Shown in pieces: positions 1 through 64,000 of a stretch of 64,000 nucleotides of DNA. Source of the stretch: a virus (taxonomy: Duplodnaviria > Caudoviricetes). The stretch's first letter is position 1, and each line of letters opens with the position of its first letter. The stretch spans positions 128,001 to 192,000 of the IMG/VR virus record IMGVR_UViG_3300021256_001754; one strand, given 5' to 3'. Below the pieces are notes generated by a model. It saw only the letters and a program-made list of their open reading frames with translations. It had not been told where the DNA came from and ran no database searches. Both the position numbers and the translations under genes were made by a program.

Positions 1-940
1 AAAATCTTCTACTCAGTGTTTCATAAAGATGTTTACCGGTATATTAAACAATCTTCGTACTATCAATTTCGCTGAAAATAGACTGAAGATAAGTTATATA
101 TGTGCTGTATATTATCTATACTCAGTTATGGGTAAAGATATCAATTATGCACGTTCTGCAGCTGTTGGTGCTATGAAATTATCACCACGTGAATCTCAGG
201 CTTATGATATCTATTATGATGCAGATAAAGACTTTATAAATATCGATACATTTATAAAGTGTATTACCAATACATTCAATCTTAAAGATATGACTACAGA
301 TGTCTATATAAATAGATGGAGTTTTGTATATGGTAAAGGTACAATGTATGGAACAGAATATCTACCGGCATTCTTAGATATACTGGCATATGCTTTTGTA
401 GGAGCTTATCTAAACAATCAGAAATCTATAGAAACAATGTGTAGATCAGATATGGTTGAATGCGCTACAACTCTTCTTAAAGTAGGTTCAGATACTTTAA
501 ATAGTGGAGAGAAATTAACTCTTGAAACTGCTTTACAGAATAGAGTAACAGAGAAATCATATTTGAGTGAAGCTCAGATTGATATCATATTAGAAGGAGA
601 TTCTGTTGGTTTGAAACTTGCTAGAAATGCTGTTGTATTTGGTATGTCTAGACCAGCATCTGCATTGGCTACTGTAGCTGTAGTTAAAAAGGAAGTAAAA
701 CAGATACTGAATTCTACAGATACTGTAACTGAGAAGAGATCTAGATTGACAAAACTTAGAACGGGTTTAAGAAAAGGTGCTGCATATAGAATGAAGCATG
801 GTAATATTGTACCTGTAGTAGACAAAGCACTTAAGAAATCCTTATATGATAAAGTAGATAAGATATGTACAGATGCTATAGAGTCTTTAGTAGAATCTGT
901 AGATATACCACAACCTAAATTTGTTCAATCTTGGGATTAA
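1..940 (+). CDS. Hypothetical phage protein, 5' end probably outside the window
   Basis: ORF 29..940; the frame is open back to the window edge; a terminator hairpin follows at 948-971. Confidence 0.7.
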   Translation, partial: KSSTQCFIKMFTGILNNLRTINFAENRLKISYICAVYYLYSVMGKDINYARSAAVGAMKLSPRESQAYDIYYDADKDFINIDTFIKCITNTFNLKDMTTDVYINRWSFVYGKGTMYGTEYLPAFLDILAYAFVGAYLNNQKSIETMCRSDMVECATTLLKVGSDTLNSGEKLTLETALQNRVTEKSYLSEAQIDIILEGDSVGLKLARNAVVFGMSRPASALATVAVVKKEVKQILNSTDTVTEKRSRLTKLRTGLRKGAAYRMKHGNIVPVVDKALKKSLYDKVDKICTDAIESLVESVDIPQPKFVQSWD

Positions 941-947
941 AATAAAA

Positions 948-971
948 GCTGGGGATTGCAGAATCCCCAGC
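948..971. terminator. Intrinsic terminator hairpin
   Basis: GCTGGGGATT-gcag-AATCCCCAGC, with A-rich sequence upstream and T-rich sequence downstream. Confidence 0.75.
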
Positions 972-1002
972 ATATTTTATCAAACCATATTGCTAATACC
1001 AT

Positions 1003-1266
1003 TTTGATGAACTACATTACTCATCTGTCGCTAGAGCGTTAGGAAATTTTGGTGAAGCATCGTTAACTGACAACCAAGGAATAAATTTGCTGTATAGAGA
1101 CGTTATAGTACTAAATGTAAGTACAAATGATAGTCTAAACACGATATGCATACCTTATTACTATGGTAGTGGAAGTTGGGGAGTTCAAGTCAAGCAATTA
1201 GTAGGAGGAGATTATGCGACAGGTACAATTACTATAGATACATTATATACAAATAGAAAGTGGTAG
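1003..1266 (+). pseudogene. Start-less cassette 1: tail-fibre-tip-like C-terminal domain (87 codons)
   Basis: In-frame TAA at 994-996, then TAC CAT TTT GAT GAA CTA; reads FDELHYSSVARALGNFGEASL...CIPYYYGSGSWGVQVKQLVGGDYATGTITIDTLYTNRKW*; beta-rich; no ATG. An internal TTG at 1087 has a weak AAGGA upstream. Confidence 0.6.
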
Positions 1267-1280
1267 AACTAATAAAATTT

Positions 1281-1308
1281 TAGGACTAGGGAATTATCCC
1301 TAGTCCTA
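1281..1308. terminator. Bidirectional terminator hairpin
   Basis: TAGGACTAGGGA-atta-TCCCTAGTCCTA between convergent frames. Confidence 0.8.
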
Positions 1309-1311
1309 TTT

Positions 1312-1596
1312 TTATTCATTTGTAATTGGCTGATTCCAAATTTTTTCTAAATCTTTTATTCCAAACGGTATTTTGATAGAATTATTTTCTTTATAATCTG
1401 TCACATAAATATTGTCATCTTCAACTTTAAGTTTAGGTGGTTTATCGTCCAAACATAAAGATTTTAATTCCTCTACAGATATACCTGTATTTATGGAAAC
1501 GCAAGACTGATCTTTTGGAATAATATGAAGAGTTGGTAAACATGGATTCATAACAGATCTTATAGAGTCAGTCAAAATAATATCGCTTAATTTCAT
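1312..1596 (-). CDS. Hypothetical protein
   Basis: 94 aa ORF, translationally coupled to the upstream gene; AGGAGG RBS. Confidence 0.75.
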   Translation of the reverse strand: MKLSDIILTDSIRSVMNPCLPTLHIIPKDQSCVSINTGISVEELKSLCLDDKPPKLKVEDDNIYVTDYKENNSIKIPFGIKDLEKIWNQPITNE

Positions 1597-2054
1597 TATA
1601 TAATCCTCCTTATAGCTTTACTTTCTTTATTTAACAGTTGAAATCCTAAGATTTTTTCTATTTCAAAAATATTATGAGTATCTTTCAATTTACCTGCTAC
1701 AAATTTACCTGCTACAAATAAGCCAGCTCTGCAATTATCAAGTTCATTATTACCGAAATAACTATTATACATATTAGCTGTAATTTTAACGGTAACAAAT
1801 TCGGTGTTAAAAAATAATACTTCTCCTATTATATTCTCAATAGGAACCACACCGTAATCTGGTGAATCTACAAATAGAGGCATTCCTCCATTTTTAACAA
1901 CTTCTTTTGTATATTCAGATTTCATAGCTTTTATAAATGAATCTTTATCCATTATGATTCCATTTATATTTGGCTCACCAAGCTTTGTTATTAGTGGTAT
2001 TTTTATAATATTTTCTTCATCTTCTGTTTGCTTTACTTTTTCTTCATTGTCCAT
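1596..2054 (-). CDS. Prohead-protease-fold paralog 1 (catalytic motifs absent)
   Basis: EPNINGIIMDKDSF...MPLFVDSP aligns by eye to EKNRNGRIYPKSEL...RAELGHP of 35399..36217; tandem paralog. Confidence 0.6.
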   Translation of the reverse strand: MDNEEKVKQTEDEENIIKIPLITKLGEPNINGIIMDKDSFIKAMKSEYTKEVVKNGGMPLFVDSPDYGVVPIENIIGEVLFFNTEFVTVKITANMYNSYFGNNELDNCRAGLFVAGKFVAGKLKDTHNIFEIEKILGFQLLNKESKAIRRII

Positions 2055-2476
2055 TATATAATCCTCCTTATAGGTATACCATATTTTTTAATTGTCAACT
2101 GAAACCCTAAGATTTTTTCTATTTCAAAAATATTAGGAACATCTCTCATTTTACCTTCTACAAGCAAACCAGCTCCATAATAATCACGTTTAGGATTGTC
2201 ATGATATGTATTATATGTATCAGCTGACATTTTAACAGTAACAGATTCAGTGTCAAAAAACAATACTTCTCCTATTGTATTCTCAATAACCGCAGTATAG
2301 TCATTTATAGGAAAATCTACAAATAGAGGCATTGTTCCATTTTTAATAGCTTCTTTTGTAAATTCGGAGTCCATAGCTTTTATAAATGAATCTCTGTCGA
2401 ATATAACTCCATTTATATTTGGTTCACCCGGTTTTGATATTAGTGGTATTTTTACAATCTTTTCTTCATTGTCCAT
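2054..2476 (-). CDS. Prohead-protease-fold paralog 2
   Basis: Close paralog of 1596..2054 (GEPNING, MPLFVD, NIFEIEKILGFQL). Confidence 0.6.
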   Translation of the reverse strand: MDNEEKIVKIPLISKPGEPNINGVIFDRDSFIKAMDSEFTKEAIKNGTMPLFVDFPINDYTAVIENTIGEVLFFDTESVTVKMSADTYNTYHDNPKRDYYGAGLLVEGKMRDVPNIFEIEKILGFQLTIKKYGIPIRRII

Positions 2477-2913
2477 TATATAATCTTCCTTACAATAGAT
2501 TTACCTTCTTTTATAATTATCAACTGAAATCCTAAGATCTTTTCTATTTCAAAAATATTATGAGCATCTTTCATTTTATGTGCTTTTGTAAATAAATCAG
2601 CTCTGTAATAATTAAGCTCATGATCGCATAAATAAGTATTATACATATCAGTTGTCATTTTAACAGTAATAGATTCAGTATCAAAAGATATCACTTTTCC
2701 TATTGTATTTTCAACAGGAATAGTATTATTTATAGGAGAATCTACAAATAGAGGTATTCCTCCATTTTTATCAGCTACTTGTCTATCCATAGCTTTTATA
2801 AATGAATCTTTATCGATTATATATCCATTTATATTTGGCTCGCCAATTAACGGTATTGGTAATTTTACAATAGTATCATTACCAATTTGTTTTACTTTTT
2901 CTTCATTGTTCAT
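2476..2913 (-). CDS. Prohead-protease-fold paralog 3
   Basis: Same conserved blocks as paralogs 1 and 2. Confidence 0.6.
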   Translation of the reverse strand: MNNEEKVKQIGNDTIVKLPIPLIGEPNINGYIIDKDSFIKAMDRQVADKNGGIPLFVDSPINNTIPVENTIGKVISFDTESITVKMTTDMYNTYLCDHELNYYRADLFTKAHKMKDAHNIFEIEKILGFQLIIIKEGKSIVRKII

Positions 2914-2981
2914 ATTTACCTCATTAAAGATTTAGCTAGAAATTCAACATATTCTTCTTCTCGTGAAGTGACAGCAGAATA

Positions 2982-3416
2982 TTATACAGTTTTACGATTT
3001 TTAGCAGCTATACCAGTTAATAGCTGAAATTCGATAATATTTTTAATAGCAAAGGTATTTACATTTTTATCCTGAGATCCAACAAATTCACCAAAGCCTA
3101 AAATGCCAGCTTTTATTTTAGAAGTATTTTCAAAAGGTTTTATATATAGATTATATTTATCTTCTGTCGTCTCTACTTTAATATGATCTTCTGTCCACCC
3201 TACAACTTTTCCTATCCAATCTTCTATAGGAACATATTTCTGTTTAAAATAATTACTATTAAGAGTTAGAGGAAGACCGATATTAGTTTTAAATACTTCT
3301 TTTATACGTTCAGATTCCATAACCTTTTTATATGATTCCGGTTCGAAGAATATACCATTCACATTGACATCTTTACCAGGTCTAGTAATAGGTATATACG
3401 TAATCTTCTTATCCAT
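2982..3416 (-). CDS. Prohead-protease-fold paralog 4 (more divergent)
   Basis: NVNGIFF, LPL, IGKV, AGILGFG and IIEFQLL blocks. Confidence 0.55.
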   Translation of the reverse strand: MDKKITYIPITRPGKDVNVNGIFFEPESYKKVMESERIKEVFKTNIGLPLTLNSNYFKQKYVPIEDWIGKVVGWTEDHIKVETTEDKYNLYIKPFENTSKIKAGILGFGEFVGSQDKNVNTFAIKNIIEFQLLTGIAAKNRKTV

Positions 3417-3426
3417 AAACTACCTC

Positions 3427-3774
3427 TCATTCTTTATTCTCGTCACGCATAAACTTACCATTATTACATTCTTTAAAATAATCTACACAATTTTCGTATC
3501 CATAGTTCTTAGGATCTATCTCTTTATCAGCTACACAAGATCCACCATAATGAATAGCTCCAGAACTAGAAGCTCTAAAGTTAGAACACTTTCCACAATA
3601 GTGTTTTTGGTCGTATTCTTTTATATCACGTTTTAAACTTGTTAAACATTCTCTACAAAGAGGTATAGTTATACTGTCTATTTCTAAAACAGCTATAGTA
3701 GTATTACCACAGCTATCATAATCTTTATCATCGTAATCCGGTCCTCTAAAACGTAGCATATAAACCTCCTCCAA
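3427..3774 (-). CDS. Cys-rich hypothetical protein (possible Zn-binding)
   Basis: CRECL and CGKC motifs plus further Cys residues. Confidence 0.65.
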   Translation of the reverse strand: MEEVYMLRFRGPDYDDKDYDSCGNTTIAVLEIDSITIPLCRECLTSLKRDIKEYDQKHYCGKCSNFRASSSGAIHYGGSCVADKEIDPKNYGYENCVDYFKECNNGKFMRDENKE

Positions 3775-3786
3775 TTTAATTTATAT

Positions 3787-4113
3787 TTACTCCTTAGATC
3801 TCTTTTCTATAACATAGGATTCTATTTTATCGTCATATTTTATATGAAGAAAATCCATCAGTTTTGCCATACATTCTTCACATAATTCAAAATACGGCTC
3901 AACTATTGGAATCTCCTCATCCAAAGCATGATTATAAGGACCATTTAAGCTGCGTATCTTGACAGCAGATATATAATTAGATTCTATAGGAGTACCAGAT
4001 TCAGTATCCCAAATATAAATACCTTCATCTGTTCTAGTTGCTTTGCTTCCACAATGTCTACAAATTAATCTTGCCATATAATTCACCTCATTCTTCTTTC
4101 TATCTTTCTTCAT
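3787..4113 (-). CDS. Hypothetical Zn-ribbon protein
   Basis: CRHC ... CEEC; the true start is probably the internal MARLIC with a GAGGTG RBS. Confidence 0.65.
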   Translation of the reverse strand: MKKDRKKNEVNYMARLICRHCGSKATRTDEGIYIWDTESGTPIESNYISAVKIRSLNGPYNHALDEEIPIVEPYFELCEECMAKLMDFLHIKYDDKIESYVIEKRSKE

Positions 4114-4579
4114 AAGTTTGACCTAATTTAAAGATAATATCAACTAGAGGTCTATGCTGAGCATCATATAACTGATATCCGGATATACTATAGACATCTG
4201 ATACGCAATCTAAACCTTCCATATGTTCAATATATGCTCCAAATACTCCAGCAGAACATTTGTCCTCATTAGTTTCAATATATTCAAGTATCTCTTTATC
4301 TAATCTAGGATCAAGACGTACTTTGATATATTCTTTATCTACACAATATACAACTCCTAATTTATATTTCCTTATAAATTCTGCATCCAAAGAATCGCAA
4401 TTATTAGCATATAAATATACAAATCCTCTATTTACAATTTCTATAAACTTATTATCAGATATAAGTTTTTCATAACTAGATCTAGAAATAATTCTACCAG
4501 TAAAAGGATTCATAGTATCTAAAAATTTTGAAGTAGGAATTGTTACCAAATGATATTCCTTCTTGTCATCTTCATTCAT
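4100..4579 (-). CDS. Prohead-protease-fold paralog 5 (second subfamily)
   Basis: MNPFTGRIIS, LGVV, AGVFG and GYQL blocks; paralog of 5889..6440. Confidence 0.5.
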   Translation of the reverse strand: MNEDDKKEYHLVTIPTSKFLDTMNPFTGRIISRSSYEKLISDNKFIEIVNRGFVYLYANNCDSLDAEFIRKYKLGVVYCVDKEYIKVRLDPRLDKEILEYIETNEDKCSAGVFGAYIEHMEGLDCVSDVYSISGYQLYDAQHRPLVDIIFKLGQTYEER

Positions 4580-4601
4580 AATATTTTACTCCAATAATCT
4601 T

Positions 4602-4925
4602 TTATAATTCAACTCTAAGATTAACTATAGCTTTAGATAAATATTCTTTATATTCGTCTTCTGAAATTTCTTCGATATATCCGTTATAACAAACAGAATT
4701 GACTATATCTATAGATGTATCTTTTCCCATCTTACATCTAAATTTAAGTTCTTTGCCACATCTAGGGCATTTTATTATAGCATCAGATGGAGTATATGGG
4801 GTTCTATAATTAATAATATCGAAATCGTCTTTAAATATAGAAACAAACGAACAGCAATCTGTATGCTTTATTTTATAAAATTTATAAGTTTCTTTTTTGT
4901 CATACAATTCTACGATAGCCCGCAT
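4602..4925 (-). CDS. Hypothetical Zn-ribbon protein
   Basis: Start MRAIVEL at 4925 with AGGAGGTG RBS; CC...CPRCG motif. Confidence 0.7.
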   Translation of the reverse strand: MRAIVELYDKKETYKFYKIKHTDCCSFVSIFKDDFDIINYRTPYTPSDAIIKCPRCGKELKFRCKMGKDTSIDIVNSVCYNGYIEEISEDEYKEYLSKAIVNLRVEL

Positions 4926-5121
4926 AATAATCACCTCCTGTATAAATAATTTTAACTGAAAGTTGTATAGATAATAAAAATTCATTATCGTAAAAATAAG
5001 AATAAATGGAATAGCTTTATGCTACTCCTTTTTATTTTTGTAAATTAAATAAATAATAGAGGTGGAAGAAATTCCACCTCTTTATTTTATAGAAGATCCA
5101 TTGATATAGATTTGAGTGTCT

Positions 5122-5457
5122 ACTGATGACATACAATATTATAGTGTTCATACATATAACAGCGAATACGGTGGAAGCATTCATGCTTTTAGAACAATGA
5201 AAATGGTGACATTATATGGTGTAGATTTGGGAAGCACATCAGCTCCACCCGAAAACACAGATTGGCTTATTCAAACATTAGATGAAATATATCGTCCTAT
5301 ATTTTCTGTACATTGTTTAGGTTTAACTTCAGAAATAATTTCATATGATCATTTGATAACTGTAACCATAAACACAGATGGTGTTATTTCGACATATACA
5401 TATGATATATATTCTAGAATTGTTTTGAGTTTCTGTGCATCATATATCGTAAATTAA
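5122..5457 (+). pseudogene. Start-less cassette 2: tail-fibre/RBP C-terminal domain
   Basis: In-frame TGA at 5113, then GTG TCT ACT GAT GAC ATA; the GTG has no RBS; contains LIQTLDEIYRP...INTDGVI...FCASYIVN*, a pattern typical of fibre tips; an A15 run follows. Confidence 0.65.
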
Positions 5458-5507
5458 AAAAAAAAAAAAAGAAGAACAAAAATAAAATACAACAGTTCTT
5501 AAATATA

Positions 5508-5547
5508 AAAATATTCCCAGTAGGTGTTATCCTACTGGGAATATTTT
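5508..5547. terminator. Bidirectional terminator of the repeated CCCAGTAGG/CCTACTGGG family
   Basis: 17-bp stem; the same core recurs at 16901, 32019, 44915 and 57806. Confidence 0.85.
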
Positions 5548-5872
5548 AATGTAATTTGACAAGTGTACCTGCTCTATAACCACTGTCTGTAATTTCTATA
5601 CCTTCAGAATTATCATCTTTATCAAATTCCCAAAATACCATTTTATATTCGAGATTTTTATAAAAACCTAACTGTTCCGGAATTTTATCCACTATGGTAT
5701 TAATTACAGACTTTTCTCCAGCATAATCTAAGTACTTTTTATCACCTTTTATAATTGGATCTGTGTTATAAATACTCTCATAGAAATCTTTCTTCTCAGA
5801 TTCAGGTAATTTAGTTGCGTCAAGAAATAATCTATGATCTTCACACAGCCATAGATAACTATCACTTTCCAT
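5546..5872 (-). CDS. Hypothetical protein
   Basis: 108 aa ORF with GGAG RBS. Confidence 0.7.
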   Translation of the reverse strand: MESDSYLWLCEDHRLFLDATKLPESEKKDFYESIYNTDPIIKGDKKYLDYAGEKSVINTIVDKIPEQLGFYKNLEYKMVFWEFDKDDNSEGIEITDSGYRAGTLVKLH

Positions 5873-5888
5873 GTTTCTCCATTATTTA

Positions 5889-6440
5889 TCAATTATCGTT
5901 CTTATCATTTGATTCGTATTCTTTATATCTCTTGCATCTTTCTTCAAAAGTTTCACCTAATTTGAATATCAGATCTATAGGAGGTCTATACTGTTCATCG
6001 TATAACTGATATCCAAGTATAAAAGTAACGTCTACTTTCGGATCTTCTCCCATAGGATTCGTAGAAGCACCAAATATACCAGCATAAGAATTAGCAGCAT
6101 TCTTCTTGATATATTCAATAATCTCTTTATCTAAATGCTGGCATAAACAAACAGAAATCTCTGATTCATTAGCCTCATATACTATTCCTAATCTATACTT
6201 AGCTATAAAATCAGAACTGATAAAACAATCCTTAACAGTACCATCCTCATTATAAGGAGAGCACTTATTTATATACAGTCCAATATTTCCAGCATTCATA
6301 TTGCTAATAAATTCATCTGACTTAATATACTCCAGATAACTATGCTTGGAAACAATGCATCCGGTATAAGGATTCATTTTGTCAAATAATTTTGATGTAG
6401 GTATTTTTACAATAAAGTCTTCAATTGGTTTTTCGTTCAT
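5889..6440 (-). CDS. Prohead-protease-fold paralog 6 (second subfamily)
   Basis: Paralog of 4100..4579 (IPTSK, MNPYTG, AGIFGA, GYQLYD); AAGGAG RBS. Confidence 0.5.
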   Translation of the reverse strand: MNEKPIEDFIVKIPTSKLFDKMNPYTGCIVSKHSYLEYIKSDEFISNMNAGNIGLYINKCSPYNEDGTVKDCFISSDFIAKYRLGIVYEANESEISVCLCQHLDKEIIEYIKKNAANSYAGIFGASTNPMGEDPKVDVTFILGYQLYDEQYRPPIDLIFKLGETFEERCKRYKEYESNDKNDN

Positions 6441-6511
6441 AATTTTATTTCTCCTTAATTGTTAATTATTATAGAATTGTGAAAATGATACTATACTTTT
6501 ACAAATAAGTT

Positions 6512-6664
6512 TTTGATGAAATTTTCAATTTTAAATATGAAAAAATTGCTCCTAATGTGTGGGGATATTATGTCGAGTTTCCCAATGGTTCTGGATTGGC
6601 TATATCAGATTATGGTAAGGTAATGTATAAAAATTTGGTACATAGCGAATGGATAGATGTTTGA
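6512..6664 (+). pseudogene. Start-less cassette 3: short fibre-tip/knob-like C-terminal domain (50 codons)
   Basis: TAA GTT TTT GAT GAA ATT; reads FDEIFNFKYEKIAPNVWGYYVEFPNGSGLAISDYGKVMYKNLVHSEWIDV*. Confidence 0.5.
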
Positions 6665-6790
6665 TTGATAAATTTGTTTAGTTTTATAATATATTCTTCT
6701 ACATTTTTATAGATATAACATTATGGTAATATACACATATAGAGATAAAAATATCTTTATAAAATCTAAATTACCGAAAGGAGATTTATT

Positions 6791-7003
6791 ATGCCAAACC
6801 CAAACATCAAAGTAAATCCTGAAGACATTGTTACAGGTAAGATCAAAACAAATGCAGAGCCGCCTAAGGTTGATATGCCGGGTTCAGAAAATCCTGATAT
6901 CGTTACAAATAAGGTGAAGGTTAAGGCTACAAACGAGCCGGATATGAGCGCTACCGATACAACAGTTGATCCTAACGCTCCTGGATACGCTCCAAAGCAG
7001 TAA
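6791..7003 (+). CDS. Small Pro-rich protein with an internal repeat
   Basis: AAAGGAG RBS; codon usage like the highly expressed genes; DIVTxKxK occurs twice; AACA-N6-TA at 6717. Confidence 0.8.
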   Translation: MPNPNIKVNPEDIVTGKIKTNAEPPKVDMPGSENPDIVTNKVKVKATNEPDMSATDTTVDPNAPGYAPKQ

Positions 7004-7085
7004 AACATAAGCAGCGCATTTCTATACACATTATTGATCCAAAAAAAAAATAGACTCTTAGGCTAAAATGCCTAAGAGCTTATTT

Positions 7086-7442
7086 TTATTTGTTATTAAT
7101 TTTATTAACAAAATTTCCTAATAAAGAGCAGCGTGTTCTACCTATATACTTAAGCATTTCAATTTTATCTATACAATATCTACCAAGTCTAATTGATATA
7201 ATTAATACTATATAAGCAAATACATGTGGCACTATAAATGATTCTATAGATAAAATGATATCGCTAGTAATCACATATTTAATTAATATAGATACTATAC
7301 TTATAACATACCCTACAGTTGCTAACGGCATCAAATCGATTGATAATTTAAGCATCCATATATAACGTTTTAATTGTTTTAACTCCTTTAAAGACAAATA
7401 GTGCATATATTTAGTATCATAGTTTTTATTATTCGTATTCAT
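7086..7442 (-). CDS. Two-TM membrane protein (paralog A)
   Basis: Two hydrophobic segments; paralog of 7469..7849. Confidence 0.75.
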   Translation of the reverse strand: MNTNNKNYDTKYMHYLSLKELKQLKRYIWMLKLSIDLMPLATVGYVISIVSILIKYVITSDIILSIESFIVPHVFAYIVLIISIRLGRYCIDKIEMLKYIGRTRCSLLGNFVNKINNK

Positions 7443-7468
7443 ATTTCTCCTTTATATAAATTATTTTT

Positions 7469-7849
7469 TTATTTACTATTATTTTCTCTCAAATATCTTG
7501 TTTTAGCTATATCTTCAATTGCCTTAATTTTATCCATACTATATCTATCAACTTTAAATGATATAAGTAATACTATAAGAGCAAATGATTGTGGTACTAT
7601 AAATGATTGTATAGATAAAGTGATATCATTAGTAATTATATATTTAATTACTATAAACGCTGTAGCTAAAATATATCCTATAATTGATATCAATGATAAT
7701 CTGTTTGATAATTCAAGTATACGCAAATAATGTATTAAACGTTCTATCTCCTCTAAAGATAATTGGTCCAAAAGTTGGTCTAGATCCTTTGTTAAAGATG
7801 GTTCCGTAAATTTAGTATCATGATTTTTGTAGTTCATATTCATATTCAT
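7469..7849 (-). CDS. Two-TM membrane protein (paralog B)
   Basis: Shares IKYxITxDIxLSIxSFIVP with paralog A; GGAGGAG RBS. Confidence 0.75.
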   Translation of the reverse strand: MNMNMNYKNHDTKFTEPSLTKDLDQLLDQLSLEEIERLIHYLRILELSNRLSLISIIGYILATAFIVIKYIITNDITLSIQSFIVPQSFALIVLLISFKVDRYSMDKIKAIEDIAKTRYLRENNSK

Positions 7850-7934
7850 ATTTCTCCTCCAGATAAAATTATTTTATTGTTTTCGTATACATTTTTATAG
7901 TATATATTTATAAATAATAATTCTCTTTTAAACT

Positions 7935-8266
7935 ACTGATGATTTAAAAGTTCAAGAATTATCAGTTTCTCTGAATCCCATAAATTCACGTGTAACTATA
8001 AACGAGAGTATTTTTATAAAATTAGCAAGTTATGCATTGCTGAAATAATATTTACAACAAATCAAGCAATATCAGGAATTGTAGTTAATCCTATTTCATT
8101 ATTTGATAGATCTCCTACACCAATTTCGAATACTCATATTACCGCAACTTTTCGTAATGGTGAAAGTGCTCAATGTGTTCTTCTTACGAATGGTAACTTT
8201 ATTTCGCAAAGTACTATATCTAGTGGTACAACATCTTATGTACATTATGTATACATATTGTCGTAA
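7935..8266 (+). pseudogene. Start-less cassette 4: fibre-tip-like domain with a frameshift near 8010
   Basis: TAA ACT ACT GAT GAT TTA; reads TDDLKVQELSVSLNPINSRVTINES, then in a shifted frame FYKISKLCIAEIIFTTNQAISG...GTTSYVHYVYILS*; A10-GAAG follows. Confidence 0.6.
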
Positions 8267-8319
8267 AAAAAAAAGAAGTTTCTAATTAACTGATTAACTC
8301 CTAGGGATAAAACTCCCTA

Positions 8320-8356
8320 GGAGTATTATTTAACATGTATCAAAACTAAAAAATAA
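8320..8356 (+). repeat. 37-bp direct repeat, copy 1 (copy 2 at 10720..10756)
   Basis: GGAGTATTATTTAACA(TG/CA)TATCAAAACTAAAAAATAA, 2 mismatches. Confidence 0.85.
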
Positions 8357-8424
8357 AAATATCTTTAAAATATATACTATATTCTTGAAGTATTAAATCT
8401 ATATCAGTAAAAGGAGTAATAAAA

Positions 8425-9006
8425 ATGGGAAATGATACTTTAAACATCCTGATTGTTGTTGATATGCAGAACGATTTTACTTATGGTTCTTTAGCAAATC
8501 AATCAACAGTTGATACTATTCCTGCAATCGTAGAAAAGGTAGAGAAATATCTGAAAGATGATAATGGTAAAATCATATTTACAAAAGATATGCATTTTGA
8601 CTACTATCTCGAATCAGAAGAAGGAAAACATCTTCCTATAAAACATTGTATATTTGGAACAGAAGGTTGGGATCTTGTAGATCCTTTAAAACGTATAGTG
8701 GATAATAATACTATAAAAGATAAGATTATTCAAGTTCCTAAATCTTCATTTGGTGCAATGAAGCTTAAAGATGCTATATATCGTCCTGGTACACATTTTA
8801 TTTATAGCAAAACAAATATAGAGATAGTTGGTACTTGTACTAGCTTATGTGTTATAGCAAATGCATTTATGGCTAAAGCTGCAGCACCTGATGCACATAT
8901 AATTATCGATGCAAAGTGTTGTTCAGATGTAAACGAAGAGAATCATAATAATGCTTTGAAAGTTATGAAGAATGCTCATATGGAAATTATTAATTGGGAG
9001 AAATGA
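8425..9006 (+). CDS. pncA: Nicotinamidase/isochorismatase-family cysteine hydrolase
   Basis: VVDMQNDF, the DMH and HC metal-binding motifs, K-SSF and GTCTSLCV catalytic Cys motif. Confidence 0.8.
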   Translation: MGNDTLNILIVVDMQNDFTYGSLANQSTVDTIPAIVEKVEKYLKDDNGKIIFTKDMHFDYYLESEEGKHLPIKHCIFGTEGWDLVDPLKRIVDNNTIKDKIIQVPKSSFGAMKLKDAIYRPGTHFIYSKTNIEIVGTCTSLCVIANAFMAKAAAPDAHIIIDAKCCSDVNEENHNNALKVMKNAHMEIINWEK

Positions 9007-9008
9007 TT

Positions 9009-9518
9009 ATGGCACGATTGAAAGATAAAATAAATAATTTATACAACGAGGTTAAAGATAATATAACCACAGAGGATGAAATGATAACCTTTATCAATGA
9101 CTTTACTGATAACTTATCTAAATTGTTCTATATTATAGACAATACTCTTGCTGAAAGTAGTATAGTTAATCCTTTTTATTATCCAGATCCGGCAATAAAT
9201 AACGAAAATAAAGGATTTAGGATGTATTATTACAACAAGTGTATTACTGAAATTCTTTTTGGTAAACTCAATTTCACTAAATTACATATCTTCTCTGTAG
9301 CAATATACAGAAATGCTGATAAGTATTTTCTTGAGATTCGTCAAGATAAACGTCCTGGACATAAAGAAGATGATAAACGCTTTTTTATAGTTGAAGGTGA
9401 AAAATATGAAAAGGCTGATAGTAATATAGATCTACATACAGTATATAATATTCTAAATACAACTTATATGAAATTAAGTATAGAAGCAGATATTAAAATA
9501 ATCGAATTAAAAAAATAA
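9009..9518 (+). CDS. Hypothetical protein
   Basis: ORF 8994..9518; probable start at MARLK. Confidence 0.7.
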   Translation: MARLKDKINNLYNEVKDNITTEDEMITFINDFTDNLSKLFYIIDNTLAESSIVNPFYYPDPAINNENKGFRMYYYNKCITEILFGKLNFTKLHIFSVAIYRNADKYFLEIRQDKRPGHKEDDKRFFIVEGEKYEKADSNIDLHTVYNILNTTYMKLSIEADIKIIELKK

Positions 9519-9539
9519 TAAACAGAAAGGTGAATCACA

Positions 9540-10652
9540 ATGAAAGAAACTGATACCGATTATTCTATAAAGTTTTATAAGAGATTTTATTACAATAAAA
9601 ATTCTATATCATTTATGAGATATCCGGATTATATGTATATGGCTGAAATAAAAAATCCATATTCATCTTTATGTGGAAACAGGGTATTTGAAATCGAAGA
9701 GCTTACAAAATCACGTGATGTTAATGGAACTTGGAGTATAGATATCCTCTTTAGATCTAATCCTAAATTATTAGATTATGATTATAGTATGGTAAAGGAA
9801 ATATTTGATTATGATAGAAATTGTTTGGCATTTTACGTTAGCAATAACTTTAGTAATTCATATTGGAGAGATCGTATATTTACCATTATAGGAGATAGTT
9901 TAAAATTAATTAATACCACTCTTAGATGTACCAGAATTGACGATTCAGATGAATATTATACTTTAAGTGGTATAATTGTACCAGAGGTTGTAGAAGATAT
10001 CGATAGAAGTTCAATAATCCCTAATCAGATGATCGATATGACTTTGCCTGCTCTTCTTCCTAAGCCTATAACTAAGGATGAAAAATGGCCTACAAAACCA
10101 TCTACTGCCGAGATGGATAAAGAAGATATAGTGTCAAAAGCAATAGATGAAATGACGTTATATCCGGAGAAAATAGTAGATTATATTCATTTTAATAATA
10201 CGACCACAACGAGGCTATTTCGTGATATAATAATTAAAAGTCTTAAAAAGGTATATGGAGATGATTATAAGTTAGGTTATAAATCTCAGATGGATTCTAC
10301 AAGAAAATTAATGGAGGATAAAATGAAATTAACAAGAGTTGGAATGATGTGTTTGGAACTGAAGGATGTAAAGTTCTCTGGAGATAAAACTATCGCGTTC
10401 TGGGAAGATGGTGAAAAGACTATTGTTACTATGCAGGACGATGAAAAGGAGTATGATCCCGAGAAGGCTATTATGGCTTGTTATATGAAGAGATTGATTG
10501 ATATTCAGAAACAGGTTACTAACCATAATATTTCTATAAAGAAGATCTTTGATAAGTATCTTGCTAAGTATGAGAAAGAGAAACCGAAGATTGAAGCTCA
10601 GATTCAGAAGATTAAGCAGAGAAAGGCTAATAAAAAAGAGAATACAAAATAA
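9540..10652 (+). CDS. Hypothetical phage protein
   Basis: The C-terminal block VKFSGDKTIAFWEDGEKTIV...YDPEKAIMA resembles a small domain common in Firmicutes phages. Confidence 0.7.
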   Translation: MKETDTDYSIKFYKRFYYNKNSISFMRYPDYMYMAEIKNPYSSLCGNRVFEIEELTKSRDVNGTWSIDILFRSNPKLLDYDYSMVKEIFDYDRNCLAFYVSNNFSNSYWRDRIFTIIGDSLKLINTTLRCTRIDDSDEYYTLSGIIVPEVVEDIDRSSIIPNQMIDMTLPALLPKPITKDEKWPTKPSTAEMDKEDIVSKAIDEMTLYPEKIVDYIHFNNTTTTRLFRDIIIKSLKKVYGDDYKLGYKSQMDSTRKLMEDKMKLTRVGMMCLELKDVKFSGDKTIAFWEDGEKTIVTMQDDEKEYDPEKAIMACYMKRLIDIQKQVTNHNISIKKIFDKYLAKYEKEKPKIEAQIQKIKQRKANKKENTK

Positions 10653-10719
10653 GCTTCTCAAGAACTGTGAATAATAAATTAATCCCTGGGTGATTCCCAG
10701 GGATTTTTCTTTTATGAAA

Positions 10720-10756
10720 GGAGTATTATTTAACACATATCAAAACTAAAAAATAA
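10720..10756 (+). repeat. 37-bp direct repeat, copy 2
   Basis: Matches 8320..8356, exactly 2400 bp downstream. Confidence 0.85.
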
Positions 10757-10777
10757 TAAATAGAAAGGTAATTCAGA

Positions 10778-11014
10778 ATGAAAGAAAACGATAATATAAT
10801 CGAATTAGAGAAAGTTAAACAGGAGAAAGAAAAGAAACGTATTAATGAGCTTACAGAAAATTTTGTAGCAAATGATTTAAACAAATTTCTGGAAACTCTT
10901 CCTGATACATACAGTGAATTCGAAAAGGATGTATCATTAGTATCCTATGTATTTACAACTGGTTATCTTTATGGAAAAGATGATGCAAAGAAAGAAATAG
11001 GTGAATCTAAATAG
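10778..11014 (+). CDS. Hypothetical protein (tandem paralog)
   Basis: Close paralog of 11029..11256. Confidence 0.8.
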   Translation: MKENDNIIELEKVKQEKEKKRINELTENFVANDLNKFLETLPDTYSEFEKDVSLVSYVFTTGYLYGKDDAKKEIGESK

Positions 11015-11028
11015 AAAGGTGGTTCATA

Positions 11029-11256
11029 ATGAACGAAAACGATAACGTAATTGAATTAGAGAAAATTAAACAGGAGAAAGAAAAGAAACGTATTAAAGAG
11101 CTTGTAGAGCATTTTATAATAGAACAATTGGATGATTTTCTAAAAACTCTTCCAGATACATATAATACAATCGAAAGAGATATATCAATATCATCTTGTG
11201 CATTTACAGCCGGTTATCTTTATGGAAAAGAAGATGCAAAGAAAGAAATCGAATAA
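11029..11256 (+). CDS. Hypothetical protein (tandem paralog)
   Basis: Shares ENDNxIELEKxKQEKEKKRI and GYLYGKxDAKKEI with 10778..11014. Confidence 0.8.
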   Translation: MNENDNVIELEKIKQEKEKKRIKELVEHFIIEQLDDFLKTLPDTYNTIERDISISSCAFTAGYLYGKEDAKKEIE

Positions 11257-11267
11257 GGAGATAATAT

Positions 11268-11849
11268 ATGGATAAATGGGGTCGTAAGAATTCAGATTCA
11301 AATAATTTTAGAGTTGTACTTTTTGTATCTAGAAATAAAGATAACAAAACACCAGCAAATATTGTAAAAGGTTTTAAAGAAAGGAAAGAATCTTTTTTAA
11401 CCTATAAAGATACAGATGAGTTGATGGAAGATTTTAAAAACTTTGCTAGTAAAGGTGTTCCTGGAGAGATAAGCAGATTCTATATATCTGTAAATGCAAG
11501 AAATCTTACAAGCATTAAAAGAGCAGTATTGCATGCATTGATAGACGATGATTCAAATAAATTTATTGCAAATCCTCTTCCTTATATTGCAGGTATAGCA
11601 GCTTTAAAAGAAAATGCTTTGACTAGGAAATGGATGCTTGATATAGATACAAAAGATGAATCTGTATTAAATCAGATAAAAGAACTCATATCTAAAAATA
11701 CTGTAATATCTGAAGAAATAGAAACTCCAAATGGTTATCATATTATAGTAGAAAATGGATTTGATACTAGAGAATTATTGAATAAATTCCGCGATGTATC
11801 TCTAAAAAGAGATGATCTAAAATTCGTTTCTATAGCTACGAAAGTATAA
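11268..11849 (+). CDS. Phage protein with AEP (primase-polymerase)-like motifs
   Basis: WMLDID (DxD) and ETPNGYHII (GxH). Confidence 0.5.
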   Translation: MDKWGRKNSDSNNFRVVLFVSRNKDNKTPANIVKGFKERKESFLTYKDTDELMEDFKNFASKGVPGEISRFYISVNARNLTSIKRAVLHALIDDDSNKFIANPLPYIAGIAALKENALTRKWMLDIDTKDESVLNQIKELISKNTVISEEIETPNGYHIIVENGFDTRELLNKFRDVSLKRDDLKFVSIATKV

Positions 11850-11869
11850 TATACAAAAAATAAATAGCC

Positions 11870-12200
11870 CTAGGGACAATAAATCCCTAGGGTTATTTAC
11901 ATGTCTATGTTTCCTAAGTCTTTATTATTAAAGGAGAAACTTCAATTTTTTAACTTAGGAATTTTGAGAGGTGTCAATATATCGATATTACGACACTAAT
12001 GTAGAAGATTCTATACCGACATATTGAGAGCTCCTAATCTGATTCGAACAGATAACCTACTGATTACAAATCAGTTGCTCTTGCCAGTTGAGCTATAGAA
12101 GCTTAAGTCTTAATCTTAGTAGGAGGGAAGATTAAGACTTATGGTTGATATACACAATATATCGATAGGCGCAGCTTTGTATATACCAACTTCCAAGGAT
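11870..12200 (-). ncRNA. Probable structured tRNA-containing transcript with extra hairpins
   Basis: TACA-N6-TA at 12201-12212 (minus); hairpins at 12144-12190, 12104-12141, 11971-11996 and 11911-11961; terminator near 11866-11894. Confidence 0.5.
12029..12102 (-). tRNA. tRNA-Thr(UGU)
   Basis: GCTTCTA/TAGGAGC acceptor stem, D arm GCTC-AACTGGCAA-GAGC, anticodon arm ACTGA-TTTGTAA-TCAGT, TTCGAAT T-loop; no encoded CCA. Confidence 0.93.
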
Positions 12201-12226
12201 TACTTATATGTAGATAATACATATTT

Positions 12227-12784
12227 TTATTTTTTCATATTGCTCTTTAATAATACAAGTAAAGCTTTCTTTTGTGTATCTGTATATCTAAATATATTTT
12301 CTTTCATACTTCTAAGTACAAAATTAAAATTGTTTACATCCTCATCTGTATTATCAGATAATAAATATCTTAACGATATATCAAATCTATAAGATATTTT
12401 CTCTAATATATCACTATCAGGAATTAAATCTCCAGTAAGAAGCAGTACTAAAGTATGTTCTGGTATATCGGTATCTTTTGATAATTGCTTTAGTGTTAAT
12501 TTATCTCTTTCTATTAATCTGAATAGATTAGAGCTAAAAGCAAATTTCTTACATCTATCACTAATACGTACATCGCTTAATATATAATCTGTAGGTACAT
12601 CGAATAGATCCGCTATCTTTTTCAATAAAATTACACATTTATAAGAACCGTTTATAAATTTATAAACGGTTGGTTGTTTGGTTTTTGTAAGTTCAGCGAG
12701 TTGTTGTATTGATATTCCTTTACGATCTAACAATTCATCCAAATTATCACACATTGTTTCTTCTATCTTATGATAATCTTTCAT
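12227..12784 (-). CDS. Tandem XRE-family HTH transcriptional regulator
   Basis: Two HTH blocks (SIQQLAELTKTKQPTVYKF...IADLFDVPTDYIL and TLKQLSKDTDIPEHTL...FDISLRYLL). Confidence 0.8.
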   Translation of the reverse strand: MKDYHKIEETMCDNLDELLDRKGISIQQLAELTKTKQPTVYKFINGSYKCVILLKKIADLFDVPTDYILSDVRISDRCKKFAFSSNLFRLIERDKLTLKQLSKDTDIPEHTLVLLLTGDLIPDSDILEKISYRFDISLRYLLSDNTDEDVNNFNFVLRSMKENIFRYTDTQKKALLVLLKSNMKK

Positions 12785-12802
12785 ATGATACTCCTATATA
12801 AA

Positions 12803-13267
12803 TTACCATTTAGTAGAATCTATATCATTCCATATAACCTTATTATTATATTTCTTACCAAGTTCTATAGAATGAGATGTACCTTTACCTTTGCTCTGTT
12901 TATCTTTATAACAAAGAACTACTCTATGAGGATATTTAGCTATAAATTGATGCATTTCTTCATTTCTTATAAAACCAGCACTTGCACCAAATTTCTTCCA
13001 ATTAGCCGGAAATACTATTAAACGATATCCATTTCTTCTAGCATAATCCTCTGCAATAGAATCTACACCAGTAGCCCCACCTGATACTATAACGATATTG
13101 TATCTATCATTAACAACCGATTCTATATCTCTAGTTATCATTTTAGATATTTCATTGTATGCTTTTTCGTATTGCTCTGAATATCTAGGCGAATCTTTAG
13201 TTACTGTTCTAGATCCTGCAATTAAAACCATAAAAGTTGTCTCTGTTGTCATATTGTCGTTGTTCAT
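12803..13267 (-). CDS. SLOG-superfamily protein (YspA/DUF2493-like)
   Basis: IAGSR, VSGGATGVD, PANWKKFGASAGFIRNEEM and GTSHSI motifs. Confidence 0.8.
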   Translation of the reverse strand: MNNDNMTTETTFMVLIAGSRTVTKDSPRYSEQYEKAYNEISKMITRDIESVVNDRYNIVIVSGGATGVDSIAEDYARRNGYRLIVFPANWKKFGASAGFIRNEEMHQFIAKYPHRVVLCYKDKQSKGKGTSHSIELGKKYNNKVIWNDIDSTKW

Positions 13268-13305
13268 TTTATTTCTCCTTTAGATTTATATATTAAAAAA
13301 GATAG

Positions 13306-13677
13306 TTATATTTTACTATCTTCTTTTTGAAGATAAGTTTTATTTATTGCTATTGCATCGTCACCGATATGTCTATACATAAAATCAAATTTATCTATAC
13401 GTAATCTTGATGTTTCACCATTATCAAATCTTACATCAGCATAGTATACAATAACACCATCAGATCTAATAGATTTACCAATTTGTGTTATCACACAATG
13501 CTGACATTCTTTAATTTCATCTATACCATCATAATCAGATAACGATGTTATACGGTTTATGCTATACAGTATGACTATAAGTGATAAAACTATAGCAACA
13601 CATCCGGTAACGAGTTTAAAATACATTAAAACTAATCTCTTCTTTTCCATATTCAATTGTACCCCTTCTAATGACAT
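13306..13677 (-). CDS. Membrane-anchored hypothetical protein
   Basis: N-terminal hydrophobic helix. Confidence 0.6.
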   Translation of the reverse strand: MSLEGVQLNMEKKRLVLMYFKLVTGCVAIVLSLIVILYSINRITSLSDYDGIDEIKECQHCVITQIGKSIRSDGVIVYYADVRFDNGETSRLRIDKFDFMYRHIGDDAIAINKTYLQKEDSKI

Positions 13678-13768
13678 TTAAGCCTAAATTAATAAAATGT
13701 GATTCTATCTGTATATAATTATTATTATCTTAATATAATATTAATAAATGATAAAGGAGCATAATTAT

Positions 13769-13939
13769 ATGGAAACTAGAGAATATTATAGATACATTGG
13801 TAGATATAGATATTTTGATAGAAAGATAATCGATTATTCTAATGGATTGATAATTCGTTGTTTATCTGATAGAGAATTAAAAAATAGACAGAATAATATG
13901 TGTGAAATATATGAGAAAATAAAAGTAAACAATAGCTAA
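13769..13939 (+). CDS. Small hypothetical protein
   Basis: AAAGGAG RBS ahead of METREY. Confidence 0.55.
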   Translation: METREYYRYIGRYRYFDRKIIDYSNGLIIRCLSDRELKNRQNNMCEIYEKIKVNNS

Positions 13940-13979
13940 AACTAACTTATAATATTAGTATAATTTAGGAGGTTGATAT

Positions 13980-14288
13980 ATGAATATTGAAGTTGTTAGA
14001 AGAAAAGGTGAAATTATACCAACAAGAATGGTTATCAGAGTAGATGGAGTTGAGGTTATCTATAATCCGTTACCAGATAAATTTGGATATAATTTTTGTA
14101 TGCCATCTATAAAGGATGAGAAGAAAGCTATAGAAATTGCTGAGGGTATAGCAACAGTTATGGAGAATCAGTCTTACGATCATGGTGCTAGTTGGAGAAG
14201 AACTTCTGTAGAGATTGTACCACAGAACGAAAGATATAAGATTGGTACTATTGTAAGAGTATTGTTTAGAGTGAGAGATGCTGGTTGA
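13980..14288 (+). CDS. Hypothetical protein
   Basis: AGGAGG RBS, 102 aa. Confidence 0.75.
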   Translation: MNIEVVRRKGEIIPTRMVIRVDGVEVIYNPLPDKFGYNFCMPSIKDEKKAIEIAEGIATVMENQSYDHGASWRRTSVEIVPQNERYKIGTIVRVLFRVRDAG

Positions 14289-14351
14289 TATTTTATTCTC
14301 TATGGTTAAAATACCGTAGAGAATATTTATTGTATAGTAAGCTCTTATATA

Positions 14352-14385
14352 AGATACCCCCTTAATCTGATAATGGTGGTATATG
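14352..14385 (-). repeat. Palindromic ATACC...GGGGTAT motif, copy A (inverted)
   Basis: Reverse complement CATATACCACCATTATCAGATTAAGGGGGTATCT; the 3' 18 bp are identical to copy B. Confidence 0.8.
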
Positions 14386-14437
14386 ATAGCTTCAGAAATA
14401 TACACTAAGATTCTTTTTTTTTTTTCGATATATATTT

Positions 14438-15184
14438 AATGATGAGCTTACTGGCAATAGCACAGCTGGTTATCATAATGCTAAATATAGGAATAAAGAT
14501 TTAGGTACGATAACAGCTGGTAATAGAGATGCTTGGGTTCAAACCTATGTAAATGGTGGTAATTTTGAAGCTTTTGTTGGTGACGAAGTTACTATACAAG
14601 ATGGTGTTTATAATGCTAAATGGTTGGTAGCAGGATGTGATACTGAGTTGAATAAAGGAGATACCGCTTTAACAACACATCATGTTAGCTTGATTCCAAA
14701 AACACATTTATTTAGTGCTAGAATGAATAGCTCTAATACAACAGCAGGTGGTGTAAAGGGATCAGAAATGGTCACATCTACATTGCCAGCTTTAGCAACA
14801 ACTCTTAAATCTGCTCTTGGTAATAGACTTCTTGAGAGAAGAGTTTTGTACAGTAAGGCTGTTGATACATCAGCAGTTTCACAGTATTCTAAATGGACAG
14901 GTATGGCTTCCGATTGGGAATGGTTTAGCGCTTACTGTAGTTTGTTATCAGAAGTACAAGTTTATGGCTCTATGGTGTTTGGTGGTCCATACGATATAGG
15001 AGAGGCTTCACAGCAGTTACCGATATTTAAATTTATCAATTTTATAAATTACAGTCGTTCCCTCTTCTGGCTTCGTGGTGTCGCGAGCTCTACGGATTTC
15101 TGTCGTGCCAGCGGCAACGGCATTGCCGACTACACCAGCGCTTCCGCTTCCAATGGTGTTCGCCCGCTCATAACTGTTGGATGA
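14438..15184 (+). pseudogene. Start-less cassette 5: DGR target (C-type-lectin-like fibre tip with variable region)
   Basis: Frame open from TAG 14387 with no start codon until an RBS-less TTG at 14624; begins AAT GAT GAG CTT; reads NDELTGNSTAGYHNAKYRNKDLG...MNSSNTTAGG...LLSEVQVYG...FWLR...ASASNGVRP. Confidence 0.75.
15056..15170 (+). other. DGR variable region (VR)
   Basis: Abrupt GC-rich stretch with NNC/NNT codons (AGC GGC AAC GGC ATT GCC GAC TAC ACC AGC) ending in GVRP, as expected from adenine mutagenesis of an AAC-rich template. Confidence 0.75.
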
Positions 15185-15270
15185 TGAATGACAGCGTAGC
15201 TTAATGCGGAGCTGGAAATTCATCATCTGCACATATTTATTTTGATAACTTATAGATGAGAAATAAATAT

Positions 15271-15298
15271 TTTTGCTGGCGGAATTCCGCCAGCAAAA
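15271..15298. promoter_or_regulatory. Perfect 28-bp palindrome downstream of the VR (DGR hairpin-like)
   Basis: TTTTGCTGGCGG-AATT-CCGCCAGCAAAA. Confidence 0.65.
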
Positions 15299-15311
15299 GA
15301 AAGAGGTAAAT

Positions 15312-15590
15312 ATTGCTGTTCCTAAAAGTAAACGTGGCGAGTCTAAATTAATGTATTATTACTATTCTTTAAGACTTACTGATGCTATAACTATGTTTCT
15401 TATGAAAGATTTTGGAATGAAAATGCACACCAAAGATATCCAAACAGCAACATATAATGCAAAAATGAGCAAAGAAGATACTACCGCATTTAAAAATATC
15501 TGTGGTAGATATGGTATCGATGTGGTTGTTAATTATCCAAATTGGTTAATGGATAATTTTCGCAATATGATACTTGCCGATCTTGATTAA
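15312..15590 (+). pseudogene. avd: Truncated DGR accessory (Avd-like) gene
   Basis: GAGGT RBS then ATT where ATG is expected; AVPKSKRGESKLMYY...LMKDFG...YPNWLMDNFR resembles Clostridia Avd-like N-termini; ends abruptly. Confidence 0.55.
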
Positions 15591-15925
15591 AATTAACAGA
15601 AACTGGAGCATTGATTAGAAAAGTAAATTCAGAAGTATTTAGAAGAGAGTATAAAAGAATAAACAATTTTAGAATATTGCTGGATAAAGGTAGACTTAGT
15701 TTAAAAGATATTAGAAATTGTTATTTATCGTGGAGAGGAACATATTCTAAATTTGATTCTGGATATGATATATTAGATATGGATTTGTATTTTAGATATA
15801 TTTTTAATCTAAATAAAAATTTTGAATTACCAGAAGATATAGATAAATCTAAAAAGAAGACGAAAACAGATAAAAAGAAAATATATAGAAATAATTTTTA
15901 TAACGAACCAGGAATCAATTGCTAA
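15587..15925 (+). pseudogene. C-terminal remnant of a DGR reverse transcriptase
   Basis: LKLTETGALIRKVNSEVFRREYKR...DIRNCYLSWRG...MDLYF matches the RT thumb/C-terminus; no YxDD domain. Confidence 0.7.
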
Positions 15926-15944
15926 TATAGTAGAATTCTCTTCT

Positions 15945-16040
15945 ACTATATTTGTAAATAAATATAAAAAGTATATACATATACCCCCATCACCCAGATT
16001 AAGGGGGTATCTATACAATCACTATATTTGTAAATAAATA
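15945..16040 (+). repeat. 20-bp direct repeats flanking palindromic motif copy B (15978..16012)
   Basis: ACTATATTTGTAAATAAATA at 15945 and 16021. Confidence 0.85.
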
Positions 16041-16103
16041 CATGACTACCAACAAACTAGTATAAAATACAACATAATTGGTGTAATTAAGGAGGAATAT
16101 AAT

Positions 16104-16895
16104 ATGAACAACACACCTATTTGTCCAATTTATTTTGAGAATCATGAGTTTGGTGGTCATCTCTATAGTATTGAGAATTTTACAAACTTTAAATTTGGTT
16201 GTATAAGAACAACTATTCTTAACGGTAAACCTTACTTTTCCGCTAAAGATATTTGTAGAGGATTATGTCTCGACACAGATAATGTTTCTAGATTTGTTTC
16301 TGAAGCTGTCAATGATTTGGGTATGTACATATACCCTCCTTACCAGATTAGTGGGGTATCTATACAAGAGCTGTATTATACAATAAATATCGAAGTAACA
16401 CATCCAGGTAATAATGGCTGTCAAGTTAAACAAACGGTACAAACGTTATTTATTTCTGAACCTGTTTTATACATGCTAATATTTAGATCTAGAAAGAAAG
16501 ATGCTGTTGGGTTTAAAGCTTGGTTATCTGTAGAGATACTTCCTAATCTTAGAATTTTAGGTAGAGAAAGAGCAGCTTCTATTATAGCTGACGAAACTAA
16601 TGCTATGAGAAAGGCAGTAGCAGAAATCAGTAATAAATATGATAAGCTTGAGCATATGGCTGAAACAACAGGTCTTATATTTAGCAGTGTTATGGAAGTT
16701 ATTGATAAAGAACGTAGAGATCATAGTGTGGAAGCCTCTATAATAGATTCTAAGATTAAAGATCTAATTATTAGAGTTGATTCTATTGGTTGGAATAGTA
16801 GTGAGCTTATCAATGGACAGATGGACTTAGCTCAGAAAATAAATGGTATAGCATCTGGATTAGATATGATATTCGGTGGTAGAAGAAGTGCATAA
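16104..16895 (+). CDS. BRO-N domain (antirepressor-like) protein
   Basis: FGCIRTTILNGKPYFSAKDICRGL...FISEPVLYMLIFRSRKKDAVGFKAWLSVEILPNLR; coiled-coil C-terminus; contains motif copy C at 16321-16367. Confidence 0.85.
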   Translation: MNNTPICPIYFENHEFGGHLYSIENFTNFKFGCIRTTILNGKPYFSAKDICRGLCLDTDNVSRFVSEAVNDLGMYIYPPYQISGVSIQELYYTINIEVTHPGNNGCQVKQTVQTLFISEPVLYMLIFRSRKKDAVGFKAWLSVEILPNLRILGRERAASIIADETNAMRKAVAEISNKYDKLEHMAETTGLIFSSVMEVIDKERRDHSVEASIIDSKIKDLIIRVDSIGWNSSELINGQMDLAQKINGIASGLDMIFGGRRSA

Positions 16896-16936
16896 TAAAA
16901 TCCCAGTAGGATATAATTCCTACTGGGAATTTTTAA

Positions 16937-19900
16937 TTATACAGAAGTTTCATCGTATGGTATACCCAAGATATCCTTTATACTTCTATCTAATTCAACC
17001 AATAGTTTCTGCATACCACCATATATAAGCGTAGATGTAACCATTCGCTTATCTATAGAAGTAACAGATACAAATGCATCTACTGGTTCTTTAGGTCTAA
17101 AGTCTGTATAAGGTGCTTTCTCTTTAGGGATAATAGCATCTATAACTGCTTTATTGGCTGAAAAGTATACGATTTTATCTCCAACAGCGACAGTATCAAG
17201 AAACTCTATAAAGAATTCAACAAAGAATGCATCTTTTGCTTTCTTAAGTTTACCAGATAATTCCAGTTTATAATCTGCAGGAAGCTCATTAGTTTCTATA
17301 CCATTAGCAACTAATTCTTTCTTAAGATCACTTATAGGTTTCTCATATGCTTTAAATATCTTCTGTACAGAAGGAGACATTTCATCTATATCATTTGTTC
17401 TATATAGTCTTATATCAGCTATTCTACCAGTAGTATTAGCTTTAAGACTTCTACGTCCAAATTCTGATACTTCTTCTGCTGTACTTCCAAGAGCTCTAGC
17501 TAAAGCTGTAGCATCCTCTTCGTCGTGTGGATCAGACCAAATAACCAAAGGATCATTAACTTTAACTTCATCTCCTATCTTCGCAAATTTCATGATATCT
17601 GCGTCTTTAGATATAGTAATATCCATCTTCTTGATAACTCTAGATGCTAATTTCTGTGATAGTGATTCTCCACATATACCAGCATCGTCGTATCCACTAT
17701 CAGAATTCATAATACCTATCTTAGCAAGTTTACCAATATCATAAGTTAGCTTATCAGATTCACCGGCTCCCTGAGAGAATGACTTACTATCATAAGCAAT
17801 AATATCATTCTTCTTAAGTTTATAACCTTCTTTAATAAATTTACTTTTATCCAACTTCAATGGTACATAAAATCCACCATCTGAGTTTTTCTCTACTTTC
17901 TCTTTTAGACTAATATAGTCATGTGTACCATCAGCATATTTAACCAGCACCATCTCGTCAGTTACTTTTTCTACAACTCCATCCTGTTTAGCTTTAAAAG
18001 CAAACTTATCGGAAGTCATATAAGGAACAACCTGATCAAATCCATTAGTAACCAATAATGGGTCTGCATATTCAGTACGCATCATATGCTTAGCAGTCTG
18101 AATATAAGTCATATTAGTTCTGTTTGCATCATCTCTAGTTGTACCAAATGGAGTCATAGCTTCTGTTGCTGATAGAGTTTTAGCTGTATTAAACTGACTT
18201 GTATCACCATTGATGGTTTTGATATAACCTCTTTCACCTTCGATATTCATATCTATAGATGCTATACGGTTTATACCTACATTAGCAGAGAAGTTAGTAG
18301 AAGCACCTAATACATTAAGCATCGAATCGTCATAAAGACGTTTATCCAAACTATAAGATTCACTGTTATTCAAACCAGCTTTACCTTTAAAGGTAATTTC
18401 ATTTGTTGTTTCTATTGCTGATAATGCTGATAGAGTAGAACTATCAGAACTTATATCACTAGATAAAAACTTATCTATTACAGCAGATTGTTTAACAAAG
18501 AATTCCGGATTTGTTTTATGAGCTCTTATCTGATATGCATATATACCATATGCTAATCCAAGAGTTTCATATGCATACGCAGCAATCATTTCTGTTCTTC
18601 TAATACGTCTAGAAGCCATATTAGTATGAGCAACAAATTTATTATCAGACAGCAATACATTGCTGTATAATAAGATATCTATAAAATTTGTCGGTAAATG
18701 ATAATGCTTAAGATTCTCATAAGTAATAGGATCTACAAAACAATCATAGAAGTTATACAAACCATCTGCTTTAATACGTCCACCAAAATTATCCAAGAAT
18801 TCAAGATACATATTTCTACTATCTATTTCTGTTACACTAAATAATTCTGTAGAGCAATCATTAAGTCCGTTAAGAAGAAGATAAGCATCGTAAGAACCAT
18901 CAAATTTCAACCATCCATCTGAGAATCTTATTACTCCTGCATCTTCACCTGGTTCTATTTTAGGTCTACTCTTAGTCTGTTCCAAAGTATAATTTATCTT
19001 TGCACGTTTAAGAGTTTCTGTAAGTCCTACTAATAGACCTGTAATAACAACCATAGGAATCTTAGAACTCATAATAGAGCATCTTGTATAAGCACCACTT
19101 GCAGGGGCTTTTGTTTGTAGTACTAATTCTTTGAAATCAGGAGATTCGTCTGCCAGCATATAGAATAGCTCATAACAGAATGAGACACCATGAGAAAAAC
19201 TAGTAAAATATACTGCCTCATGCTTAAATTTGTTTATAGCATAAGGCACTCCTAAACTATCATCTATCTCTGGATATTCTTCATGAATTGTTTCCTGATT
19301 GAAATATATTTTGTAATTCTTTGTTTCTATGGTATCTATAGCAGATGCCATATCGATATAATCTATAGGCAATTCATACTTATTACAAACACGAGTATTA
19401 TCACCTAATCTTACTTTTATATCTTTACCTTCATATTTTGTAAGAGCTTTAATAAGTCTACCAGCCATAGGATAAGTGCGTCCAGTAGATGTATTGTAAC
19501 GCTCTATCATAATCTTCTGATAATTTGATATACACTGACATGTATCCAGATCAGTTTTCAATATAGGCATATTTAAAAGCTGAGTCTTGATAGATTTATC
19601 ATTTCCTCTTAATAAGAAACGATTATCTTTTGCTCTAGGAATATCAAGTTTAATTGTAAATCTTTGCCCTAAAGCATCTTCACAATGACAAGTATACAAA
19701 TCTAATCTATCTTCTGAAGTTGTATGGTCTGTAATTTCAAGTTCTCTTATACCAATAGGATGAGATACTCTTGTGAAATGATAAAAGCTAGCTACAATAT
19801 CTCTATTGAGATCATAGTTTTTATCAAAATTCATATAAGTAAGATTCTTCCACTCTTCGTTAGGGCTAGATATATTAAGTCTTGTAACCTCAAGAGGTTT

Positions 19901-21763
19901 TTCTTCTTCAGAAGAAGCTAATATATCTCTAACAGAACGACCTTTAACTTCGCTATCCAAGAATATCTTATCAAGCTTATTCATTCTAGCTGCTCTAGCT
20001 GGATCTGTAGACTCGGTACCATCAACTGATAAGTTAGCAAGCATACTTTTGATATCTTCAGTATCGTCCATTCTGTCAAGAGCTTCATCTGTATTATTAG
20101 ATTCTTCAGCTGCATCATCTATAGCTCTAGATATAACCTGCATATCGTGTTCCATATCTCTTTGTTTATCTATATCAGCTTTAAGAGATTTGGTTTCCAT
20201 ATCCTTTTTAGCTTCAATTTCATCTGAAGGCATATTATTTTTGGTTGTAGCAGGTACATTCTTACCAGTAAGATCTACACCTTTAGCCAATTCTATCTTA
20301 TCGATAATATTTGCTCTGATAACTTCTTTTGTTTCTTTCTTATTATCAGAATATTCTATATCAACTTCGTCTATATCAAACTCTTCTCTTGCAAGAGTTT
20401 TTCTTACTAATATAGATAAAGTAATAGCAGCTTTTTTAAGATCTTTAGCCTCAATTTCGTTGAGATTCAATCTGAATAAAATATTACTTCCTAAGAATAG
20501 AATATCACAATCAGAGAATACTGTTTTTACTCTACTATCATTAGTAAGCATTAACTGGTAAAGTATAGATATAGGATTTATAGATTGCTTAAATAACCAC
20601 ATTCTTGTAGAAGAATTATTAGTCCAATCGTTTATAGGAATAACAAGTGTCTTCTTTTTATATCCAGCTGATTTTATTCTTGGATCTTGTATTAATCTGG
20701 TAAGAAAATCTAAGAATAAATTGAATCCTCTCTTGCCTTTCCACATAGTATTCTTAAAGAATATTTCTATATAGTAATGCAAATCAATGAATAGATTCCT
20801 AGAGTTATATTTATCCAATTCTGGATAAGCAAACTTAATCTCTGGTATATCAGCTTTAACAGTTTTAAGCATCTCTAATACCTGAGATCTTTTTCTAAGT
20901 CTTTCGTTATATAATAACTTCTTAAGTTGTACATCGTTTGTACTTTCAAATAATATTACCGTATTACCATCAGTAATATAAGAAGTTTCATCTAGCTCTC
21001 TGATATCAATATTAGCAGATTCTAATGTAGACTCATTGACAATATTTATATCCTGCTTTCCATTATCATAAAACGTATGATAGAAATAAGCATGCTCACC
21101 ATATTCTCTAAGAAGATCTTCTGTTCTTCTTAAATCTTTTCTTACCTGTCCTATAACTGCTTCTGTTATCTCTTTTCTTATAGCAGATACAGATACAGAT
21201 GGATTTACAATTATAGATACACAATTCTCTTCATGCACATCATATTGTATACCAACCTCATCTATATTACAACTTCTATCTGCTACTATATCTATAATAG
21301 GAATATCATCTGTTTTATTTACATATACACCTTTCATTTCTGATAATATATCTAAATATACGAGATGATTGAAAGCTTCATATATTTTAGTAATATCGGT
21401 ATTATAACCGTTAAATTGAATAAAGTCCTCTAACAATACAGAATTAGGATAATTTTTGCTTTCTGTAACCAAGCCTGCTGTAACTATATCAGATTCGGTA
21501 GCGTTAGCGATATAATTTTCGTCTTGAACTTGATTTGTAGCAATTTTACCTGACATATAAAAAGAGACATCTCTTTCAAAATAATAAGACTGATATCTGA
21601 GTCTATTTACAAGCATATGATGCTTTATTATACTTTTTGAAGATGCGTAATTAGGAGTGAGAAGTAGTATTGCAGAATGCTTCTTCTTATCATTTTCCAA
21701 AGTAGGCATCAGCATAGGTACTTTGTAGACTTTCAGATTTTTCATCTGGTCTAATAAAATCAT
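16937..21763 (-). CDS. Phage multisubunit RNA polymerase beta-like subunit (probably virion RNAP) with a long N-terminal extension
   Basis: TPFGTTRDDANRTNM, GDKIVYFSANKAVI and SIDKRM correspond to RpoB motifs; start MILLDQ at 21763 with AAAGGAGG RBS. Confidence 0.85.
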   Translation of the reverse strand: MILLDQMKNLKVYKVPMLMPTLENDKKKHSAILLLTPNYASSKSIIKHHMLVNRLRYQSYYFERDVSFYMSGKIATNQVQDENYIANATESDIVTAGLVTESKNYPNSVLLEDFIQFNGYNTDITKIYEAFNHLVYLDILSEMKGVYVNKTDDIPIIDIVADRSCNIDEVGIQYDVHEENCVSIIVNPSVSVSAIRKEITEAVIGQVRKDLRRTEDLLREYGEHAYFYHTFYDNGKQDINIVNESTLESANIDIRELDETSYITDGNTVILFESTNDVQLKKLLYNERLRKRSQVLEMLKTVKADIPEIKFAYPELDKYNSRNLFIDLHYYIEIFFKNTMWKGKRGFNLFLDFLTRLIQDPRIKSAGYKKKTLVIPINDWTNNSSTRMWLFKQSINPISILYQLMLTNDSRVKTVFSDCDILFLGSNILFRLNLNEIEAKDLKKAAITLSILVRKTLAREEFDIDEVDIEYSDNKKETKEVIRANIIDKIELAKGVDLTGKNVPATTKNNMPSDEIEAKKDMETKSLKADIDKQRDMEHDMQVISRAIDDAAEESNNTDEALDRMDDTEDIKSMLANLSVDGTESTDPARAARMNKLDKIFLDSEVKGRSVRDILASSEEEKPLEVTRLNISSPNEEWKNLTYMNFDKNYDLNRDIVASFYHFTRVSHPIGIRELEITDHTTSEDRLDLYTCHCEDALGQRFTIKLDIPRAKDNRFLLRGNDKSIKTQLLNMPILKTDLDTCQCISNYQKIMIERYNTSTGRTYPMAGRLIKALTKYEGKDIKVRLGDNTRVCNKYELPIDYIDMASAIDTIETKNYKIYFNQETIHEEYPEIDDSLGVPYAINKFKHEAVYFTSFSHGVSFCYELFYMLADESPDFKELVLQTKAPASGAYTRCSIMSSKIPMVVITGLLVGLTETLKRAKINYTLEQTKSRPKIEPGEDAGVIRFSDGWLKFDGSYDAYLLLNGLNDCSTELFSVTEIDSRNMYLEFLDNFGGRIKADGLYNFYDCFVDPITYENLKHYHLPTNFIDILLYSNVLLSDNKFVAHTNMASRRIRRTEMIAAYAYETLGLAYGIYAYQIRAHKTNPEFFVKQSAVIDKFLSSDISSDSSTLSALSAIETTNEITFKGKAGLNNSESYSLDKRLYDDSMLNVLGASTNFSANVGINRIASIDMNIEGERGYIKTINGDTSQFNTAKTLSATEAMTPFGTTRDDANRTNMTYIQTAKHMMRTEYADPLLVTNGFDQVVPYMTSDKFAFKAKQDGVVEKVTDEMVLVKYADGTHDYISLKEKVEKNSDGGFYVPLKLDKSKFIKEGYKLKKNDIIAYDSKSFSQGAGESDKLTYDIGKLAKIGIMNSDSGYDDAGICGESLSQKLASRVIKKMDITISKDADIMKFAKIGDEVKVNDPLVIWSDPHDEEDATALARALGSTAEEVSEFGRRSLKANTTGRIADIRLYRTNDIDEMSPSVQKIFKAYEKPISDLKKELVANGIETNELPADYKLELSGKLKKAKDAFFVEFFIEFLDTVAVGDKIVYFSANKAVIDAIIPKEKAPYTDFRPKEPVDAFVSVTSIDKRMVTSTLIYGGMQKLLVELDRSIKDILGIPYDETSV

Positions 21764-21805
21764 AACAAAACCTCCTTTTGTAATTATAAAGATGTAAAAC
21801 CACGA

Positions 21806-21920
21806 TAAAAATACCATGAGGGCGATGCATCCCTCATGGTACCAAAACGAGAAGATCGGTAAATGAAAAGAAACCATATATAGCATAAGTTTTATAGGAG
21901 GACCTCACACTATATAATTT
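21806..21920 (-). ncRNA. Candidate sRNA with an anti-SD (CCUCCU) hairpin loop
   Basis: AACA-N6-TA at 21920-21931; 13-bp stem 21877-21916 with three G-U pairs only on the minus strand; terminator hairpin 21812-21841. Confidence 0.55.
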
Positions 21921-21949
21921 ATCTTATTGTTCTAATTATAAAACAAACA

Positions 21950-22172
21950 AAATCCCCGGTGGGGTGGGACCACCGGGGAGTAGAAGCAATAAACTTCTTT
22001 TATTTTGGATTTTTATACGATATACCTCTCTATTTTTTAATCATTGTACCCGCTGTCGTCTAGATAAAATCTAGTCGATTAATCCGGCTCTTTAAGAATT
22101 CTGAGTAATCGCATAAAATAATCGATCCGGAACAAACTATTCCTAATTTTCAGTTGAATCGATATAACCATT
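21950..22172 (-). ncRNA. Candidate ~220-nt structured RNA
   Basis: TACA-N6-TA at 22172-22183, internal complementary blocks, GC-rich terminator CCCCGGTGG/CCACCGGGG; no RBS-led ORF. Confidence 0.35.
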
Positions 22173-22212
22173 ATCTTAATGTAAATAGAATTTCTCTTTG
22201 TAAATTTTTACA

Positions 22213-24003
22213 TTAAAATTGTGGTTCTGTAATCATATCCTTATCGTTGTTTAATACCTTTGTGATTACGTATAGAGACTGAATACAGTCATTCTCTGAT
22301 TGTTTGATATTTATACCATCAAGATTCAAGCAGTAACTCTTACTCTTTCTATGGTTAGATAACTCTTGGTTGGATTCTATTGTATATGGAATCTTTAAAG
22401 AAATTGTATCACCATCGTAGTCTCCCATCATACCAGGCATAAATACATTAGACATCTTACATACATCTACAAATTTTGTATCTGTATCTGTATCGATTTC
22501 TTTCTCTGTAATCTTAGGATAATACTTATAGTATTGATGGTTTACAGTTGCTTCTATAGTTTCTGTAGTAGAAGATACTCTAATACCGGTGGTTACAATA
22601 TTAGAACGCTTATCTATAGGATATCTTGTAATCATGGCATTCTTATCTTTAGATTGATCTACAGCAGCCATGAATAATAAATCACACCAAGTAAGCCTTC
22701 TAGAATAAGGATCTGTTGAATTTAGTGATATAGGTTTAATACCATTTGTATCAGTTCTATCACCTTTAAATCTCATAAAATATTTCTTACCGGTTTCAGA
22801 ATCTGTAATTGTAATAGGGATAAATCTATCGTTATATGCATGGATAAATTTCTCTATCTCATTTACAAATCTTTCATCTGAGAATTCTATAAGTGGATCT
22901 TTTGGTTTTATATATTTAATCTCTCCTGTAGAATCTACAACAGGATATAATTCTGTACCTACAAATTCATTTTCAAAGAAACGTCTTAACCAGAATATTA
23001 TAAATGGTCTTAAACAAGCTATACATGCATACAGAGGAACAGCAGCATGATCCATATCAGCCATTAAATCTTCTGGTCTAAATACTTTAACTTCTGGTGC
23101 AGAGATAACAAGTCTAGCAGAATAGTTAGAAGTTTTATTCATAGCAGCTCTTCTAAGAATACCAAACTTCTGTCCTAGCCCAATACCTTTTTCTACTTGT
23201 ACTGTATTATTACTATTACCACAAGCCCAATCATATATAGCAAGAATTATCTCCTGAACTTTTAATTCCATAGCACCACTCATATCGAATCCATATTCCT
23301 GAGTGGCTTTTAATGACTGTACTGCTAATAGTAGTCTCTGATATAGTTTATTGATTCCATCTATACCAACAGTGCCACCTCTACCAGTATTTACGTCTCT
23401 ATAGTATGGTGGAATTACAATATACTTGTTGATAAACATAGACTTTCTATTATACTCTAGATAGTCCACTCTCATATCTCTTTTATGAGAATCTGTACGT
23501 TTAAACTTTATCTTATCGATATTATCTTTGATAAACTTAATACCATTCTTTCCATTTGGATCTGGAGTTAGATAACCTTTATCGTCTATAGAGAAATATT
23601 CTGTTTTAGCAATACACGCTTTTATATTCTTATCTATTCTTGTCCAGTTTTTATAACAAGAAGGATCAAGATAATATTGTCTTAAATCTATATAAGCATA
23701 TATACCAGCACGTTCTTCTCTAGTAATACCAAATATCTTATTGGATAAAAATCCATCATCTGTAGGAGTTCCGTTCTTTTCAAAGAATACAGGATTTGTT
23801 ATCTCTTTACAATCATTTACCTTTACAAACTTATCTACTGGCATTACTTCTAGACGTAAATGCTGAATCTTTTTATTGTATTCTGATTCTGTAAATAAGT
23901 TATGATTGTTATCTATAGCGGTATTAAAATTCTCTATAGCAATTTCAGGATTTATACTAAATTGCTCTTGAAATTCTTGTATAACGGAGTCTAAAAAATT
24001 CAT
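22213..24003 (-). CDS. Phage RNA polymerase beta'-like subunit, N-terminal half with the catalytic loop
   Basis: DGFLSNKIFG, IPPYYR, NYSARLVI, ITRYP and MMGDYDGD (equivalent to NADFDGD). Confidence 0.9.
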   Translation of the reverse strand: MNFLDSVIQEFQEQFSINPEIAIENFNTAIDNNHNLFTESEYNKKIQHLRLEVMPVDKFVKVNDCKEITNPVFFEKNGTPTDDGFLSNKIFGITREERAGIYAYIDLRQYYLDPSCYKNWTRIDKNIKACIAKTEYFSIDDKGYLTPDPNGKNGIKFIKDNIDKIKFKRTDSHKRDMRVDYLEYNRKSMFINKYIVIPPYYRDVNTGRGGTVGIDGINKLYQRLLLAVQSLKATQEYGFDMSGAMELKVQEIILAIYDWACGNSNNTVQVEKGIGLGQKFGILRRAAMNKTSNYSARLVISAPEVKVFRPEDLMADMDHAAVPLYACIACLRPFIIFWLRRFFENEFVGTELYPVVDSTGEIKYIKPKDPLIEFSDERFVNEIEKFIHAYNDRFIPITITDSETGKKYFMRFKGDRTDTNGIKPISLNSTDPYSRRLTWCDLLFMAAVDQSKDKNAMITRYPIDKRSNIVTTGIRVSSTTETIEATVNHQYYKYYPKITEKEIDTDTDTKFVDVCKMSNVFMPGMMGDYDGDTISLKIPYTIESNQELSNHRKSKSYCLNLDGINIKQSENDCIQSLYVITKVLNNDKDMITEPQF

Positions 24004-24088
24004 AGTGATGGTCTCCTTTCAATTTATTAAAATGTACCTCCAAGAAACGTTTAATTATTTATCAACATGCATACTTTATATTAATATA

Positions 24089-24171
24089 GAATCAGCAAGC
24101 TATTGTGGGCCCTCCTTCACCTTTTCCACAATATCCATATCAGATGTTCACCCCCTGATGCTTACTGGTTC
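24089..24171 (+). ncRNA. Three-stem structured RNA or leader with C-rich anti-SD loops
   Basis: Closing stem GAATCAGCAAGC/GCTTACTGGTTC; hairpin TATTGTGG-(GCCCTCCTTCACCTTTT)-CCACAATA; hairpin ATCAG-...CCCC-CTGAT. Confidence 0.55.
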
Positions 24172-24215
24172 TTTATTATGGTTTGTGAAATTTTATAAAA
24201 GGAGAGATTTAATTT

Positions 24216-24548
24216 ATGACGTATGAAGATATCAATAAAATTATAGATAATATTGCACAGAAGCTAGGGATAACTTCTGAATATCTTATCACAGAATATG
24301 GTAAATATCAAGTTAGTTGTGGTGCTACAAGATTAATTGTAGGAATTATATTTATAATAATAACTTGTATTGCCATAATAGTAACTAAAAAATCTGACGA
24401 TGAAGATTTAGGTACGTTTGCTTTTATTATTGGTTTTATCGCTGCTATTATAGGCATTATTTTTATCATAAGTGGATTTACGCTTATTCCTTGGATAATT
24501 TCTCCTACAGGTGCTATTGTACATGAAATTTTATCGAAAATAAGATAA
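24216..24548 (+). CDS. Membrane protein
   Basis: Two long hydrophobic segments; AAGGAG RBS. Confidence 0.75.
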   Translation: MTYEDINKIIDNIAQKLGITSEYLITEYGKYQVSCGATRLIVGIIFIIITCIAIIVTKKSDDEDLGTFAFIIGFIAAIIGIIFIISGFTLIPWIISPTGAIVHEILSKIR

Positions 24549-24577
24549 AAAACCAGGTAGGGTAATTCCTACCTGGT

Positions 24578-25390
24578 TTATTTATATCCAAATTTCTTTC
24601 TATATTCAGCAAATGTAATTTCCATAATAGAATCAGTTACAGTAAAACATTCTTCTACTAATGGGTATTCTTCTGGTAACCAGAAATATCCACCATCTCC
24701 ATAAGAATGTCCCCAGCTATTTAAACATCTCCACCAAAGTTTTCCATTACTATCGGTTCTCCATCCTGTAACTAATATACAATGTCCACCAAAATTGACT
24801 ACATCTTTATCTGGATTATAATTTACAACTCCATCTGATTTTACATTATAAGCAGATTCATATATAGGAATTCCGGTCATAAATCCCATACAAGTTATTA
24901 TAGCTGTCTGCATAGCTTCTCTACTACGACATGCATAGAATCCACTTATTCTATAAGGATTTCCTTTAGCTAGATATTCAGCTTGTTTCTGTTTTACTTT
25001 ATTCATAGCTTCTCTTGTACTACAAAATCCAGGTAAATCAGAATATAATATACTTCCAGCTGTTCTAGCTTTCTTTAAACAGTTTCTCAAATACATTCCT
25101 TCATAAGTCTCAATCGGATCTCTTGTACCATAAGTATATATAGGAGAGAAAGGTTTTGTTAATCCAGACTGTTTAGATTCTTGTAGATATCTAAGACTAC
25201 TAAAAGCACAAGCACAGCATTGATTACTATCTCCTTGATCAAATACATAATTAACTTGTTCTGATTCATAATTAGCAGGTATATCTACAGCTTCTAAAGG
25301 TACATATTCTTTAAAATTCCAATCTCTTCTATCATAAGGTGATTTTAGCCAGCCACTAAAAAATACATTTTGTTGCTGCATATTTATCAT
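24578..25390 (-). CDS. Papain-like C1 cysteine peptidase
   Basis: DQGDSNQCCACAF, GGHCILVTGW and LNSWG catalytic motifs. Confidence 0.88.
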   Translation of the reverse strand: MINMQQQNVFFSGWLKSPYDRRDWNFKEYVPLEAVDIPANYESEQVNYVFDQGDSNQCCACAFSSLRYLQESKQSGLTKPFSPIYTYGTRDPIETYEGMYLRNCLKKARTAGSILYSDLPGFCSTREAMNKVKQKQAEYLAKGNPYRISGFYACRSREAMQTAIITCMGFMTGIPIYESAYNVKSDGVVNYNPDKDVVNFGGHCILVTGWRTDSNGKLWWRCLNSWGHSYGDGGYFWLPEEYPLVEECFTVTDSIMEITFAEYRKKFGYK

Positions 25391-25478
25391 ATTATTTCTC
25401 TCCTCTCTAAATATTAATTTGATGTGATGGAATTCTATCACATTCTTATAACAATTTATTTTATATAAGGAGGAAAGT

Positions 25479-25979
25479 ATGAAAGAGAAAAAACCTTCAA
25501 TATTTGGTGCTGTATTTAGATTTCTTGGTCAAGATACAACTAAGACAAGACAGATAACTATGGACGATAGAATGAATAGAACCGCAGAAAAATCTATTGA
25601 GTTTATAGATTGGGTTCAGTCATTCACAAAAAGAATTATTGTTGTAGTATTTGCTATATTTATCATTATCGATCTGGTAACTCTTGCTGTAGCAGTTGTT
25701 GCTTGTTTTAGAAATGCAGATAGCAATGCTATAACTATTCTTATTACTGAAACTAACTCTACATTTAGAGATATAGTTGGTGGTTATCTTATAAAAGCAG
25801 CATTCGAAAATGTATCTATGGGTATAGAGAAGATTGTTGCTTATGTAGTGGATAAAAAGGTGGAGTCTAATAGACCAGTAAACGATTTAGATGGTGGTGT
25901 GGAAGATCGTGATATACCTTATAATCCAGAGGTTATGAAAACTTCAGAAGATATGTCTATACATGATATAGTAAAATAA
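25479..25979 (+). CDS. Membrane protein (possibly holin-like)
   Basis: Hydrophobic helix with charged termini; AAGGAGG RBS; function not established. Confidence 0.6.
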   Translation: MKEKKPSIFGAVFRFLGQDTTKTRQITMDDRMNRTAEKSIEFIDWVQSFTKRIIVVVFAIFIIIDLVTLAVAVVACFRNADSNAITILITETNSTFRDIVGGYLIKAAFENVSMGIEKIVAYVVDKKVESNRPVNDLDGGVEDRDIPYNPEVMKTSEDMSIHDIVK

Positions 25980-26019
25980 ACATAATACCCAGCAGGATAT
26001 TATCCTGCTGGGTTTGTTG

Positions 26020-28350
26020 TTACTTTGTAATCATATTAAGTTTAACCGAGATTTCTTCGATGGTCTTCTTAAGCTGTTTCTGAGTTCTTTCAAGTTCAGA
26101 AATCTTATCATAAGAGTCTTTAAGAGCTCTCTTAATATAAGGCATAAGAATATTAAGTTCCTGACCAGACTTAATATTAGCAAGTACATCTAAAGTTGTA
26201 CCTGTAGTGGCAAGATTCCATACAATCTTCTTTGTAGAGATATCAAGATCATGTAACTGATCTCCACTGATAAGTTCAACCGCTCTCTTTAGTCCAGCAA
26301 TATCAGTATTAAGAGCTGCACCAGACTTAATATTAGCCAATGCTTCCTGAGCTGTGATAGAAGTATTCTCTACAAATTTAACAGTCTTATTTGAAATATC
26401 ATCTGTCTGTTCTGTAAGCTCTATTGCTCTCTTAAGAGCTGCAATATTTGCAGACAATGAATTACCACTTAATACAGATTGTAAAGCAAGACTTCTTGTA
26501 GAAGCTTTATTTGGTTTAAATGCTACAGGTTTTGCTGATATATCAGCATTTGCTGGCATTTTGTTTTTATCAAGTAATAATATCGCCTGTTTTAATGCAC
26601 TTACAGCATCTGCTATTGCAATTCCGGTCTTTACAGAATTTCCTACTGTAGTGGCAGAGGTACCCTTTACATCTTTTAATATAAGTCCTTCTTTGTTGAT
26701 ATTTACAGGCTGAGGTATCTTCTTGTCTAATAACTCAATACCTCTCTTAAGATCTGCAACTATAACAGATAATTCTGTACCTGTTACAATCTTAGCCATT
26801 AACTTAGTTGGATCAGATGTAGACGAATCTGCATTTGTAAATGATACTCTTCCAGAACCTACATTTGAAAGAAGTTGTTTATTCTTATCATCTACAGTCT
26901 TTACTGTGTTATCAACTTTATCGTTTAATAACTCAATAGATCTCTTAAGAGATGCTACGATAGATTTAAGCTGCTTGCCAGATTTAGCATTTGTCTCAAC
27001 AGCTGCAACAGAAGTGGAGTTATCGTCGATATATTCTATAGTCATATTAGAAATATCTATCTCATGATCGATAAGCTCTATAGCTTTCTTAAGACCAGCA
27101 ATGATTGTTCCTAATGAGTTACCAGATTCAACTGTATTTAAAGCAGCCTTCTCTGTACTAGCATTAGATTCTTTGAATATAATATCTTTATAAGATATAT
27201 CTACTAAATCCGGAATAGCATTATCAACTTTCTTCCCTTCATTGGTTGATATATGTATCTGATTTTCTTGTAGAGTTTCTTCTGATCCCTGATATACACC
27301 TGACTTATCAATATCATCCATGATACTTCTAAGAGATGCATTAAGTTTACGTGCACCAAGAATAGCTGTCTCTTCTCCGTAGTCACTTGTATCATCTGTA
27401 AGCTCTATTGCTCTCTTAAGAGCACCAACAAGAATACCAAGCTCATCTGTCTGATCCACCTCGTCTAATGCATCTTCTTTTGTTTCTGCATAAGAAGGCA
27501 CATATTCAATCTCAGATTTGGTTACATTGATATTCTCTCCACCACCAATCTGTACAAGTTTGATAGCAGCTTTAAGACCTGATATGATATTTTTAAGTTT
27601 ATTTCCACTGCCAGCTTCATCTAAAGCTTCTTTAACTGTTTCTGCTTTAGATTCGTCGTAGGTTATAACTGAATTTCCTACATCTGTTGGAGATGGTGGA
27701 GTAGGACCAGGACCTGGAATCTCTTGTTCTACTAACTCAATAGCATTTTTAAGAGCTCCAATTACAACTCCTAATTCTTTACCAGCAGTTACATTTGCTA
27801 AGGCTTCTGATGCATCCTTATACTCATCTTCAACTACTTTAGAGAGTTTCTCTACAGCAATATCAATTCCTGTACCACCCTGCTCATAGGTGATCTTGAT
27901 AGCCTGTGTTAATGTACCAAGAACAATACTAAGCGACTCTTTCTCTGTAAGAGCAGCTAATGCTTCTTCTACAGTATCATATTTCTTGGTTTCTAAATCA
28001 GGCTGTACTTTCTCTTTACCGATATCTATAATTTGACCAGAACCAGAAGCAGTAAGCTCTATGGCTTTCTTAAGATTAGAGATAATAGTTTTTACATCAG
28101 CACCGGAAACGACCTTCTCGAGAGCTTCACTTAAAGTTTCAACTTCAGACTCTGAGAAATACAGTTCATCTGTAGATGTATCTCCAAGTCTATAAGGAAG
28201 ATCTTTATATTTAGTTTCACCATCACCATATTTGACTCTAATATTATCAGAATCATTTGGTGGTAATTCGATAAACAGTTCACCATATCCAAGAACTAAA
28301 TCAGGATTTGGATAACCTGTAGGAAAATCTTTAAAAATCGACGTTCTCAT
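26020..28350 (-). CDS. Fibre-like virion protein with an Mtd/hyaluronidase-type N-terminus and about 12 repeats of ~50 aa
   Basis: VLGYGELFIE...KYGDGETKYKDLPY, then repeated A(L)xxVxSGxxLxxIIAxLKRAIEL; coiled-coil end. Confidence 0.7.
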   Translation of the reverse strand: MRTSIFKDFPTGYPNPDLVLGYGELFIELPPNDSDNIRVKYGDGETKYKDLPYRLGDTSTDELYFSESEVETLSEALEKVVSGADVKTIISNLKKAIELTASGSGQIIDIGKEKVQPDLETKKYDTVEEALAALTEKESLSIVLGTLTQAIKITYEQGGTGIDIAVEKLSKVVEDEYKDASEALANVTAGKELGVVIGALKNAIELVEQEIPGPGPTPPSPTDVGNSVITYDESKAETVKEALDEAGSGNKLKNIISGLKAAIKLVQIGGGENINVTKSEIEYVPSYAETKEDALDEVDQTDELGILVGALKRAIELTDDTSDYGEETAILGARKLNASLRSIMDDIDKSGVYQGSEETLQENQIHISTNEGKKVDNAIPDLVDISYKDIIFKESNASTEKAALNTVESGNSLGTIIAGLKKAIELIDHEIDISNMTIEYIDDNSTSVAAVETNAKSGKQLKSIVASLKRSIELLNDKVDNTVKTVDDKNKQLLSNVGSGRVSFTNADSSTSDPTKLMAKIVTGTELSVIVADLKRGIELLDKKIPQPVNINKEGLILKDVKGTSATTVGNSVKTGIAIADAVSALKQAILLLDKNKMPANADISAKPVAFKPNKASTRSLALQSVLSGNSLSANIAALKRAIELTEQTDDISNKTVKFVENTSITAQEALANIKSGAALNTDIAGLKRAVELISGDQLHDLDISTKKIVWNLATTGTTLDVLANIKSGQELNILMPYIKRALKDSYDKISELERTQKQLKKTIEEISVKLNMITK

Positions 28351-28471
28351 TTATTCATTCCTCCTATAAATTTTCAGTACTTATATACTGTCTAATCTAG
28401 TTTGATTCATTATTGATATGTTTTTCGACAATCAATCTCAGTGAGATTAAATTCCCACTGAGAGTTATTTA

Positions 28472-28720
28472 TTACACTTTATACTTATCCAGCTTCTCTA
28501 TTAATCCACTTTTATTTATATAATCTTCATTTTCTGCTCGTATAACCAAAGTTAATTTTTTAGATAAATTTATAGAAAGAATTCCCATCAATGATTTTCC
28601 ATCTACAATATAATTACCATCGATAATATCAACGTCTATAGGCTGGTCTTCTACTAATGATATAAAAGAAACAACTCTATCCATACTATTAAATTTTATA
28701 GTGCTACTGTATTTAAACAT
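28472..28720 (-). CDS. HPr-family protein (Ser46 motif present, His15 absent)
   Basis: YIVDGKSLMGILSI; no His in the N-terminal region. Confidence 0.8.
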   Translation of the reverse strand: MFKYSSTIKFNSMDRVVSFISLVEDQPIDVDIIDGNYIVDGKSLMGILSINLSKKLTLVIRAENEDYINKSGLIEKLDKYKV

Positions 28721-28806
28721 AAAATCTCCTCCTAAAAATAATTTAGTTATTATTTATGTTTAATACAACACCGTGATAATTATTAAAGAATTCTGGAGGA
28801 ATTAAA

Positions 28807-28974
28807 ATGATTGTCTTAATATTTTCACTTTCATTATTTATATCTACATGTATAACTTTTTTATCTATTTTTGTCTTTACCAAGATAATAAAGAAAGTTG
28901 ATACAGCTGTATTTATTACACTTGCAATATTGATAGTACTATTATCATTTTCGTTTACTGCAAATTTTATATAA
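28807..28974 (+). CDS. Small two-TM membrane protein (55 aa, not in the ORF track)
   Basis: GGAGG RBS; AACA-N6-TA upstream; MIVLIFSLSLFIST...FTANFI*. Confidence 0.65.
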   Translation: MIVLIFSLSLFISTCITFLSIFVFTKIIKKVDTAVFITLAILIVLLSFSFTANFI

Positions 28975-29014
28975 TAAAAATTACCCGTAGGAGTTATATC
29001 CTACGGGATATATT

Positions 29015-29653
29015 TTAAGAATCCATAATTTTCATAGCTTTAATTTTCTTCTGTAGAATTTCTATATCAGCCATTAATCTATTGCAATAAGATATCATCT
29101 TTACCTTATATCCATTTAATGGTTCTAATCCAAGATCTGATTTCTTATAAGCTTTCATATCCTGAGATAATCCTTTTATTGCATTTACAATACCAGCAAA
29201 TTCATTACTATTATCTCCACTAATAGCATTATTAATAGAAATGCCAGTAACAGCTATTTTACCAGCAACAGTTTTACTTATAGTAGCACCAAGAACAATA
29301 GTCAGAACAGGTATTGTAACTTGTACTGCTGATATAACTACAGCTAAACAAGTACCCATAACAGATTCACTAGGAGCTGAATTAATTTTAGATATTTCTG
29401 TTTTCATATTAGCCACTATAGGTTTCATATTACGAGCATGTTTTGCTGCTTCATTGTATTTCTTTTCTTTTATACATCTCTTACATTCTTTTGCTTCTTC
29501 TGTATATTGTTTTCTAAATTCTATAAATATTTTAGTAATATCTACATTTGCATCCTCTGATAACAACTGTGGTATATTATCAAATTTATCAAGTATAGAA
29601 TTTAACTCCATTAAGTCGTTATACTCTTCAGTAATATCTATCATATAATCCAT
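29015..29653 (-). CDS. Hypothetical, probable virion head protein
   Basis: 212 aa; acidic N-terminus with possible xxE cleavage sites. Confidence 0.6.
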   Translation of the reverse strand: MDYMIDITEEYNDLMELNSILDKFDNIPQLLSEDANVDITKIFIEFRKQYTEEAKECKRCIKEKKYNEAAKHARNMKPIVANMKTEISKINSAPSESVMGTCLAVVISAVQVTIPVLTIVLGATISKTVAGKIAVTGISINNAISGDNSNEFAGIVNAIKGLSQDMKAYKKSDLGLEPLNGYKVKMISYCNRLMADIEILQKKIKAMKIMDS

Positions 29654-29704
29654 AATTTTACCTCATATATTTTTATAACAAAATTAATTATTAATTGAAT
29701 GTGA

Positions 29705-29950
29705 TTGTGTTATGGTGTTATATACAAGAATCATTATTATTATTATTATTATACCGATTGTGATCCAAATGATCTAGAGAACTTGTATGGTAATTATTAT
29801 TGGCATGAGCTTTTGATAAAGAGAGGGGTAATACCTTGTGAAGATTTACCAGTTGAATACTTATTTCCTAAAGAAGCTCCACGTTTTAAAAGACGTAATA
29901 AAGACTTTATGCATAATGGTACTTATTTCTGCAAGTTTCAGGATAGGTAA
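29705..29950 (+). CDS. Hypothetical protein with a poly-Tyr tract
   Basis: (TAT)6 run; start uncertain. Confidence 0.4.
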   Translation: MCYGVIYKNHYYYYYYTDCDPNDLENLYGNYYWHELLIKRGVIPCEDLPVEYLFPKEAPRFKRRNKDFMHNGTYFCKFQDR

Positions 29951-30051
29951 TTCATAAAAAGAGAGAGGAGACTATTATGTCTCCTCTCCATCTATTATTT
30001 TTCAATAATAAATCAAGTATTTTTAAGTACTTGCTTTAAGCTGCACTTATA

Positions 30052-31809
30052 TTATACAACTGCTCTCTGTGCATCCTTGTTAAGAATACGTGCACGAGAC
30101 TGAACCGGCTGATACTCCATAGGAAGCCATCTCTCAAAGGCATGTATACTTGGTAAGGCGGGATTGCTGATATTTCTAATCTCGTTAGAAACATAGAGCT
30201 GGTAATCATAGATTCTGTAGATAATACGCTCACTGTTATGAGGATTGATCAGAATGATAAGCTCATCTGTGTTACGAAGTTTATCAGAACCGATGAAGTT
30301 GTAAACTCTTCTATCAGACATATTGCAGATTGTCTGTGTATAGTCAAGAGTTACAGGTCCGATCTGTGCCGGTGCTGTGTAGCTATACTCCTTAGGAGTA
30401 ATCTTTCTGATTACAAGAGGATCGCCGAATACTGTGAATGTCATATTAGGATCGTTGAGAACCATAAGCATCTTAGATGTAAGAGCATCGAACCAATCCA
30501 TGAACTGGTGCTGACGATACTCTACAGCAGTAAGAGCGTACTCTGCAGGCGGTGCGAAATCGAACTCGTCGTAGAAGCTGTTTCTCTCATCCAGTCTCTT
30601 ATAAGAATCATCCAGGAACTCATGAATCTTATCATCCTTGTAGTTAGACATAACTGTCTTGAACATAGCAAGGTGCTTTGTAAGCTGGTTAACGTTGTAA
30701 AGAGCAGCGATATCCTTAACTTCGTTAGGAGATATTGTTGTATTGATAGGAGGAGCTGAAGGGATCTCAATGAGATCTGTATCAACCTTCCACATTGTGT
30801 GGCAAGTCTCAAGCATAGCAGATGAAGAATCAAGCTTAGCCTGAAGTCTTACCTTAGCAACAACACCCTTCATATCGATGATATTGAAGAGGTTCTTATT
30901 CATTGTACCGGAAATAACGATTTCCTTAGTAACAACTGCACCAGTTGCATCTCTGAATGAAGCAGTAAGCGGCTTTGTGCAAATACGATCAAAGTGATGT
31001 GGTCCACCATAGTTAGGAAGGAACTTAATATCTGTACGGAACCAGATATCTGTTGTTACATCCTCTGTAGCGATCTTTGCCATCTCAGGTCTTCCGCCTA
31101 CATAACCTTCCTCATCTGGAAGTGCATCGCCCTCTTTGATCAGAGCGTTCTTAATCTGAATTCCGACGATACGAGCATTGATATCAATGTTATCAAGTGC
31201 TGTGCCGCCGAAGTATGTTGTAACGATATCAGTATCTTCTGTTACAGGAAGAGTGAGCTCGATTGTCTTAACAGGGTTCGTTGAATCGATAGCCTCTGTC
31301 ATCTTGTTCTGCTCATAGAACATATCGATCTCTGTTCCATCCGGCTTAACCAGGATACGTCTCTCAAGAGAGATAGGGAACTTATTTGACTGTGCAGTAA
31401 CCTTCTGGATACCACCCTTGTCGAATACGTTATTCATAAGAATAAGCTTATGGATTGGCAGTGCCATACCGATCATCGGTGAATAGTCAGCCGGAGCTGC
31501 ATGCTCGTTCATAGCTTCGATGTCGTTATCGAACTGAGCCTCTGCCTCTTCCTTAAGATCTTCGATATCTTCTGCATCAAGGTTTTTATTTGAAAAATCA
31601 TACATGTTCTCTGTAAAGAACTTCTTCATATGATTCTTGGAAGCTCCTCTACGAAGAACCTTCTTAGGCTCCTCAAATATATCGAGCTGATCTTCTGTTA
31701 AGATAGCCTTAGCTGTTTCTGTAAAGGCCTTCGCAAAAGCGTAGTTCGGATCTTTACGATAAGAATTTCCAGCATTAGCATAGCTTTTCTGTCTTTCGCC
31801 AACTAACAT
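30052..31809 (-). CDS. Major capsid protein (jumbo-phage type)
   Basis: 585 aa; strong high-expression codon bias; AAGGAGG RBS; late promoter; close to the prohead protease gene. Confidence 0.75.
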   Translation of the reverse strand: MLVGERQKSYANAGNSYRKDPNYAFAKAFTETAKAILTEDQLDIFEEPKKVLRRGASKNHMKKFFTENMYDFSNKNLDAEDIEDLKEEAEAQFDNDIEAMNEHAAPADYSPMIGMALPIHKLILMNNVFDKGGIQKVTAQSNKFPISLERRILVKPDGTEIDMFYEQNKMTEAIDSTNPVKTIELTLPVTEDTDIVTTYFGGTALDNIDINARIVGIQIKNALIKEGDALPDEEGYVGGRPEMAKIATEDVTTDIWFRTDIKFLPNYGGPHHFDRICTKPLTASFRDATGAVVTKEIVISGTMNKNLFNIIDMKGVVAKVRLQAKLDSSSAMLETCHTMWKVDTDLIEIPSAPPINTTISPNEVKDIAALYNVNQLTKHLAMFKTVMSNYKDDKIHEFLDDSYKRLDERNSFYDEFDFAPPAEYALTAVEYRQHQFMDWFDALTSKMLMVLNDPNMTFTVFGDPLVIRKITPKEYSYTAPAQIGPVTLDYTQTICNMSDRRVYNFIGSDKLRNTDELIILINPHNSERIIYRIYDYQLYVSNEIRNISNPALPSIHAFERWLPMEYQPVQSRARILNKDAQRAVV

Positions 31810-31922
31810 GGTTGTATTCCTCCTTATATGTAATTAAATATCATTTCGGGTTGTATCTTAGAATATATTATGGGATAAATAGATTTAGTTTACATGCTTT
31901 TCGCAAATCGTTCTAAACTATT

Positions 31923-31934
31923 TACTTCTATGTT
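31923..31934 (-). promoter_or_regulatory. Late promoter AACA-N6-TA (representative copy)
   Basis: AACATAGAAGTA upstream of the capsid gene; ACA-N6-TA also at 6717, 16051, 21785, 24025, 25439, 35297, 35337, 44710, 44951, 51043, 54367, 55557, 61860 and 63767. Confidence 0.7.
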
Positions 31935-32051
31935 ATTTCTTACCTATTGTACTGGTAGAAAAATGTAGTATAAATACACATTTTATACCCGTATAATTCC
32001 TATAAAACAATAAAAATTCCCAGTAGGAATTATATCCTACTGGGTATTAAT

Positions 32052-32762
32052 TTAGTTTTTATTTGTATTATTTGGATCGTATGATTTATCTATTGCAATC
32101 AATACTTTCTTTACACTATTAAGCATTGCTATATTTGTATAATATGCTTCCTTATTCTCAAAATATCCTTTAGAGTCATAAAGATCGAATAAGTAGTCAT
32201 ATATATTCTGCTTAATCTGATATAGTATAGTAACAGTTCTTTTCAACTGTGGAGATACAGACTGAATATCAGAACCTATATTATTTATCTTCTCAATTAT
32301 AGAATTACAGTTGTTGTAAAGATTCTTGAATTGAGTTTTCAATTCTTTATTCTTTACTCTCTGCTCTGCTGGAGATAATACAGAGAATATTTCTTTCTCT
32401 TTATCCAATATAGATTTCTGTTTAGACTCGTCGTTCTGATTATCCTCTTCTGCAGATGGTTCTTCATCTCCACCACCAGAATCAAGACCACTACCAGAAC
32501 TATCATCGTCACCATTATCTTCTTCTCCACCTTCAACATCTTCGTCACCGGTATCGTCCGATGCATCTATAGAAAAGTCTGAATCTGATGGTTCATCCTC
32601 ATCGTCTCCTTCGTCGTCATCTCCGCCTTCTGTATTATCATTTTCTGCAGTGGTATTTTCATCTCCACCACCAGCAGCATTATCTGTATTAGCATTAGTA
32701 GATGTATCAGCAGATGTTCCACCTTCATCTCCTTCTGCTTCCCATATAAATCTCTTTCTCAT
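32052..32762 (-). CDS. Very acidic head/scaffold-like protein
   Basis: D/E-rich N-terminal half and helical C-terminal half; directly upstream of the capsid gene. Confidence 0.6.
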   Translation of the reverse strand: MRKRFIWEAEGDEGGTSADTSTNANTDNAAGGGDENTTAENDNTEGGDDDEGDDEDEPSDSDFSIDASDDTGDEDVEGGEEDNGDDDSSGSGLDSGGGDEEPSAEEDNQNDESKQKSILDKEKEIFSVLSPAEQRVKNKELKTQFKNLYNNCNSIIEKINNIGSDIQSVSPQLKRTVTILYQIKQNIYDYLFDLYDSKGYFENKEAYYTNIAMLNSVKKVLIAIDKSYDPNNTNKN

Positions 32763-32774
32763 ATATAATCTCCT

Positions 32775-35264
32775 TTAGTTGTTATCCAAATCTGGAACTC
32801 CGAATCCTGAAGGAATTACATTCTTTCCAAGTTTAACATTGAGCTTTATTCTCTGGTAAGTTCTCTGAAGCTGTTTCTTTGTCATAAGAAGAGCTCTCTG
32901 TTTCTTTATCTGTCCTCTGTTCTCTGCATTCTGAAGCTCTTTATCTACAATCTGTAATTCAACTTCTATTTCATCCAGCATATCAAGTTTAACCTTTCTG
33001 TCTATATGCTTAGAAACAGCTATTGAACCAAATATAGCAATAGCACCAGCAACAGGATTTATAGCTGTAATAATACCACCAGTTACAGCATACTTTATAC
33101 ACTTAGAGAATGATGGTATAACTTGTCCTTTGATAACAGCTTCTCTTCTATCGCCAATAATAGCATTCTGAGCAGATTTAGCAAAATGTCTAAATTGTGC
33201 ATCAACCTGTCTAGCCTTATTAGCTTCTTTAGCAGATAAATCTTTTATCTTCTTACCAAATCCTCTTAAAGTAAGATCAAAATTAACCAATGCATTCTTT
33301 ATAGGGTGAGAGTCAGAATTACCCGCCGGATTCTTTCCTTTACTATCTTCTGATTTACCAGTATCCTTTACAGCCTTAGCTTTCTTAGTAGCATTAGATT
33401 TAAGCTTTTTACTTAAAGCCTTGGCATCTTTAGCTTCTCTAAGAATATCATGCATGGTAGATACAGCTTCCATCTGTATTGACAAAGGAGCATTCTGTGG
33501 TTCATATTCACATGCTGTATTACATACAGACTCAGATATGAAATTAACCTCAGATTTATCCATATTAGCATAAGAACAACACTCGATAAATCTTTCAAAT
33601 AATTCCTTATTATCAGGATCTTCATCTATCGCATCTTCAAAAGTAGCGATTACATCATAAGGATCCATATTACATGAATGATCTTCAGCTATAGATGAAA
33701 GTTTACTTATCAACAAACTATCCTCTTCTGTGATATAATTCTCCCATTGGATTTTCTCCTCATTGGTAAGATCAATTCTTGCATCCTGCCTCATATGAAT
33801 ATCTATCATCCGATTCTCATTTATGGTATAATAAGCACGAAATTTAAGCAGGTTTATAGAACTATTATAATTCTCAATCAATTTCTCTATATGGTCAATG
33901 ATCTTATTATCGCAGAGAGAAACATCATAGCTGCTAACTGTAAAGTCAACACAGCCCTCGTTATCTATCATAGAATAAGAATCTATATTAGAAAAATCTT
34001 TCTCAATTATTGGTCGTAAACCAGTACTAGATTCTATATACTCTTTCAAAGAAATTGATTCTTTTAAAAGATTTAATTTGAGTCCAGTAGATTCAAATAA
34101 TGGAAGAGAAATAAATGGTGCAAATTTAACAAATGCATTCTCACAATCTCTATTCTTCCAAGAAGTAATATAAGAAGCAGCTTCTGTAATTGCCTTATCT
34201 AATTCCTGTAGTCCGACAATATATCCAGCCATAGCTTCCTGCATAGCATTATTATCATGATCTATAAGATTCTTAATCTCTGAAGTTGCTCTTGTTATCT
34301 TATTAGACACAGCTTCTTTTAGACCAATAAGATTTTCTTTGAATCTTTTATCTTTTGAAAGTTCACAATTATAGATACTATCTATAAAAGTATTCATTTC
34401 TAATATAGCCTGTTGTTTATCTATACTACCAGATATAATCTGATTCTCTACAAAATCCAAATATCTACTTGTAGATGGTATAAAATCAAATGGACATACA
34501 TTTGTTGCTAATTCTGCTAAATGCTTTACATCTATATCCTTCTTTAAACCATAGATATAGATATCTATTGGTAGATTTTTATTAAATTCATATTCCTCAG
34601 ATAATACATCCTTCATACCATAGCTTATAAACCTTCTGGTCTTATCCGACATAGGCTGTGTAGAATAATATCCTAAGACAGATTCTATTATAGTATTATA
34701 GTTATAAGACACACCATGTTTATCCAGCAGATAAAAAGCTTCCTCTATACTTACAACTACTTTACCATGGAGTGGTACTCTTAGCTTATCAACAAATTCA
34801 GCAATTTTTATTGCTGAAAATGATGGGTCTAATGTATTGGCAATAAAATCATCCAGCTTACCAGATTTATTTATAATCTCGTCATTATCAATCACTCTAT
34901 CGATAGCCATATTACGAGTTATCTGATCTTGTATAGCTTTCACATCCAGATCATCTATACTTTTTAATCCATCTATCAGAGAAATATCTTCTGATTCCAT
35001 TACAGGAACTATATATCTCTCAAATAAATCAATCATCTTCTTATTTGGATAAGCTTTTATCATGTTTATTGCCAATGGTTTATGTGATTTACATATTTCC
35101 GGAGAAACACACATTTTCTCCATAAGATTCTCGACATTAGACTGGGATTTATCAATTTTATAAAAATCTAAAGCTCTATTAAAATTACTCTTTTCTGAAC
35201 TTGTAGCTTTGGATTCTCTAAGCTGTTTCCGACGATATATATCGTCGTAATTATACAATCTCAT
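32775..35264 (-). CDS. Large virion structural protein
   Basis: Start MRLYNY with AGGAGG RBS; late promoter at 35297. Confidence 0.65.
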   Translation of the reverse strand: MRLYNYDDIYRRKQLRESKATSSEKSNFNRALDFYKIDKSQSNVENLMEKMCVSPEICKSHKPLAINMIKAYPNKKMIDLFERYIVPVMESEDISLIDGLKSIDDLDVKAIQDQITRNMAIDRVIDNDEIINKSGKLDDFIANTLDPSFSAIKIAEFVDKLRVPLHGKVVVSIEEAFYLLDKHGVSYNYNTIIESVLGYYSTQPMSDKTRRFISYGMKDVLSEEYEFNKNLPIDIYIYGLKKDIDVKHLAELATNVCPFDFIPSTSRYLDFVENQIISGSIDKQQAILEMNTFIDSIYNCELSKDKRFKENLIGLKEAVSNKITRATSEIKNLIDHDNNAMQEAMAGYIVGLQELDKAITEAASYITSWKNRDCENAFVKFAPFISLPLFESTGLKLNLLKESISLKEYIESSTGLRPIIEKDFSNIDSYSMIDNEGCVDFTVSSYDVSLCDNKIIDHIEKLIENYNSSINLLKFRAYYTINENRMIDIHMRQDARIDLTNEEKIQWENYITEEDSLLISKLSSIAEDHSCNMDPYDVIATFEDAIDEDPDNKELFERFIECCSYANMDKSEVNFISESVCNTACEYEPQNAPLSIQMEAVSTMHDILREAKDAKALSKKLKSNATKKAKAVKDTGKSEDSKGKNPAGNSDSHPIKNALVNFDLTLRGFGKKIKDLSAKEANKARQVDAQFRHFAKSAQNAIIGDRREAVIKGQVIPSFSKCIKYAVTGGIITAINPVAGAIAIFGSIAVSKHIDRKVKLDMLDEIEVELQIVDKELQNAENRGQIKKQRALLMTKKQLQRTYQRIKLNVKLGKNVIPSGFGVPDLDNN

Positions 35265-35398
35265 ATAAGACCTCCTATAAAAATAGCCCTTTGATTTAAT
35301 AAAATGTTTCCCCTCCTGTATAATGTTGTAAAGCGGAACATCTTTATAAATTAGCATTATAGCTATTGAATTTCTTTACGAAAGGAGTAGAGTTATAT

Positions 35399-36217
35399 AT
35401 GGAATTCAAAAAACTTGGTTATATTATAAACGAGTCTGCTATAACTGGATTCGAGAATACCAATATAGTAAAAGAAGAAAATGGACGACTTATAGCCGAA
35501 GGAATTCTTCAGACAGCGGATGAAAAGAACCGTAATGGACGTATATATCCTAAGTCGGAGTTATTCCCTCAGCTTAGATCACCTAGAACTCTTGAATTAC
35601 TAGAAGCTGGTTATTTGAGAGCAGAATTAGGACATCCTCTAAGCACTCAGTTGACAAGACAGCAGGTTATCGATGATTCCCGTACATGTGCCCAGTTCTT
35701 AAAATTATGGACGGAGGGAGATAATGTATGGGGGAGATTTAGAGGTACTAATAATGCCTTCGGTGAATCTTTTGATAAAGATTTAAGAGATGGCTGTAAA
35801 CCAGCTTGGTCTTTAAGAGGCTTAGGTACATTAGTGCAGACTCCACGAGGAGCAGAAGTACATAATCTAAATATAATTACATGGGATAATGTAATTTATC
35901 CAAGTCATCCTGCAGCATATACACAGAGAATTGTAACGGAAAATGCAGCTATGTTTGCTGGTGTAGATGGAATGGGTGGAACAGATGAAGCTCGTCTTAT
36001 TCCTTATAACACACAGGACGTAGTTAGCTATATCAAATCAGAATCAGCTAATCTTAAATACATCAAGGAGTGTTTCGATTTCGCTTACGATAATATTATC
36101 GTAGATGAGAATGCAGATAAAGTTACCCTTACATGTAATAACGGTGACGTTCTTGTAATTAATCTTGAGAAGTATATCACTAGAGAGATTCAGAATGCTT
36201 CTTCTTTATTAGTTTAA
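35399..36217 (+). CDS. Prohead core (maturation) protease, T4 gp21-like
   Basis: NRNGRIYP, ELGHP (catalytic His), WSLRGLG (catalytic Ser), TWDNVIYPS. Confidence 0.9.
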   Translation: MEFKKLGYIINESAITGFENTNIVKEENGRLIAEGILQTADEKNRNGRIYPKSELFPQLRSPRTLELLEAGYLRAELGHPLSTQLTRQQVIDDSRTCAQFLKLWTEGDNVWGRFRGTNNAFGESFDKDLRDGCKPAWSLRGLGTLVQTPRGAEVHNLNIITWDNVIYPSHPAAYTQRIVTENAAMFAGVDGMGGTDEARLIPYNTQDVVSYIKSESANLKYIKECFDFAYDNIIVDENADKVTLTCNNGDVLVINLEKYITREIQNASSLLV

Positions 36218-36239
36218 GTCTATATAAGGAGGTGATTTG

Positions 36240-37037
36240 ATGGCTGGACCTGTTAATGATATTGCTAAATTGCTTGATAAAATTGAGCGTAGATTAGGGT
36301 TAACCACATTAGTTCCTCATTTACCTAAAGAATTTGGAAAAGATGCATGGGCTACTGTAATTGAGGAGGATACTCTTGTTACTTTTTCTAGATATTTTCC
36401 TCAAAAGATACCATTCGTTATAAATAGCGAAACTGCTTATAAAAAACGTGACCGTGATAAGAAAATGTATTATTACATAAAGGATGAATATCTTAATGGA
36501 GTTAAACTATTAGGTGTTAAAGATATAGATTGGCAAGATACAAGTTCCGATAATATATCTATAGGACAAACCGCTGGTTATGGATACTATACTCCAACCT
36601 ATGGTGGAATGGAAGACACCCTTAATTCATTCTTAGAATTTCAAAATGCAGCTGATACAAATAGCTTATATAATAACCAGATATTTGTAGAGTTTACTTA
36701 TCCTAATAAGTTATGGATCGGTAGAGCTGGAAATGTCGAAGTTAATCTACCAAGTTTCGTTGTAGAACTATTAGTACAACATACAAATCTTCAAACAATA
36801 TCACCTACAATGATGGAAACATTTGAAGCGTTGGCTCAGGCTGATATCGCAAGATTCTTATATATGAATCTACGTTTCTATGATCAGTTAGAGACTGTAT
36901 ATGTCTCTATTGATCTTAAACTTAGTGAATTGCAAGATGAAGCTAGTAAGAGAGACAGTATAATAGATACACTGAAAGAATCTTATGTATCTGCTTCTAA
37001 TGATGCAATTCCTTACATTATTACTACTTCGGGCTAA
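36240..37037 (+). CDS. Virion structural protein (possibly head completion/neck)
   Basis: Co-transcribed with the protease; AAGGAGGTG RBS; function inferred from context. Confidence 0.55.
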   Translation: MAGPVNDIAKLLDKIERRLGLTTLVPHLPKEFGKDAWATVIEEDTLVTFSRYFPQKIPFVINSETAYKKRDRDKKMYYYIKDEYLNGVKLLGVKDIDWQDTSSDNISIGQTAGYGYYTPTYGGMEDTLNSFLEFQNAADTNSLYNNQIFVEFTYPNKLWIGRAGNVEVNLPSFVVELLVQHTNLQTISPTMMETFEALAQADIARFLYMNLRFYDQLETVYVSIDLKLSELQDEASKRDSIIDTLKESYVSASNDAIPYIITTSG

Positions 37038-37056
37038 ATATATAAGGAGATTGAGT

Positions 37057-37572
37057 ATGAAACATTCATATTTTGGTATACAGCATCTTAATGAAGCTTA
37101 TGGTGTTGATACCAACCTCGTACAAGAGGGTTACACTTTAAATGGTAAGAGGGATAATGAATGTGGTTATCCTTCTACAAACGCTATATTTAACGGCGTT
37201 AATATATGTATTGCTTCTGAAGATGAAAAAGTTATCGAACAATCATTAGAGCATTTGGATAAAGATTTAATCGTGGTTAAAAAAGAGTATGATAAGGCTG
37301 TAAACAATCTAGTTTCATGGTTAAAGTCAGACTCTTCTGTACCAGATTTCACAGTAGATGAATTTAAATCTGGATCTAAATTATATGAGGCTGATTACAT
37401 ATATAGCCATTATATAGCTAAATATTCCCCATCAGGAAAAGATGGAGATTTTGGTTCTTTCGCATTTAGTTTTGAACCAAATTCTTCGAAGATGCGGGAT
37501 GTATTTCAGGCTGTTGCGTTAGAAGTTGTAATTTCAGGAAATAAAATAACAACACGTTGTTATGATATTTAA
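37057..37572 (+). CDS. Hypothetical protein
   Basis: Start MKHSYF with AAGGAG RBS. Confidence 0.65.
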   Translation: MKHSYFGIQHLNEAYGVDTNLVQEGYTLNGKRDNECGYPSTNAIFNGVNICIASEDEKVIEQSLEHLDKDLIVVKKEYDKAVNNLVSWLKSDSSVPDFTVDEFKSGSKLYEADYIYSHYIAKYSPSGKDGDFGSFAFSFEPNSSKMRDVFQAVALEVVISGNKITTRCYDI

Positions 37573-37656
37573 AGACAATATAAAGAGGGCAGGAAATTAA
37601 TCCTGCCCTCATATTTTTAAGTTCTTATCAATATCGATATTTATAAGAAATATTTA

Positions 37657-38097
37657 TTATTTCTCGTCAGATTCCGCACCTGATCTAGCACGCTTTATAT
37701 ACTGCTGCTGAGCCTTACGTGCAATTACAGTTGCCTTACGTCCGTACTTCTGCATAAGCTTAGCTCTGCTAGCCTTCCACTTAGAACGATAGAGCTTCAT
37801 CTTTGCAAACTCTTTATCCTTAGCTTCACTTGCAAGCTGATATACGATAAGCTTTACACGACGATTCTCGTCATCTGCTCTTGACAGACGCATCAAAGTT
37901 CCCTTGTTCAGAACATTCTTCTCAAGAAGTGCCTGACCAATAGGGCCTTCGCAAAACTCTTTGATCTGTGCTTCATCTACATTGGTAATATTATCATACG
38001 CCATAAGATTGACATAAGTATCCATAGCAGACTCAGATATCTCATCGAGTGCATCGAAGGCGTTTTCATCGAGATTATAACCACGATATAACGACAT
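37657..38097 (-). CDS. Probable head core protein (acidic N-terminus, basic C-terminus)
   Basis: High-expression codons; AAGGAGG RBS. Confidence 0.6.
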   Translation of the reverse strand: MSLYRGYNLDENAFDALDEISESAMDTYVNLMAYDNITNVDEAQIKEFCEGPIGQALLEKNVLNKGTLMRLSRADDENRRVKLIVYQLASEAKDKEFAKMKLYRSKWKASRAKLMQKYGRKATVIARKAQQQYIKRARSGAESDEK

Positions 38098-38284
38098 AAT
38101 CGTTTCCTCCTTGTAGCAAAAATTTGATTTTTGATTGGGATTGGTTGATATATTAAATTAATTGTTTATAATAATAGGATTGGGTCTATTATTAATGATA
38201 TGTTTATCTATTACATGCTTACTATAAAATATAACAAATATCTTTACAATTAGATACTATATTTATAGAGAGGAGAGTTTTATC

Positions 38285-38515
38285 ATGTATGATGTATTTT
38301 TAACTATAACGCTAATAATTATTTTTTATTTTACAAAAGTAGAAAACTCATTCGGTGGTATACTAAAATTTGCACTTATAGAGCTAGCAGGATATTGCTT
38401 GATAGCACAGATTTGTGGACTTGCAAATAGAAAATATGCTGCTATTTTATTTCTTACTGCAATAATTGGAAAAACGCTAAGAACTATTATTGAAAATAAT
38501 AAAAGGGGAGAATAA
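38285..38515 (+). CDS. Small membrane protein
   Basis: Hydrophobic 76 aa; AGGAG RBS; GATACTATA motif upstream. Confidence 0.65.
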   Translation: MYDVFLTITLIIIFYFTKVENSFGGILKFALIELAGYCLIAQICGLANRKYAAILFLTAIIGKTLRTIIENNKRGE

Positions 38516-38521
38516 ACAAAT

Positions 38522-40669
38522 ATGGTAAGTGACATGCAGAGCTCAACTATAGATGAGTATAAAACAACCATGATGCAGTGTATACAAATGTATATGCCAA
38601 ATGTGCCTATTCAGGATTTATCTAAAGCTGTAGATTATAGTATCGATAAGAGGTATAAAAGTACCAGAGTAAGAGTATCTAATTCTTATACTAAAAAAGA
38701 ATATTGGAATACATTATTAGCATGGTCTGATTATATAAACGATAGACAACCAATTACAAATGCTTTTGGAACTATGTTTAAAAAGCATGCTGAATGTCCA
38801 AATCCGATGTCTGATGTAATACAGGAGTTCTTGAAACAGCGTTCCATATATAAGAATAAGATGTTTACTTTCCCAAAGGGATCAGAAGAATTCGAAAAGT
38901 ATAATCTATCTCAGCAATTGGAGAAGATAAATGCAAATGGTTGTTATGGTGCATTAGGAGCTCCTACATGCTTATTGTATAATATAAACGTTGCAACCTC
39001 AGTTACATCTGCAGGAAGAACTTATATAAGTACAGCATCTATGCTGTTCGAATCGTTCTTGTCTAATAATGTATTATTTGGAAGTCTAGATGAGGTTGTT
39101 GAATTTATAAACCATATCGTTAATGAAAGACCAGATAGAAAATATAACGATATGGAGATATTGGATAATAATATATCTGCAGAAGATTGTTTTGCTAAAA
39201 TTATCATGGAGTGTGGATATAGATGGCTTCCTAATGAAGACGAGATGGATATCATATGGAGAATTGTAAGTAATCTTGGTCAGGAAGATCTTAATAGAGT
39301 TTATTATAAGAATAATCTTTACTCTTTCTTATCTAATAAGGTTGTTTCTAATCTTATAGTAAAGATGCTTAAAGAACTCGATGTACCATATTTCGTTTCA
39401 TTAAAACCACCTAAGTCTATAGAAAAAGACTTATTATATTTCACAGATCTACTTAAAGAGTATGTGTATTACGGATATATGTATATAGACCGTATTATAC
39501 GTTGTGATAATATGATAAAGAAGTCTATAGCGGTATCAGATACAGATTCTTGTATTATCACTCTTGATCCTTGGTATAGATTTGTATTAAAGCTTATCGA
39601 GAATGAGGATATTGGGATAAGCAAAATTGATCCATTATCTGCATTGTATTTTATGGATATAGATGAATTTGGAGATTTGAAAGATTTGAGTCAAATATCT
39701 CCAATATATTTCGAAGAGCCAGAAGAAGATTATGACTTTGCTAACGATGAAATTGTCGAGATAAAGAAAGTTACTAATCCGATAATATGGTTGAAGTCTG
39801 ATTACGTAAGATATAGTATAATAAATATTATGGCTTATGTATTGGATAGAATTATGAATGAGTATATGATAAAGGTAACAAAAAATCAGCATTCATATTC
39901 TGAGCTTAGAAAATGTGCTATGTATATGAAGACAGAGTTCATTATGACAAGACTTCTTATAACAGCAGCCAAGAAGAATTATGCTTCTCTTATGACTATG
40001 CAGGAAGGTAAATTCATTCCTGAAGGAGAACAGCTTGATATTAAAGGTATTGAGTGTCTAACTAAATCTGGTACAGCTAAATCTACAAGAAAAGCATTGA
40101 AGAAGATATTACTGGAAGATGTATTTATGACTCCTGCAATCAATCAATGGAAGATTGTAAAAGATTTGGCTATATTCGAGAAGAAGATAATGAATTCTAT
40201 TCGTTCAGGTAGTAGAGAGTATTATAAACCTGCTACTATAAAAGCATTAAGATCATACGCTGATCCTATGAGAATTCAAGGTGTAAAAGCTGCTACTGTA
40301 TGGAATGCTATGAGAGATTCTAATCTACCGGCTATAGATCTAGACCAACGTAATGCCGTATCTATTGCTAAAGTTATTATAGATAGAGGATCTATAGAGA
40401 AGATAAAAGACGAATATCCATATCAGTATCAACAAGCATTGAAATTGCTTGATGCTACTATAGATGATGGCGGTAAACAGAAGAAGATTTATGACGAAAG
40501 AATAGAAGCTATATCTATACCACTTGATATTCCTACACCTAAATGGTTGATGGAACTTATCGATTACAATACTATTATCAATGATAATATGGGTGGATTC
40601 CCATATAATTCAACAGGTATAGTAAAGATGTCTGATAATACAAATTTTAGCAATATAATACAGCTATGA
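38522..40669 (+). CDS. Family-B DNA polymerase, polymerase-domain subunit of a split enzyme
   Basis: EKINANGCYG (motif B), SDTDS (motif C), KKNY and IKG; no exonuclease domain or motif A visible. Confidence 0.85.
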   Translation: MVSDMQSSTIDEYKTTMMQCIQMYMPNVPIQDLSKAVDYSIDKRYKSTRVRVSNSYTKKEYWNTLLAWSDYINDRQPITNAFGTMFKKHAECPNPMSDVIQEFLKQRSIYKNKMFTFPKGSEEFEKYNLSQQLEKINANGCYGALGAPTCLLYNINVATSVTSAGRTYISTASMLFESFLSNNVLFGSLDEVVEFINHIVNERPDRKYNDMEILDNNISAEDCFAKIIMECGYRWLPNEDEMDIIWRIVSNLGQEDLNRVYYKNNLYSFLSNKVVSNLIVKMLKELDVPYFVSLKPPKSIEKDLLYFTDLLKEYVYYGYMYIDRIIRCDNMIKKSIAVSDTDSCIITLDPWYRFVLKLIENEDIGISKIDPLSALYFMDIDEFGDLKDLSQISPIYFEEPEEDYDFANDEIVEIKKVTNPIIWLKSDYVRYSIINIMAYVLDRIMNEYMIKVTKNQHSYSELRKCAMYMKTEFIMTRLLITAAKKNYASLMTMQEGKFIPEGEQLDIKGIECLTKSGTAKSTRKALKKILLEDVFMTPAINQWKIVKDLAIFEKKIMNSIRSGSREYYKPATIKALRSYADPMRIQGVKAATVWNAMRDSNLPAIDLDQRNAVSIAKVIIDRGSIEKIKDEYPYQYQQALKLLDATIDDGGKQKKIYDERIEAISIPLDIPTPKWLMELIDYNTIINDNMGGFPYNSTGIVKMSDNTNFSNIIQL

Positions 40670-40722
40670 CATCTAATTAAAATTCAATAAAAATATATAT
40701 TATAATAATAAGGAGGTAGAAT

Positions 40723-40866
40723 ATGGAATCTAATGAGCCAATCAGATCACTTTGTGAACAGGGAGATATGGGACTTTATGGAACACCACTGTCAGAAGCA
40801 GATCAGAAAGCATATCTTGAACAGCTGAAGAAGAAACAGCAGCAGGAGTCAGAAGATAATAAGTAA
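40723..40866 (+). CDS. Small protein (47 aa, not in the ORF track)
   Basis: AAGGAGGT RBS; MESNEPIRSLCEQGDMGLYG...EDNK*; terminator at 40871. Confidence 0.7.
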   Translation: MESNEPIRSLCEQGDMGLYGTPLSEADQKAYLEQLKKKQQQESEDNK

Positions 40867-40926
40867 AAATAGTAGGCTGGATGTTTTAATCCAGCCTATT
40901 TTATATTGTTTCTAAAGGAGGATTAT

Positions 40927-41337
40927 ATGGATGACGACAAAATAGTTGATATTAATAAGGCAGTATTCAAATTACATGAGAATGATGGTGATAATTGGGA
41001 TGAGCTGAATGTCGATGTATTACCTATGGATGATTTGGATTATGATTTTATAGAAGAATCTAATATGGATTCTTATATTAAAATTACAGAAGATGGCGAA
41101 GAGGTTGTTTGTAGAGATCACTTCTACTATCTTGCAATAACAAAATATTTAAAGAATAGAATCTATAAAAACATCGGTACAATAAAAACATACAGAATTA
41201 TAATTGCTGTATTAATAATACTATTGGTAATGATAGGATCATTATTGATGTCAGAAATAAGACTTAATGATAGATTAACAAGTCTAAATTCAGAACTAAT
41301 GACTGATCATCTAGAAGATAATAGTACTATTCAATAA
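40927..41337 (+). CDS. Hypothetical membrane-anchored protein
   Basis: AAGGAGG RBS; C-proximal TM segment. Confidence 0.65.
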   Translation: MDDDKIVDINKAVFKLHENDGDNWDELNVDVLPMDDLDYDFIEESNMDSYIKITEDGEEVVCRDHFYYLAITKYLKNRIYKNIGTIKTYRIIIAVLIILLVMIGSLLMSEIRLNDRLTSLNSELMTDHLEDNSTIQ

Positions 41338-41437
41338 TATACTTTGACATTATTAGTAGGAGGTAATAACTATGAATATGGATATAAGCAAAGAAACGGT
41401 AGCAATTTTAAATAAGAATAGAAAAGGAGTAAAGACT

Positions 41438-42541
41438 ATGAATTTTCAGTTTATAGGTATAGGTGCAGGTGGTAATAAAGCAGTTCTCAATCTTATCAAT
41501 GATGGTATTTGTGACGAGATGGATGCTATTCTGGTAAACTCTACAGATAAAGATATTCCTAAGGAGTTTAATGGTGACGTTGTTATTCTATCTCCTGATA
41601 ATGCTGGTTGTGGAAAAGAGAGAAAAATCGCTAAAGATTTAGCAGTAAGTTCTATGAAAGCCGGTCAGTTTGATAGACTTCTTAGAGCTGATACTGATTC
41701 TGTTCTTATTGTTACCTCTGTTGAGGGCGGAACTGGTTCAGGCTCAACTCCAATAATCGCTAAGTATATTAATAAAGTACTTGGCAAGATAGTACACATT
41801 GTAGCCTTTACCGGTTTTGAGGAAGATGTACGTGGTATAGAGAATACTGTAGAATTCTTCCAGGAAATCGACTTTGAAGCAGATGTAATGGTTATCAGAA
41901 ACTCTGCATTCTTAGAGGATACTAATGGTAATAAATTAAGGGCAGAAGAACTTGCTGATAAAGAGTTATCTAAGAGACTCAGAGTTATGCTTGGTTTAGA
42001 TTTGGTTGATTCAACTCAGATCATAGATGATACTGATTTGTATAAGCTTGTATCTACTACAGGTTATAAGACTATAGAGAAGATAGAGTTTACCAAGAAT
42101 CTTATGAATGTAGATGAGTTTAATACTCTCTGCAAGAAGATGATTTATACTTCTAAGTCTATAAAGTCTTTAGACCCAGGTGAAATGAGGCTAGGTGTTA
42201 TACTGAATATCAGGCAGGAATCAGAAGATGCTATTGATCATTCTTTTAATGTAATTAAAGAGGAATATGGTAATCCATATGAGCTGTTTACACATATCCA
42301 GTATGATTCAAAGCAGCCTCAGTATATTGCATTTATATCATCTGGTATGAAGATGCCGGTAGATGAGGTTAAAGCTATCTATGATAGATATCTTGAGGAG
42401 ACATCCAAAGTAGATAAAGCTAATGACGAGTTCTTCAATACAGTAAAAGGCTTAAATATCAAAGAAGAAGACTCTATGTTTAATATGGTAAATAGAAATA
42501 GAAACAATACTTCTAAGGACGACTTCTTTGATAGTTTATAA
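41438..42541 (+). CDS. Tubulin/FtsZ-superfamily GTPase (PhuZ/TubZ-like)
   Basis: IGIGAGGN, GCGK, EGGTGSG signature and IDDTD T7-like loop; alternative start at 41372. Confidence 0.88.
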   Translation: MNFQFIGIGAGGNKAVLNLINDGICDEMDAILVNSTDKDIPKEFNGDVVILSPDNAGCGKERKIAKDLAVSSMKAGQFDRLLRADTDSVLIVTSVEGGTGSGSTPIIAKYINKVLGKIVHIVAFTGFEEDVRGIENTVEFFQEIDFEADVMVIRNSAFLEDTNGNKLRAEELADKELSKRLRVMLGLDLVDSTQIIDDTDLYKLVSTTGYKTIEKIEFTKNLMNVDEFNTLCKKMIYTSKSIKSLDPGEMRLGVILNIRQESEDAIDHSFNVIKEEYGNPYELFTHIQYDSKQPQYIAFISSGMKMPVDEVKAIYDRYLEETSKVDKANDEFFNTVKGLNIKEEDSMFNMVNRNRNNTSKDDFFDSL

Positions 42542-42553
42542 AGGAGGTATACA

Positions 42554-43447
42554 ATGGGATTATTTAAATCCTTAGAAAATTTATCAGATAATGATCAGGT
42601 ACTAAATGTAAGATTTAGTACTATTGAGCTGAATTACAATACCGTTCTGGAAAATATTAAGAATGGTACTTTTAGTAATTCTAAAATTCAGCAGATGATT
42701 GCTAATAATTTATCTGTATATCTTGATTACGATAATTTCAATAATATATCTACAAGAAAAGTATTTCAAGAGTTATGGACAAATACAAGATTCTTAAGAA
42801 ACTTCTTAGCGGTTATCACAGAATATCCTGATAACGAAAATATTCTTAAGTATATAAAGAAAAATTATACTATAACTATCAACAGAATTACTTATGACTA
42901 TTATGCCGCAGCCCCAGATGATAATCGTCTGAAAGATAGTGAAGTATGTGATCTGTTGCTTAAAATAGCAGAGAAAGTAGATTTCGAATATATTAAACCA
43001 TTAACGAGTATAATGGACGAGACTACTGCTAAGTTTATGTCACTATTCAATTTCAGTTCTAATGATACAGAGACTTGTGTTGAAAGATTGAATAGTTTGA
43101 TAATAAAGGCTGGATATGACTTTGCCGTAAAGGACATTGTGTATATATACAGCAGGTTCTATGCAGACAGCTTTTCTGCACTATTCAACTACACAATGAC
43201 CTCTATTCTGGCAGACTTACAACCTATAGAACAGCATAATTCAGATAGAATCAATTTAGCATTAGTAAATATTCTAAATAATATGACTAATTCAGATATA
43301 TACAAAATTCTATCTCAATTCAGTTCTTACTTAATGCTTATGCAGAAAGCATCTGTAAGATTTAGTCTACGTGGATTATCTGGTGATTATTCCAGAATCA
43401 ATGAGGTTGTTCAGTTATTGTTAGACGAAGGTGTATATTTACCATAA
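42554..43447 (+). CDS. Hypothetical protein
   Basis: 297 aa, co-transcribed with the tubulin gene. Confidence 0.7.
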   Translation: MGLFKSLENLSDNDQVLNVRFSTIELNYNTVLENIKNGTFSNSKIQQMIANNLSVYLDYDNFNNISTRKVFQELWTNTRFLRNFLAVITEYPDNENILKYIKKNYTITINRITYDYYAAAPDDNRLKDSEVCDLLLKIAEKVDFEYIKPLTSIMDETTAKFMSLFNFSSNDTETCVERLNSLIIKAGYDFAVKDIVYIYSRFYADSFSALFNYTMTSILADLQPIEQHNSDRINLALVNILNNMTNSDIYKILSQFSSYLMLMQKASVRFSLRGLSGDYSRINEVVQLLLDEGVYLP

Positions 43448-43488
43448 ATAAAATCTGGGTGGATTATAAGTCCACCCAGTATATTTTT

Positions 43489-44679
43489 TTATTTTGTAGC
43501 TTTACAAATTATAAGAGTAATATAAAGTGTAACAGATCTTCTATAAGATGCATCAGTAGCAGGTCTCTTTCTTCTACGTCTATAATTTACAGAATTATCT
43601 GTAAGCCATTTTATAATTATATCCTGCAGCTCTATAATATATTTATCTTTTGTATTTGGTTTTGGTTTTATACTATGAGCAATAAAGTCTACAGAACCAA
43701 CAGATTTATCCGGATAATATCTCATAAAGTCACAAATAAGAATATTTACAACTCGATATATCTCGTTGATATTTGACTTATTACCACATATAGCTTCCAT
43801 TATAGCTTTAATCTCTGTAGCAGATACATTATCATCTTTACATTTCTGACAGATCTCAAGACTAACAGCATGTGTCATGATATAACTTACAGTTGCTTCT
43901 GTATATCTTGTAGCCCTTAACGAATCATTATCTGTTAATCTGAATTCTTCTTGAGTTTCATTCTGTGTCTCATAGTTAAGATATAGTTTTTCTTCATATG
44001 CTTTATTATACTGCTTAGCAATATTCATAAGAAAAGATTTAACTCTATCTCTTAACTGTTGTATCATCTTTCCTATCTCTTCGTCTGTTTGTTTACCTTT
44101 TAGATCTGACTTATAGAAATTAATCCATGTCTGTACCAAAGCTTGTACAGCAGCAAACATAGTTCCTTTCTCTTTAAGTATAAACTTATTGGTCAGCATA
44201 TTATTTACAACGTATTCCATAACAGCTCTATATTTTGAAGGTGGTGCTTTAGGGAATGCAACTCCAGCAAATATAGATGCATAGAACTTACCAGAGAAAG
44301 CAAGATATACTCCCATCATTTCAGCATCTTTATCTTTACCCTGTATAAGATAATACTTCATAATACATATACTAACCAATACATATGGTTCTTTTGCAGC
44401 TTGTGGATTATATGGTATATCCCAATAGAAACAATCCTTCATAATATCACAAACTTGCTCTTCAGTTATTCCTACAGCTTTTAATAAATTATCTATATCT
44501 GTTTTTGTATATAGAATATTATCAAAAGGTGCTATGTCATATATCTGTTCGCTATTCTCCTGAAAGAATTTCTGTACAGCTTGTTTTACTTTATTAGAAT
44601 TTGTAGCCATTGATTTTGCAACTAATGGATACAATTTATCCACTATAACTGTGGTATTGCCATTATACTTAGTAGCCAT
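43489..44679 (-). CDS. Hypothetical jumbo-phage protein
   Basis: 396 aa; AAGGAGG RBS; late promoter at 44710. Confidence 0.7.
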   Translation of the reverse strand: MATKYNGNTTVIVDKLYPLVAKSMATNSNKVKQAVQKFFQENSEQIYDIAPFDNILYTKTDIDNLLKAVGITEEQVCDIMKDCFYWDIPYNPQAAKEPYVLVSICIMKYYLIQGKDKDAEMMGVYLAFSGKFYASIFAGVAFPKAPPSKYRAVMEYVVNNMLTNKFILKEKGTMFAAVQALVQTWINFYKSDLKGKQTDEEIGKMIQQLRDRVKSFLMNIAKQYNKAYEEKLYLNYETQNETQEEFRLTDNDSLRATRYTEATVSYIMTHAVSLEICQKCKDDNVSATEIKAIMEAICGNKSNINEIYRVVNILICDFMRYYPDKSVGSVDFIAHSIKPKPNTKDKYIIELQDIIIKWLTDNSVNYRRRRKRPATDASYRRSVTLYITLIICKATK

Positions 44680-44740
44680 CAGGTTCCTCCTTTTATATAA
44701 TGCTTAAATTAATTAAATGTAAATCTTATAACTATAGAAT

Positions 44741-44910
44741 AAAAATTGTGGCCGAAAAAATATTTAACGGTACGGTACAAAAATACTCGGATGAATCACT
44801 TGCCAGATTCTTTCGATATCTCTTTTCTTTGGTTGCTTATAGTTACATTCTGTAAACATCATATGTTGTTGTGACATAAAATGAAGTAAACTCCTGCGGC
44901 CACAAATTTT
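44741..44910 (+). ncRNA. Candidate sRNA closed by a terminal inverted repeat
   Basis: TTGTGGCCG (44746) pairs with CGGCCACAA (44897); CTCCT next to the stem; AACT-N6-TA upstream; terminator at 44915. Confidence 0.4.
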
Positions 44911-44992
44911 TTAAAAAATCCCAGTAGGTTACAAGGCCTACTGGGATTTTTACATCTTTATAATTGACAACCTTTGAAGGAGGATAAATAAA

Positions 44993-45556
44993 ATGGGACG
45001 TTATACAGAACAAGATGTAATAGCATATAGACAATACATCCAGGACGTTTTGGATTTAAATAGTTATATCAGCGGAAAGCTAGAAATATATGATAAAGCA
45101 TCAGTAGATATCAATGCTGAACTATCTAAGATATGTAAAGCTAAAGCTTCTAAAGATGACATTAAAAATGGAATGTCTACTATAAATAAGATATGGGACG
45201 AGTCTAATAGCAAAGTAAAAGTTATGCTTTTCAATAAACCAGTTAATGCTGGTTCTGCTGTAGATCATCTCGTAGATACTAAAAAGCTTATTGGTAAATG
45301 CGATATGGTTAAAGATGACGAGAATACTTTATATAAAGCATTAGCTGCATATGTAAAAGATCTTAATAAGATTAAGGCTAAATGGGTTGAAGGTGGTTCT
45401 GAACGTAAGAAGATGATGGCTTCTTATAACTTCATTCAGGAAAATAATAGAGATCTTTTCCCTTATTTCAGAAAACTTGATTATATATCAGATATAACTA
45501 TCGGAGAGTCTATTAGACTTATAAAAGATGACGAATTGGTTATGAAGAAATTATAA
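44993..45556 (+). CDS. Hypothetical protein
   Basis: 187 aa; AGGAGG RBS. Confidence 0.7.
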   Translation: MGRYTEQDVIAYRQYIQDVLDLNSYISGKLEIYDKASVDINAELSKICKAKASKDDIKNGMSTINKIWDESNSKVKVMLFNKPVNAGSAVDHLVDTKKLIGKCDMVKDDENTLYKALAAYVKDLNKIKAKWVEGGSERKKMMASYNFIQENNRDLFPYFRKLDYISDITIGESIRLIKDDELVMKKL

Positions 45557-45591
45557 AATATACCCAGCAGGAATTTAATCCTGCTGGTGTT

Positions 45592-45936
45592 TTAATCAAA
45601 TTTACAAATCTCTAATATGCACTTATTAAACTCGTCGTAATCTGTTGATTCATTTATATACTTCTTATAGTATTTATAGAATCCATTACTAGGAGATACC
45701 TTCGGATGCATATCATATTCTTTTATCTTTTTGATAATATTTTTTGCTAATTCAGGTTGGTATTTCTTTTCACACTTATCGAAATAAGTTATAGCAGATG
45801 ATACATGCTGCTTATCAGTTAAAGGATATTTACGAAGTTCAGGAACTCCATAATCAGAATCTTTTAATTCTTTTCTATCTTTACTAGATAAAGCTTTTTC
45901 CTGAATTGATTCAAGAATTTCTTTATAGATTCCCAT
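45592..45936 (-). CDS. Small virion-associated protein (DUF6582-like)
   Basis: RKELKDSDYGVPELRKYPLTDKQHVSSAITYF motif. Confidence 0.6.
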   Translation of the reverse strand: MGIYKEILESIQEKALSSKDRKELKDSDYGVPELRKYPLTDKQHVSSAITYFDKCEKKYQPELAKNIIKKIKEYDMHPKVSPSNGFYKYYKKYINESTDYDEFNKCILEICKFD

Positions 45937-45996
45937 TTTATTTCTCCTTTAATATATTAGAGCTAGAGAATTAACTCTAGCCCTAATATAATGCTT

Positions 45997-46950
45997 TTAT
46001 TCAAGTTCACTAAGAGCTTTCTGAATATACTCCTCGTTTACAGTTTCAAGCTGAATTGTATTGGTAAACTCAAGCATACCATACATACATTTAGCTGTAT
46101 CGATAATCTTAAGAGTATCAAGCTCACCATCCTCATTTACATACTGTGTCTTAAGATTAGGATCTTTTACAATGGTATTCATAATAGAATGAACCATGGT
46201 CTCAAATACAGAATGAGAACGATTATTGTAAACAGCATTTACTTTTCTCTTACCAAGAGTAGCTGTTTCCTGAGCAATCTCTTCTTTCTGATCTTCCGGA
46301 GTTGTATTGTCTGCTTTTATCGATGCGATACGATCGTTAATATCGTTTACAATATTCTCGATCTTCTCTTTATCTTCAGCATTCTTCTTGATAAATTCCT
46401 GCTCGGCGTCAGCAATACGATCAGAAATAATCTTTACCGCATTCTGTACGTCGTCTTCTTTATCAAGCTTATCCATCATCTTCTCTTTTGGCTCATCCGG
46501 AACATTCTCTGCTTCTGCATCATTATCATCTGTTGTCTCTTCTGCTTCTTCCTCAGCTTCTTCTACTGCTTCGTAAAGAGTATTGAGAAGATATGTCTTA
46601 CCCTTCATATTAGCAAGAATATTTTCGCTTCCTCTTTCAGAAACAAAATTCTCGATAAGAGATTCTGCCAGTACATAATTATGCTTTGAAAGAGATGTAC
46701 ATTCTTCAAGAGCTGCAATATAGATTCCCTTCAGAGCAGTTTCAAGCATTTCTTTCTGGATAACTTCTCTGTGTTTACGTCTGATATTGATACGATTGAT
46801 TCTAGCTTCTCTTAGCTCTTCGATTTCTTCTCTCTGCTCTTCGAGAGCTTTCTCATATCTCTCAGTTTTAGCTTCAAGTCTTTTATTTTTACTCTCTTCC
46901 AGATTTCGAAGCTGTATGCTTCTCTCCAAAAGTTCATGATATTTCGCCAT
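45997..46950 (-). CDS. Coiled-coil virion/scaffold-like protein
   Basis: E-rich and helical; in an operon with the baseplate genes. Confidence 0.6.
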   Translation of the reverse strand: MAKYHELLERSIQLRNLEESKNKRLEAKTERYEKALEEQREEIEELREARINRINIRRKHREVIQKEMLETALKGIYIAALEECTSLSKHNYVLAESLIENFVSERGSENILANMKGKTYLLNTLYEAVEEAEEEAEETTDDNDAEAENVPDEPKEKMMDKLDKEDDVQNAVKIISDRIADAEQEFIKKNAEDKEKIENIVNDINDRIASIKADNTTPEDQKEEIAQETATLGKRKVNAVYNNRSHSVFETMVHSIMNTIVKDPNLKTQYVNEDGELDTLKIIDTAKCMYGMLEFTNTIQLETVNEEYIQKALSELE

Positions 46951-46973
46951 TATAATTCCTCCTTACAGCATCT

Positions 46974-49745
46974 TTATGTCCTATCAAGTTCAATATCAAT
47001 GCATGGCTCTAACGTCTCTCCATCAGAAAGTAATCTGTTTCGTACATTGATAAGTTCTGGTACTAAATTAGGATCTGTTACTTCTTTAAGTAAAAGATGA
47101 TTTACACCCCATTCATTTCCATTAAAGTTTTTGAACTCAATATAGATAATAAGCCCTTTGAATTCTTCTTTAATATCATGTAAAAGATTAGGTATATGTA
47201 AATCAGCACCTGTATTATTAAGATTTTCGATATAATCTTTGATATATCTGATAACGTCAGTTTTAGTATAAGTATCGTTAGAATTTGCAAGTTTCATTCT
47301 AAACTGCCATGAAGTGTCCACATGATCCAGATCTTTAGCATCTGTAATAGTTGTAGTAGATCCAGCAGCATAACACAAACTTGGTCCGTATGTATTATAA
47401 GTCTTGAAATCTATCTGCATATTATCTTCCAATACACTTGTACAATGATCTATATAAGATTTCTGTTCAGATAAAGCTTTTGCTAAATAAATAGCATGTG
47501 ATTCAGATGTGAGATAATGACAACCAACCATAGGTACAGACCTAATATAATAGTGGTCAAATTCTCCATCTTCTGTAGATATAGCTTTTATCTTCGTATT
47601 CATAACGTCAGTATAGTTTTCAAATAATGTAATGCCATTATTTGTCTTATATGTATTGACAAGAGTAAACTTATTCTCTCCATCTTCATCTATAACAGAT
47701 GCTGGAATATAATCTGTACACTGACTCTTTCCATAACCTCCAACAGGATCATCTTCTTCTGTAAATCTTGCAAGTATAAATATATCAGCATCAATAGATT
47801 CTTTAAATAATCCATCGTTTACACCTGTACTATTAGGAACTCCGAGACTTAACAGATTAAGTTCATTATCTACAGTAAACTTATTATCAGTTTCAAGTTC
47901 TATAGTCCAACTAGTTTTATAAGTTTCCTGATCCCATCCAGATAATTTAGCTTCAACCCATCTGTATGGTTGAGAATCTTTATATAATAGCATAAAGACT
48001 TTCATATTATTTTTGATAATTGTAACTTCTCCTGTGGTTTGATCTTTCTCTGATACTATAAGACCATAATCATCCATAGTAGACTGAAGTATATCAAATG
48101 TAATATAATATACTTTATTATTGGATAATAGATTTCTAGCTACATGCATCTTATTTGCTACAAATCCAAGATTTACTTTCTCATTTGCATATTGATAACT
48201 CAAATAATCATCTAAATTAACTTGAGCGCTAAAATAGCTACAATACAGAGGATCTGTATTTATAATCATATTATGTATTAGAGAATAATAGAATCTTGTA
48301 TTGTTAAAATAAGCATCTGTAAAATACTCTGGTATTTGATTTGGAGCTATATGCTCTCCGATACCGACATTTTTATCCAATACAAAAGTTGTACCAGCTG
48401 GAATTATATATCTTGTATCATCTACTTTAGTTACATAAGAAGTATCCTTTATGTCTATATTCAGATGAATAGAATTGGTTGGTATTATATTATTCATACT
48501 GTCTTTCAATACAGTATAAGTATACCATATTCTTCTAAGCTGATTATCAACTTTCTTCTGTGGATGGAGTTTATGCTTACTATCAGATATGAGATTGAAA
48601 TAGTTTATCAAATCCTGTTCTGTTGTAATGTATCCTCTTGATAAAGCCATCTTTGGTAGCAAACTCTGAAGGTCTTCTTTAGACTTTCTATCACTACCAT
48701 GCTCAGAATCAGTTGCACAGTTTACGATACAAGTAATCTTCTTATAGTTATAAATAGAAGACTCAAAATCTACATAGAAACCAGTTTCATCTTCTGTATT
48801 TTGATATGAGAAGTTTCCTTCTGATCCTACAGTTGTATATGCTACTACCTTTATATCAGAATTAAATCCTGGTATATAGTTTGTACGATCAAATTGTATT
48901 CTTATAGTATCATCTGCGGTATATAAATACCAGCAATAATTCTCAGCATCAGGTTCTACAATAGAACCATACATATACGGAGTAAGACGTTTTGTTACCC
49001 CATTCTCTGTAACGTATACTACAAAGTCTGCTAACTGATTAGAGAAATTAAATGTATAAGATTTATTCTCTATAATAGTATTTGTAAGAATTGTATCAGA
49101 TGATATTTCTATACTACACTGTCTTACTGTAGGTTGTAAGAATACATATCTTGTATTATTGAAATTTACTACAAATGGCTGTAATAAATAAGCATTTGTG
49201 AGATCAGATATCGGATTCAAATCATTTGGATCCATATTATAACGAGCATTATAAGTATAAACCTTATTTCCTTGATTGTCATATCTATTATGCCAAGATC
49301 TTGTAAGTATAATGTCATAATCCAAATGGAATTCATAATTTCCTATAAATATAGGACAAGTCTTATCAAAGACAAATTGTTCTGTACCTGTTGATTCAGC
49401 TACAACTGTAGCGTATTTATCAATATCATCTACTTTGATAGCCAAGTTTATAACAACAGATGCCGGTACTGCATTAATATTTTCTATATTATGATATGCA
49501 GCATGAGTTATAAGATTCTTTGTTAATCTAGCTCTGCTAGGAAACATTTCGTTTCCTAAGATATATGTCTGCTGAGAAGCCATCTGAATCTTCTTAGCTG
49601 ATATATCACCTAATACACCAAATATACCAATGGAAAGGGTTTCTTCGTCTTGGTCATTGATGTATCGAGCTTTAGTTTCATTTATCATTTTCAGAATTTC
49701 ATAAACATCTGAACTCGGATACCAATTTTTATCTGTGGTGCTCAA
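46974..49745 (-). CDS. Baseplate wedge protein (T4 gp6-like)
   Basis: NEMFPSRARL...NINAVPA N-terminus; YTTVGSEGNF and GSDRKSKEDL...ITTEQD blocks. Confidence 0.7.
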   Translation of the reverse strand: MSTTDKNWYPSSDVYEILKMINETKARYINDQDEETLSIGIFGVLGDISAKKIQMASQQTYILGNEMFPSRARLTKNLITHAAYHNIENINAVPASVVINLAIKVDDIDKYATVVAESTGTEQFVFDKTCPIFIGNYEFHLDYDIILTRSWHNRYDNQGNKVYTYNARYNMDPNDLNPISDLTNAYLLQPFVVNFNNTRYVFLQPTVRQCSIEISSDTILTNTIIENKSYTFNFSNQLADFVVYVTENGVTKRLTPYMYGSIVEPDAENYCWYLYTADDTIRIQFDRTNYIPGFNSDIKVVAYTTVGSEGNFSYQNTEDETGFYVDFESSIYNYKKITCIVNCATDSEHGSDRKSKEDLQSLLPKMALSRGYITTEQDLINYFNLISDSKHKLHPQKKVDNQLRRIWYTYTVLKDSMNNIIPTNSIHLNIDIKDTSYVTKVDDTRYIIPAGTTFVLDKNVGIGEHIAPNQIPEYFTDAYFNNTRFYYSLIHNMIINTDPLYCSYFSAQVNLDDYLSYQYANEKVNLGFVANKMHVARNLLSNNKVYYITFDILQSTMDDYGLIVSEKDQTTGEVTIIKNNMKVFMLLYKDSQPYRWVEAKLSGWDQETYKTSWTIELETDNKFTVDNELNLLSLGVPNSTGVNDGLFKESIDADIFILARFTEEDDPVGGYGKSQCTDYIPASVIDEDGENKFTLVNTYKTNNGITLFENYTDVMNTKIKAISTEDGEFDHYYIRSVPMVGCHYLTSESHAIYLAKALSEQKSYIDHCTSVLEDNMQIDFKTYNTYGPSLCYAAGSTTTITDAKDLDHVDTSWQFRMKLANSNDTYTKTDVIRYIKDYIENLNNTGADLHIPNLLHDIKEEFKGLIIYIEFKNFNGNEWGVNHLLLKEVTDPNLVPELINVRNRLLSDGETLEPCIDIELDRT

Positions 49746-51013
49746 ATCAAACTATCTCCTTTCCATTTTAATTTATAGACATATCCACCTGGAGCATGTA
49801 AGTTTCGTACTCTGAATATTCTAGCTGCTTTAGCAGGTCTTGTATCTGGTACATCTAGAGAAGTATTATGGACATTTAATTCAAATTTAGAATTAAACCA
49901 TTGCTCCTTATAGAAGTCGTTAAATTCTGCCAATAGATATGGTTTCATATCGTCATAAAAAGCAGCACCAAATTCAATGGAATATGATAATCCATTGGAG
50001 AAATCGGTGTTTGAAAATACATCTCTAGGAAGATTCTTTGATTTTACCCCAAAGTATTTACCATAATACAGAATAGTTTCATTATCTTCAGCAACTAAGA
50101 ATTTGTAGATAGAATATTGATCATATAAAGATCTATCTTTTTTATACTTTTCTAATGGTGGTAAATGTCCATGGTGTTTTATAGTTTCATAATCTTCATA
50201 AGCTTTGAAGAAATGAAATACAGGAAGATACTTGGTATCTCTGAATTCAAGAGAGAATGTCGGATTGTTATCCGACGCTTCTGAAGAACCTCTGTACGTA
50301 TAAGATACTCCATACATATTTGCCGGTGTATCTATCATTTCTGCTTCTGAAGCTGGTACATCCAAATTACTTATTACAGTATTACCTAATAGGTTATTGA
50401 AAACATTATTTCTATCAAGACTTAACTCCAACTGTTTTATAACTTCTGGATGCATAACAGATAATTCAGTCCAATAAGATTTGGTTCTCAAATATGGCGA
50501 TAGCTCGCCGTTAATATTCATAATATTTAAGTCTGGTTTTGTAAAGAATAAATATTCTCTTACTGTGGAAACCGTATCATATGGGTTTATCCAACCAAAC
50601 CTAAATCGTTGAGAAAAAGGATCGAGTTCGTCTCTGTCGAATAGATTAGAGGCATGTCTAGCTGTTCTTACAAAATCTACATTTGGTATAGAAATATCAA
50701 CTCTAGATTCTCCGTTACTACCTTTAGTAACAGAAAAAGCATCTGCTGTAACAGTACGAATCCGTTCACTAGTATTATCATCGTCCATAGCACCTTGAGA
50801 TACATTTGTGGTTGCTATAGCACGTTGATCGTTAGTTTCAGCTTGCTGTTGTGCTTGTCTATTCCTTGCATTTTCTCTAGCTTTTTGTTCTTCTTTAACC
50901 TGTTGCATAAATGACTTATTTGCATCTATTGCATCAGAGTTATTGTTTTTACTTCTACCAGTGAGATTTACAACTCTTACACCACTACCATCTAACGAAT
51001 TTACTTTTGCCAC
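49742..51013 (-). CDS. Baseplate/tail-tube-initiator-like structural protein
   Basis: YLFFTKPDLNI and FSLEFRDT blocks; next to the wedge gene; late promoter at 51043. Confidence 0.5.
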   Translation of the reverse strand: MAKVNSLDGSGVRVVNLTGRSKNNNSDAIDANKSFMQQVKEEQKARENARNRQAQQQAETNDQRAIATTNVSQGAMDDDNTSERIRTVTADAFSVTKGSNGESRVDISIPNVDFVRTARHASNLFDRDELDPFSQRFRFGWINPYDTVSTVREYLFFTKPDLNIMNINGELSPYLRTKSYWTELSVMHPEVIKQLELSLDRNNVFNNLLGNTVISNLDVPASEAEMIDTPANMYGVSYTYRGSSEASDNNPTFSLEFRDTKYLPVFHFFKAYEDYETIKHHGHLPPLEKYKKDRSLYDQYSIYKFLVAEDNETILYYGKYFGVKSKNLPRDVFSNTDFSNGLSYSIEFGAAFYDDMKPYLLAEFNDFYKEQWFNSKFELNVHNTSLDVPDTRPAKAARIFRVRNLHAPGGYVYKLKWKGDSLI

Positions 51014-51237
51014 GCGCTCTACCTCCTTTCTTTAGCTTAAATTATAAGAATGTTCTGGCTATAGGTATATATCAAACTCTATTTAAATTATATACTATAT
51101 ATTTGTAATTGATAAGGGAAGACCTGAAGAAAGGGTCTTTTCCATATTCTGATTTCATAGAAATCAAACCCCTTCAAAGATCTGTTATACGCTATTTGTA
51201 TTACATTTGAATTTATTAAGGAGGACTTGATTTATTT

Positions 51238-51468
51238 ATGGAATTATATGGAGAAGAGATTTCAGATTTTGACTTACACCAGCTATTGCTTCGTGCTGAT
51301 AGGAACGAAACTAGAAATATCTTAAGTGCTATTTCTGCAACCAAAAAGTACGAAGCAATAGAACGTATTAGAAAGGAGGACGACCCATATAAAAGATTTA
51401 TTATGAAGTCTATGTTTGACGATGGTATTTATGATTATAGCGTTTTATACGGACCTGACTACAAATAA
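51238..51468 (+). CDS. Small hypothetical protein with a structured leader
   Basis: AAGGAGG RBS; hairpins at 51114-51175. Confidence 0.7.
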   Translation: MELYGEEISDFDLHQLLLRADRNETRNILSAISATKKYEAIERIRKEDDPYKRFIMKSMFDDGIYDYSVLYGPDYK

Positions 51469-51581
51469 GTTTTCATAATGAAATTGTAATTTAGAAAAGA
51501 CCTTTTCTTTTTTTTTTTTCTTTAACGTATTTACAAGCTCAACTTCTATATAAATCAATAAAATATAAGGAGGATTATACA

Positions 51582-53177
51582 ATGCCTTACGTACATGAAG
51601 TCACAAGTGACATTCTAAATCTTGTAAAGATGGCAGGATCATTTGCTGACAAAATTGATACAGCAGCTAATGGTGGATATAATAATTCTCGTAATAGTAC
51701 AGGTCTTAATTCGACATCTATTATGAGAGCATCAAAAGATCTCGTAATGTCTTTTCCGGTTCTTTGTGATAATACAGTTTCTCCGTCTACAGCTATAATG
51801 GTTACAAAGGCTATAGAGAGAATGTGTGTTGCTCAGTTGCAGCTTTTATTCTCTTCTGCTTATGTAAAGGGAAATGACGGTAGAGAAGTTCTTAGGCAGT
51901 GGCATAAGAATATGAATCAGGATATGGGTATAGATGATTTCTTGGCTATATCCGATTCTATTACTGGTACACCTGCTAGTTATGGTGGTGGATGGAATAA
52001 GGGAATGTTTGAGGCTTCTTTGGAAAGAATTGCTGAAGACATGAAGAACCAGTTCTTATCAGAAATGGTATTCTATCCTGAGACAAGCTTCTCTGAGTCT
52101 GCTATTATGGATTATACAGTAGACGATAGATTTGGAGAGAATACAGTCGTAAAGACTCCGACCAGATATATCAGAGAAGATATACAGGATAATATCGACG
52201 ATGTTTTGGATAAAGTGGATTTTGCAAATAAATCTGCTAGCAACAGAATTAATGCCGGTAAGCTTGGCGTTGATATGTATAACGCAAAAGAAACAAATCG
52301 TCATAATAAGAAAATGGAGAAGGATGCTGACGAAAAGCGTAAAGAAACTGAGAGACATAATAGAGAAGCTGAAGCTGATGCAGCTGCTAAGAGAGCAATG
52401 GATATGCAGAGGTATGCTTTAGATAGACGAGCAGATGATAGGGCTGAAAGGCAGTATGATCTTGCTAGATCTAAAGCAAACGTTGATTATTTCAAAGCCC
52501 AGCTTCTTGATAGTGATGTAAAGAAAGCAAATGAACTTGTTCCTTCTCTTATGATTATCAGATACAACGTTGTCGATGCAAATAATCCTCAGAACCATAA
52601 TGTAGTTCAGGAATTTATTGCTGGTGTAAAGGCAAGATTAATTTCTTGTAGCGCTAGAGAAATTCAGGATAATATTACATCGGTTACTTCTAATAGAGTA
52701 AGTCTTGTAAACCTTATTAGAGCTACTACTAAGGAAATATCTTTTGCTAAGGATTTCGTTGCAGCTATAGATCAGGCTAAGATTGATGCTAAGCAGAGTT
52801 CTAGATTGTCTAAGACATCACCTATTTGGAGAAGTCTACAGGCTAGAGCTACTAAGTCTGGATTAAATAGACTTAGAAAGAATAAAGCTAATGATGCTTC
52901 TGCTATAACTTCTCTTATTATTTCTATGGAACTTTCTAACGTTATCAAGAATGATAAGAATATTGATTTATCAAACCCTAAGGTTGCAGCTTTCATAATG
53001 GAATCTTATAATCTTATGGCTTTGGTTGTTGTAGATGAGCAGACAGAAACAGCTCACTTCTTACTTGATGGAGAAAAATATTATCAGGATTATACTTTTG
53101 GTGCTCTTGAGAGAGAAACCGGAGATGGTTCTTATAAGAAGATTATCAATCTGATTTCTAAGATTAATAGGGGGTAA
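51582..53177 (+). CDS. Virion structural protein
   Basis: 531 aa; late-gene cluster. Confidence 0.65.
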   Translation: MPYVHEVTSDILNLVKMAGSFADKIDTAANGGYNNSRNSTGLNSTSIMRASKDLVMSFPVLCDNTVSPSTAIMVTKAIERMCVAQLQLLFSSAYVKGNDGREVLRQWHKNMNQDMGIDDFLAISDSITGTPASYGGGWNKGMFEASLERIAEDMKNQFLSEMVFYPETSFSESAIMDYTVDDRFGENTVVKTPTRYIREDIQDNIDDVLDKVDFANKSASNRINAGKLGVDMYNAKETNRHNKKMEKDADEKRKETERHNREAEADAAAKRAMDMQRYALDRRADDRAERQYDLARSKANVDYFKAQLLDSDVKKANELVPSLMIIRYNVVDANNPQNHNVVQEFIAGVKARLISCSAREIQDNITSVTSNRVSLVNLIRATTKEISFAKDFVAAIDQAKIDAKQSSRLSKTSPIWRSLQARATKSGLNRLRKNKANDASAITSLIISMELSNVIKNDKNIDLSNPKVAAFIMESYNLMALVVVDEQTETAHFLLDGEKYYQDYTFGALERETGDGSYKKIINLISKINRG

Positions 53178-53183
53178 TGCGAT

Positions 53184-54362
53184 ATGGTAACCGATTTTGA
53201 AATGGTTGTTAGAGAGCATCTCGACTATAACGATCCTGAAAACGTTCGTATCGTAGCTCGTATAGTTAGAGAAGCAGATACAAATGCAGAGAACAGAATG
53301 CTTGAAGCGGTAACAAAGAAATTATACGATCATATTCAGGCTAAAGCCGATAAGATCGATTTTTCTTCTATTGCCAAATCAAGAGGTGATATTACAAAGA
53401 TTCAGAACTATGAGTCTCTTGTAGACTGTGCTGCTACTATAAGAGAGTTTATGGTTCAGTATAGAGCACCTTTAAATTCAATAGATGCTATTGATGGTGC
53501 TTTAGCAAATCTCAGATCAAGAAAAGCTATGTTTATGAAAGCTTTTGCTGTTGGTTCTCCTATAGGAACTATGACTTATAATTCTATGGGACTTGGAATT
53601 GTATACGCAATTTCATTTATGATTGCTACATGTGTAGAGTATATCAAAGATCCTAGAACAAATGGTTTTACAGTTGCCATCAATAACGTAGCTGTTCGTA
53701 ATACAGATAAACATCTTATGTTTAATTCTCTTAGAGACTTTAATAAGTCTTGCCTTAGTGGAGAATTTGATCAGGCTATGGGTGTTGCTCTTAAGCAGGC
53801 TAGAGTAAGAAGAGAAGCTGCTGATTTAAATATTTCAGCTGATCTTGCTACAGATACCTCTATGGATCCATCTGCTTATTATACAACAGATACAACTGTA
53901 CTTCACGATGAAGGAGACGACAAAGACGACAGAATGGATTGGGATGTCCATCAGGAGAGTATTGCTCTTGTTGGATACATTGTTGTAAGAGCATTCATTT
54001 TCATTGCTAAACTTCTTATCCCATTGATAAGAAACGTTGTATATCTGTGGTATCATACTAAGCAGACTATATCTGATTTCTTTGCTCAGCAGGCACAGCT
54101 TCTCGAGATGAATGCTTATCAGTTACAATATAACAATCAGCTCGATGAAGAAGAAAAGAAGAGAATCTTTGAAAAGCAGATGGCTATAGCTCAGAGATGG
54201 AAGATGTATGCCAGAAAGTTTGACGTAGATTACAATTCTGCAAGTAGAGCTGCTGAAGCAGATGCGGCTGCAGATGATGCTGAATCTTCAAGTTCAGAGG
54301 ATTCTGGATATAACGATAACGACGAGGGAGAGTACTATCCTTCTGATGGTGGAATTTTTTAA
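53184..54362 (+). CDS. Virion structural protein
   Basis: 392 aa; late-gene cluster. Confidence 0.65.
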   Translation: MVTDFEMVVREHLDYNDPENVRIVARIVREADTNAENRMLEAVTKKLYDHIQAKADKIDFSSIAKSRGDITKIQNYESLVDCAATIREFMVQYRAPLNSIDAIDGALANLRSRKAMFMKAFAVGSPIGTMTYNSMGLGIVYAISFMIATCVEYIKDPRTNGFTVAINNVAVRNTDKHLMFNSLRDFNKSCLSGEFDQAMGVALKQARVRREAADLNISADLATDTSMDPSAYYTTDTTVLHDEGDDKDDRMDWDVHQESIALVGYIVVRAFIFIAKLLIPLIRNVVYLWYHTKQTISDFFAQQAQLLEMNAYQLQYNNQLDEEEKKRIFEKQMAIAQRWKMYARKFDVDYNSASRAAEADAAADDAESSSSEDSGYNDNDEGEYYPSDGGIF

Positions 54363-54461
54363 TTCTAACAAATAAGTAATATATAAAGATACCATTGATA
54401 CTATTACAATGGTTGCAAAACCAAATAATAAACTATTAAGAAAATTTAAGGAGGAATATAT

Positions 54462-55472
54462 ATGGAATTCGTAAACGAATTGGCTAATGTAAAGCCTGCT
54501 AATGTGATTCCTGATTTCGTTACTACAGTAGATGAGGCTTCTCTCTATGTTGCAGAAGGCGTTGAGAGAAACTTTGCTGATCTTGAGAGAAGAATTGATC
54601 TTGCAGAGACAAATTACTTCAAGAGAACCGGTCGTTCAATCGTATATGAGGGCGTTGATCTTAAGGCCATCAAGAATGCGATCATCGATAAGCTTAAGAA
54701 GCTTTGGGCTATGATCAAGAAGGCTTTCGAGTTCGTATTCAACAAGATTAAGGAGCTTATCAATAAGGTAACTTCTAAGTTCCAGAGCAAGGATGATATT
54801 GCTAAGAGACTTAAGAATGCTGATCCGGATAGAGTTCTTGGTAAGGTTCACAAGTTCCTTGGACTTGAAGATCTTCTCAGCCGCAGTGGTTCTTACATGA
54901 AGGATATCCACCTTGAGGCATCTCATGCTAACTCATACTTCGTACAGCTTGCTGCAGCTAACAAGAAGGAGCAGAAGGCTCTTAATAAGGCATCTGGTAC
55001 TATGGGTCTTGCTGCCGATAACGCTCTTGGAAAGATTCTTGTTGGTAAGGATTCTGCTACATCAGTAGATGCAATTATCAAGAAGGTTCAGGGTGAAGAG
55101 ATCGAGCTTAAGGTAAGCGACGTTATCAGAAAGTTTGAGGTTATCTGGAAGAAGTCTGTAGACTACGGCTACAATGTAAAGAGAGCTAAGGGTCTCTATG
55201 ACGATGAGAAGAAGATCGTATCTGATATGCAGGCTAAGGTTGCTGCAGCTAAGGATATCGATACATCTGCATTCACAAAGTATCTCGGCAGAATTTCTAC
55301 AGCTATCACAGTTGTAACAAACGCTGCTACACGTTGCCTTGCTACAGAGCACAGAGAGCTTGTTGCTGTTCTTAATGCAGCTCGTTCAGTTAAGGAGATC
55401 AAGGCTGAAGGCAAGAAGGCTAAGAACGAGTCTTATGTAAATTCTGATCTTGACGTTCTCTTCGATTTTTAA
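54462..55472 (+). CDS. Abundant internal head protein
   Basis: Codon bias as strong as the capsid gene; IVYEG followed by the amphipathic helix IKNAIIDKLKKLWAMIKKAF; own promoter and terminator. Confidence 0.65.
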   Translation: MEFVNELANVKPANVIPDFVTTVDEASLYVAEGVERNFADLERRIDLAETNYFKRTGRSIVYEGVDLKAIKNAIIDKLKKLWAMIKKAFEFVFNKIKELINKVTSKFQSKDDIAKRLKNADPDRVLGKVHKFLGLEDLLSRSGSYMKDIHLEASHANSYFVQLAAANKKEQKALNKASGTMGLAADNALGKILVGKDSATSVDAIIKKVQGEEIELKVSDVIRKFEVIWKKSVDYGYNVKRAKGLYDDEKKIVSDMQAKVAAAKDIDTSAFTKYLGRISTAITVVTNAATRCLATEHRELVAVLNAARSVKEIKAEGKKAKNESYVNSDLDVLFDF

Positions 55473-55600
55473 TTAATCGATAAGATTGTATAAGTGAATG
55501 ATTAATAGAGGGAGGATCTAATTCCTCCCTCTGTTTTTTAATTTTAACCATTTTTATACAATCAATTAATTATATATTATTCGTACAGGAGGGAATATTA

Positions 55601-56689
55601 ATGCTATATCGCAAAAGTGATCTTTTAGAAAATAATACAGATTATATTGGAAAAGATACAAGTGTATATGAAGCCTATGGTATTGATATATTTTTGAATG
55701 GGTTGGAATATGTATTAGAAGGAAATGAAAAAGTAGCACATGTATTTGAATCTGCGTATTCAAAAGCTATAAGTGCTTATGGTGGTTCTACTTCTTTTAG
55801 AGAAGCTTTTAATAATAACTTTGATTTGGTTAGCGTTATACAATCTATATTTGATGCTCATATAGATACAGTATCAAAAATATATCATGATGGTATGGAT
55901 GCTACAACTAAAGCTCTAAAGTATATTCCATATCTAAAAAATTATAAGACAGCTATAAAAGATGAGAATGAAGATGTAGATATAAGTGCTATATCAAATA
56001 GAAAGTGGTACATGCTTAAACCTGAATTTGAGCATTATATCTACACCAATTTAGATGCACTTGTGCCACCTAGAGGTTCAGAATCAAAAATTAAAGAATA
56101 TTTCGAGTGTATACAGGACGATGTTGATTCATCGCTGTCTGATGCAAATTCTATTGGTTCTATAGAAAATCTGAAGAGAATTAATAACAATGTATCTGGT
56201 ATTAAAGCTGAACGATATTTGGATTCTATTAGAGCATTTTCTCTTGGTAAATATAATAAGATACGCAAAGAGGATTATGATACTGAGTTATTCAGATATT
56301 TTCATAATGATAGTACAGAACCTGATGGTAGTACTGTTACTCCAAAAGAGATAAAAGAATGCTATGATAGATATATGAATGGTAAATCCATTTTATCTAG
56401 AGAATCTAAAAATTTCAATAGAATGATATCTGATATCAATAGTACCAAATCTAAAATTATAACTATTGGAGAAAATACATTACGTTTAGCTAAAGATAGT
56501 AATCAGAAATACTTAATTGGAATTATCTTAAATTCTGCATGTGGTGTATGTCTTGATATGTGTGATATATATTCTTTATCGTATGCATATAAGTGGGACT
56601 CTATAAAGAATTCTTATGCAGATGATAGTAGAATTCTTCTTAGTGTTGTATATGACATATTGGAGAAGAGAAAGAAAGGAGAATTATAA
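55601..56689 (+). CDS. Probable internal head protein
   Basis: Several xxE sites in the N-terminus; late promoter at 55557. Confidence 0.55.
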   Translation: MLYRKSDLLENNTDYIGKDTSVYEAYGIDIFLNGLEYVLEGNEKVAHVFESAYSKAISAYGGSTSFREAFNNNFDLVSVIQSIFDAHIDTVSKIYHDGMDATTKALKYIPYLKNYKTAIKDENEDVDISAISNRKWYMLKPEFEHYIYTNLDALVPPRGSESKIKEYFECIQDDVDSSLSDANSIGSIENLKRINNNVSGIKAERYLDSIRAFSLGKYNKIRKEDYDTELFRYFHNDSTEPDGSTVTPKEIKECYDRYMNGKSILSRESKNFNRMISDINSTKSKIITIGENTLRLAKDSNQKYLIGIILNSACGVCLDMCDIYSLSYAYKWDSIKNSYADDSRILLSVVYDILEKRKKGEL

Positions 56690-57798
56690 TGAAATATGAT
56701 ATAGACCATATGAAATATAAGAACTTTCTTGCTGAACAAGAGCTGAATAACAAGAAGTCTGTAAATAGAATGCGTTCTTTAACTGAAGGGGAAAAAGCTG
56801 TTGCCGTTAATGAAGCATTTGATGTTGCAGCATATCTTAATAAGGTAGTGGAGAATGTCCAAAAGGTATGGGATAAGATTAAAGAATCATCTAAGAAATT
56901 CATTTCTGATAAAGCAAATGACATTATTTCTGGCATTATCGATGAAACAAATAAAGATGCCACTGGAAATAAAAGACTATATATCACATTAAAAGAAAAT
57001 GAGAAGTCTCCCAATTTTAAAAATCTTTATCAATTGGTAAATACACCACTAGCAGAGTTCCCAACAGATAAAGATAAAATGGCTAAATATAGTTCTCCAT
57101 CAATCTTTATCGGTGATAATTATAAAGAATTATTTAGTGCTAATAACGGAGGATCAGAGAAATCTTCTTCTCAATTTGCAGAAGAGCTATGCTTTACAGT
57201 TGCAAAAGGTGGAGAGAAAATAGGATTCAATAAAGCTCCTGATGGAATGGCTTCTATTAAAGATTGTATAGACTATTTGCAGAATTATAACGATATTATA
57301 GCAACTCTTCAGAAGGATATAGATAAGATCAATACCAATACAAAACAGATAACAGATAAGATTAATGCAGCAAGAGCATCTGAGAATGCATCTTCTAAAG
57401 CTGTACAGAATGTAAATGGTTCATTCACTTATAATTCTTCTTATGGTTCTTTATTATTTGAAGCTCCTAATAAAAATCCTGCTGTTGTAAAAAGTTCAGA
57501 TAGTCCTTTAAAACCAGAGAAATCTGCAGCACCAAATGCTGATAAATCTTCCGGTGGAGATAAAGAGTCTGGTAACAAAGTTAAATACAGCTATAGTGAT
57601 GCTTTGGAAGATATGTGTAAAGTATATATGAAAGCTTCTGCAGAAATATTATCTATCAAATTTTCTAAAGTATACAAAGCCATGTTCCACTCAATCAAGT
57701 ATTGTAAAAAATACAGAAATATGGTGGCTGGGAACAAATCTGGCAATCAAAAAGAAAAAGAGCAGATAGACACAAACAAAATTAAAAAGGTTAAATAA
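56689..57798 (+). CDS. Probable internal head protein
   Basis: VNEA followed by an amphipathic helix, as in 54462..55472. Confidence 0.55.
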   Translation: MKYDIDHMKYKNFLAEQELNNKKSVNRMRSLTEGEKAVAVNEAFDVAAYLNKVVENVQKVWDKIKESSKKFISDKANDIISGIIDETNKDATGNKRLYITLKENEKSPNFKNLYQLVNTPLAEFPTDKDKMAKYSSPSIFIGDNYKELFSANNGGSEKSSSQFAEELCFTVAKGGEKIGFNKAPDGMASIKDCIDYLQNYNDIIATLQKDIDKINTNTKQITDKINAARASENASSKAVQNVNGSFTYNSSYGSLLFEAPNKNPAVVKSSDSPLKPEKSAAPNADKSSGGDKESGNKVKYSYSDALEDMCKVYMKASAEILSIKFSKVYKAMFHSIKYCKKYRNMVAGNKSGNQKEKEQIDTNKIKKVK

Positions 57799-57838
57799 TA
57801 AATATCCCAGTAGGAATTATATCCTACTGGGTATTTGT

Positions 57839-59548
57839 TTATCTCTTTTGTTTCTTTATATAAGCATCCATTTCTTCATTAAGACGTTTAGATACTTTCT
57901 CCATAGTCTCTCTATCAAGTTCATCTGATAGATACTTATTCCACCAGTTTTCTACAGCTTTATCTGTAAGAATAAGTTTACCAACTCTTGTAATATCATC
58001 TCTATTCTGTTTAAGCTGCTCTAAATCTTTCATTATAGCTTTTCTTAAAGCAGGACTCATATTCTTCTTCTTAAGCTCTTGTTCCAGAGTATAGATCTGA
58101 TCTTCGATTCTAGCTATAAGAGAAGGATGTTCGTCATAGATATTTACCAGCATTCTACCAGGAATTCTCTCTAATGCAAGATAAGCGCTAAGTAATGGTA
58201 TGCTATTGATAAATTTATCAACACCATAATCATTGTAGTACATCTTGGTTAAAGCTGATTGCTGTGCTGCACCATATCCATATACCGTAGGGAATTTATC
58301 AGCAGCCATTTCTCCAGTACGTTCGAAGAATTCTTTCTTCTTTTTCTGCTTAGCTTTTGCTATAGCAACTGCTGGTATTTGCATTAATGCTACAATTCCT
58401 CTAGGTATACCAAGCAATACCACATTAAGCAATTTAGATATAGAAGATAATACAACCTTTACATCCCAGTCGAATTTCTTCTTATTGAAATCATCTTTTC
58501 TTCTTCTTTCAGATGTAGGAGAAACTCTATCTTCTATATAAGCCCAGTTTGATACATATTTGAGAACTTCTGCTTTATACTCATACATAGTATTCAGTAT
58601 ACAATAAGCCATCATCTCGTCATATCTATTCAAGATATATGTATTATCATAAGCCTTCATAGCTGGATCAATGAAATCCTGGAAGTTATGACCAATTTCA
58701 TGAAGCAATATTGCTACTAATTCCTCGGAAGATATAGATCTATCATTAAATAGACCTGTTGTGATACATACAACTACACAAAGTCCATTATTAGGTTTAT
58801 ATCTAAATCCATCTCTCTGTGTTGCTGATATACCATTGGCTCTGATAGATTGATCTATAGCTACATCAAGCATATATCCTACAGTAAAAGTCCAAGCATT
58901 TGGTGCTGGATATGGTTCAAGATGTAAACTGAATAGATCCATTCCAAACTGAGCTTCGAATAATGCATTTATATCCTGTACTAATGGTAATGTATCAAAT
59001 ACACCATACTGATCTTCTGTTATGGTATTTCTAAGCTCAGTAAATTTCTCTTCGATACTGATAAGATTCTGAGATTTGCCAAAGTATACTTCTCTAACTA
59101 AGAAAGTATGATCGTTTGGTACAACATCGTTGAATTCAAATATTATATTACCATCATCTGTATAAGATACAGCTCTAACTTCCTTTAGATCTTTTACTCT
59201 AGAATCTTTAGAAAGTTTATTTGCTAATAGATCTGTTGGTATAACCTTATCACAAATTATACCGCTGCTCTCATCTATAGATTTAAATATATTTACAGTA
59301 AACTGCTTATTTGTCAGATTATGAGAGAAGTACTCTAATTTAGGAATTTTGATATCACCATCGATATCTCCACTTTCTTTAAGAGCAGTCATTGCTGTAT
59401 ACATATCTTTGCGTACAACAATAGAGTGGTTTAATTTCTCAATCCAATCTTTTGTGATCTCTTGTAAAGAATCAGAAATTTTTGCTGCTTCTACCATATC
59501 CAAATCATTAGAAAGACATATAGAAGATTTAAATTCACGTAAGTCCAC
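57839..59548 (-). CDS. Zinc metallopeptidase (HExxH, M48-like)
   Basis: ELVAILLHEIGH, EMAADKF and HPSLIARI. Confidence 0.75.
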   Translation of the reverse strand: MDLREFKSSICLSNDLDMVEAAKISDSLQEITKDWIEKLNHSIVVRKDMYTAMTALKESGDIDGDIKIPKLEYFSHNLTNKQFTVNIFKSIDESSGIICDKVIPTDLLANKLSKDSRVKDLKEVRAVSYTDDGNIIFEFNDVVPNDHTFLVREVYFGKSQNLISIEEKFTELRNTITEDQYGVFDTLPLVQDINALFEAQFGMDLFSLHLEPYPAPNAWTFTVGYMLDVAIDQSIRANGISATQRDGFRYKPNNGLCVVVCITTGLFNDRSISSEELVAILLHEIGHNFQDFIDPAMKAYDNTYILNRYDEMMAYCILNTMYEYKAEVLKYVSNWAYIEDRVSPTSERRRKDDFNKKKFDWDVKVVLSSISKLLNVVLLGIPRGIVALMQIPAVAIAKAKQKKKKEFFERTGEMAADKFPTVYGYGAAQQSALTKMYYNDYGVDKFINSIPLLSAYLALERIPGRMLVNIYDEHPSLIARIEDQIYTLEQELKKKNMSPALRKAIMKDLEQLKQNRDDITRVGKLILTDKAVENWWNKYLSDELDRETMEKVSKRLNEEMDAYIKKQKR

Positions 59549-59560
59549 AGCTATCCCTCC

Positions 59561-61789
59561 TTATACGTTTGTAAAAATATCATTTAGATTTCCTTTATCA
59601 GCAGTAGATCCATACATCCCATATTCTTCGTCTTCGTAAATACCATTATATTCATTTTGGATAAATATACTATCAGGTAGTCTTACGGTTGACCTAGCAG
59701 GATCTTCTACAGTTGTATTATATTTTTTCTCATAAGCAGCTCTTGCAACTGGATTGGTCAACATTGCTTGAGTTCTCTGCTCATCTATTTCATATTGTAC
59801 TTTATCAAATTCACTTGCTGTTTTATATCTGGAAGCATCTTTTATATATTCTCTCATTCTGCTATATTCAGAATTTTCTTCTACTTCAGCAGAATCCAAG
59901 TCTATTAATTCATAACCATTCTTCTCAAGTTGCTCAAGATCACCATCAATAACTTCTTCATCTTCGTCTGTCTTTATACTAAACTTACGTATACCAAATT
60001 CTCTTGACAAGAATGCAGCATTATCATATAGAGGTCTTAATGCATGTAGATATGAGAATACTTGGTCGTCATGTGCATCATTACTGTGTTCGATTTTACC
60101 ATTAGGTTTCATAACCATAGTAGTTAATTCTGAATGCAATAATGGTGCTATAAATTTATCTTTATGGTATGCAATTCTATCAAACAGAATATCTATCATT
60201 CTATTACGAACGTCTTTTGTAGAATCTGTACCATATACTTTTACTAATCGTTTCTCTTTACCAAATCTATATCCATTAAAAGATTCCTCTATAACTTTTT
60301 CTTTTATTTCGTAATATAGATTTCTCTTTATAGAAGATTTAGTAAGTCTTGAAATTATCGGGTTTCCAAAGCCACCATTTCTCTCTATAATAATAACACC
60401 TTGAGGCATATATTCTGTTACCAACCTAAATAGCAAATCTGCTAAATCATCTGCAGGTATAAAGTTACAGTTGAATGTAGCACATACTCTTGTTGTTCTA
60501 CTATCAACTACTGTAACAGCAGAACTATCATGATGGGTTGCACCAGAAGGGTCAACTCCAATCAAAGGTGGATAACGTAAATCTATATCCTCATAAATTT
60601 GGAATTGATATTGACCTGCTCTACCAAATAGAATTGTTCTAATTGGATCATGACAGAATTGTTTTATAATTTCCAAATCATCTATATTAAACGGACAATC
60701 ATCTGATGCCTGAGCCCATTCAAGAAGAACTTCTCGTCTAATCTTAGGCCAATCGTTTTCAAGCTCTCTACACATAGCATTGAAGTAATCCATACCTTTA
60801 CCCAATTGCTGATATGTAAATCGTACCAAGAAGAAAGATGATTTAGTATTAGCATTCTGTAACTCTTGGAATTTGGCTAAATCATAATCGTAATATCTTT
60901 CATCCCAAGGAGTAGCAGCATTTCTAATTTTATAAGCATATTTACCTTGATCTGTTGTAAGATCTCCAGGTGTTGTGGTTAATACGATACCATAAGGTGC
61001 ATGGTTAAGTTTAGCCAATTCTTTTGCTGTTGAATATGCAGGAACAGCAGCACCATATGCTTCGTCATTAAATATCATCCATGCAAACTCATCCCAATAC
61101 TGTAAAGGTACTGTAGCACCACGACCTAGATTACTAGCAGCTGCTCTAGATCTAGCTGATGCGAATGTGGTAATCTTGTTATTATTGAGAGGGTGTTGCA
61201 TTGATACTATGGTATTAGGAACTTTAAGTTTCTTTCCATCCATACCTGTAGCAGAACTCATTTGCAGATATGATGGTAAAGCATCTCTTATTTCTCTAAG
61301 ACGTTTTAAGTTTCCTTTAGAACCAGCATGGTCTTTATGCATAAACATAATTTCTGCATTAGAACTACCAAAATTGTATATCCATAAATATCGACATACA
61401 GATGTAGTTGTTTTACCAAACTGTCTTGGGAACTCTACAAACATATTACAGTTTAGAGTAAATAGATAATTCATTGCTAATGAACCTCTATCCAATCTAT
61501 ATTTAAAGAAACCACCAGATGCTGGTATACGTACAACTTCTCGTAAATAATACCAATAGTTTACCATACATTCTCGCAATACTTTTTGTTTCTGTATAGA
61601 AGTGAGTTGTGGATCATAAGGATCAACTCCGGCTAATGATGGATCGTATAGTGCTAGAAAGAAACTATTATTTGCAATACCTTTACGTTTCAGATAATAA
61701 TGCATATCTAGAAACGATTTATTATTTGTCTCTAAGTGCAAATAGATAAGTTGTCTATTAGCTATAGATGTACCAGGCAAAACCGCCAT
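59561..61789 (-). CDS. terL: Terminase large subunit
   Basis: Walker A FPRQFGKTT, Walker B YWDEFA, TTTPG, nuclease motifs IGVDPS and HDDQV. Confidence 0.92.
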   Translation of the reverse strand: MAVLPGTSIANRQLIYLHLETNNKSFLDMHYYLKRKGIANNSFFLALYDPSLAGVDPYDPQLTSIQKQKVLRECMVNYWYYLREVVRIPASGGFFKYRLDRGSLAMNYLFTLNCNMFVEFPRQFGKTTTSVCRYLWIYNFGSSNAEIMFMHKDHAGSKGNLKRLREIRDALPSYLQMSSATGMDGKKLKVPNTIVSMQHPLNNNKITTFASARSRAAASNLGRGATVPLQYWDEFAWMIFNDEAYGAAVPAYSTAKELAKLNHAPYGIVLTTTPGDLTTDQGKYAYKIRNAATPWDERYYDYDLAKFQELQNANTKSSFFLVRFTYQQLGKGMDYFNAMCRELENDWPKIRREVLLEWAQASDDCPFNIDDLEIIKQFCHDPIRTILFGRAGQYQFQIYEDIDLRYPPLIGVDPSGATHHDSSAVTVVDSRTTRVCATFNCNFIPADDLADLLFRLVTEYMPQGVIIIERNGGFGNPIISRLTKSSIKRNLYYEIKEKVIEESFNGYRFGKEKRLVKVYGTDSTKDVRNRMIDILFDRIAYHKDKFIAPLLHSELTTMVMKPNGKIEHSNDAHDDQVFSYLHALRPLYDNAAFLSREFGIRKFSIKTDEDEEVIDGDLEQLEKNGYELIDLDSAEVEENSEYSRMREYIKDASRYKTASEFDKVQYEIDEQRTQAMLTNPVARAAYEKKYNTTVEDPARSTVRLPDSIFIQNEYNGIYEDEEYGMYGSTADKGNLNDIFTNV

Positions 61790-61888
61790 ATATTATTCAA
61801 CTCCTTTCTGGGAGATATCCCATATTATATGAAAGTTCGCCAAATAAAATTACCGAGCTCACAATATTATAAAAAGGAGGTGCCGAAT

Positions 61889-62617
61889 ATGAAACAAATT
61901 ATAATTTATATTATTGGTATCATGATCGTGTGTGTAATTGGTGGTTTTGTTGCTTTTGAGTTGAAGAAATCGAAAAATGGAGATGAGGAATTAAGGAAAT
62001 TTCTTGATACTCTTAAAAACGAATTGGTAATGTGTATTGTAAATCAAATATCCAATATCAATTTAAATATATTCAAGAGCGAAGAATCAATGCTTGAATT
62101 TGAAGAGACTTTTCTTGGTGGTATTTATTCTTCTTCTCTAGAGATAATTACTAGAGAATTAGAGTCAAGAAAAACTCAAATGCCTATAACGTATTTGATC
62201 ATAAAGCATACTCTTACAGAAGATAAGATTAAAGCTTATTTGAATACACTTATATCTGATGCAGATATACAGACAAAGATTTCTGAGTTATATAATACAT
62301 TATTATCTAGCAAATATAAAGAGATAGAAGAAGCTGATCGTGAACTTGAAAAAGAGCAGGAAATGTATAATAATGGTTTAGATGATTCTCAGGAATCTGA
62401 TATAGTTTTAAATACTGACATAGATCCAGAACGTGGGCTCGCTAAAGAGGAACAGATAATTCCTCAGACAGATGAGGGAACTATGTTTGTAGATACAGAT
62501 ATCGATGAAGAGGTATCTAACGCAGAGTATAGTAGTTATCTTGCCGTAGCAAATAAGGGATTATTTGATGTAAGCGAAGGAAAGAAACTACATAATGAGG
62601 CATTAAAGAAAGTGTGA
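61889..62617 (+). CDS. Membrane-anchored hypothetical protein
   Basis: Start MKQII with AAGGAGGTG RBS; N-terminal TM segment. Confidence 0.7.
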   Translation: MKQIIIYIIGIMIVCVIGGFVAFELKKSKNGDEELRKFLDTLKNELVMCIVNQISNINLNIFKSEESMLEFEETFLGGIYSSSLEIITRELESRKTQMPITYLIIKHTLTEDKIKAYLNTLISDADIQTKISELYNTLLSSKYKEIEEADRELEKEQEMYNNGLDDSQESDIVLNTDIDPERGLAKEEQIIPQTDEGTMFVDTDIDEEVSNAEYSSYLAVANKGLFDVSEGKKLHNEALKKV

Positions 62618-62621
62618 TAGT

Positions 62622-62753
62622 ATGGAAGTAAAAGGATATACTGTTCCTAATGGCTATATGGGTTATTGTGAAGGGCAGTACAGATTATTCTCTACAGAAG
62701 AAGAGTATAGAGAGTATATATCAGAAATCACAGAAGAAGAAAATGACGACTGA
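62622..62753 (+). CDS. Small protein (43 aa, not in the ORF track)
   Basis: MEVKGYTVPNGYMGYCEGQYRLFSTEEEYREYI..., resembling a small Clostridia hypothetical family; terminator follows. Confidence 0.6.
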   Translation: MEVKGYTVPNGYMGYCEGQYRLFSTEEEYREYISEITEEENDD

Positions 62754-62847
62754 TAGAGGAGGGATAAAGATTCCCTCCTCTATTTTTATTATTAATATTT
62801 TACAATTTCTTTTACTGAGTAATAAAAAGTATTCCGGAGGGAACTCT

Positions 62848-63321
62848 ATGAGCTACATTGGTAGAGAAGTCTCGTTTTCAGTTGACGGTCAACCTAAAGG
62901 AAAAATGAGGCCTAGGTTTAATGGTAAAACTGGTCATACCTATACACCAAAAGAAACTGTTAATTACGAGAATTATGTAAAAATATCTTATAGAATGGAA
63001 CACCAGAATGAAAAGCTTGAAGGTCCTATAGAAGCAGAAATTACTGGGATATTTCCAATACCTAAATCTACAAGCAAAAAGAAATCACAAGCAATGCTTG
63101 ACGGTGGGATCAAGTATACTAAAAAGATTGATTGTGATAATCTCGCAAAGAGTGTATTAGATGCATTAAATGGTATCGCATATGACGATGATGCACAAGT
63201 ATACTCTCTAAAAGTCTGCAAGATATATGGAGAACAACCTAGAGTTGATATAACTCTAAGGGAGTCTATCAATGTTGAGCACAAAATTATAAAACCATTA
63301 TATTTTTTCGAAGGGGTTTAA
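62848..63321 (+). CDS. rusA: RusA-family Holliday junction resolvase
   Basis: PKGKMRPR, YTPKET and KIDCDNLAKSVLDALNGIAYDDDAQV. Confidence 0.9.
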   Translation: MSYIGREVSFSVDGQPKGKMRPRFNGKTGHTYTPKETVNYENYVKISYRMEHQNEKLEGPIEAEITGIFPIPKSTSKKKSQAMLDGGIKYTKKIDCDNLAKSVLDALNGIAYDDDAQVYSLKVCKIYGEQPRVDITLRESINVEHKIIKPLYFFEGV

Positions 63322-63322
63322 A

Positions 63323-63721
63323 ATGTTTAAAAAAGAATGCTTTGAATTACAGAAAGTGCTAGTCTCACTTTATCAGAATAATATGGATATAAGGCGAGAT
63401 AGAGATAGCTATTTTGCTACATATATGTGTGGTAAGTTTAAGACATATACATCTTATTTAACAAATACAAACTCTATCACAGTATCAGTTCCAAAAAAAG
63501 ATGTAGAATCTGCAAATGTAATTATAGATTACTTTAAAACCACAAACGGTTGTTTTGTAGAGAGATTAGCAACTACATATAGAAATATATTCCACGAAGC
63601 CTTTAAGGAAAGAAATTGTAATATCAATTTCTTTGAATTAGGATATGAATGTGCAAATATAACAGATGTTACTGTTGGTTCATCTAATGATTATACAGTC
63701 ATATTTAATTTCTATAATTAA
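63323..63721 (+). CDS. Hypothetical protein
   Basis: 132 aa ORF immediately after rusA. Confidence 0.65.
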   Translation: MFKKECFELQKVLVSLYQNNMDIRRDRDSYFATYMCGKFKTYTSYLTNTNSITVSVPKKDVESANVIIDYFKTTNGCFVERLATTYRNIFHEAFKERNCNINFFELGYECANITDVTVGSSNDYTVIFNFYN

Positions 63722-63819
63722 ACTACCATTACACTGGTAGTAAATGTATAAAAATACATTAAGTATAACAAAAATATAAGAAATAATTCTTAATATATAA
63801 TATTTTGGAGGAAAGTATA

Positions 63820-64000
63820 ATGGCACTTAATAATGCAGGAAATTACAACAATAGCAATGCTGGTGATGGAAGAAAGCAGTTGTATGATCAGACATACTAT
63901 TCAAGAACTCGTTTCAAGAACCCAGCAGACAAACTCTCACTTGGTTTCCAGTTTACAAAGGGAATGCTTGTTGTTGATATTGCTAAGCAGAAAGATGGAT
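63820..64000 (+). CDS. Partial ORF running off the window
   Basis: GGAGG RBS; MALNNAGNYNNSNAGDGRKQLYDQTYYSR...; late promoter at 63767. Confidence 0.7.
   Translation, partial: MALNNAGNYNNSNAGDGRKQLYDQTYYSRTRFKNPADKLSLGFQFTKGMLVVDIAKQKDG

Follow-up and report, generated by a model that had tools for sequence, protein, structure and literature searches.

A dispersed library of start-less receptor-binding tip cassettes sharing an in-frame TGATGA junction with expressed fibre genes in a jumbo phage

The results establish that five start-less frames in a 64-kb window (that is, the whole 64,000-nucleotide stretch of phage DNA analysed) are members of a genome-wide library of at least 17, and about 20, silent receptor-binding tip cassettes. 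The same hexamer, TGATGA, opens each cassette and, in the same phase, separates stem from tip in expressed fibre genes. The reading that best fits the results is that exchange at the DNA level, with TGATGA as its site, fuses the silent tips in frame to fibre stems; we infer this joining from sequence comparison and assign it a probability of about 0.55. The window is part of a complete genome of 249,585 bp with a GC content of 32%. The phage is a jumbo phage, lytic-looking, from the gut.

Re-checking of coordinates placed the five TGATGA copies of the window, each in the GAT frame on the + strand, where the initial annotation had them. The first cassette, R1 (1006-1266; TGATGA at 1005-1010), comprises 86 codons and a TAG, is beta-rich, is flanked by terminators at 948-971 and 1281-1308, and had no family match in a profile search. 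The second, R2 (5125-5457; TGATGA at 5124-5129), comprises 110 codons and a TAA and shares homology with the C-terminal ends of fibre proteins P0148-P0153. An AF2 model of R2 (pLDDT 84.6, with an alignment of only 5 sequences behind it) matches p2/TP901-1 heads with Foldseek E values of 4e-6 to 1e-4, including 2bse_A (E 4e-6, TM 0.69) and 3da0 (TM 0.71-0.73). We conclude that R2 is, as modelled, a receptor-binding head domain of the lactococcal p2/TP901-1 type, a beta-sandwich. R3 (6514-6664, including TGATGA at 6514-6519) has only 49 codons and a TGA and for that reason is possibly truncated. R4 had been annotated as one open frame at 7935-8266, a description that does not hold: the first part (7937-8048, including TGATGA at 7937-7942) stops after 36 codons at a TAA at 8046-8048, and a beta-rich frame of 72 codons with a weak Big_15 match resumes in another phase (8048-8266), followed by a + strand terminator at 8297-8324. 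R4 is therefore a broken cassette.

The longest window cassette, R5 (14441-15184; TGATGA at 14440-14445), comprises 247 codons and a TGA and has a C-type-lectin-like end; its AF2 model (pLDDT 93) gives weak matches to Lcl-C and CLec folds, and many of its 77 homologues lie behind stems ending ...LNND or LNDD. The R5 junction is kept in sister strain L021 and shifted by 4 codons in L022. The GC-rich R5 tail (15040-15184) resembles a DGR variable region and is hypervariable relative to the sister strain; no second copy of the tail was found in window or genome. An inverted repeat directly 3' of R5, GATGATGAAT...ATTCATCATC (15180-15228), accounts for TGATGA copies at 15182 (+) and 15225 (−), which are not cassette junctions. 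In-frame stops precede the GAT by 3 codons in R1 (TAA) and R2 (TGA) and by 2 codons in R3 (TAA) and R4 (TAA), in agreement with the initial annotation, and by 17 codons in R5 (TAG). A canonical in-frame start is first reached 27, 14, 33, and 61 codons into R1, R3, R4, and R5, respectively; in R2, a GTG lies in frame 3 codons 5' of the GAT, but without a Shine-Dalgarno (SD) sequence. Over the 61 codons of R5 ahead of its first canonical start, synonymous changes exceed non-synonymous changes, a pattern indicating that R5 is under purifying selection upstream of any canonical start. The five peptides show no detectable similarity to one another, as expected for the unrelated domains first proposed, and their identification as fibre tips is supported by the R2 head matches and by the R5 homologues behind fibre stems.

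A whole-genome search for start-less frames opening at T|GAT|GAN, a check proposed at the outset, showed a pattern that by far exceeds chance. Seventeen of the 28 TGATGA copies in the genome, five of them in the window, form the 5' edge of start-less open frames of 36-247 codons, always in the same phase, and 16 of the 17 frames stay open for 49-247 codons despite the 32% GC content. Six further copies sit inside ORFs, in the GAT phase as well. Sixteen of the 17 cassettes have one orientation, in line with the earlier argument against a local inversion shufflon, and the co-oriented cassettes are scattered across more than 57 kb amid ordinary genes; a further cassette lies at 53 kb (53007, − strand). 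Some cassettes form operon-like arrays with spacers of 5-23 nt; many others are solitary, and at these isolated cassettes no second TGATGA site is present at the 3' end. At their 5' edges the cassettes have only the hexamer and a weak AAC(N2-4) stub in common, 6-11 nt in all, and 3' boundaries, 5-40 nt past the stop, show no common motif. A cassette at genome position 86435 matches Gp53-like_C.

The complete fibre gene that the initial annotation had called for, with an in-phase TGATGA before its tip, lies outside the window, at genome 85705-86412. This short, SD-led gene encodes a stem consisting of a 118-aa Mtd_N-like anchor ending ...LN|DD (encoded CTAAATGATGA), with TGATGA at 86055, in the cassette phase and just ahead of the tip. 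A long fibre gene likewise carries an in-phase TGATGA, at codon 406 of 764. Of 62 anchor homologues, 54 have LNDD, LNDE, or a similar variant at the end of the anchor, beyond which they diverge entirely, into unrelated tips. All six anchor junctions use CTA for the junction Leu, even though this codon accounts for 8.7% of Leu codons.

Comparison with relatives indicates exchange at exactly TGATGA. Protein P0027 has an anchor 100% identical to that of this genome and a tip 52.6% identical to the start-less cassette at 53007(−), the type of swap that the first reading of the sequence had anticipated; P0008 and P0009 have anchors 99% and 96% identical, and different tips. At the DNA level, L006 and L005 match this genome up to TGATGA(86055), continue into new cassettes, and return to homology at 93519 and 119058; L006 has a second homology break at TGATGA(94014); and a T(G/A)ATGA site bounds the shared anchor block on its left. 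Sister strain L021 has one extra cassette. More distant relatives, at about 56% anchor identity, keep 14-29 cassettes with the same hexamer and phase: in G001, all 29 of 29 TGATGA sites are on one strand, and there are 28 open frames, 66-152 codons long; in L012, 14 of 14 sites are on one strand. Because the strains showing exchange differ by 5-11% in DNA sequence, this evidence refers to an evolutionary, not a within-population, timescale.

The hexamer is rare elsewhere. No other hexamer in the whole genome has an observed/expected ratio as low as that of TGATGA, 0.12, with 28 copies (26 on the + strand, 2 on the − strand) observed vs. 163-265 expected. Within 188 long genes, sense copies number 6 vs. 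306 ± 19 expected, a purge of about 50-fold, and antisense copies number 1 vs. 44 ± 6 expected, a 44-fold purge. Control hexamers have normal counts in the same genes, and all 18 one-mismatch neighbours of TGATGA have ratios of 0.61-1.82, so that the depletion is specific to the exact hexamer. We conclude that TGATGA is purged, as an exact hexamer, on both strands.

According to the DNA-exchange reading, the promoter, start codon, and stem on the left side of one TGATGA would be joined to the tip on the right side of another, and every join would stay in frame because of the shared phase. TGATGA would be recognised on double-stranded DNA and would serve as the 6-bp crossover core of a conservative site-specific reaction. 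Since the sites are in direct repeat, such a reaction would have to proceed by excision plus integration, or by deletion, not by inversion. The recombinase gene that had been sought is present: an XerD-like tyrosine recombinase at genome 222-223 kb, the only recognisable recombinase, is the sole candidate enzyme for tip joining. Its best matches are XerA, XerC, and XerD, all below the respective cut-offs; no serine recombinase was found in the genome. The gene is kept across the whole phage family (57-80% identity). Since sequences flanking TGATGA are barely conserved (low information content outside the hexamer at 22 own sites and 28 sites of relatives) and have no common fold (10 junctions folded, Z-scores −2.8 to +1.9), a tyrosine recombinase would have no obvious binding arms; and, TCATCA being almost absent, the TGATGA core cannot pair. 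Several observations weigh against the DNA-exchange reading. Ordinary genes would be lost by recombination between direct repeats spread over 57 kb; one cassette, R4, is broken, and another, R3, is short; the isolated cassettes are without a second 3' site; the sister assembly and a Logan contig match the window at 100% identity; and the XerD-like gene is distant, 80-135 kb from the cassettes, is family-wide, and occurs also in the 255,006-bp contig class in which anchor homologue P0053 is found, the 20-kb locus of P0053 (L011) lacking the purge.

Joining may occur during infection and not only over evolutionary time. In its strongest form, a programmed, V(D)J- or integron-like process would fuse about 20 dispersed, co-oriented tips in frame at a 6-bp word that is purged elsewhere because the machinery acts on every copy; the enzyme in this case may not be the XerD-like protein. 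We advance this form tentatively, as a serious possibility short of an even chance. The best-surviving alternative, which we consider unlikely, is passive modular evolution, in which stored or left-over tips move by rare ordinary or illegitimate recombination between co-infecting relatives with no dedicated machinery, and the purge stems from host restriction, for example by a Type III-like enzyme that tolerates co-oriented sites. All evidence for exchange coming from the divergent strains described above is consistent with passive evolution, as are the broken R4 and short R3, the 100% identity over the 20 kb compared between this phage and independent assemblies (a sister assembly and a Logan contig), and the depletion in the genome of a further word, the palindrome GACGTC; strict co-orientation of sites is the expected product of Type III evasion. 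However, Type III evasion would not call for the loss of sites in the retained orientation, yet the sense hexamer is purged on the + strand, and a Type II-like enzyme would still cut the at least 20 retained sites. The long open frames at low GC, the purifying selection on R5 ahead of any canonical start, and the retention of hexamer and phase at about 56% anchor identity also argue against passive evolution.

Distinctly less probable is independent translation, in which each cassette would yield a free small tip or adhesin and UGAUGA would be a non-canonical initiation signal, through leaderless mRNA starting in the hexamer or phage-specific reinitiation in arrays. Several features point in this direction: + strand terminators close cassettes and arrays (e.g., the array at 117966-119033), the array spacers are operon-like, TGATGA follows the upstream terminator at a distance of only 33-42 nt in R1 and R2, TATACT or TATATT lies exactly 2 nt 5' of TGATGA in five cassettes and would place a transcription start inside the hexamer, and NTG-ATG is present in the hexamer of every cassette, with ATG-AYN-TAA in 9 of 17. 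But the ATG is in the wrong phase, closing after 2-35 codons, and the coding phase opens with GAT, which is no start codon; an SD core is present at 0 of 16 cassette starts vs. 120 of 171 long ORFs (70%), which bears out the earlier description of the frames as lacking a ribosome-binding site; cassette 117112 has no ATG, GTG, or TTG at all; database homologues of the tips sit behind stems; and a signal read in mRNA leaves the antisense purge unexplained. RNA-level joining, in which cutting and ligation, trans-splicing, or template switching at UGAUGA would connect stem mRNA to cassette transcripts, leaving the genome intact and giving many stem-tip proteins, would explain how direct, dispersed cassettes coexist with the ordinary genes in between, would use cassettes that appear, from their terminators, to be transcribed, and would require exactly the shared phase, but is very improbable, given that the antisense purge equals the sense purge in strength, that no Rfam ribozyme or intron was found in the 104 kb searched, that the sites are without common RNA structure, that the genome has neither Rnl2-type RNA ligase nor RtcB, that array spacers are too short for intron parts, and that we know of no phage precedent.

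What a phage can infect is limited above all by its host range, and known programmed changes of host range use inversion switches with 2-6 tips or DGR point mutagenesis. Here, about 20 complete alternative tips, and about 30 or more in relatives, are kept and keyed to one 6-bp in-frame junction, at a cost visible genome-wide as the purge, in what looks like a new viral way to change what a phage binds. If joining is active, it would represent a new recombination logic (direct repeats, dispersed sites, in-frame joins), would provide a natural plug-and-play junction for exchange of receptor-binding heads, and would have a signature recognisable in metagenomes: one purged, one-strand hexamer opening start-less frames. 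If joining occurs during infection, one genome would give mixed fibres and host ranges, a class distinct from inversion shufflons and DGRs. Even if exchange is purely evolutionary, the breakpoint of a fibre family is pinned to single-nucleotide precision.

By analogy, the closest known system appears to be the Rin shufflon of Bifidobacterium prophages, in which a constant receptor-binding-protein N-terminus is combined with several start-less variable C-terminal genes resembling the TP901-1 head; an asymmetric 11-bp rix repeat, rare elsewhere, lies directly 5' of each variable gene; and an XerD-like tyrosine recombinase without an arm-binding domain switches by inversion between inverted sites clustered beside rin (Mavrich et al., 2018, PMC6109161). 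The phage shares with Rin a constant stem and start-less cassettes, one short in-frame site before each (fibre genes and 17 cassettes), a TP901-1-type head fold in R2, and an XerD-like recombinase. In contrast to Rin, and to the more loosely similar Min/Gin/Cin and R64 Rci systems, the phage sites are direct rather than inverted, in relatives as here, and the recombinase is not beside the cassettes; and in contrast to Rin, the phage cassettes are dispersed among ordinary genes, and the conserved core is only 6 bp and is purged from both strands genome-wide. Xer dif-like sites have 11-bp arms around a 6-bp centre, whereas conserved, partly palindromic arms are absent around TGATGA. Like integrons, the phage has promoter-less, co-oriented cassettes in arrays, would express them by placement beside one expression site, and has an Xer-related tyrosine recombinase, with excision and integration between direct sites; unlike integrons, it has no attC-like hairpins at its junctions, its recombinase scores far below the IntI cut-off (TIGR02249, 74 vs. 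265 bits), many cassettes are solitary, and the join falls within a coding sequence, whose frame it must preserve. Borrelia vlsE/vls and Neisseria pilE/pilS are similar in having one or two expression sites with many silent, start-less, open cassettes; but gene conversion of that type is segmental and draws on flanking homology of tens of bp on either side, whereas the phage cassettes have only 6-11 nt in common at the 5' side and share no sequence at the 3' side. As in the BPP-1 Mtd DGR, the target is a receptor-binding protein, with an Mtd_N-like anchor and, in R5, a hypervariable, C-type-lectin-like, variable-region-like tail; unlike in DGRs, exchange involves entire domains in place of point changes at adenines, and the complete phage genome has no reverse-transcriptase (RVT_1) match and no template repeat, which makes the copying by reverse transcriptase raised in the initial annotation unlikely.

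The five start-less frames of the window that the initial annotation had proposed as silent tail-fibre-tip cassettes (R1–R5) are all present, all open at TGATGA read in the phase T-GAT-GAN, and encode mutually unrelated peptides. The frames extend for 86 codons in R1, 110 in R2, 49 in R3 and 247 in R5. R4 opens in the GAT phase as described, but it is not the single open frame that had been described: it stops at 8046-8048 after 36 codons, and a beta-rich frame in a different phase then runs downstream to 8266. An in-frame stop lies 2-3 codons upstream of the GAT in R1–R4 and 17 codons upstream in R5. The reported lack of a ribosome-binding-site-led start holds for all of them, with a Shine-Dalgarno (SD) sequence in 0 of 5 cassettes and in 120 of the 171 long ORFs that represent ordinary genes. 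R2 has an in-frame GTG, lacking an SD, three codons upstream; the first canonical starts of R1, R3, R4 and R5 lie 14-61 codons into the frame. Homopolymer runs occur at cassette borders: A15 at the R2 stop (window 5456-5470), A10 at the R4 stop (8265-8274), T12 ahead of R5 (14414-14425), and a T-run ahead of a further cassette at genome position 88692 (660-673 of L001, a locus of the same genome).

The source is a single contig of 249,585 bp and 32% GC, rated complete by CheckV in its IMG/VR record; the window covers its bases 128001-192000. The contig has one tRNA, tRNA-Thr, and a strong over-representation of intrinsic terminators (22 found, 4.3 expected). The window is matched at 100% identity over 20.5 kb by a 249,578-bp contig (human-gut sample ERZ12302812, ~200x coverage) and over 5.2 kb by a Logan contig. 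Runs of the SRR8735xx-8736xx series contain the phage as well.

The prediction that the cassettes encode fibre or receptor-binding-protein (RBP) tips is borne out for R2 and R5; for R1, R3 and R4, no relatives were detected. Fibre-like proteins have C-termini homologous to the whole of R2, whose structural model (pLDDT 84.6) matches the RBP head domains of lactococcal phages p2 and TP901-1 (TM 0.69-0.73, E down to 4e-6). On the strength of this model, R2 is a predicted receptor-binding tip. R5 has 77 homologues, many of them proteins of 300-390 aa in which an N-terminal fibre stem ending ...LNND or ...LNDD directly precedes the R5-like domain; its model (pLDDT 93) has weak C-type-lectin and Lcl-C matches. 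The segment of R5 upstream of its first canonical start aligns with the fibre homologues and differs from that of a sister strain by 5 synonymous and 2 non-synonymous changes. The alignment and the mostly synonymous change indicate that the coding sequence really begins at the hexamer. Separately, the GC-rich tail of R5 differs at many codons from the sister strain L021, between flanks ~92% identical, the pattern of a variable region of a diversity-generating retroelement (DGR). A 10-bp inverted repeat comes after the tail, the two together occupying window 15040-15228. A template repeat and a reverse transcriptase for this tail are absent from the complete genome, and the tail would be a DGR target that is orphaned or served in trans, or else the remnant of a DGR recently lost.

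A complete fibre gene with an in-frame TGATGA ahead of its tip, as the initial annotation had anticipated, lies outside the window at genome 85705-86412 and starts with an SD and ATG. It encodes a 118-aa anchor ending ...ITQLN-DD at the TGATGA at 86055, followed by a 118-aa tip; a paralogue of this anchor has an Mtd_N match. A 764-aa fibre (genome 82366-84660) carries TGATGA at codon 406. All six anchor junctions examined read CTAAATGATGA, with CTA accounting for only 8.7% of Leu codons; this invariance despite a rare codon suggests that the nucleotide sequence itself is constrained. An SD-led gene at L001 7321-7641 (genome 95321-95641) encodes a 25-residue hydrophobic helix, an in-phase TGATGA and an 81-residue tip-like domain, a layout indicating that the junction word is used behind a membrane-anchor-like module as well as behind fibre stems. 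The idea that the anchor is itself a mobile module between two TGATGA sites is weakened, the left site (85543) being the relic of a cassette start ('DDID...') which L011, a locus of a more distant relative, has too. Within the window, a 776-aa ORF (26020-28350, minus strand) begins with an N-terminal paralogue of the fibre anchor (tblastn); it is adjoined by a 1649-aa ORF (16937-21886, minus strand), called at 1608 aa, with a later start, in identical DNA of a sister assembly.

No hexamer in the genome is more depleted than TGATGA, counted with its complement: there are 28 copies against 163-265 expected (ratio 0.12; Markov orders 1-4), 26 on the plus strand and 2 on the minus strand. Where shuffling of codon order in 188 long genes leads one to expect 306 +/- 19 sense and 44 +/- 6 antisense copies, there are 6 and 1; control hexamers are normal in the same shuffling, and AGATGA is enriched. 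All 18 one-mismatch neighbours of TGATGA have ratios of 0.61-1.82, so the avoidance is specific to the exact six bases, with equal strength on both strands. Seventeen copies (16 plus, 1 minus) form the 5' edge of a GAT-phase frame that stays open for 36-247 codons: those of R1–R5 in the window, those at genome 86435, 88692, 93114, 94014, 95680, 117112, 117966, 118298, 118643, 120936 and 126171, all on the plus strand, and 53007 on the minus strand. Six further copies are internal to longer open frames, also in GAT phase. The remainder comprise two members of a hairpin after R5 (window 15182, plus, and 15225, minus), two without a long open frame after them (genome 85543, the relic, and 52353), and one encoding an M-M dipeptide inside a 640-aa gene. 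No cassette has an SD core within 18 nt of its start. At 117966, 118298 and 118643 the cassettes lie in tandem, 5-11 nt apart, with a single terminator for the array. The sole minus-strand cassette (53007) is paired with the plus-strand TGATGA 650 bp away at 52353 (6353-7007 of the own-genome locus L004), where there is no frame, giving an inverted pair of sites that brackets the cassette. Other hexamers under-represented genome-wide are GACGTC (12 vs 38) and ATGTTA/TAACAT (62 vs 182), which may reflect restriction avoidance.

Comparison with relatives confirms the predicted swapping of tips: proteins whose anchors are 99% and 96% identical differ in the tips they carry. Among 62 short-fibre database homologues that keep the anchor, 54 end it in LNDD, LNDE or a close variant, with complete divergence beyond. 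In one protein the anchor part is 100% identical to that of the present genome and the tip shares 52.6% identity with the start-less minus-strand cassette at 53007. The DNA of relative L006 matches genome 85537-86065 and stops matching at the hexamer, continues with a new tip, and then matches 93519-94020, stopping at the TGATGA at 94014. The DNA of relative L005 matches 85536-86060, goes on to four more cassettes led by TGATGA, and matches again at 119058-120237. These breakpoints place one anchor block beside three different cassette neighbourhoods in three strains. The left edge of the block is T(G/A)ATGA; the 3' boundaries lie 5-40 nt past the tip stop codon, at the terminator, and share no common motif. 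L021 retains the R5 TGATGA and carries one additional cassette absent from the present genome, and the R5 homologue in relative L022 keeps TGATGA four codons further upstream. In G001, a half-genome of 118.9 kb with 56% anchor identity, all 29 of 29 TGATGA copies lie on one strand, against 104 expected, with 28 open frames of 66-152 codons; the same holds for 14 of 14 copies in L012 (20 kb from a 296-kb relative), which lie in arrays directly after the anchor gene. Judged from these sequences, the TGATGA pattern is a clade trait. More distant relatives (L009–L011) show no purge of the hexamer. The unpurged L011 (Hadza gut phage contig, 254,760 bp; 2800-4200 and 14243) has the same CTAAATGATGA anchor junction and a few start-less cassettes, on both strands, including an inverted paralogue of its own expressed tip, and looks more like a classical inversion shufflon.

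The initial reading is thus supported on each prediction open to testing, and we give slightly better than even odds (about 0.55) to the proposal that tips are joined to stems by DNA-level exchange at TGATGA. The common phase at stems and tips would place every join of left-of-site to right-of-site sequence in frame. The purge of the exact hexamer in both orientations would argue for recognition on double-stranded DNA, and for a process frequent enough to make stray sites harmful, direct ones by causing deletions and inverted ones by causing inversions. Because the sites are direct repeats, an inversion switch is ruled out; exchange could proceed by excision and reintegration, or by deletion in a subset of replicating genomes.

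The expected recombinase gene is present: one tyrosine recombinase, of XerA/C/D-like architecture (genome 222219-223253), is the only recombinase recognisable in the genome. Xer enzymes exchange strands across a 6-bp centre. Together with the precedent of the Rin shufflon, this makes the XerD-like gene a reasonable candidate, and by analogy it may, tentatively, perform the joining. Several findings leave it a weak candidate: no conserved arms around the hexamer and no common fold at the junctions were found, and the gene lies far from the cassettes. It is also conserved across the whole phage family, which may weaken it as a marker of the TGATGA system; one homologue, P0171, belongs to the same 255,006-bp contig class as the anchor homologue P0053, whose locus is the unpurged L011. 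The half-genome G001 shows no copy. Enzyme searches of the genome found no serine recombinase, HNH, N6/N4 methyltransferase, IS200-type Y1 transposase, TnpB, reverse transcriptase, Rnl2-type RNA ligase or RtcB.

Passive evolution combined with restriction avoidance could account for cassettes and purge, and fits the absence of within-population evidence, but it is at odds with the same-strand purge and with the 14-29 open cassettes maintained in relatives with anchors ~56% identical. A phage escaping a Type III-like enzyme of its host would keep co-oriented sites, and the sites that are retained would remain open to cutting by a Type II-like enzyme. Independent translation of each cassette would agree with the terminators, the operon-like arrays and a -10-like TATACT two bases upstream of five hexamers; however, the only start codon in the hexamer lies in the wrong phase, one cassette lacks any canonical start, and a signal read in mRNA would not remove the antisense word. 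RNA-level joining of stem and tip has no ribozyme, structure or ligase to support it. Other readings were rejected: the upstream in-frame stops are TAA (three), TGA and TAG, and no single stop-codon reassignment opens the frames; the genome has neither template repeat nor reverse transcriptase for DGR or RT copying; a ribozyme or intron at the hexamer (hammerhead CUGAUGA, C-box) is contradicted by the variable base ahead of it, by junctions sharing no fold, and by an Rfam search of 104 kb that finds only the tRNA; and tRNA-based or special initiator decoding meets a sole tRNA-Thr. Five tRNA-like elements at genome 89.0-95.0 kb (L001 1016-1146, 1478-1600, 1797-1960, 6707-6890 and 6897-7020), with no ARAGORN or Rfam call, have in common a closing stem ATGTGG...CCACAT, a 5' part with GTAGAC at its end and a 3' part with TTCAAATCC, and each has a variable centre of 60-100 nt; downstream of each element, the repeated leader GGAGAGCATCAAGAAATG precedes a small SD-led ORF.

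A literature search returned no description of an arrangement of this kind, in which a library of tips is scattered through the genome, its sites are direct repeats and the junction word is purged. DNA and protein searches of the phage GenBank collection, an exact scan of JGI metagenome contigs with the 24-nt anchor junction, and a viral-contig search with a flanking gene gave no match. The arrangement differs from shufflons, which have inverted sites and a recombinase beside the cassettes, from integrons, which have attC hairpins, and from vls/pilS-type systems, which have two-sided homology. The nearest described system is the Rin shufflon, with an XerD-like enzyme and an 11-bp asymmetric site ahead of each variable RBP gene (PMC6109161). 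The present arrangement has a looser resemblance to integrons and to silent cassettes of the vls/pilS type.
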